This document shows, piece by piece, positions 1 to 31,452 of a stretch of DNA of 31,452 nt. Under the pieces are notes generated by a model. The model did not search any database. It worked only from the letters and a program-made list of their open reading frames with translations, and had not been told where the DNA came from. Origin of the DNA: Promethearchaeota archaeon (lineage in GTDB: Archaea; Asgardarchaeota; Lokiarchaeia; Sigyniarchaeales; SOKP01); NCBI GenBank assembly GCA_048941285.1, contig JBHLNS010000039.1:1-31452 (forward strand), read 5' to 3'. Each line of letters begins with the position of its first letter. Within the stretch, counting starts at the first letter, position 1. The position numbers and the translations under genes are program-made.

Positions 1-1583
1 GCCTCCTTTAGTATTGAAGCTTCAACTTCTGATTTAAGTCTACCTACGGCTAATGCTCCAGTTCCGCTTATAGTTGGATAAATTTCTTTATTATTATCTT
101 TAGGCTTTAAACCCTCGATTCCGTAAGGGGGTACTAAATTAATATCTATTACAATTTTATTTTTTAGTTTGGCCATAAGTTCTTTTGATAATACCTGAAC
201 CCCTACTGCTGCTAGGGACCATATAATATCTGCATTTTTTATTATTTCTAACTTTTTTTCGTCGCTAGTCGCAAAAACACCAATAATTTTATTTTCTCCA
301 ACTTCTTGGTTTAATTCCTTAACTAAATTTTTTATGAATTCCTCATTTGATTCTGCCCAAGTTTCTACTAAAAACGTTTTACAATCTAATTTTGCTGCGA
401 TTATAGAGGCAATTCTCGCAACTGGACCTGCTCCTAAAATTACCACTTTTTTATCTTTTAAATCATAGATATCATTTCCTTTAGCAACTTCCATCGTTTT
501 TGCAACTACAGAAGAAGCTGTTGTGTGTGAGCCACGAGGATCTATTATTACTGGGCATTCAAATGGTGGTACTAAAGATTCAACAACTTTCTTGGCAATT
601 TTTTCTCCTTCTTTTACATTTGATCCTCCAATAAAGAAAGTGGTAGGTGCGTTTGGCTTACGGGAAAAGATTGCATCCTGTACAAGTTTTGGAACTTTAT
701 CAGCAGTCATCCTACTAATAGGTATAACAACATCAAAATTTGCATCATAAGCCATATTTATATCAAAAGGAGAAGCATTATCATCAGTATCAAAAAAATA
801 GCAAATCTTTTCTAATGACTCCTTTTTTTTTATTTTAATCGGAGTTAATTCAAGTATACTTTTTCCAATTATATTTTTGATTGAATTAGAACCCGGATTA
901 TTTATTATTTTAGCAGACCTTTGGATTTTAATTTCTTCAGTTTCGATACCTAATTCTTCTGTTAATTTTCTTATTCCTTCAAAGTGTCTTGAATCACAGA
1001 TAAAAAATGCTTTTAAATTTTTTTCTATCATTTGTTTCGCAAATTTTAGAATTCCCATCATCATCCAAGCTTCCCGTACATTATATCTTATTTCATTTTC
1101 TTGAAATTCATATTCTTGCTGCAAATATTCTTTCCATAATACCATCCTTTGAAATTCAAAATCATCTTTTGGAATTTTTTCTTCCAATTTCTTTTTAGAA
1201 TCTTCAATCGTTTCGATTAATTGTTTTATAAGCTGTCTTTGGTCTTCTAAATTTGAGGAAAGGTAATTTTCTGCGTTCTCTGAAATATCCACCATATTAT
1301 ATGGGATATTATTATTTCTAAATAGGCTTTCTAATGGGTCTTCATTAGAGATTGTATCTTCCCAGCGACTTCCCCTCTCTTCGATTGCAAAGTCAGGATT
1401 ATATTTAGCAATAAGCTTTTCAATTAGATTAAGATATTCTCTTGAGATAAGGTGTAATGTCCACACTAAGTCGTGCTTTTTCTGTGCTGTTGGTTCAAAC
1501 CACCAATCTATTGGAAATTCACTTTCTATTAATAATAATTTTAAATTTTTGTTTTTTAAAGGTTTTAATTCTAAAACTTCCAT
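1..1583 (-). CDS. Fusion of an uncharacterised N-terminal domain (~240 aa) and an NAD(P)-dependent methylene-H4MPT/H4F dehydrogenase (MtdA/MtdB family); runs off the left edge of the window
   Basis: Hand-translated open frame from ATG 1583 to position 1 with no stop, so absent from the ORF track. The C-terminal part has Mtd motifs SPFDINMAYDA, VQDAIFSR, DPRGSHTTAS, the Rossmann ILGAGPVA, DINLVPPYGI and GALAVGRLK. Confidence 0.85.
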   Translation of the reverse strand, partial: MEVLELKPLKNKNLKLLLIESEFPIDWWFEPTAQKKHDLVWTLHLISREYLNLIEKLIAKYNPDFAIEERGSRWEDTISNEDPLESLFRNNNIPYNMVDISENAENYLSSNLEDQRQLIKQLIETIEDSKKKLEEKIPKDDFEFQRMVLWKEYLQQEYEFQENEIRYNVREAWMMMGILKFAKQMIEKNLKAFFICDSRHFEGIRKLTEELGIETEEIKIQRSAKIINNPGSNSIKNIIGKSILELTPIKIKKKESLEKICYFFDTDDNASPFDINMAYDANFDVVIPISRMTADKVPKLVQDAIFSRKPNAPTTFFIGGSNVKEGEKIAKKVVESLVPPFECPVIIDPRGSHTTASSVVAKTMEVAKGNDIYDLKDKKVVILGAGPVARIASIIAAKLDCKTFLVETWAESNEEFIKNLVKELNQEVGENKIIGVFATSDEKKLEIIKNADIIWSLAAVGVQVLSKELMAKLKNKIVIDINLVPPYGIEGLKPKDNNKEIYPTISGTGALAVGRLKSEVEASILKE

Positions 1584-2212
1584 TAATTAATCTCCTCCTG
1601 TTTTATAATAATATATGGGAAATTGTGAAAATTATTCAATTCATAAACAATCACTTCTATATGAAGCTCTCTAAATTGTTTAGTTAATTCTGCCAGAGTT
1701 CCCTCGTGGAAAAAATGGATAAGAGACAATTTTTCATTTTTATGTAATCTTGCTATGTCCAAGATTTTTTTGACAATCCATTGTGGTCTTGTTTTCGTTT
1801 CTAGAACCGTTTTGTCATGACTAACTTCCTTTTTAAGAACTTCAATCCAGGAATTTAAATTTAATGCTTTAAAAGAATTTTTATCGTTCAAGTTTCTATA
1901 TTCTGACGATAACGTTTTTATTTGATTTTCCTTCTTATTTATCTCGTTAAAAAGATAACCATATGCATACTCAGGTATATCTAATAAGTGAAATTCTAAA
2001 TTTAAAGCATTTAAAATAATTGAAAGATTCGAATTTTTAAACTCTTTGAAGTTTTCATTGTTTGTCTCAACTGTGATAAATGAAATTTTATTAGTTTCTA
2101 CCAATTCCTTTAATGCATCAATATCATTATGCTGAAGACTAATCCTAATTTTATCTATTAAATAGATGGTAATCTCTTTATTTTTTATTGGTTTTAATTC
2201 TAATACTTCCAT
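1583..2212 (-). CDS. Hypothetical protein, paralogous to the N-terminal domain of the downstream Mtd fusion
   Basis: 209-aa ORF whose stop overlaps the next ATG (TAATG). Shares MEVLELKPxKNK, LDIPEYAYGYL/VDISENAENYL and RPQWIV/REAWMM segments with the next gene. Confidence 0.8.
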   Translation of the reverse strand: MEVLELKPIKNKEITIYLIDKIRISLQHNDIDALKELVETNKISFITVETNNENFKEFKNSNLSIILNALNLEFHLLDIPEYAYGYLFNEINKKENQIKTLSSEYRNLNDKNSFKALNLNSWIEVLKKEVSHDKTVLETKTRPQWIVKKILDIARLHKNEKLSLIHFFHEGTLAELTKQFRELHIEVIVYELNNFHNFPYIIIKQEEIN

Positions 2213-2987
2213 TTTACCTTCCTTCTTTTTTGTTTTTTATTAATATATCTCATTATAGCTATCATACCTTCATAAGATGAACCCATTTCATCTTTTTGAG
2301 CTATGAGGTTAACTCTAATTATATTATAATTTAAATAGAATTTAAATAGTTTGATAAGAAAAATCTTTATCATTTTGACAATTTTACTTTTCAAAATTCA
2401 ATTTTAGATAGTTTTTGTTTTCATAGAATATATTGAATATTTTAACTGTCTATGAAAATAATTAATTTTAAAAAATTCAAATTGAAAAAAAAAATTGTCA
2501 AATTTTTTGACAAATAAATAATTCCAACATTTTAATTATCTTTTGATCATAATTAACAATCATAGAAGGGCTAATTTCAACTTATATAGTGTTTTTTATT
2601 CAAAAAGGCGATTCAATTCAATAAATTTTTAAATTATTATAAACAAAAATAGACAAATCTGTCTGCAATAACATTACATATCTGTAAATTTTGCTAAATA
2701 TTTTATATATTTTTATAATAATGATAAATAGTATTTACAAATCAAAAATATAATTATCTAATTCCATCATAATTCCTTCTAAAATTGAATTATTCTCTTA
2801 CTAACAAAACCAAAATATTTGATTTCTAGCACTGGGATACCATAAAAGATCAATTAAATGATAGAAATAGGTAACTATGTGCAAGAATTTTTAAATATAG
2901 AATACCTTCTTCATCTTAGGAATAGATCATTTTGAAAAATTATCTTAACAATGAGGAAACGAAATTTTCAATATTATTAAAAAAAAA

Positions 2988-3155
2988 ATGGGTGATGTAA
3001 ATATCTTAATAGAAAAGAAAGAAATGAAAGAATTTTGTAATAAGTGTGGGGCATTTCTAGAAAATAAAGATTATGTATACAGGCGTAGAGCGCCTAATGT
3101 TAGAACGTATGTATGTTCTAAATGTGGGTACTATGAATGTTATATTGAGGATTAA
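2988..3155 (+). CDS. Small zinc-ribbon protein (55 aa)
   Basis: Hand translation gives MGDVNILIEKKEMKEFCNKCGAFLENKDYVYRRRAPNVRTYVCSKCGYYECYIED*, with two CxxCG knuckles. The stop abuts the start of the next gene. Confidence 0.7.
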   Translation: MGDVNILIEKKEMKEFCNKCGAFLENKDYVYRRRAPNVRTYVCSKCGYYECYIED

Positions 3156-4412
3156 TTGTCAATGTCATCTTATATTAACCATAAAATTAAAACTGATAAT
3201 TTAGATCGTCAAATTTTAGTAAAAAATATTAAAAATGTTATAGCATCGTCAAATTTTTGTTATGCATGCAATCGATGTGTAAATGTGTGTCCACTTTCGC
3301 ACTTGAACTTGTTTTTTCCACGAAAATTAGTGGGGGACTTAATTTTTTCTTCCGTGGGAGACGTTATAAATAATCATAATGTATGGGATTGTCTTACTTG
3401 TGGTCAATGCACAATTTATTGTCCAATGAGTCAAGAGAATGATGGCATAAATATACCCGAATTAATTTTAGAATTGAGAAAGGTTTCGAGGAATGATCAA
3501 ATACAAATGAATAAAGTTGTTCAATGTGAACCTCATAATCAAATTCTTCCACAAATCTGGAATATAATGGCAGATAATCTGATAAAACCAAATAAATTAG
3601 ATTTTTTAAAAGGGAAGAGTATAAAAACTCAGGAATCAGGAGAGATTGCTTACTTTATTGGATGTTTACCATTAATGGAAGAAATATTTTATAGTTTAAA
3701 TCTTAAATACACTAATATACCGATTACAATAATAGGCTTACTTAATGAAGCTGGTATTATACCAGTAGTTTTAAATGAAAAATGCTGTGGACATGACATT
3801 TTATGGGGCAAGGGAGATATTGAGACATTTAAAAAGTTTGCTGAATATAACTTTCAGCTTTATAGAAACGCTGGAGTAAAGACTGTTATTGTTGGCTGCG
3901 CTGAAGGATATAGAACTTGGAAATTTGATTATCCAAAAATAATAGACAATTTTGATTTTAAAGTAATGCATTTTTCTGAATTTTTTCTTGAAGAAAATAT
4001 TCTTAAAAATGTAAGGTTTCCTTATACACCTGATATCAAAGTGACATATCATGACTCTTGTCGGTTAGGGCGGTTAGCAGATAAACTATATAATATCCCA
4101 AGGGAAATAATTAAACAAATTCCAGGAGTAAAGTTAATTGAAATGGAAAATATTAAAGATGATGCTAATTGTTGTGGAGTTTCAGCATTTTCAAATTGCA
4201 ATGAATACACTCATATTTTAAGGAGAAACCGTATAAATGAAGCTATTAAAACAAATGCAGATTACTTAATAGTTCCTTGCCCTAAATGCCTAACACATTT
4301 TAATTGTTATATAAATGAACTTTCATTAAATAAAGAAAATAATGAATTAAAAAATAAAATAGAGGTAATAGATTTAGCAAGTCTTATTGGAAAGCTGTTA
4401 ATGCTTTTTTAA
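3156..4412 (+). CDS. hdrD: HdrD/GlpC-like Fe-S oxidoreductase (2x[4Fe-4S] plus two CCG domains)
   Basis: CYACNRCVNVCP and CLTCGQCTIYCP ferredoxin motifs; CCG-domain motifs EKCCGH, GCAEG, YHDSCRLGR, NCCG, PCPKC. Confidence 0.8.
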   Translation: MSMSSYINHKIKTDNLDRQILVKNIKNVIASSNFCYACNRCVNVCPLSHLNLFFPRKLVGDLIFSSVGDVINNHNVWDCLTCGQCTIYCPMSQENDGINIPELILELRKVSRNDQIQMNKVVQCEPHNQILPQIWNIMADNLIKPNKLDFLKGKSIKTQESGEIAYFIGCLPLMEEIFYSLNLKYTNIPITIIGLLNEAGIIPVVLNEKCCGHDILWGKGDIETFKKFAEYNFQLYRNAGVKTVIVGCAEGYRTWKFDYPKIIDNFDFKVMHFSEFFLEENILKNVRFPYTPDIKVTYHDSCRLGRLADKLYNIPREIIKQIPGVKLIEMENIKDDANCCGVSAFSNCNEYTHILRRNRINEAIKTNADYLIVPCPKCLTHFNCYINELSLNKENNELKNKIEVIDLASLIGKLLMLF

Positions 4413-4466
4413 TTTACACTTGAAAAGGAGAAGTTTAAGCTTAAAATATTTTAGGAGCTATGATAA

Positions 4467-7400
4467 ATGTCAAGGTTATGGAGTAGTGTTTTGGTTATCG
4501 GAGGAGGAATCTCAGGGATACAAGCCTCCTTAGATCTAACAAAGTTAGGATTTAAGGTATATTTAGTCGAAATCAAACCAACAATAGGAGGTACTATGGC
4601 CCAATTAGATAAGATATATCCTACTCTTGATTGTAGTTTATGCATTCTAGCTCCAAAAATGGTTGATATATATAGAAATCCAAATATTGAGCTATATACT
4701 TACTCGTACGTTAAAAACATTAGAGGAACAGCTGGTGATTATACAATAACGATTATTAAAAAGCCGAGATATTTAAAAGAAGATCTCTGTAAAGGATGTG
4801 GAGATTGTGGCGAAATCTGTCCCATAAGGGGAATTCCTAGTGAATTTGATACTCATTTAAAAACTCGAAGTGCTATATATATTCCTTTTCCATCTTCAGT
4901 GCCTCCGATATATCTTATTGATGATAAAAAATGTTTATATTTAAATTATAGAATATGTGGACTGTGTGCTAAAGCTTGTAATGCAGATGCAATAGATTTT
5001 TTACAAAAACCAGAAGAAATAAATTTGAGAGTGGGGGCTATTGTTATTGCTACAGGATATAATCAAGAAATGCCAGAAAATTATAATTCTTTTGCTGGAT
5101 CTTCCCCTAATGTTCTATCTAATATGCAATTTGAGCGCCTTTTATCAGCCAATGGGCCTACTGGTGGTAAAATCATAAGATTGGATGATAAAAAGCATCC
5201 TCATTCGATAGCTTTTATACAATGTGTAGGGTCTAGAAATGTTCATCATCCTGAATGTAAAAAATACTGTTCTGCCATATGTTGTATGAATTCAGCTAAA
5301 GAAGCAATAGTTGTCAAAGAACATGATCCCATGATAGACTGTTATATTTTTAATACAGAAATTAGAGCAAAAGGAAAAAACTTTTACGAATTTATTGAAA
5401 AAAGTAAGAATGAATATAGTGTTAAATATGTAAACGGTCATGTTTCATATATAAAAGAAAATTTAGATAACGGTAAATTAAAGTTATTTTATGAAGATAT
5501 CGATAAAGAAAAAGTTGAAACTTTTGAAGTGGATATGGCTATATTAGCTAGTGCACTATCTCCACCTCCTTCGTATTATGAGTTATTAAAAAAGCTCAAT
5601 TTGAAATGTGATGATTTAGGTTATATTAGTGAAAAAGATATAATTTTACTTGAGAAAGAGAATATATTCGTAACTGGCTATTCTAGGAAACCCAATGACA
5701 TTCAAATGGCTGTTGCTGAGGGTTCTGCATGTGCTGCAAAAATTAGTGAGAAATTGTATCCTGTGAGATTTCAGAATATTATAAAATTAACGTATCCTCC
5801 AGAAATACCCGTAAAGCCAGAAGATCAACCTCGTGTAGGTGTTTTAGTTTGTCGGTGCGGTATTAATATTGGAGGTATTGTTAATGTTCCCGAAGTAGTA
5901 GATTATGTTTCTAATTTGCCATATGTTGTACATGTTGAAGAAAACATGTACTCTTGTAGTTCTGATTCCCAAGAGCGGATTAAGGAATTAATAGTAAACT
6001 ACAATCTTAATAGATTTATAGTTGCTTCCTGTACACCTCGAACTCATGAACAACTTTTTAAAAACACTCTAAGAGAGGCAGGATTAAATCCATTTTTATT
6101 CGAATTAGTAAATATAAGAAACCAGGATTCCTGGGTCCATCAAAAAGAGCCTGAAAAGGCTACTCAAAAAGCATGTGATTTAATAAGAATGCACTTAGCA
6201 AAGGTAATTAACTTAAAACCGTTAGAAACCATTAAAGAAAAAGTTGAAAAATCAGCTTTAATAATTGGTGGGGGAATAGCAGGAATAACAACTGCACATA
6301 ATTTGGCAAATCAGGGATTTGAAATTTATCTTGTAGAGAAGAAGTCTATTCTTGGAGGTGTTGCTCTTGAATTCATTGATTTATATTATATACCTATTAC
6401 GAAAAATGAAATTTTAAAGAAAATTAATGATTTAAAAAACAAATCTAATATTCACATTTTATTAAATTCTGAAATACAAGATATTCAAGGGTATGTTGGA
6501 AATTATCAAGTAAAAATTAAAAACGTTCATGAAAGTTCAAAGCATACAATATTCAATGTAGGTACAATCATAGTATCTACGGGAACTAAGCAAATAAAAA
6601 CAAATAGATGGATAGATCTATCGGAAAAATATCCTAAACGTTTACTAACTCAAACCGAATTAACTGGATTGAAGGATGAAGATATCCCCGAATTTAAAGA
6701 TGCTACAATAATTTTATGTGTAGATCAAAGAAGAGATGAATATAATAATGGAGATAATATAAAAACTTATTGTTCAAATATCTGCTGTGGTGTAGCATTA
6801 AAGAATATTGAAAAGTTATTGACTATCAATCCAAAAGCACATATTCATATTTTATATAGAGAATTTCAATTTTCAGATTTAAATGCGGAAAATCTATGGC
6901 GCAGTCTTCGAAAGAAGGTAACCTATGAAAGATATCGTTCAATTGATGATATCAGAATCAGCGATGAAAATAATCAACTCCATATCTTATATAATAATAT
7001 TAGCGCTCAAACAGATATACAATATGATACTGATTTAATAATATTAGCCACTCCAAAAGTTCCGACTGATGATACTGCACAATTAGCAAAAATGTTAAAA
7101 GTATCAACAAACATAGATGGCTTTTTCTTAGAAGCTGATGCAAAACTTAGGCCAATTGATTTTGCTACTGAAGGGATTTTCCTTTGCGGAGGAGCACATT
7201 GGCCGAAATGGATTGGTGAGACAATAATTCAGGCTTATGCTGCTGCGGGAAGAGCAGCAATAATAATGGTTAAAGGGGAGATAGAAACTGAATGTATTAC
7301 TTCTTATATAAATGAAGAAAAATGTATAGGATGTGGTAAATGTAAGGAGATTTGTCCCTATAATGCTATTGAACTAGTTGAAATTTGTAAAGAGATGGGG

Positions 7401-7580
7401 TTGTATAATATATCTATGAAAAAAGCACGGATAATTAGTGCTGTTTGCAAAGGGTGTGGAGCTTGTGTTGTGGAATGCTCAGTTGGTGCTATTGACCAAA
7501 ATCATTTTAGTAAATTTCAAATTAGCAAAATGATTGACTTATTACCAAGTTTAGATAAAATTGATTATGAAATAGTTTAA
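4467..7580 (+). CDS. hdrA: Heterodisulfide reductase subunit A-like flavoprotein, long form with two FAD-binding modules (Cys form)
   Basis: Two GGGIxG FAD motifs, LDKIYPTLDCSLC, inserted ferredoxin, QCVGSR...CSAICC, an internal VCRCGINI/ASCTPRTHE/IRNQDSWVH domain and a C-terminal 2x[4Fe-4S] domain. Confidence 0.9.
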   Translation: MSRLWSSVLVIGGGISGIQASLDLTKLGFKVYLVEIKPTIGGTMAQLDKIYPTLDCSLCILAPKMVDIYRNPNIELYTYSYVKNIRGTAGDYTITIIKKPRYLKEDLCKGCGDCGEICPIRGIPSEFDTHLKTRSAIYIPFPSSVPPIYLIDDKKCLYLNYRICGLCAKACNADAIDFLQKPEEINLRVGAIVIATGYNQEMPENYNSFAGSSPNVLSNMQFERLLSANGPTGGKIIRLDDKKHPHSIAFIQCVGSRNVHHPECKKYCSAICCMNSAKEAIVVKEHDPMIDCYIFNTEIRAKGKNFYEFIEKSKNEYSVKYVNGHVSYIKENLDNGKLKLFYEDIDKEKVETFEVDMAILASALSPPPSYYELLKKLNLKCDDLGYISEKDIILLEKENIFVTGYSRKPNDIQMAVAEGSACAAKISEKLYPVRFQNIIKLTYPPEIPVKPEDQPRVGVLVCRCGINIGGIVNVPEVVDYVSNLPYVVHVEENMYSCSSDSQERIKELIVNYNLNRFIVASCTPRTHEQLFKNTLREAGLNPFLFELVNIRNQDSWVHQKEPEKATQKACDLIRMHLAKVINLKPLETIKEKVEKSALIIGGGIAGITTAHNLANQGFEIYLVEKKSILGGVALEFIDLYYIPITKNEILKKINDLKNKSNIHILLNSEIQDIQGYVGNYQVKIKNVHESSKHTIFNVGTIIVSTGTKQIKTNRWIDLSEKYPKRLLTQTELTGLKDEDIPEFKDATIILCVDQRRDEYNNGDNIKTYCSNICCGVALKNIEKLLTINPKAHIHILYREFQFSDLNAENLWRSLRKKVTYERYRSIDDIRISDENNQLHILYNNISAQTDIQYDTDLIILATPKVPTDDTAQLAKMLKVSTNIDGFFLEADAKLRPIDFATEGIFLCGGAHWPKWIGETIIQAYAAAGRAAIIMVKGEIETECITSYINEEKCIGCGKCKEICPYNAIELVEICKEMGLYNISMKKARIISAVCKGCGACVVECSVGAIDQNHFSKFQISKMIDLLPSLDKIDYEIV

Positions 7581-7595
7581 TTAGGGTGATCTTTT

Positions 7596-8072
7596 CTGCT
7601 AAAATTAAAAACAAAGGTAAAAAATGAATTTGAACCAAATATTTTAGTTTTTTGCTGCAATTGGTGTAGTTACGCTGGAGCAGACTTAGCAGGGGTATCG
7701 AGGTTTCAATATCCCCCAAATATTAGGATTATAAGAGTTATGTGTTCTAGTAGGGTTGATCCTACATTCATTCTAAGAGCTTTTAATAATGGAATAGATG
7801 GAGTTTTAATTATTGGATGCCATATGGGTGATTGTCATTATATGAAAGGATTTGAATATGCTCAAGTTAGAATGGCTCATTTAAAGAAGTTAATAAAATA
7901 TATTGGTATTGAAGCAGATAGATTTGAACTGCAATCCATTTCAGCAAGTGAGGGAAGGCAATTTTCTGAATTAATTAAAAATTTTACAGAGAAAATTAAA
8001 GAATGTGGAGAATTAAGAATCCCTAAAAAACGTGGTGTATTTGAATTTGAATATAGTTATAATAAGAATTAA
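7596..8072 (+). CDS. mvhD: MvhD [2Fe-2S] subunit (methyl-viologen-reducing hydrogenase delta), Cys form; true start lies upstream of the ORF-track ATG
   Basis: The in-frame upstream sequence reads EFEPNILVFCCNWCSYAGADLAGVSRFQYPPNIRIIRVMCSSRVDP...GCHMGDCHY. The frame opens after TGA 7587. Start is probably CTG 7596, or ATG 7624 with a 1-nt frameshift. Confidence 0.85.
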   Translation: MLKLKTKVKNEFEPNILVFCCNWCSYAGADLAGVSRFQYPPNIRIIRVMCSSRVDPTFILRAFNNGIDGVLIIGCHMGDCHYMKGFEYAQVRMAHLKKLIKYIGIEADRFELQSISASEGRQFSELIKNFTEKIKECGELRIPKKRGVFEFEYSYNKN

Positions 8073-8083
8073 AAAAAGGAATT

Positions 8084-9217
8084 ATGATGACTGAATCAGC
8101 TTATAAAAAAAAATTACAAAATGAAGTAAAAACATTTGAAGATCTTAAATATGAAATAGTTGATAGTAATAAATGCTGTGCATGTGGTGCTTGCATAGCA
8201 TATTGCGAAAGTCAGAGTTTTGATGTTATTAAAATGAAAGGATATATTCCTGAATTTAAATCAAAAAAAAGTGTTGAAAATTGCACTAAATGTGGTATTT
8301 GTTATTTTATTTGCCCTCAAACAAAAGTATTATTAAAAGAATTAAATGAGACTTATTATATTGAAGATAATATTGGAAAAATTGTTAAAATTCTTGCTGC
8401 TAAGACAACTAATACTGGATTAGAAAAAGTTGGACAAGATGGAGGAGTAGTTTCAGCAATTCTAACATATTTATTTGAAAAACATAAAATTGATGCAGCA
8501 ATTGTTTCGGAATTTGACCATAATTTTAAACCCGTTCCAAAAATTATATTTGATAAAAAAGATTTATTTAAATCCGCTGGAACTCGTTATTCTATTTCTC
8601 CTCAAATATTTCCTTTAAAAAATTTATATACTCTACCAAAAGAAATTCTTATAAAGAAGGAGATAATTGATACTGACGAGCTAAGGATAGCATTTATAGG
8701 GACTCCTTGCCAATGCAGAGCTGTCAATAAAATGAAATTTTTAAACGTTAAACCAGCTCATGTAATTAAATATATTATAGGTCTTTTCTGTTTTGAAAAT
8801 TTTATGTATGACAAACTATATGATATTTTAAAAACAGAGGTAAATGTTTATCCTACTGATATCAAGAAAACTTGGATAAAAAAGAATTTCTTTATCCAAA
8901 CTAAAGATGAAAAAGAATTCGAAATCGATATAAAGACTCTAAATCCCGCAGTAAGAAATAATTGTTATGAATGTGATGACTTCACCGGAAGATTTACAGA
9001 TATTAGTGTTGGGGCAACTGGAGCTCCAGGAGGATATTCTATGATACTAAGTAGAACTGATAATGGCAAAAATATAATAAATAGAATGCTTTCACAAGGA
9101 TTAATTGAGCAATTTATTGTTCCATCTAATAGAACAATTGAGTGGAAGAATAAAAAATTGGATTGGTATAAAAAATTAATTTCCTTAAAAATCAGTAATC
9201 ACACTAATATAAAATGA
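8084..9217 (+). CDS. Coenzyme F420 hydrogenase/dehydrogenase beta subunit family (FrhB/FdhB/FpoF-like) with N-terminal ferredoxin
   Basis: CCACGACIAYC, CTKCGICYFICP, GQDGGVVS, AGTRYS, GTPCQ, IGLFCFENF, CYECDDF and DISVG motifs. Confidence 0.85.
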   Translation: MMTESAYKKKLQNEVKTFEDLKYEIVDSNKCCACGACIAYCESQSFDVIKMKGYIPEFKSKKSVENCTKCGICYFICPQTKVLLKELNETYYIEDNIGKIVKILAAKTTNTGLEKVGQDGGVVSAILTYLFEKHKIDAAIVSEFDHNFKPVPKIIFDKKDLFKSAGTRYSISPQIFPLKNLYTLPKEILIKKEIIDTDELRIAFIGTPCQCRAVNKMKFLNVKPAHVIKYIIGLFCFENFMYDKLYDILKTEVNVYPTDIKKTWIKKNFFIQTKDEKEFEIDIKTLNPAVRNNCYECDDFTGRFTDISVGATGAPGGYSMILSRTDNGKNIINRMLSQGLIEQFIVPSNRTIEWKNKKLDWYKKLISLKISNHTNIK

Positions 9218-9253
9218 TGATATAAATTTTTAATAACTTTTATTTTGTATTTT

Positions 9254-9324
9254 TCTGAAAACCCTTACAATGGGTTAGTTTCCTCTCAACTACCATTTTT
9301 TCGAGAGGATCATTCTTTTTCAGA
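9254..9324 (-). promoter_or_regulatory. Candidate SECIS element (structured 3' UTR of the Sec-hdrA)
   Basis: Immediately after the TAA stop: AUGA (9313-9310), then a 9-bp helix UCCUCUCGA/UUGAGAGGA with an A-rich loop AAAAAUGGUAG, enclosed by an 8-bp outer stem UCUGAAAA/UUUUCAGA. Confidence 0.55.
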
Positions 9325-11361
9325 TTAGGTGTGATAAGGAGCTAAAGCTTCAATCTTTTTCCAAATAAGTTCAATAGATTCAATATAATCTTTCTTATAT
9401 TCAAGTTCAGTACTACAAATTCCTTTTACCTCTTCAGAAAGTTGTTTTTCTCTATAATATTTAAGATCAATTGCTCTGGCAGGGCATGATGATACACACA
9501 CTCCGCAGCCTTTACATTTTAAGTCATCTACTTTAGCTATATTGTCTCCATTAACACTTATTGCTTTATAATGACAAAGTTTTTCACATCTATGGCAACC
9601 CATACATAGATTTTCAGCTACTTCAGCGATGATTAATTCTTGTGTGATTATATCCTTAGAAAGCAAAATAGATGCTTTACTTGCTGCAGCTAATGCAGTT
9701 GATACTGAATAAGGGATATTTTTAGGGCCAGTAGCACATCCACATATGTAAATGCCTAAATTATTTGTCTCTTGAGGTTTTAGGCATCCATGAACTTCAG
9801 TTAAAAACCCATTTATATCTTTAGCAATTCCCAAACTTTCAACGATTTCTATTGTACCTTTTGAAGGAACCATGCCCGTAGATAATACTACTAAATCTGT
9901 ATTCATGATAATAAAATCATCTGTTAAAGTTGAAGCAGCAGTAACTCTTATTTTTCCAATTTGGGGATCTTCTCTTATATCTCCTACTTTTCCTCGGATC
10001 ATCATTATCCCCGCCTCTCTAGCTTTTCTATAATATTCTTCATTTCTTTTATCCCACGTTCGCATATCTATGTAAAAGATAACGATTTCCATTTCAGGAT
10101 ATTCTTGTTTTAGCAATTGAGCATTTTTAAGTGCAACATTACAACATACTCCTGAGCAATAAGGATTCCCCTTTAATGATCTTGAACCCACACATTGAAT
10201 CATCGCAACTGTGTTTGGGACTTTTCCATCAGAAATTCTACATACATGCCCTCCAGTTGGTCCAACGGGACTTAACATACGTTCTAATTCTATTTGAGTA
10301 ATAACATCAAGATAAAAACCATATTTATAATCATTATTTTTCATAATTGGATATTCATCCCATCCCGTGGCAATAATAACGGCACCAACTTTTAATTCTA
10401 TATATTCTGAAACTTGATCAAAGTCAATAGCTTCTGCGGAACAAAGTCTTTGACAATTTTTACATTCTATACATACACTTTTATCAATTAAAGCAATCTT
10501 AGGAACTGCTTGAGGAAAAGGTATATAAATTGCGCTCCGCTCACCCATCCCTCTGTTAAATTCATTAGGGACCTTTACTGGACATTTTGTTATGCATAAT
10601 CCACAACCCGTGCACTTACTATCATTAATATAACGAGCTTTTTTATGAATTTTAACATTATAATTTCCAGGGTTACCTGTAAATTTAACAACTTCACTAT
10701 AAGTAAATAATGTTATGTTTGGATGTTTTGAAGTACTTACCATAATAGGTGCTAAAACTCATATAGCACAATCATCTGTTGGATAAATTCGATCTAATTG
10801 TGCCATTTTTCCCCCAATTGTGGCTTCTTTTTCAACTAAATATACTCGTATACCTTGATTTGCTAAATCTAATGCAGCATTCATCCCTGCAATACCAGCA
10901 CCAATAATTAATACCGATTTTTCTACTGATAATTTTTTATGAGGTATTATTTCTAATTCTCTAGCTCGATTTATGCCAGCTTGCACTAATCTTATAGCTT
11001 TTTCGGTAGTTCTCCTTTTATTTCCTGAATGAATAAAGGAACATTGTTCCCGAAGATTAACCATTTGAAAATAATATGGATTTAATCCTGCTTCAACTAA
11101 AACTAATCGATAGGTAGATTCATGAATTTTAGGTGTACAGGCCGCCACAACTACCCTATTTAGATCTAATTCTAAAATATCATTTTTAATAATTTTTTGT
11201 CCCGGATCACTACAAGTAAAATCATTTACTTTGGCAACAATAACATTTGGTAGAGCCTCAACATAATCTCTAATAAGATCACAATCAATTGAAGCACTGA
11301 TATTAACTCCTCATCTACAGATATAAACTCCAATTCTAACCATGGTCTGTGCCTCAGACAT
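9325..11361 (-). CDS. hdrA: Heterodisulfide reductase subunit A, selenoprotein (678 aa; Sec at codons 17 and 201)
   Basis: One frame from ATG 11361 (GGTGG RBS): MSEAQTMVRIGVYICR-TGA(11313-11311)-GVNISASID...VVAACTP...LDRIYPTDDCAI-TGA(10761-10759)-VLAPIMVSTSKHPNI... Both TGAs align with Cys in the paralog at 4467-7580 (VCRCGINI; DCSLCILAP). Joins ORF-track pieces 10759-11148 and 9325-10743. Confidence 0.88.
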
Positions 11362-11860
11362 ATAATCCACCTACTAAAACATCACCAACTATTAGTTTTG
11401 ATATAATAAATTTATGAAATTTGAAGAACTGAAAATTTATAAGAGGAATAAATGCTTTTTTTTTCTTTTTATCCGATTAAATGAAGATTTTGAATAAATT
11501 TAAAAAATCTGATAAGAGAAATTTTAATTATTTGACTAAATTTCTAGTCATTTTTTGAATTAATGTACGGATCTGATCTACTTATTATCACATTCTTTCA
11601 GTCATATTATCGATCTCATAACACTTATCACAGTCTTTTCACTATTACTTTGAAGGTTTCTGATCACTCACAATGGGAAAAGGATCACATTTATATACTT
11701 TGACAATAATATTTATCATAGAGATCATAAAGTTAATCAAAATAGTCATAAGAATTTTTGAAATTAATAATAATAGTTTTTCATCATAATATGTTATTTT
11801 TCTTAAAAAATATGTAATTTAATTTATTTGAAATTAAGTAGAAAAGAAATGAATTGAAGT

Positions 11861-14410
11861 ATGGATATATATTCTATATTATCTCATCCGTTTAGAAGAA
11901 AGATCTTGCTTCTTTTAGAAAAAGAAGGTTATATTCCCTATACAGATTTAATGGAAAAATTGGGTTTAGAAACAACCGGACAGTTAAATTTCCATCTCAA
12001 GAAAATTGGATCATTAATAAATAAGGATAAAAAATCATATTTTCTTACAGAAGATGGTAAACGTGTGCTAAAGATACTAAATCTTAACAAGAGAATTTTA
12101 TCGGGAGAGAATATTGATGAATACTTAGATTCGAAAGGAAGCGATATAAGTCGCATTGGTGTTATAATTTGTAATTGTAATACAGAAATTTCAAATGTAA
12201 TTAATATAACAGCACTTGAGAAATATGTGAATACTCTAAGAAAGGTTGTATCTGTCAAAATCTTTGAAAATTTATGTCAACAAAAAAATTTTGATAAAAT
12301 TACACATTGGGTAAAAGATAATTTTCTAAATAAGATTGTAATAGCTGCATGTTCTCCAAGAAGCCATCAACATCTCTTTAAACGAATTTTTGATGGTGTC
12401 ATTGAGCATGTCAATATAGAAATTGCAAATATTAGAGAACAGTGTTGTTGGGTACATCAATTCGAAATGAATCAAATGGATCCTTCTCTTTCATTAGAAA
12501 AAGCTAAATTACTAATTGAAGCTGCTATTGAACGTGTCAGTCTTCAAAAAAAAGTAAAAGTAAAGCGAGTTGAAATCGAAAAAAGCACTGCAATTTTAGG
12601 TGGTGGAATAGCTGGCATAACACTTGCATTAAACTTAGCTCGAGCAGGAATAAAAGTTTACGTTATTGAAAAATCGCCAACTTTGGGAGGCAAGGTAGCC
12701 AGATGGGATCGGATTCATAATATGGGTGATTGTTCTATATGTTTCATTTCGGAATTAATAGGCGAGTTAGTCAATGAAAAAAATGTGAAAGTATTTACTA
12801 ATACTGAAATAGAAAATGTTTCAGGAGAAGTTGGAAATTTCACTCTTAATTTAATTAAAAAACCACGATATGTAGATAATAAGAAATGTACTGGCTGTAA
12901 ACAGTGTATACAAGTATGCAGTATTGAAAAAGTGAATCAATATGAATTTGGATTAAATAATAGAAAAATCATTTATATCCCATTTATTCATTCCTTTCCG
13001 TATATTCCTTTAATTGATGAATCCGATATTAAAAACTGTCTTAGTTGCAGAATTTGTGAACGTGCCTGTGTTAATAAAGCAATCGATTTGACTCAAAAGC
13101 CAGAAAAAATTGAGATTAAAGTAGGTACTAAAGTTATAGCTATTGGTTCTGATCTTTTTTCAGATTTAGATGAATATTGTCATAATCCCCAAAATGATAT
13201 TATTTCATCATCTGAGTTTGAAAGAATGCTGTCTTCTGATGGTTTTACAGAAGGTAAAATATTAAAAATTTCTGATAAGACTCCTCCAAAAACGATTTCA
13301 ATTATTCAATATGCAGGTCCCCCTGATCATCAACATAAACTTCAAGATATCTTGGCGTTAAAATATTTAAATTATATAGATGTAAAAAATCCTGAATGTA
13401 AAGTTAACATTTTTTACGATTTAAGTAAGATAAATAAATCTGATGATTTCTTACTAAGATCCATGGATTCTAGAATACACTACTCCAATAAGATAAAAAT
13501 AATGGAGAAAGGCAGCCAAAAGATAGTAAAAGTCGATTCAAAAGAATATCCAAGTGATCTAATTATACTAAATCAAACTTTAGTACCAAATAAAGATTTA
13601 AAATCATTTCGAAAAACAATGGATTTCACATTAGATGATTATGGTTTCATGAGTGAAGAAACATTGGCATCTGGAATATATGGGGTTGGAACAATATTTG
13701 GGCCATTAGACTATAATTCTACCATTTCAACAGCAAATAATACTGCAATTAAAATAATTTCACTCCTCTCTAATGATTATTTGATAGCTGAATTTAGTGG
13801 AATTGAAATCGATGATAACAAATGTGGCTTATGCGGATTGTGTTCTAAAATTTGCCCTTTTAATGCAATTACCATAGAATCAGAAAAAGTAAGTATAGAT
13901 AAATTCAAATGTAAGGGTTGCGGTACTTGTGCTAGTATTTGCCCTACTAATGCGATAGATTTAAACATAGATAATTCTGAGAAGATATTAAAATCAATTG
14001 AAATTTTTTCTAAATTCAGAAAAAAACCTAAAATTTTAGCATTTTGTTGTCGCTCTTGTGGTTATGCTGCTGCTGATGATGCTGGTCTTAAGAAAATCTC
14101 ATATAATCCAAACACTTTTATTTTAAGTGTTCCTTGTACTGGTCGCATAGATACGAGTTTTATAATTAAATCTTTTGAATTAGGTTTTGATGGCGTAATG
14201 ATAATTGGTTGCAGAAAAAATGCCTGTAGATATATTGATGGAGTAGAAAAAGTGGAAAAAAAAATTATGATATTAAAAAATATTATCCCCACTAAATATC
14301 GAGACCGAATTATTCTTAAACATATGAACGCCGTTGAAGGTAATAAGTTTGCTGAGGTTGCTAATAAATTTTATAAAAAATTATTAGAGGAGGTCATAGT
14401 TGAAACCTAA
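11861..14410 (+). CDS. Fusion of a winged-helix (ArsR-like) DNA-binding domain, a degenerate HdrA and MvhD
   Basis: N-terminal LSHPFRRKILLLL...YTDLMEKLGLETTGQLNFHLKKI...YFLTEDG (wHTH). Then HdrA motifs ICNC, AACSP, IREQCCWVH, GGGIAG, DCSIC and ferredoxins. C-terminal MvhD motifs FCCRSCGYAAADDAG, PCTGRID, GCRKNACRY. Confidence 0.85.
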   Translation: MDIYSILSHPFRRKILLLLEKEGYIPYTDLMEKLGLETTGQLNFHLKKIGSLINKDKKSYFLTEDGKRVLKILNLNKRILSGENIDEYLDSKGSDISRIGVIICNCNTEISNVINITALEKYVNTLRKVVSVKIFENLCQQKNFDKITHWVKDNFLNKIVIAACSPRSHQHLFKRIFDGVIEHVNIEIANIREQCCWVHQFEMNQMDPSLSLEKAKLLIEAAIERVSLQKKVKVKRVEIEKSTAILGGGIAGITLALNLARAGIKVYVIEKSPTLGGKVARWDRIHNMGDCSICFISELIGELVNEKNVKVFTNTEIENVSGEVGNFTLNLIKKPRYVDNKKCTGCKQCIQVCSIEKVNQYEFGLNNRKIIYIPFIHSFPYIPLIDESDIKNCLSCRICERACVNKAIDLTQKPEKIEIKVGTKVIAIGSDLFSDLDEYCHNPQNDIISSSEFERMLSSDGFTEGKILKISDKTPPKTISIIQYAGPPDHQHKLQDILALKYLNYIDVKNPECKVNIFYDLSKINKSDDFLLRSMDSRIHYSNKIKIMEKGSQKIVKVDSKEYPSDLIILNQTLVPNKDLKSFRKTMDFTLDDYGFMSEETLASGIYGVGTIFGPLDYNSTISTANNTAIKIISLLSNDYLIAEFSGIEIDDNKCGLCGLCSKICPFNAITIESEKVSIDKFKCKGCGTCASICPTNAIDLNIDNSEKILKSIEIFSKFRKKPKILAFCCRSCGYAAADDAGLKKISYNPNTFILSVPCTGRIDTSFIIKSFELGFDGVMIIGCRKNACRYIDGVEKVEKKIMILKNIIPTKYRDRIILKHMNAVEGNKFAEVANKFYKKLLEEVIVET

Positions 14411-15158
14411 ATTTGTGATAATATCTTTAACTTCTTGTAGTGGATGTATTTCTTCTCTTTTATCATTAGATATTTTTCCACAAATCCTTGAAAGAACCAA
14501 GATAATTTATTTTCAGTTTATTTCTGATATAAAAGACATTGATAATTGTGATATCTGCTTAATTGAAGGATGTGTTTCTGAAGAGAATCAAATATCGATA
14601 CTTCGAAAAATCCGAAAACTAGCAAAAAAAATATATGCCTTAGGAACATGTGCTTGTTTTGGAGGAATTTTAAGTCTATCAGATATAAAAAAATCTGAAC
14701 CAATTTCAAGTTATATTGAAATTGATGGGATAATTCCCGGTTGTCCACCACCTATGAAACTTTTTGGTAATTGTCTAATTAGATTAGTTGAGAATAAAGA
14801 AATAGAATTATCTGAAAAAAATATGTGTGGGACTTGTCCTTCAAGAGGGAATATGATAATAAATTCAAATATAAATATCTCAAAAATTAGTCCAAACCCA
14901 GAAGAGATTAAATTTGAAGAAGAAAACTCTAAATGTTTTTTGGAAGAGGGAATTTTATGTTTGGGACCAATAACGCGAGATGGGTGTGAACATAAATGTA
15001 TTAAGATGGGTGTTCCCTGTGAAGGCTGTATAGGACCAGTTTCAAAAGATTTTACTTCCAATATTGTTAACTATTTGAGTTTGATAAATTTATCTGAGGA
15101 ACTAAAAAATTACACTGGTATTTTTTATCGATTCTCGAAACCAAAATTAGAGGGGTAA
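14400..15158 (+). CDS. mvhG: [NiFe]-hydrogenase small subunit, MvhG-like (group 3c)
   Basis: SCSGC, IEG, GTCACFGG, IPGCPP, CGTCP and CFLEEGILCLGPITRDGCEHKC...PCEGCIGP; GGAGG before the TTG start. Confidence 0.85.
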   Translation: MKPKFVIISLTSCSGCISSLLSLDIFPQILERTKIIYFQFISDIKDIDNCDICLIEGCVSEENQISILRKIRKLAKKIYALGTCACFGGILSLSDIKKSEPISSYIEIDGIIPGCPPPMKLFGNCLIRLVENKEIELSEKNMCGTCPSRGNMIINSNINISKISPNPEEIKFEEENSKCFLEEGILCLGPITRDGCEHKCIKMGVPCEGCIGPVSKDFTSNIVNYLSLINLSEELKNYTGIFYRFSKPKLEG

Positions 15159-15162
15159 AAAA

Positions 15163-16467
15163 ATGTTAAAAGTCATTGATGTTTGTAAACGTGTTGAAGG
15201 GCATGGAGAAATAAAAATTTTAATGCAAAATGATGAAATATCGTTAATAAATTTTGAATTTAATATATATAGAGGTTTTGAAAATTTCTTAATTAGAAAA
15301 AAACTATTGGATCTACCAAAAATAGTTTCTAGAATATGTGGATTATGTTATGCCTCTCAAGCAATCGCGAGTTGTAAAGCTATTGAGGATATATATAATA
15401 TCAAGGTTTCAGAACAAGCAAAATCTTTAAGGAGTATATTAATGACTGCTGAATTAATCAAATCTCATTCAATGAATTTCTTTTTTCAAACTTTACCAGA
15501 TCTATTAAATATTTTTAATTTTAGTCAAAAGACTATAACTGCCAATGATTTAATTAATTATAACCCTCAATTAACTACAAACATATATGAACTAATCAAA
15601 ATTGGAAATGAAATTAATAACTTATTTGGGGGTAGATCAGTTCATTTAATTTCACCAATTCCAGGAGGAATTATTTATTCTCCTTCTAAGAAAAATATTT
15701 CAATCGCGAAAAAAAGGTTTCAAAGTGCTTTATTTAATTTGGAATGGATTATCCAGAAATTTATTGAATTATTTTCAGATCAAATACCACCTGAAGAATT
15801 CGAGACTCCTAATCTGATTTACCTTGGTCTTTCGAATTTAAGAAATTATAATCGATATTCAGGAATGTTATCATTAAAAGAAACAAATAGAAATATAATA
15901 GAATTTGAAAAGCAAAATTATTCATCCTATTTTGGAAAGGAACCAGATTTACGTGGTATTGACTTTTACTTTGAAAATAAAAAAAAAATTATCGTAGGGC
16001 CTTTTAGTAGATATAATATTAACGAAAATTATGGCACAGATGATATTCAGACTTATCTTGAATATTTTGATAAACAATGGAAAAAAAATATTCTATTTGC
16101 CAATTTTATTAGATTATTGGAAATGTATATAGAAAGTTACCAGAGTTTACAAATGTTAGATAATCCTGATTTAAACCATAAACAAGAAATCCCCCCTCTA
16201 AACGCAATAAAAAAGTATGATGGAATCGGTGTTATTGAAGCCCCCAGAGGCATACTATTACATCATTATTATATAAATAATCATAATTCTATTGATCGCG
16301 TAAAATTATTTGTTGCTACTGAATTTAATATTCCATTAATAAATGAAATGATTACAAATTATGCACAAAAATTATTTGAAAAAACAGGAGATATTAATTT
16401 AGTAAAAAATAATGTTCAGAGGATTATAAGATCGTTCGATCCGTGTATTTCTTGCGCGACACATTAG
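15163..16467 (+). CDS. mvhA: [NiFe]-hydrogenase large subunit, MvhA-like (group 3), lacking a C-terminal extension
   Basis: RVEGHG, L1 RICGLC, EAPRGILLHHY, and L2 DPCISCATH followed directly by the stop. Confidence 0.85.
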   Translation: MLKVIDVCKRVEGHGEIKILMQNDEISLINFEFNIYRGFENFLIRKKLLDLPKIVSRICGLCYASQAIASCKAIEDIYNIKVSEQAKSLRSILMTAELIKSHSMNFFFQTLPDLLNIFNFSQKTITANDLINYNPQLTTNIYELIKIGNEINNLFGGRSVHLISPIPGGIIYSPSKKNISIAKKRFQSALFNLEWIIQKFIELFSDQIPPEEFETPNLIYLGLSNLRNYNRYSGMLSLKETNRNIIEFEKQNYSSYFGKEPDLRGIDFYFENKKKIIVGPFSRYNINENYGTDDIQTYLEYFDKQWKKNILFANFIRLLEMYIESYQSLQMLDNPDLNHKQEIPPLNAIKKYDGIGVIEAPRGILLHHYYINNHNSIDRVKLFVATEFNIPLINEMITNYAQKLFEKTGDINLVKNNVQRIIRSFDPCISCATH

Positions 16468-16604
16468 ATCTTTTTTCTTCTATTGATAGATTTGGAATTA
16501 TATGAATTCTTTTTAACTCAAATATAAGTTTATTGAGATAATTAGATATTGATAAAATGTCAATATTCTCGTCCAGCCAATATGGAAGTAAAAAAGAAAT
16601 TAGA

Positions 16605-16796
16605 TTATTTTTTTAATTTTGAGAAACATTCATTGCAAAAAAAAATCCTACGTATTTTTGTTGCATCCCAGACCATATGACCTGCTCTACTTTTCAATTC
16701 GCAACCCCAACACATCTTGTACAATTTAGTATCAATAGAATATTCATCTAATACATTAAAATTATCATCTTTTATGATTTCTTTATAACTTTTCAC
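16605..16796 (-). CDS. Small putative zinc-binding protein
   Basis: 63-aa ORF with CWGC...CNEC; fills an otherwise empty gap. Confidence 0.55.
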   Translation of the reverse strand: MKSYKEIIKDDNFNVLDEYSIDTKLYKMCWGCELKSRAGHMVWDATKIRRIFFCNECFSKLKK

Positions 16797-16886
16797 TTGT
16801 AAACACTTTATTTTAATATTGATTTTGAATGAATATCCAATTTTTAAAAGCTATACAATAAAATTAACATTATAATTTAAGGATTA

Positions 16887-16900
16887 TGAATAGATATTCA
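16887..16900. promoter_or_regulatory. Palindromic operator TGAATA-N2-TATTCA (copy 1)
   Basis: TGAATAGATATTCA upstream of the NifX-like gene at 16969. Confidence 0.65.
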
Positions 16901-16968
16901 CAAAATATAAATATAAAGTCTATTTTATTAATATAACCATTAAAAAATATAATGAATGTGAGAGTTGA

Positions 16969-17349
16969 ATGAATAGGATAATCGGAATACCATCGAATGG
17001 AACTGAATTATCAGATAACATATCACCTCATTTTGGACATTGCAGATATTTCATTGGAGTTAAAATTAATAATAACAAATCGATTGAACGAATATTTACT
17101 TTATTCAATGAAAGTCACAATGGATGCATGGAACCTGTTATGAATATGAAAAGGCAAAATGTTACAGATATGATTTTAATTGGTATAGGTATGCGTCCAT
17201 TTATGGAATTTCAACATGTTAATATAAATTTATATCAAGGCGTGAATACGAGCATTGAGGAAAACATAAAATTATTTATCCAACAGAAATTAGGACCAAT
17301 GGGTCAAGCTAGTTGTGGAAATAATTCTAATAACTCTCACACACATTAA
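16969..17349 (+). CDS. NifB/NifX (FeMo-co biosynthesis-like) family protein
   Basis: ISPHFGHCRYF and GIGMRP motifs. Confidence 0.85.
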   Translation: MNRIIGIPSNGTELSDNISPHFGHCRYFIGVKINNNKSIERIFTLFNESHNGCMEPVMNMKRQNVTDMILIGIGMRPFMEFQHVNINLYQGVNTSIEENIKLFIQQKLGPMGQASCGNNSNNSHTH

Positions 17350-17385
17350 AATATAATAATAAAAATTTAGATTAGATGAGATTAA

Positions 17386-17895
17386 ATGCCAAGTTTTAAA
17401 GAAACATATGATGCCATCAAGGCAGATTGGAATGCAGGAGAAAAAAATTTTAATATTGAATGCGAATTGCTACCAGAGGGTATGCAAGTTAACTGCATTA
17501 TGGGGAATCCTGCTGGAGAGCCTTTTGAACTACTTATTGATGCCCCTGGAGGACTGGATGGAACCAATAAGGGACCATCACCATTATTGGTAATTCTAGC
17601 TTCTATCGGCGCTTGTATTGTTGCTGTAACCAGATTTTGGGCTAAAATAATGGACATTAAAATCGAAGAGATGAAAGTTTTTTCTCGAGGACACATTAAT
17701 TTAGGAGCGATTTTTGGTATTGATGATTCAAAATTAGCTGGATATGATAAATTAGAACCTGTCATAAGAATCAAAGCAGATGCTTCAGAAGAAAAAATTA
17801 ATGAATTAATGGATAAAGTTTTTACTCATTGTCCTGTAATTAATAATTTTGGTGGAGCATCAAAGATTCAGCCAAAAGTTCAGATTAGAAAATAA
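17386..17895 (+). CDS. OsmC/Ohr family protein
   Basis: DAPGGLDGTNKGPSPLLVILASIGAC ... HCPV. Confidence 0.85.
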   Translation: MPSFKETYDAIKADWNAGEKNFNIECELLPEGMQVNCIMGNPAGEPFELLIDAPGGLDGTNKGPSPLLVILASIGACIVAVTRFWAKIMDIKIEEMKVFSRGHINLGAIFGIDDSKLAGYDKLEPVIRIKADASEEKINELMDKVFTHCPVINNFGGASKIQPKVQIRK

Positions 17896-17957
17896 ACATT
17901 ATTCTTTTTTTTTTTTATATTAGTCATTTAAATTCATTATACCTAACTGAAGATATC

Positions 17958-18398
17958 ATGGATAATGAAAAATTATTTCCTATATATGTAAATCCAAATT
18001 TTTGCATATTATGTCAGCGATGTTCGTATAGTTGCCCTAAGAAAGCTATTTTTTTTAAAAATTCACTTAGATCTGTACACTATGATAAGTGTCAAGGATG
18101 TTTAAAATGCGTAGATGTCTGTGAACATGGAGCTATTGAGGTTATTTCAATTACTGAGGGTAGTTTAAAAGGTTTTTGCATTAATACAGAAAAATGCAAT
18201 ATATGTAAACTTTGTTTGGAAGCAAACTTTTGTTTTCAAAAATTATTTTACATCAAAATGGATAAAAAAACGGGTAAAGAATTCATCGCATTTGACCATG
18301 ATAATATTTCAGAATGTCTCAAATGTTTAAAATGTTTTAAGAGCTGTCCAAATAATGCAATAATACCTGAAATTGTTAATGTTAATAATAAATCGTAA
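17958..18398 (+). CDS. Polyferredoxin (up to four [4Fe-4S] motifs)
   Basis: CILCQRCSYSCP, CQGCLKCVDVC, CNICKLC...C and CLKCLKCFKSCP. Confidence 0.85.
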   Translation: MDNEKLFPIYVNPNFCILCQRCSYSCPKKAIFFKNSLRSVHYDKCQGCLKCVDVCEHGAIEVISITEGSLKGFCINTEKCNICKLCLEANFCFQKLFYIKMDKKTGKEFIAFDHDNISECLKCLKCFKSCPNNAIIPEIVNVNNKS

Positions 18399-18474
18399 TC
18401 CTAATTTTCCTGTTATAATAATTAATCAAGTTAAGTTGCTACCATTAAAATTGAAAACAATTCTAATTAAGTTA

Positions 18475-18891
18475 TTAATCATGGTGATGATGTTCATGAT
18501 TATCATCAGCTTCAGTATGAATTTTTTCAACACCATAACCCTTACCACCACCTGGTTTACAAAGACTTTCTCCTCCTTCTAGAGTCCCATCGATTATCTT
18601 TTTAACGACATCATCAATTGTACCAGAAACTCCTACAATTACTTCAATCCCATAGTCATTAAAGAAAGCTTCAGCTCTACGGCCCATGCCTCCAGCTATC
18701 ATAAAATTTGCTCCTTGTTGATGTACAAAATTAGGTATACTCCCAACTGAATGTCCTGGATTTGGAAGAACCTTTTTATCTATAATTTTATTCTTTTCAA
18801 TAGTAACAAAAGTAAATTCTGGAGCTCTACCAAAGTGACCACTTACTCTTCCAGAATCAGTACTAATAGCAATTTTCATTATTTTCAACAA
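18475..18891 (-). CDS. NifB/NifX family protein with His-rich tail
   Basis: VSGHFGRAPEF, NPGH, AGGMGRRA and C-terminal HEHHHHD. Confidence 0.85.
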   Translation of the reverse strand: MLKIMKIAISTDSGRVSGHFGRAPEFTFVTIEKNKIIDKKVLPNPGHSVGSIPNFVHQQGANFMIAGGMGRRAEAFFNDYGIEVIVGVSGTIDDVVKKIIDGTLEGGESLCKPGGGKGYGVEKIHTEADDNHEHHHHD

Positions 18892-18943
18892 ATTTTTTCT
18901 TTTAATTTATATTAAAATAGGATAATATAAAATATAAATTTAA

Positions 18944-18957
18944 TGAATAATTATTCA
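18944..18957. promoter_or_regulatory. Palindromic operator TGAATA-N2-TATTCA (copy 2)
   Basis: Perfect palindrome ATGAATAATTATTCAT between the divergent NifX-like and DUF134 genes. Confidence 0.7.
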
Positions 18958-19142
18958 TAATATGGAAATATTTTGCTATTATATATCAATGATTGTTCTA
19001 ATATAAGATAAGAGAAAATCTATAATATTTCTAAATAATATTTTTTAATAATTTTGAATAATTAATAATAAAAATCTGGATCAATAATTTTACATTGATT
19101 TATTTGGAAAATAAACCATAACCATTTTTTTGGTGATTTGAT

Positions 19143-19562
19143 ATAGGAAGAAGAAGACATCGTCGATGGGTTAATCAACCTCCTAATAATTTCTATTTCA
19201 CAAGTGAAGCTCCGAGAACCGAAGATTCAATAATACTAACTCTTGCAGAATTTGAGGCTATGAGATTAAAGCATTTTTTAGGTTTAAATCAGAAAGAAGC
19301 TGCTGAAAGGATGGGTGTAAGCCAGCCAACATTTTCAAGGATTCTTGAAAGTGCCCATCAAAAAAACACTTTAGCTTTATTGGAAGGGAAACAAATTAAA
19401 ATACATGGGGGTAATTTTGATTATAAGTTAAGTTTTAAGGGTTATGGATGTTTAAATTGTAATCATGAGTGGGAAGACCCTAGCGCTTCTAAAGATCAAA
19501 AAGTTTATTGTGTTAAATGTAATTCAAATAATGTCTATTATATTGTTAGAGAACTCATATAA
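19143..19562 (+). CDS. DUF134 (UPF0251) HTH DNA-binding protein with C-terminal zinc ribbon; probable ATA start
   Basis: The in-frame upstream part reads GRRRHRRWVNQPPNNFYF...LTLAEFEAMRL, then NQKEAAERMGVSQPTFSRIL, CLNCNHEW and CVKC. The frame opens after TGA 19134. Confidence 0.85.
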   Translation: MGRRRHRRWVNQPPNNFYFTSEAPRTEDSIILTLAEFEAMRLKHFLGLNQKEAAERMGVSQPTFSRILESAHQKNTLALLEGKQIKIHGGNFDYKLSFKGYGCLNCNHEWEDPSASKDQKVYCVKCNSNNVYYIVRELI

Positions 19563-19598
19563 TATCTAAATCTATAATATTTAGTTTTAAAAAATTTT

Positions 19599-20549
19599 TC
19601 AAATTTGATGAAGATTATTCCATAAAATAGAATTAAGATTTTGATAAATTTCTTTAATAGATAAACTTGCCTTGGAGTGGGGGGCAAAATCTACAACTGG
19701 TACTGCAAAAGACATTGCTGTTGGAATAGATAAATCAAATGGAATATCTCCTAATTTTTTGTATCCGGTAGTTGTAATGAATTTTTTGAATTCTTTTTGG
19801 AATGGGCTTTTCAAATCAAACTTATTTACAATTAATCCAAATTTAATTCCAAAATGTTGAATAACTTCTAATACACGTATCAAATCATGTAATCCAGAAG
19901 GTGTAGGCTCAGTAATAGCAATAACATAATCCAAATTTGAAATGGTTGCAATAACTGGGCAACCAATTCCAGGGGGTCCGTCAATTAGAACTAAATTACG
20001 TTTATTAATTTGTTTTAAATTGTTTACATATTCTTTTACATCTGATACTAATTTTCCAGAGGTAGTACTACCTAATTGAGTTTTTCCATAAATTAAAGGA
20101 AACCCCATCATAGTTTTATATGAAATAATTTCCCCACTCTTTACAGGATGTATTTCAAAAGCATTTTCTGGGCATAAAACCTTACAAGCTCCACATCCCT
20201 CACATTTCAAAAAATCAATAGTAGGGATTGAATTGGGAGTGTCCCAATTTAAAGCATTAAATTCACAAAAGTGATCTTCAATGCATTGTTTACAATTAAT
20301 ACATTTCTCTTCTAAGAATTCTGCTTTTCTTGTAGTATATGTATCTTCTTTACTTATTAAAGATTTATCCTCAGGAGGAAGAATAACTGCTAGATTCGGA
20401 GCATCTACATCGCAATCCAATACAATAACTTGTACGTTTGAATCCTTTTTTGCAAGACTAGCCAATGATGCTGTTAATGAGGTTTTTCCTACACCTCCCT
20501 TCCCCGAAACAATTCCTATTTTTTTTATTTCCAAATTTAAACCCTTCAT
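19599..20549 (-). CDS. MinD-superfamily P-loop ATPase with inserted ferredoxin domain
   Basis: SGKGGVGKT, DCDVDAPN, CINCKQC, CEGCGACKVLCP, SGKLV, DGPPGIGCPV, EPTPSGLHD. Confidence 0.9.
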   Translation of the reverse strand: MKGLNLEIKKIGIVSGKGGVGKTSLTASLASLAKKDSNVQVIVLDCDVDAPNLAVILPPEDKSLISKEDTYTTRKAEFLEEKCINCKQCIEDHFCEFNALNWDTPNSIPTIDFLKCEGCGACKVLCPENAFEIHPVKSGEIISYKTMMGFPLIYGKTQLGSTTSGKLVSDVKEYVNNLKQINKRNLVLIDGPPGIGCPVIATISNLDYVIAITEPTPSGLHDLIRVLEVIQHFGIKFGLIVNKFDLKSPFQKEFKKFITTTGYKKLGDIPFDLSIPTAMSFAVPVVDFAPHSKASLSIKEIYQNLNSILWNNLHQI

Positions 20550-20556
20550 CTAATTA

Positions 20557-21480
20557 TTATTTAATTAGTTCTAACCATTTTTTCAATTTTTCATAAGTCT
20601 TTGTAAAAGCAATATAACCAGCACCATTTTTGTTAAATTTACTATTTTTATCCATAATTGGTGTCCCTTGACAATAGGATTCTACAATATCAGAATTTAA
20701 TGGAATATCACCCAAAATTTTTATGCTTTCTTTCTCTAATTCACTTAAAAATTGATCTCTGAATCCAAGTAAGGAGGATCTATTTACTATAACACGAGAT
20801 TCTTTACCCAATAAATTAATTAATTCCATTATCCTAAGTAAATCTAATTTTCCAAACTTAGTTGGTTCTGTTATAGGAATTACAATATCAGCATTAGCAA
20901 TCAAAAGTTCCACATCACAATGAGCACCTGGAGCAGTATCTATAATAATAATATCAAACCTTTCTTGTTCACTTTGAAGAATTTCTTCGAGTTTTTCAAT
21001 CAAGGCTTCTACAATTGCTGCTGAACGAGCTTCCGAAGGTTTTAGTTCTCCTAGAAAAAGTGAAATTCCATTTATCCTTGTTGAATAAGTCCATCCTATA
21101 GTTTTTGTATCTTCCTCAATTGCATTTTCTGGGCAAATTTTATAACATAACTTGCATCCAGAACATATAGTTAAGATTGGAATTGGAAACGCATCATTAA
21201 CATGTAGCAGAGCATTTGACAAACAATTTTGAGCACATAATCCGCATTTAGAGCACTTACTTTCAATAATTTTAGGTTTAAAAAATGGAACCTCCTTTTT
21301 ATTTTCAAGAATTCCACTTAATAATAAATATGTATTAGGATTTTCTACATCACCATCAATAAGTAGTACTTTTTTACCATCATTCTTGAACATGACAGCA
21401 AAATTTACAGCACATAAAGTCTTACCAGTTCCACCTTTTCCCCCTGTAATGCAGATTATTTTAGGGTTCTTGCTATTCAT
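20557..21480 (-). CDS. MinD-superfamily P-loop ATPase with inserted ferredoxin domain (partner paralog)
   Basis: GGKGGTGKT, DGDVENPN, CSKCGLCAQNC, CSGCKLCYKICP, DTAPGAHC, EPTKFG. Confidence 0.9.
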   Translation of the reverse strand: MNSKNPKIICITGGKGGTGKTLCAVNFAVMFKNDGKKVLLIDGDVENPNTYLLLSGILENKKEVPFFKPKIIESKCSKCGLCAQNCLSNALLHVNDAFPIPILTICSGCKLCYKICPENAIEEDTKTIGWTYSTRINGISLFLGELKPSEARSAAIVEALIEKLEEILQSEQERFDIIIIDTAPGAHCDVELLIANADIVIPITEPTKFGKLDLLRIMELINLLGKESRVIVNRSSLLGFRDQFLSELEKESIKILGDIPLNSDIVESYCQGTPIMDKNSKFNKNGAGYIAFTKTYEKLKKWLELIK

Positions 21481-21512
21481 AAGAAATTATTTTTTAATTA
21501 ATTTCTAGCATT

Positions 21513-21953
21513 TTAAAGATCGTTTCTGCGTCCCATCCCTTGACCACCACCCATTCCTTGTCTCCCTCCTCCCATTCCATAATGTGATGCAACATTTGAA
21601 GTATTTAATGTCTCTAAATTTCCTTCTAAATATAGATTCATAACTTCTTTTATTGTAATTGATTGATTTGGAGCTTGGTAAATATGGATATCTAAAGCTT
21701 TAAGTCCATCAGCGGCATTAGGCCCTAAAAAGCCTACTATTACTGCATTAGCTCCATTATTACCAATTATTTGTGTTGCCTGGACACCAGCACCTCCCAT
21801 CGTAGTCGATGCAGGATTTGGTACTGTTTTTACTGCCTTAATCTGTTTACCATCTACTTCAACGAATGTAAAACTAGCACATCTCCCAAAACGAGGGCTC
21901 ATTTGATCGTTTAAACCCCCATCACTCATTGAAGGAATTGCTATAATACTCAT
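21513..21953 (-). CDS. NifB/NifX family protein with Gly/Met/Arg-rich tail
   Basis: SPRFGRCASF, GGAGVQA, GPNA. ATG 21953 is preferred over the ORF-track TTG 21983. Confidence 0.85.
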   Translation of the reverse strand: MSIIAIPSMSDGGLNDQMSPRFGRCASFTFVEVDGKQIKAVKTVPNPASTTMGGAGVQATQIIGNNGANAVIVGFLGPNAADGLKALDIHIYQAPNQSITIKEVMNLYLEGNLETLNTSNVASHYGMGGGRQGMGGGQGMGRRNDL

Positions 21954-22000
21954 TTTTTTTAACCGTTTATTTAAAATATTCAATTCATAAGTTTTTAATT

Positions 22001-22020
22001 TAATGAATAATTATTCATTA
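22001..22020. promoter_or_regulatory. Palindromic operator TGAATA-N2-TATTCA (copy 3)
   Basis: Perfect 20-bp palindrome TAATGAATAATTATTCATTA between the divergent NifX-like and mrp genes. Confidence 0.7.
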
Positions 22021-22081
22021 TTAATATAACAAAATTTATACAATATATAAATTTAACCATTAAATTAAAATTAAGAGGTGC

Positions 22082-22963
22082 ATGGAAATTCAAGAAAAAG
22101 AAGAAGTTCCGGATATTGATTTGAAAAAAACAGTCGAACAAGGAAAGAAGGAACAGATGGATGAATTAACAGAAAATATTCATAAAAACATGGCTAAAAT
22201 TAAACATAAAATTGTAGTTATATCTGGTAAAGGAGGAGTAGGAAAAACTACAGTAGCAGTGAACCTGGCAATGAGTTTGGTAAGCGTTGGATTAAGAGTT
22301 GGAATCTTAGATGTGGATATCACAGGTCCAAATATACTTAAAATGTTGGGTATAAACCCAAATCTTAAACCCAGAGTAGATCCCGAAAAGAAAAGATTTT
22401 ATCCTGTTAATGGGCCCTTAAATCTTAAAACAATGAGTATGGCATTTCTAATTGAAAGTTCAGATTCACCAGTAATTTGGAGGGGCCCAATGAAAATGAG
22501 TGCAGTACGACAATTTTTGGGTGAAGCAATTTGGGGAGAATTAGATTATTTAATTTGTGATTTACCTCCAGGAACATCAGATGAAACTTTAGATATCTTA
22601 CAACTCATACCTGATGAGAATGTAATTGTAGTTTCAACTCCTCAAGAAGTTGCTTTAATGGATGCCCGAAAAACTATTCGAATGGCCCAAATAATGGAAA
22701 GAAATGTATTGGGTTTGATTGAGAACATGTCTGGGTTTAATTGTCCACACTGTGGAGAATATATTGACTTGTATCCTCCAGGAGGAGTTGAAAAGGCAGC
22801 GCAAGATTTTGATATCCAGCTTTTAGGTAAAATTCCTTTTGAAATAGAAGTAAGTCAGCAAGGAGATCAAGGAATGCCCTTTATATTGAAATATCCTGAG
22901 AGTAACTCAACTAAAGCTTTTAAAGATGCTGTTAAAAAAATTCGTGAAATACTGGAAAAATGA
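22082..22963 (+). CDS. mrp: Mrp/ApbC/NBP35 Fe-S cluster carrier ATPase
   Basis: SGKGGVGKTT, DVDITGPN, VIWRGP, WGELDYLICDLPPGTSD, ENMSGFNCPHC. Confidence 0.92.
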   Translation: MEIQEKEEVPDIDLKKTVEQGKKEQMDELTENIHKNMAKIKHKIVVISGKGGVGKTTVAVNLAMSLVSVGLRVGILDVDITGPNILKMLGINPNLKPRVDPEKKRFYPVNGPLNLKTMSMAFLIESSDSPVIWRGPMKMSAVRQFLGEAIWGELDYLICDLPPGTSDETLDILQLIPDENVIVVSTPQEVALMDARKTIRMAQIMERNVLGLIENMSGFNCPHCGEYIDLYPPGGVEKAAQDFDIQLLGKIPFEIEVSQQGDQGMPFILKYPESNSTKAFKDAVKKIREILEK

Positions 22964-23060
22964 ATAGTTCATCTAATTAAATTTTACAATTATCAGATTA
23001 ATATTAATTATTAAAAGTAAAATATTCTGGAGTAGTGTTCACAAAATACCACTAGACAAT

Positions 23061-23489
23061 ATGGATAAATGGGTGGAAGAACTACAGAAAGAAATTAATG
23101 AAGAAGAAATTAAAAGATATAATAGATATATCGTTGAATTATTTCAAAATCCAAAAAACTGGGGGAAGCTAGAAAATAGTCAGATAAGTGTAAGTCATGC
23201 TTATGAGGGATCTTGTGGTGATACAATGCAATTCTTTTTAAAAATTAAAGATAATGTAATTGAAAAAGCTAACTTTATTACTGATGGCTGTGGAGCTACA
23301 GTAGCAGCAGGAAGCCAAGCTACAATGATGATTGAAGGAAAATCATTGCAATATGTTGAGAATTTAAAATCAAAAGATCTTGATGAAAAATTAGGAGGTC
23401 TTCCAGATGATCATAAACATTGTGCAGAATTAGCAATTAGAACACTCCATAGAGCTGTTGAGAAATATAAATTTCAAAGCCAAAAGTAG
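23061..23489 (+). CDS. IscU/NifU-N-type Fe-S scaffold protein
   Basis: NPKNWG, GSCGD, DGCGA, GGLPDDHKHCAELA. Confidence 0.88.
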   Translation: MDKWVEELQKEINEEEIKRYNRYIVELFQNPKNWGKLENSQISVSHAYEGSCGDTMQFFLKIKDNVIEKANFITDGCGATVAAGSQATMMIEGKSLQYVENLKSKDLDEKLGGLPDDHKHCAELAIRTLHRAVEKYKFQSQK

Positions 23490-23509
23490 AAATTTCCAAT
23501 TAAAGCAAA

Positions 23510-24445
23510 ATGAAATATGTATATGGACCTGTACCTAGTAGGAGATTGGGTAATTCATTAGGGATTGATCCAATCCCTTTTAAAACATGTAATTATCAAT
23601 GCATATATTGTCAATTAGGGAAAACAAATAATTTTACTAATACTCGAGAGAATTTTTTCCCTAAAGATGAAATCATAGCTGAAATGGATAAAGCGATTGA
23701 ATTAAATAAGAACAGATTTGATTATTTAACATTTGTCGGTTCTGGTGAACCCACTTTATATAAAGATTTAAAGGATTTAATTCTACAAGCTAAAAAAATC
23801 TCAAAAAAACCTGTTTGCGTGATTACTAATGGAAGTTTACTTTACCAAAAAGAAGTTCAAGAAGCTTTAATATGTTCAGATATAGTATTACCAAGTTTAG
23901 ATGCTGGAGATGAAAAATCGTTTATTAAAATAAATCGACCTCATCCATCCATTCATTTTGAAAATCTTATCCAAGGATTTATAGATTTTAGAAAAAATTT
24001 CAAGGGAAAATTTTGGATAGAGGTGATGCTCATGAAAGGAATTAATGATTCTAAAGAAGAACTATTGAAAATTAAGAATAAAATCGATAAAATAAAACCA
24101 GATAGAATAGACATAAACGTTCCAATAAGACCGCCAGTAGAAAAATGGGTAGAAATTCCTGAGATAAATATATTTTCGATTTTAAATGAAATATTTAGTG
24201 ATTATTATAATATAGGTTTTCCTGAGCAAGGAAATTTTAAGATTCATTCATTAGATTTCGAAAAAGAGCTTCTATCGATACTTGAGAGACATCCAATGAG
24301 AGAAGATCAAATTTTGATTACATTTTCAGATTTTGGTTTAAATAAAGAAAAAATTATTACAAAACTAATGAAACTTAAATCCAAGCAAAAAATTAAGAAA
24401 ATCTTATATAATGAACAAATCTTTTGGAAATTAAACTCTGATTAA
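23510..24445 (+). CDS. Radical SAM protein (YGPVPSRRLG family)
   Basis: YGPVPSRRLGNSLG, CNYQCIYC, GSGEPTL, TNGSLL. Confidence 0.9.
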   Translation: MKYVYGPVPSRRLGNSLGIDPIPFKTCNYQCIYCQLGKTNNFTNTRENFFPKDEIIAEMDKAIELNKNRFDYLTFVGSGEPTLYKDLKDLILQAKKISKKPVCVITNGSLLYQKEVQEALICSDIVLPSLDAGDEKSFIKINRPHPSIHFENLIQGFIDFRKNFKGKFWIEVMLMKGINDSKEELLKIKNKIDKIKPDRIDINVPIRPPVEKWVEIPEINIFSILNEIFSDYYNIGFPEQGNFKIHSLDFEKELLSILERHPMREDQILITFSDFGLNKEKIITKLMKLKSKQKIKKILYNEQIFWKLNSD

Positions 24446-24822
24446 TATTCAAGAACTAGGTTTTCTAATGCACTTGATACTTCTGAATTTATATGATGCT
24501 CAATTTCACAAGATAATTTATGGATAAGATTCTTATTTTGTATCTTTAGAACGCGCACAAAGAAATTGTATAAGCAATTGTAGTTTTTAATAATACTTAG
24601 AGCAATTTCTTTTCCTCTTTTAGTTAATCTTAGGGATTTTCTAGGCTTCCAAGTTATTAATCCATTCTCTTTTAGATTGTATAACATATTAGTCACTGAC
24701 GAGGGTTGTACACTTAAAAAATTTGAAATTTCAGAATTTGAAGCCCAACCTCCCTTATTACTTTGTGAAATTAAATAAATTGCTTTAAGATAATCTTCAT
24801 AACTTTCATGAATCTCTGTCAT
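24442..24822 (-). CDS. DtxR/MntR family metal-dependent transcriptional regulator
   Basis: EDYLKAIY, VQPSSVTNML, LTKRG, SCEIEHHI. Confidence 0.88.
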   Translation of the reverse strand: MTEIHESYEDYLKAIYLISQSNKGGWASNSEISNFLSVQPSSVTNMLYNLKENGLITWKPRKSLRLTKRGKEIALSIIKNYNCLYNFFVRVLKIQNKNLIHKLSCEIEHHINSEVSSALENLVLEY

Positions 24823-24852
24823 GTTATCACTTAAAATTTAAAAAAAAGGGAT

Positions 24853-25233
24853 TTATTCTTTCTTTTCTAATTCTTTAATCCTTTTTGAGATATCCTCTAT
24901 CGCATTATTAATTCCATCTATTTCTGATTCTAGATATTGTTTCTCTTGTTTGAGCATATCTAATTGATCTTCTGAAGTGATTTTTGGAAAAAAACTGTAT
25001 GGATGTGGCTGATAAAATGGAGTGTAAATTGAACCTCTATAACCCCAACCTCGACCTCTTCCGTACCCAAAACCTCCGCCATAACCGATCCCCCAAACTC
25101 GCCCCCAACCTCTACCAAGGCCCATTCCTGGTCCTTTTGTATATCCTGGTGTATCATAACCAGCGCAATATCCCAAACCTCTACCAGTTCTAGATCCTAA
25201 ACCTCTAGGTCCAGTTCTATCTCCACCGGGCAT
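24853..25233 (-). CDS. DUF5320 family Gly/Arg-rich protein with C-terminal coiled coil
   Basis: MPGGDRTGPRGLGSRTGRGLGYCAG signature; GGTGA RBS upstream. Confidence 0.85.
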   Translation of the reverse strand: MPGGDRTGPRGLGSRTGRGLGYCAGYDTPGYTKGPGMGLGRGWGRVWGIGYGGGFGYGRGRGWGYRGSIYTPFYQPHPYSFFPKITSEDQLDMLKQEKQYLESEIDGINNAIEDISKRIKELEKKE

Positions 25234-25257
25234 ATTATTAATTCACCAAATTTTTTC

Positions 25258-25332
25258 TGAATATTTATTCATTATTATTTGCTATTATATTAATATTAAA
25301 CTACATATTTAAATATTATGAATATATATTCA
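25258..25332. promoter_or_regulatory. Two palindromic operators TGAATA-N2-TATTCA (copies 4 and 5)
   Basis: TGAATATTTATTCA at 25258-25271 and TGAATATATATTCA at 25319-25332, upstream of the DUF5320 gene. Confidence 0.65.
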
Positions 25333-25597
25333 AAATCCCCAATTGAAGCTTACCACAAAAAAATTTAAAAGTTCTTAATTCACACAGATGATTTTTTTGT
25401 AAGTTGCTTTGTTTTATTGATATTTTATAAGATTAAAATGGGAAATATTAATATTCTAATTCATAATATTAATTTTTTTTTCTGAAAGATAGATGTGAGA
25501 TTTATTAGTCTTAGATTCTCTTTATGAATAGTTTTAATTTATGAAAAAAATGTATAATCTTAAAATATAATTTTTAAAAATTAAGAGGTGATGAGTT

Positions 25598-25963
25598 ATT
25601 AGTGAAAAAGAAAAATATATTTTATATGTACAAACATCCCATGATCCAGAACGGCAATATTCACCATTAGTTCTAGCGCAAACAGCTAAAGCAATGGATA
25701 TCAAAGCAACAGTCTATTATTTAGGTACTGCGTTAAGAATCTTAAAACCTGGGGAAGCTGAAAGAATCAAACTTGGCGCTTTTCCAAGTGTAAAGGAAAT
25801 GATTGATAAAACACTAGCAATGGGTATCGAAATTCTTGTTTGTGAAGCTTCAAAAAGAATGTTGGGTTGGGAAAAAGTGGAATTAATCCCGGGAGTTAAA
25901 ATTGTGGGAGCAGCTACTTTAAATGATTTAGTGCTAGAAGCAGATGCAACTCAATGGTTCTAA
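25598..25963 (+). CDS. DsrE/DsrF-like sulfur relay / peroxiredoxin-like protein; probable ATT start
   Basis: The in-frame upstream part reads SEKEKYILYVQTSHDPERQYSPLVLAQTAKAMDIKATVYYLG...ILVCEAS...VGAATL. The frame opens after TGA 25592. Confidence 0.8.
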   Translation: MSEKEKYILYVQTSHDPERQYSPLVLAQTAKAMDIKATVYYLGTALRILKPGEAERIKLGAFPSVKEMIDKTLAMGIEILVCEASKRMLGWEKVELIPGVKIVGAATLNDLVLEADATQWF

Positions 25964-26165
25964 AGTTAAAGCTCTTAAAATATGATATGAGAGAATGAAT
26001 TTAAAATGATTCTAGTTAAAAACTTCAAATAAATACTAAATTTAATCCTAAACAAAATTTTCTATTAAATCTTAATGAATTCTAAAGAAAAAGTTGCATT
26101 AAAATATTAAACTTTTGAATTTTAGATTCAGATGTTAATGTAATTATTAAAAATCTATTACTACT

Positions 26166-26204
26166 TTAGATTAGGCAATTTATATTTTGGTAAGCCTAAA
26201 TTTA
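26166..26204 (+). promoter_or_regulatory. Putative DtxR-family iron box upstream of feoA
   Basis: TTTGGTAAGCCTAAATTTA (26186-26204) matches 14 of 19 positions of the DtxR consensus TTAGGTTAGCCTAACCTAA; also an inverted repeat TTAGGC...GCCTAA. Confidence 0.5.
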
Positions 26205-26228
26205 AATATGATATAAAATTATTATTAA

Positions 26229-26558
26229 ATGAAAAAGCTAACTTTCAAGGTGAAAGGAATAATAAAATCTAGACCTGAGGAAACGGTTGAGAAAAAAAAA
26301 CTAGAAGCATCACTAATCAAATGTTTAACTGAATGTAATAAAGGTGAAATTGTAACAGTAGTAAATGTAAATGCTGGCTATAAAGCAAAGATGCGTCTAG
26401 CAAATTTAGGCATTGTACCAGGTGTAGAAATAAAAAAAAAGAAATCTGCCCCATTAAAAGGGCCAATCGAAATTCTTGTAAAAGGTTCATCCTTAGTGAT
26501 TGGAAGAGGGATAGCAACAAAAATTATTGTTAGATGCAATAAGGAATGTGAATTATAA
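26229..26558 (+). CDS. feoA: Ferrous iron transport protein A
   Basis: RLANLGIVPG...APLKGPIEILVKGSSLVIGRGIA; directly upstream of feoB. Confidence 0.9.
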   Translation: MKKLTFKVKGIIKSRPEETVEKKKLEASLIKCLTECNKGEIVTVVNVNAGYKAKMRLANLGIVPGVEIKKKKSAPLKGPIEILVKGSSLVIGRGIATKIIVRCNKECEL

Positions 26559-26626
26559 TCTCTTTAAGATCAACTTTTATTTTTTATTCAGTAGTAAAAA
26601 TATTGGAATAATATTGAAATTAAATT

Positions 26627-28780
26627 ATGAGTTGCCATTTACCTAAGACGTCAAAACAAAAATCTGATTATGGATATAAGAATTCAATTAATATAGCCTT
26701 AGCAGGTAATCCAAATGTTGGAAAATCAGTTATATTTAATCAATTAACGGGACTTTCACAGACGATTGGAAACTGGCCTGGAAAAACAGTAGAAAAAATG
26801 GAAGGACACTTAGAATTTTATGGTTATCATTTTAATATTGTTGATTTACCAGGTATTTATTCATTATCAACATATACTATAGAGGAAATTGTAAGTAGAG
26901 AGTTTATTGTATCTGAAGATGTTGATATAATAATAAATGTGATAGATGCTACAAATTTGGAACGCAATTTATTTTTTACATTTCAGCTTTTAGAGTTAAA
27001 TGTGCCAATGATCCTTGCTATAAATCAAATGGATATTTTGCATAAAAGAAATGTCGATTTGGATTTTAAAGCGTTAGAAGATATTTTTAAATTACCAGTT
27101 CTGCCTGTAGTTGCTGTACATGGGATTGGTGTTCATCGACTGCTTGAAAAAGCAATAGAAATGGTATTTCATCACCGTCCTCATAGACACCAAAAACAAA
27201 GCAAAAATAAACCACATAAACATCATTCACACTATTATCATCAGCACGTTCATGACCATAAAAAGGTAATATCATTGCCATTATTAAAAAATGAATTTCA
27301 TTTTCCTGACTTATCTGGTTTAGTTTATTTCGGCAAAGAAGTCGAGACTAAAATTAAAGAATTGAAAGACTTTGTTCATGCTAATCAGCAATTCATTACA
27401 AATTCAAGTTATCCTTTAAGGTTTTTAGCAATAAAGCTCTTAGAAGATGACGCAGAAATCAAAAAATTGTTTAAACATAGTAAAATATCCTCAAAAATTA
27501 TTCAATTAGCTACTACTCTGCGGAGTGAAATTGAAGAGATTCATGGAGAAGATATTAGCACTATCATATCCTCAGAAATTTATAATAATATTAATAAAGT
27601 AACAAAAAAGGTTTTTGTAGTAACATCCGGAAAACAAGCTAAAAAGATTTCTATTTCAGATAAAATAGATCATCTCACTACTCATTCTATATTTGGATAT
27701 ATCATTTTAATCTTAGCAATAATTGGCATCTATATTTTTACCTTTTCAATAGGTAATTTTCTTGGTGGATTATTAGATGGTTGGTATGGTTTTTGGACTG
27801 AAGGTATTTATTCACTATTAGGTGAAAATTCTTTATTTGTAAAAATATTCTGGGATGGAGGTATGGGGGGATTAATCGGCGCAATCGGTGGTGTCCTAGT
27901 TTATGTAATACCCTTTTTCTTTATCATTGAAATATTGCAAGATTCAGGATATTTACCAAGAGCAGCATTTTTAATGGATAGAATTATGCACTTAATTGGA
28001 GTCCACGGAAAAACAATAATTCCAATGATTTTAGGTTTTGGCTGTAATGTGCCTGCCTGTGCAGGTTGTAAAATAATGGAGACTGAAAGGGAAAAAAAAA
28101 TATCTATTGTTTTAACCTCTCTCATACCCTGTGCGGCAACAATGACAGTCGTAATGGGATTGGTGGGAAGATATTTAGGTTTTGGATGGGTTGTTTTCCT
28201 TTTTATAATAAATTTTTCAGTAATCTTAATCGTAGGTAGGATTTTGAATAAAATTATCCCCGGAGAATGCACTGAATTAATCATGGAAATGCATGAATAT
28301 AGAATACCAAATTATAATGTTATCGCAAAGCAGACATGGTTAAGGAGTAAAGAATTTATTTTTAGAGCACTTCCCATTATAGTAATACTAGGTATTTTTT
28401 TAGAAATTTTATTAATTTTTAATGCGTTAGAACCAGTAAATCTTTTATTATATCCAATTTCCGTATTTTGGTTAGGATTACCTGCTGCTACAGGTATTTT
28501 TTTAATATATGGAATCCTACGTAAAGAATTAACACTAGTTCTTCTGGCTCTCTTTGCAGAGAATTTGGGGATTACTCTTTTAGAACTTTTAACTCCTATT
28601 CAGATGATAGTATTTAGTTTAGTAACAATGCTTTATATCCCATGTTTCGCAACTATTATAATTATTGCAAAACAAACAAATTGGAAATATGCACTAAAGA
28701 TTTCAGCAATGGAAATTGTAATAGCTTTGCTCATTGGAGGGATTGTAAATTGGGGATTTATCTTGTTTAACCTCTTGTAA
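26627..28780 (+). CDS. feoB: Ferrous iron transport protein B with His-rich insert
   Basis: GNPNVGKS, GNWPGKTVE, DLPGIYSL, NQMD, DSGYLPRAAFLMDR, GFGCNVPA, YIPCFAT; multiple TM helices. Confidence 0.95.
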   Translation: MSCHLPKTSKQKSDYGYKNSINIALAGNPNVGKSVIFNQLTGLSQTIGNWPGKTVEKMEGHLEFYGYHFNIVDLPGIYSLSTYTIEEIVSREFIVSEDVDIIINVIDATNLERNLFFTFQLLELNVPMILAINQMDILHKRNVDLDFKALEDIFKLPVLPVVAVHGIGVHRLLEKAIEMVFHHRPHRHQKQSKNKPHKHHSHYYHQHVHDHKKVISLPLLKNEFHFPDLSGLVYFGKEVETKIKELKDFVHANQQFITNSSYPLRFLAIKLLEDDAEIKKLFKHSKISSKIIQLATTLRSEIEEIHGEDISTIISSEIYNNINKVTKKVFVVTSGKQAKKISISDKIDHLTTHSIFGYIILILAIIGIYIFTFSIGNFLGGLLDGWYGFWTEGIYSLLGENSLFVKIFWDGGMGGLIGAIGGVLVYVIPFFFIIEILQDSGYLPRAAFLMDRIMHLIGVHGKTIIPMILGFGCNVPACAGCKIMETEREKKISIVLTSLIPCAATMTVVMGLVGRYLGFGWVVFLFIINFSVILIVGRILNKIIPGECTELIMEMHEYRIPNYNVIAKQTWLRSKEFIFRALPIIVILGIFLEILLIFNALEPVNLLLYPISVFWLGLPAATGIFLIYGILRKELTLVLLALFAENLGITLLELLTPIQMIVFSLVTMLYIPCFATIIIIAKQTNWKYALKISAMEIVIALLIGGIVNWGFILFNLL

Positions 28781-28799
28781 TTTCCTAGTTGCTCTTAAT

Positions 28800-29120
28800 A
28801 CTAGTCAAAAAATCATAATAACTTATTCTGCATTGATCGGGGGAATTACACACATTTTATTAGATTTGTTTTATCATAAGTACGTTTATATATTATATCC
28901 ATGGTTAATAAGTCCGAATTTCAGCTTTTTATTTTACTCTTTTATAGATTTTGGCTTAATTACATTATAACCATTTAAATTTGAAACAAATCTTACTATA
29001 TATAATCTTTTATGGTTTGTGGAGACGATTATTACCCTAATCATTTCGCTCTATTATCTAAGATATATTAAAAAACATGAACTGATTCGATTTTGGTATG
29101 AGGAGATATATCCTAAATAA
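28800..29120 (+). pseudogene. 5'-truncated remnant of a membrane-bound metal-dependent hydrolase-like (YdjM/DUF4184-like) gene
   Basis: The frame reads TSQKIIITYSALIGGITHILLDLFYHKYVYILYPW...GLITL*PFKFETNLTIYNLLWFVETIITLIISLYYLRYIKKHELIRFWYEEIYPK*. No start upstream of the conserved part; in-frame TAA at 28968. Confidence 0.5.
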
Positions 29121-29187
29121 ACACAAACCTAAATTAAATGGTTAATTTATTTTAATTAATAGAGAATATAATTGAAAAATCTAACCA

Positions 29188-30612
29188 ATGTTTGTAGAAT
29201 ATTTCTATTATTTGAAAGAGCGCTTACCAATAAGTATTACCGAATATATGACTTTAATGGAAGCTCTCAATAAGGGACTTATCCATAACATGGTTGAATT
29301 TTACTATATCTCACGCTCAATATTGTGTAAAAATGAGCATCATTTTGATATCTATGATATTTCATTCGCAAATTTTTTCAAAGAAGCTATGTTAAAATTC
29401 CCAGAAGATATTAAACAAGAAATTTGGGATTGGCTCAATAAAGATATCACTCTTCCAGAGCTTATAGAAGGCTTACAACTAATTCTTCGTGAATATCAAG
29501 AATATATTAATATTGAAAATTTGGAGGAATTTCTCGAAGACCTTTTAGAAAAATATAAGGCAAAATTTGGTGATCGGGTATTAATAAATGCTCCAAATGA
29601 AATAAAGGATGAAATTTGGAAATGGTTAGAGAAAAATTTCGATTTATCTGAAGCAGGGGGTAGTTTCCAGGAAATGATGAGTCAATTTTTTGATCTCGAA
29701 GAAATGCAGAAAAGATTCGAAGAATTAATGCAAATGCAGGATGAAGAACATAATGGAGGGGATCATTGGATTGGTACTCAAGGTGCTTCTCCCTTTGGTC
29801 ATGGAGGACAAAATCCTATGGGAATGAGGGTTGGCGGTTCTTCAGGAATGCGGATGGCTATGCAGATTGCCCAAAAAAGAATTTTTAAGGATTATCGAAA
29901 AGATATCGTTCTTGATACAAGACAAATTAAGGTTGCCTTAAAGCGACTTAAAAAACTTGAAGAAATCGGGAAAAAAGATGAATTAGACTTGGATAAGACA
30001 ATTGATAAGACTGCTAAAAATTGTGGCGATATTGAAATTGTGTTTGATAAAAAAAGAAAAAACAATGTAAGAATGATTCTCTTAATGGATGTAGGAGGTA
30101 GTATGACCCCCTATGCTCATTTGGTCAATCTTCTTTTCTCAGCAGCTAATAATATGTCACACTGGCGCGAATTTAAATATTATTATTTCCACAATTGTAT
30201 TTATGAGTCACTTTACTTCAATGCTCGAAGGAATCCAGATGAAGCAATTGAATTCAATGAGTTTTTAAGAAAATATGATAATAAGTACAAAGTAGTGCTT
30301 GTTGGAGATGCTGCCATGGCAAGTTGGGAACTTACAGAGAAATATGGCTCGATTTATTATTATCATCGAAATGAATTACCTGGAATATATTATGTTAAAG
30401 AGCTCGCAAATCATTTTAAGAATAATGTTGTTTGGTTAAATCCTGAATTAATAAGACCTGAATGGGCACCTTGGACTCGAAAAATAATTTCAAGTATTAT
30501 ACCAATGTTCGATCTAACTGTTGAGGGAATTGAAGAAGCAATGGATTACCTTCGAAAAGGAGGTAAAAATATGTACACAACAGTTCAGCTGTTAAAAGGA
30601 TTAAATTATTAA
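29188..30612 (+). CDS. VWA-domain CoxE-like protein
   Basis: HNGGDHWIGTQGASPFGHGG, ELDLDKTID, MIDAS-like LMDVGGSM, YYFHNCIY, VGDAAM, WLNP. Confidence 0.85.
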   Translation: MFVEYFYYLKERLPISITEYMTLMEALNKGLIHNMVEFYYISRSILCKNEHHFDIYDISFANFFKEAMLKFPEDIKQEIWDWLNKDITLPELIEGLQLILREYQEYINIENLEEFLEDLLEKYKAKFGDRVLINAPNEIKDEIWKWLEKNFDLSEAGGSFQEMMSQFFDLEEMQKRFEELMQMQDEEHNGGDHWIGTQGASPFGHGGQNPMGMRVGGSSGMRMAMQIAQKRIFKDYRKDIVLDTRQIKVALKRLKKLEEIGKKDELDLDKTIDKTAKNCGDIEIVFDKKRKNNVRMILLMDVGGSMTPYAHLVNLLFSAANNMSHWREFKYYYFHNCIYESLYFNARRNPDEAIEFNEFLRKYDNKYKVVLVGDAAMASWELTEKYGSIYYYHRNELPGIYYVKELANHFKNNVVWLNPELIRPEWAPWTRKIISSIIPMFDLTVEGIEEAMDYLRKGGKNMYTTVQLLKGLNY

Positions 30613-30854
30613 GCAGTTATGGGTTTTGGTATTTTTTCTTTTAACATAATCTGTAGTATAAAAAACCTAATAAGTATCAATCTTATAGCTATTATCATTA
30701 TAGTATTTGCCATTTTTTTATCATATATATATTATGATGCCTGGTAAAGAAGAAAAAATCCAATTGATACCAAAAATGTTAAAATAAAAGCAACTATGCT
30801 TTCAATTATAAATACTTCATGAATATTTTCAAGCCATATAAAAAAATAATTTTA

Positions 30855-31451
30855 CTAAACTATTTTTTTAAGATTTATTAATTCTTTTAATGAGTCCAAA
30901 TTCACTATTGGATTCTTTTTAAGTTCAAGAATCTCTAATTTAGGCAATTCCCGTAGACCTTCTATTTTTCTTATTTTATTGTAGGAAAGATTTAAATATT
31001 TAAGGTTTATCAAATTTTCTAAACCACGAATTTCCTCAATTTTATTGTTGCTTAAATCTAAAGTTTCAAGATTAATTAAATTACTCAGGCCTTCAATATT
31101 CCTTATTTGGTTATTATTCAAAAGAAGTTCTTTTAACTGCTTGAGATGACTTAGATTTTCAATTTTAGAAATTTTATTTCCACTAAGTTCTAAATCTTCT
31201 AAATTAATAAGCGCTTCTAATCCATTTATTTCACTAATTAAATTAAATTCTAAATGGAGCTTTTTTAGGTTCACTAGCTTGTCTAAATGGTCAATTTTAG
31301 TAATTTTATTCTTTTCTAAATATAGCGCTTTTAGGTTGGAGTGCTGTTTCAGTTTCTTTATTTCTCCTATTCTGTGAATATTAAAACTTTCTAAATATAG
31401 ATTACCATTATTGATGAAAACTTTTTTCTTTCCAACTTTTGTATAATCCAT
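30855..31451 (-). CDS. Leucine-rich repeat protein (SDS22-like 22-aa repeats); may extend beyond the window
   Basis: About seven repeats of LxxLxLxxNxIxxIxxL. Confidence 0.88.
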   Translation of the reverse strand: MDYTKVGKKKVFINNGNLYLESFNIHRIGEIKKLKQHSNLKALYLEKNKITKIDHLDKLVNLKKLHLEFNLISEINGLEALINLEDLELSGNKISKIENLSHLKQLKELLLNNNQIRNIEGLSNLINLETLDLSNNKIEEIRGLENLINLKYLNLSYNKIRKIEGLRELPKLEILELKKNPIVNLDSLKELINLKKIV

Positions 31452-31452
31452 A

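What the first reader, a model, noticed from the sequence alone, without database searches (positions are those of the whole stretch)
11861..16467. Candidate one-component H2/redox-sensing hydrogenase: wHTH-HdrA-MvhD fusion + MvhG + MvhA without C-terminal extension
Seen: an ~80-aa winged-helix domain is fused in frame to an HdrA-like flavoprotein and an MvhD domain, followed closely by mvhG and mvhA. No hdrB/hdrC sits in this operon. Known: MvhAGD-HdrABC is a metabolic bifurcating complex, and described [NiFe] sensory hydrogenases (HupUV/HoxBC, group 2b) signal through a histidine kinase. Inference: electrons from H2 could pass via MvhA/G to MvhD and the HdrA Fe-S/FAD centres and switch DNA binding, giving a transcription factor built from a group 3c hydrogenase. 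It is transcribed divergently from the Sec-hdrA, a plausible target. I know of no characterised example of this architecture.
Basis: partly seen in the sequence, partly recalled or inferred. Interest (0 to 1): 0.9.

Follow-up and report, generated by a model that had tools for sequence, protein, structure and literature searches.

The report
Hydrogenase flavoprotein with its own DNA-binding domain
An Asgard archaeon has a hydrogen-metabolising enzyme whose flavoprotein subunit carries a transcription-factor domain, and matching palindromic DNA sites sit in its own promoter, so the enzyme probably controls its own genes according to hydrogen or redox state.

Summary
ORF 11861-14410 encodes an 849-aa fusion of an ArsR-type winged helix (Pfam DUF7347), HdrA and MvhD. 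It is followed tightly by mvhG and mvhA.

The fusion is not a chimera. The contiguous wHTH-HdrA junction occurs in 118 of 400 Asgard genomes, and fusion-mvhG-mvhA stay together down to 36% identity.

Four new points:
- The wHTH is the best-conserved domain, and its recognition helix (TGQLNFH) is invariant.
- A 16-bp palindrome, GAYAA-N6-TTRTC, lies just after the TATA box of the operon promoter (11702-11717). A second copy (11534-11549) faces the divergent Sec-hdrA. 47 of 56 related loci carry it, against 0.010 per kb in the genome.
- The Loki-lineage HdrA has lost the Fe-S cluster that feeds HdrBC.
- MvhA has Gln in place of the L1 His and no C-terminal extension, as in the bacterial H2 sensor HoxC.

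Two findings argue against a pure sensor. More distant fusions keep the full cofactor set, and many relatives add an FrhB-like gene to the operon.

Best reading: a PutA-like trigger enzyme that represses its own bidirectional promoter. DNA binding and H2 or redox switching are inferred, not shown. I found no published description of the wHTH.

The parts
9325..11361 (-). Divergent canonical hdrA with two in-frame TGA (Sec) codons, at 11311-11313 and 10759-10761. It is the likely second target of the control region.
   Evidence: Translation with TGA=U gives MSEAQTMVRIGVYICRUG...DDCAIUVLAP. It keeps the CVGSR..YCSGVCC cysteines that the fusion lacks.
11534..11549 (.). Distal operator-like palindrome GACTAAATTTCTAGTC. 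It faces the divergent gene and lies 173 nt from the Sec-hdrA start.
   Evidence: window sites 11534 and 11702, 168 nt apart. The conserved reverse-oriented module appears in 22 listed loci. 34 of 55 loci have two sites 80-200 nt apart.
11690..11697 (+). TATA box TTTATATA of the operon promoter.
   Evidence: Sequence. It is conserved as TTTATATA or TTTAAATA, 9 nt before the conserved block, in the aligned promoters.
11702..11717 (.). Proximal operator-like palindrome GACAATAATATTTATC (GAYAA-N6-TTRTC). It covers the expected transcription start.
   Evidence: the only match in the window. There are 36 matches in the 3.55-Mb genome. 47 of 56 related loci and 5 of 7 distant loci have it upstream; it is the only genomic copy seen behind a TATA box.
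11699..11744 (+). Conserved 46-nt promoter/operator block: palindrome, then TTAATCAAAATA.
   Evidence: A weight matrix from 12 non-redundant loci scores once in the whole genome. It scores on the + strand upstream of the fusion in most loci, either 85-155 nt away or about 1300-1350 nt away.
11861..12115 (+). wHTH domain (residues 1-85), ArsR/SmtB-like, with recognition helix TGQLNFHLKK.
   Evidence: Pfam DUF7347. Profile hit to 1y0u ArsR, E 8.6e-4. AF2 pLDDT 84. Foldseek top hits NolR, YodB, CadC, ArsR, HlyU. It is the most conserved domain. Homodimer model 0.45 against best control 0.01.
12149..14005 (+). HdrA-like flavoprotein body (residues 97-715). The N-domain cluster, FAD site, DCSIC motif and inserted and C-terminal ferredoxin domains are kept.
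   Evidence: PDB alignment; invariant cysteines in the 41-sequence alignment; alignment with the canonical HdrA.
13301..13366 (+). Site of the lost thioredoxin-reductase-domain [4Fe-4S] cysteines. It reads IIQYAGPPDHQHKLQDILALKY where the canonical protein has CVGSRD..YCSRVCC.
   Evidence: The role of this cluster as the exit to HdrBC comes from passages of PMC9012536.
14033..14383 (+). MvhD/FlpD domain (residues 725-841).
   Evidence: Pfam FlpD, E 1.1e-32. 5odc_D, E 7.7e-23.
14400..15158 (+). mvhG, the small [NiFe] hydrogenase subunit (252 aa).
   Evidence: Pfam Oxidored_q6. NCBIfam VhuG scores 132 bits, below its cut-off of 450. It always follows the fusion gene.
15163..16467 (+). mvhA, the large [NiFe] subunit (434 aa). 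Nickel ligands are Cys59, Cys62, Cys428 and Cys431. Gln66 (15358-15360) replaces the L1 His, and the protein ends at His434.

Best explanation
The operon encodes a cytoplasmic Mvh-type [NiFe] hydrogenase (MvhA/MvhG). It is wired through a fused MvhD domain to an HdrA-like FAD/Fe-S protein whose N-terminus is an ArsR-type winged helix.

HdrA is a dimer, so the complex should present a wHTH pair. I propose this pair binds the 16-bp palindrome GAYAA-N6-TTRTC. One copy lies right after the TATA box of the operon's own promoter and one faces the divergent gene, which here is Sec-hdrA. Bound protein would block transcription initiation.

The reduction state of the flavin and Fe-S body, set by H2 and/or the ferredoxin pool, would change DNA binding. 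That would tune expression to H2 or redox status, as in the flavoenzyme-repressor PutA.

In the Lokiarchaeial lineage the enzyme no longer feeds HdrBC. Electrons can only pass between H2, FAD and the ferredoxin-side clusters.

Shown here: the architecture, its conservation, the operator-like sites, the cofactor loss and the HoxC-like residues. Inferred: DNA binding by this wHTH, repression, and the redox or H2 switch.
For: 1. The wHTH is real and under the strongest constraint. Mean pairwise identity is 0.81, against 0.64-0.80 for the other domains, in 54 sequences. TGQLNFH is invariant in 28 sequences. The fold matches DNA-binding ArsR, HxlR and MarR proteins at TM 0.58-0.70.
2. A homodimer model scores 0.45 against a best control of 0.01. 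The three runs agree in at least 82% of contacts and partner pLDDT is at least 85. The mark was reached by 20 of 30 solved homodimers and 1 of 23 single chains. The interface uses residues 1-8, 13 and 68-89. Because ArsR dimers are solved, this pass may reflect likeness only.
3. The palindrome sits 4 nt after the TATA box at 11702-11717. It occurs at 0.010 per kb in the genome, yet 47 of 56 related loci have it within 1.5 kb upstream. 5 of 7 distant loci (36-55% protein identity) have it within 400 nt. 34 of 55 loci have two sites 80-200 nt apart.
4. The full 46-nt block occurs once in the 3.55-Mb genome.
5. The Cys197-equivalent (Cys294) and the N-domain cysteines are invariant. PMC9012536 passages say this cluster bridges the two HdrA protomers.
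6. The cluster leading to HdrBC is lost, and no hdrBC lies in the operon.
7. More distant fusions keep all clusters and a His-type MvhA. Many relatives place an FrhB-like gene inside the operon. Both fit an enzyme that also regulates.
Against: - No binding or expression data exist. No RNA run was listed as holding the stretch.
- Another, unlinked regulator could bind the palindromes.
- The conserved block extends into the likely 5' UTR and could act at the RNA level.
- 9 of 56 related loci and 2 of 7 distant loci lack a strict match.
- The wHTH has no cysteine or obvious ligand site. Any switch must therefore be transmitted through a linker that is poorly modelled (pLDDT below 50 for residues 72-95 in the full-length model).
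- Related loci are not independent samples, so the counts overstate the statistical support.
Confidence: 0.5

Rival explanations
1. Dedicated one-component H2 sensor. The hydrogenase has become a low-turnover H2 detector, and its only job is to set the DNA binding of the wHTH.
For: - MvhA has Gln66 at the L1 position and no C-terminal extension. That matches C. necator HoxC (RVCGICSVSQ, ends DPCMVCTVH) and differs from HoxG.
- Gln occurs in only 10 of the 150 best representatives, among the higher-scoring rows.
- The genome has a separate canonical Sec-type Vhu hydrogenase with the His, an extension-bearing VhuU peptide and a HycI protease.
- The HdrBC branch is lost.
- MvhA is the least conserved of the three proteins, for example 63/57/42% for fusion/MvhG/MvhA in L045.
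Against: - The operator is seen behind a TATA box only at its own control region in this genome. A sensor that mainly regulates itself needs an enzymatic purpose.
- All ferredoxin-side clusters, FAD motifs, the nickel ligands and the PRG arginine are kept.
- More distant wHTH fusions have a His-type MvhA and a full HdrA, so the wHTH predates the HoxC-like traits.
- An FrhB-like subunit sits in the operon of many relatives.
- The same paper says the Gln seems not to be involved in H2 sensing.
- Absence of an extension is also seen in 19 His-type representatives.
Confidence: 0.2
2. Enzyme only. The wHTH is a structural or docking module, for example for dimerisation or partner binding. The palindromes belong to another regulator or to basal promoter or 5' UTR function.
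For: - No direct evidence of DNA binding exists.
- NCBIfam ArsR/SmtB scores 23.1 bits, below its cut-off of 55.
- The same DUF7347 domain is fused to an NrdD-like protein elsewhere in the genome, so it may be a general appendage.
- Seitz et al. 2019 read the cluster as an energy-transferring complex (passages only).
Against: - The invariant part is exactly the recognition helix.
- The nearest folds are all DNA-binding regulators.
- The palindrome co-occurs with the fusion across lineages as distant as 36% protein identity and with visibly more G+C-rich upstream DNA.
- The spacing, with half-sites 11 bp centre to centre, suits a wHTH dimer.
Confidence: 0.15
3. Assembly, Fe-S or oxygen sensor. 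DNA binding depends on the cluster-bridged HdrA dimer being intact. Expression is then tied to cofactor supply or oxidative damage rather than to H2.
For: - The wHTH is joined directly to the HdrA N-domain, whose [4Fe-4S] cluster is completed by a cysteine from the partner protomer, and those cysteines are invariant.
- The neighbouring genes encode NifU, Mrp/ParA-type Fe-S carriers, FeoB and Nitro_FeMo-Co proteins.
Against: - This does not explain the specific changes in MvhA.
- It does not explain why a whole hydrogenase module is always co-encoded.
- It is pure inference.
Confidence: 0.1

Closest known systems
MvhADG-HdrABC of methanogens (group 3c [NiFe] hydrogenase with heterodisulfide reductase; PDB 5ODC)
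   Same: MvhA, MvhG, MvhD and HdrA homologues are present. HdrA aligns over its full length (E 1.5e-104) and MvhA at E 2.7e-46.
   Different: - MvhD is fused to HdrA, and a wHTH is added at the N-terminus.
- The thioredoxin-reductase-domain cluster that feeds HdrBC is lost, and there is no hdrBC in the operon.
- The L1 His is replaced by Gln, and the roughly 25-aa C-terminal extension is absent.
Regulatory hydrogenase HoxBC (HupUV), group 2b, of Cupriavidus necator
   Same: Gln at the L1 position and a large subunit ending at the DPCxxCxxH histidine. A second, canonical hydrogenase sits in the same genome.
   Different: - The nearest solved relatives are group 3 enzymes, not group 2.
- No histidine kinase or response regulator was found among the window ORFs scanned.
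- The output would be a covalently attached wHTH.
PutA, the proline-utilisation flavoenzyme and autorepressor (recalled from general knowledge, not from a call)
   Same: A DNA-binding domain at the N-terminus of a flavoenzyme, with operators in a divergent control region that includes its own promoter. The proposed switch is flavin reduction.
   Different: - PutA has a ribbon-helix-helix domain, not a wHTH.
- PutA has no hydrogenase or Fe-S relay.
- The switch here is untested.
ArsR/SmtB (and HxlR/YodB) winged-helix repressors
   Same: The fold (TM 0.58-0.70), a modelled dimer through the first and last helices, and a palindromic site at its own promoter.
   Different: - It is not a stand-alone protein of about 100 aa. 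A 'shorter' search found only fragments of the fusion plus one 44%-identical membrane protein among 35 hits.
- There are no metal- or thiol-sensing cysteines in residues 1-96.
HdrA2 of Methanosarcina (HdrA-MvhD fusion; NCBIfam NF040770)
   Same: It is the best NCBIfam match (568 bits) and has the same HdrA-MvhD order.
   Different: - The score is far below the cut-off of 1100.
- HdrA2 works with HdrB2C2 and has no adjacent hydrogenase genes or wHTH (title and abstract of PMC5296606 in the listing; the rest is recalled).
Helarchaeota 'possible energy-transferring complex' (Seitz et al. 2019, PMC6478937)
   Same: Apparently the same three-gene cluster, since L043 is a Hel_GB_A contig.
   Different: - It was read as a possibly membrane-bound electron-transfer complex.
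- The main text has no occurrence of 'helix'.
- It does not discuss the L1 Gln or the lost cluster in the passages I saw. Its Supplementary Methods on transcription factors and binding motifs could not be read.

Membership tests
MvhADG-HdrABC (group 3c hydrogenase / heterodisulfide reductase) | Adjacent MvhA, MvhG, MvhD and HdrA homologues | tested here: met
   The gene order is conserved in 67 related and 7 distant loci, apart from truncated loci and one spurious match.
MvhADG-HdrABC (group 3c hydrogenase / heterodisulfide reductase) | HdrA carries the thioredoxin-reductase-domain [4Fe-4S] cluster that passes electrons to HdrBC | tested here: not met
   The four cysteines of CVGSRD..YCSRVCC are absent in the window and in its Loki relatives. 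The cluster's role is taken from PMC9012536 passages.
MvhADG-HdrABC (group 3c hydrogenase / heterodisulfide reductase) | HdrB/HdrC (CCG-domain) partners encoded with it | tested here: not met
   There is none in the operon or in the related loci's flanks next to mvhA. The genome has about 20 CCG proteins elsewhere, so a partner acting in trans is not excluded.
MvhADG-HdrABC (group 3c hydrogenase / heterodisulfide reductase) | Large subunit with the L1 motif RxCGxCxxxH and a cleavable C-terminal extension | tested here: not met
   The motif is RICGLCYASQ and the protein ends at His434. Gln is present in all 56 orthologues where the motif could be read, and the extension is absent in 53 of the 54 complete orthologues.
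MvhADG-HdrABC (group 3c hydrogenase / heterodisulfide reductase) | Curated NCBIfam scores for HdrA, VhuA and VhuG | tested here: not met
   HdrA2 568 against 1100, VhuA 151 against 800, VhuG 133 against 450. No HydDB classification or tree was run.
Group 2b sensory [NiFe] hydrogenases (HoxBC/HupUV) | Gln replaces the conserved L1 His, and there is no C-terminal extension | tested here: met
   Alignment with C. necator HoxC and HoxG. The statement about the Gln is in PMC5665086.
Group 2b sensory [NiFe] hydrogenases (HoxBC/HupUV) | Sequence relationship to group 2 large subunits | tested here: not met
   The best solved matches are group 3-type enzymes (7t2r_D, 5odc_F, 5xf9_D). On pHG1 the best match is HoxH, not HoxC.
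Group 2b sensory [NiFe] hydrogenases (HoxBC/HupUV) | Signals through a histidine kinase (HoxJ/HupT) | tested here: not met
   No kinase domain appears in any window ORF scanned.
ArsR/SmtB-type wHTH transcription factors | Winged helix-turn-helix fold with a recognition helix and a beta wing | tested here: met
   The AF2 model has pLDDT 84 and the order helix-helix-helix-wing-helix. Foldseek top hits are NolR, YodB, CadC, ArsR and HlyU.
ArsR/SmtB-type wHTH transcription factors | Sequence-family membership | tested here: inconclusive
   Pfam DUF7347 is above its cut-off (39.7 against 27.6). NCBIfam ArsR/SmtB scores 23.1 against 55. The PDB profile hit to 1y0u has E 8.6e-4.
ArsR/SmtB-type wHTH transcription factors | Homodimer that binds an inverted repeat at its own promoter | tested here: inconclusive
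   The dimer model passes (0.45 against 0.01). The conserved palindrome is present. Binding itself cannot be tested with these tools.
Trigger enzymes (PutA-like enzyme-repressors) | The same polypeptide carries a catalytic redox body and a DNA-binding domain, with operators in its own control region | tested here: met
   (sequence level only).
Trigger enzymes (PutA-like enzyme-repressors) | DNA binding switches with the enzyme's substrate or redox state | not testable with these tools
   This needs EMSA or footprinting under H2, reduced and oxidised conditions.

The most novel reading that the evidence does not exclude
This is the first H2 sensor found in archaea and the first one-component one. 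A [NiFe] hydrogenase relays electrons from H2 through MvhG, MvhD and the HdrA flavin directly to a covalently attached wHTH dimer. H2 partial pressure would then set transcription of redox genes (its own operon and the divergent Sec-hdrA) in syntrophic, H2-producing Asgard archaea. The Loki lineage would have convergently acquired the Gln and no-extension signature of bacterial H2 sensors.
Probability: 0.25. Interest if true: 0.92.

Novelty: new variant of a known kind. Interest (0 to 1): 0.8.

Why it matters
Asgard archaea are the closest known relatives of eukaryotes, and cultured members live by syntrophic H2 production (passages of PMC11216029). How they sense H2 or redox pressure is unknown. 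To my knowledge no archaeal H2 sensor has been described; that point is recalled and rests on no dedicated search.

This locus offers a concrete, widely conserved candidate. It is present in 118 of 400 Asgard genomes sampled and comes with a defined 16-bp operator, so the idea can be tested directly with a 96-residue domain and short DNA duplexes.

The locus also shows an apparent evolutionary series. It runs from a full-cofactor Hdr/Mvh fusion to a form that has lost the HdrBC branch and gained the features of bacterial sensor hydrogenases. That bears on how metabolic enzymes become regulators.

Annotation pipelines currently name the protein 'hydrogenase iron-sulfur subunit' or 'FAD-dependent oxidoreductase', which hides the regulatory domain.

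Tried and rejected
- Assembly chimera: rejected. The junction is present in over 120 protein clusters and in 118 genomes.
- Stand-alone relatives of the wHTH: a 'shorter' search with residues 1-95 gave 35 hits. The close ones are contig-end fragments of the fusion, and only P0155 (44% identity, an RDD membrane protein) differs.
- Wider regulon: the 46-nt block scores once in the genome. Of the 36 strict palindrome matches, 5 are intergenic and only the one at 11702 follows a clear TATA box. The neighbours of the others (a HAD-like hydrolase, an Elp3-like radical SAM protein and unknowns) look unrelated.
- FrhB-like gene: the operon-borne gene of relatives has no remnant in 11745-11860. Its best genomic match (C85, 62% identity) sits in an unrelated context.
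- Expression: no RNA holder was listed for 9300-16500.
- mvhD at 7740-8072: reading it with TGA=U gave no longer frame.
- Literature:
  - No paper holds DUF7347 or PF24038.
  - 'heterodisulfide reductase' + 'winged helix' + 'hydrogenase' + 'DNA-binding' gave one unrelated paper.
  - HdrA + helix-turn-helix + Asgard gave two unrelated papers.
  - An HdrA architecture preprint lists 11 architectures without an HTH (passages only).
The Supplementary Methods of PMC6478937, which mention a search for transcription factors and binding motifs at this cluster, could not be read and may bear on the novelty claim.
- Not run: a HydDB classification or a large-subunit tree.

Full report
**What is there**

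The window is contig C67 of a 3.55-Mb, 94%-complete genome with about 30% G+C. Related contigs carry Promethearchaeota and other Asgard labels.

- ORF 11861-14410 (+) encodes 849 aa.
  - Pfam places DUF7347 at residues 2-71 (E 5.8e-10, above its cut-off) and FlpD/MvhD at 725-841.
  - PDB sequences align HdrA to residues 97-715 (8rvu_a, E 3.6e-108) and MvhD to 722-841.
- mvhG (14400-15158) overlaps the end of the fusion gene by 11 nt. mvhA (15163-16467) follows 5 nt after mvhG. The three genes form a tight operon.
- On the other strand lies a canonical hdrA (9325-11361) with two in-frame TGA codons, at ICR-U-G and DDCAI-U.
- Further upstream a separate operon encodes an HdrD-like CCG protein, a 1037-aa double HdrA, MvhD and an FrhB-like protein.

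**The fusion is real and old**

- A protein search returned more than 120 clusters at 66-94% identity. Most are about 849 aa and carry PF24038; a few shorter ones (793-821 aa) lack it. They are annotated only as 'hydrogenase iron-sulfur subunit' or 'FAD-dependent oxidoreductase'.
- 67 genome loci were recovered. In every locus long enough, the order fusion-mvhG-mvhA is kept.
- I scanned 400 genomes of the phylum with residues 1-200, which span the junction.
  - 119 matches in 118 genomes cover residues 1 or 2 to 199 or 200, in open frames mostly of about 840-900 aa.
  - These lie in several families, with identity down to 38-44%.
- The fusion is accessory. 39 of 53 other genomes of the same genus have it, and none of 14 genomes in a sister family does.
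- Seven distant examples (36-55% identity) again show fusion-mvhG-mvhA.

**The N-terminal domain**

- It is the best-conserved part of the protein. Mean pairwise identity is 0.81, against 0.64-0.80 for the other domains, in 54 sequences.
- The stretch TGQLNFH is invariant in 28 sequences. Distant lineages keep TG-x-(L/F)-N-(F/Y)-HLKK.
- A profile hits the Archaeoglobus ArsR-like 1y0u at E 8.6e-4.
- The AF2 model (pLDDT 84) has three helices, a beta wing and a long final helix.
- Its best structural matches are NolR, YodB, CadC, ArsR, HlyU and HxlR, at TM 0.58-0.70.
- Two copies are modelled as a dimer through residues 1-8, 13 and 68-89.
  - The score is 0.45 against a best control of 0.01.
  - Runs agree in at least 82% of contacts, and pLDDT is at least 85.
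  - The mark was reached by 20 of 30 solved homodimers and 1 of 23 single chains.
  - ArsR-type dimers are solved, so this shows likeness rather than proof.
- In the full-length model the wHTH is joined by a low-confidence linker, residues 72-95.
- A search among shorter proteins found only fragments of the fusion plus one 44%-identical membrane protein.

**Operator-like sites**

- Aligning upstream regions showed a conserved block: TATA box, 9 nt, then TTGACAATAATATTTATCATAGAGATCAT...TTAATCAAAATA.
- Its core is the palindrome GAYAA-N6-TTRTC, at 11702-11717 in the window. That is 4 nt after the TATA box at 11690-11697.
- A site in this position would cover the expected start of transcription. 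The usual TATA-to-start distance in archaea is recalled, not measured here.
- Background and enrichment:
  - The pattern occurs 36 times in the 3.55-Mb genome, or 0.010 per kb.
  - Only 5 of these are intergenic, and only the window copy follows a clear TATA box.
  - 47 of 56 related loci have it within 1.5 kb upstream of the fusion gene.
  - 5 of 7 distant loci have it within 400 nt, including near-perfect palindromes such as GACAATTTTAATTGTC.
- The full 46-nt block scores once in the genome.
- In related loci the block always lies on the strand of the fusion gene. It sits either 85-155 nt upstream or about 1300-1350 nt upstream. In the second case a 363-aa FrhB-like gene lies between the promoter and the fusion gene.
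- A second palindrome lies 143-169 nt further upstream in an opposite-facing module. In the window it is GACTAAATTTCTAGTC at 11534-11549, 173 nt from the Sec-hdrA start.
- 34 of 55 loci have two sites 80-200 nt apart.
- Related loci are not independent, so these counts overstate the statistics. Even so, intergenic DNA should be saturated at these divergences.

**The redox body**

- All cysteines of the N-domain cluster, the DCSIC motif, both ferredoxin domains and MvhD are invariant.
- The four cysteines of the thioredoxin-reductase-domain cluster are absent. The window's own Sec-HdrA keeps them as CVGSR..YCSGVCC.
- Passages of Chadwick et al. 2022 (PMC9012536) describe the electron path in HdrA.
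  - They leave to HdrBC through the thioredoxin-reductase-domain cluster.
  - They leave to ferredoxin through the inserted ferredoxin domain and the N-domain cluster, which is completed by Cys197 of the partner protomer.
- The exit to HdrBC is therefore the one that is missing here. The dimer-bridging cluster is kept.
- Lineage pattern:
  - Fusions L075-L077, L080 and L081 still have the four cysteines.
  - L078, L079 and the Loki clade do not.

**The hydrogenase**

- MvhA keeps the four nickel-ligand cysteines and the EGH and PRG motifs.
- Its L1 motif is RICGLCYASQ and the protein ends at the DPCISCATH histidine.
  - Gln is present in all 56 orthologues where the motif could be read.
  - The extension is absent in 53 of the 54 complete orthologues.
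- C. necator HoxC, the H2 sensor, reads RVCGICSVSQ and also ends at the histidine. HoxG has His and a 15-aa extension.
- Passages of Roncaroli et al. 2015 (PMC5665086) state that sensors have Gln where all other [NiFe] hydrogenases have His. They add that the Gln seems not to be needed for sensing.
- Among the 150 best 50%-identity representatives, the residue is Gln in 10 (among the higher-scoring rows), His in 107 and Tyr in 7, and 26 had no readable motif. Nineteen His-type sequences also lack an extension.
- Distant fusions have His with 7-10 extra residues. L079 has Gln with 6 extra residues.
- MvhA is the least conserved of the three proteins, for example 63/57/42% in L045.
- The genome also has a canonical Sec-type enzyme: VhuA with His, a separate VhuU peptide reading DCUxxCxxH plus an extension, and a HycI-type protease.

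**Interpretation**

- The wHTH, the palindromes and the obligate HdrA dimer fit together as an autoregulatory device.
- The operator is found at the operon's own bidirectional control region and not elsewhere in the genome. The older fusions have a full cofactor set and an FrhB-like subunit. I therefore favour a trigger enzyme of the PutA type over a dedicated sensor.
- The Loki lineage has moved towards the sensor end, with the HdrBC branch lost and a HoxC-like active-site environment.
- DNA binding, repression and the redox or H2 switch are all inferred.

**Prior work**

- Seitz et al. 2019 (PMC6478937, passages only) described what appears to be this three-gene cluster in Helarchaeota as a possible energy-transferring complex.
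- The word 'helix' does not occur in their main text. Their supplement could not be read.
- Searches for DUF7347/PF24038 and for HdrA together with winged-helix terms found nothing relevant.

Noticed in passing
window 9325-11361 (-): The divergent hdrA has two in-frame TGA codons, at 11311-11313 and 10759-10761. Both fall at cysteine positions of the N-domain cluster: the CxCG motif and the Cys197-equivalent. They probably encode two selenocysteines in one HdrA. No SECIS element was sought.
   Followed up: partly
G000:C88 (L072 5244-8100): The genome's second [NiFe] hydrogenase has a 440-aa small subunit and a 452-aa large subunit that lacks the C-terminal motif. A separate VhuU-like peptide (L072 7918-8100) carries DCUxxCxxH with a TGA codon and an extension. 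The contig ends just after it.
   Followed up: partly
G000:C1:104892-106865 (L073 4893-6866): A second DUF7347 wHTH (E 3.1e-10) is fused to an NrdD-like C-terminal region (PF13597, E 3.6e-19) in a 657-aa protein. This would be another enzyme-plus-wHTH fusion in the same genome.
   Followed up: no
L003 4759-5850 and the equivalent position in L006-L009, L011-L014, L016, L017, L019, L024, L042, L049, L053-L055: In many relatives a 363-aa FrhB/FdhB-family gene sits between the conserved promoter and the fusion gene. It is missing from the window and its closest relatives (L001, L002, L005). The best match in the window's genome is at C85, with 62% identity, in an unrelated context.
   Followed up: partly
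window 7740-8072 (+): This MvhD gene matches only positions 34-123 of the FlpD profile. Reading TGA as Sec gave no longer frame, so the first third of the domain is unaccounted for.
   Followed up: partly
window 4467-7580 (+): A 1037-aa protein has two HdrA-like halves (FAD motifs near residues 8 and 597). It lies in an operon with an HdrD-like CCG protein, MvhD and FrhB, and resembles the tandem HdrA forms described for ANME in PMC9012536.
   Followed up: no
window 16969-24445: Downstream lies a dense Fe-S and metal-cofactor neighbourhood. It holds three Nitro_FeMo-Co domain proteins, OsmC, a polyferredoxin, two ParA/Mrp-like proteins with ferredoxin inserts, an Mrp/NUBPL homologue, NifU and a radical SAM protein, with FeoB at 26627-28780. 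Part of it (the Nitro_FeMo-Co, OsmC and ferredoxin genes) stays next to mvhA in L004, L013, L055 and L057.
   Followed up: no
L077 (G307:C6), mvhA: In one distant lineage the large subunit reads KICGFCSAAH and ends DPCISCSSV plus 8 residues. The terminal histidine of the motif is therefore replaced.
   Followed up: no
L062 (contig labelled Candidatus Deferrimicrobium): A 9.8-kb contig binned as a bacterium carries the C-terminal half of the fusion plus mvhG and mvhA, at 49-63% identity to the window. It is probably a mis-binned Asgard contig.
   Followed up: no
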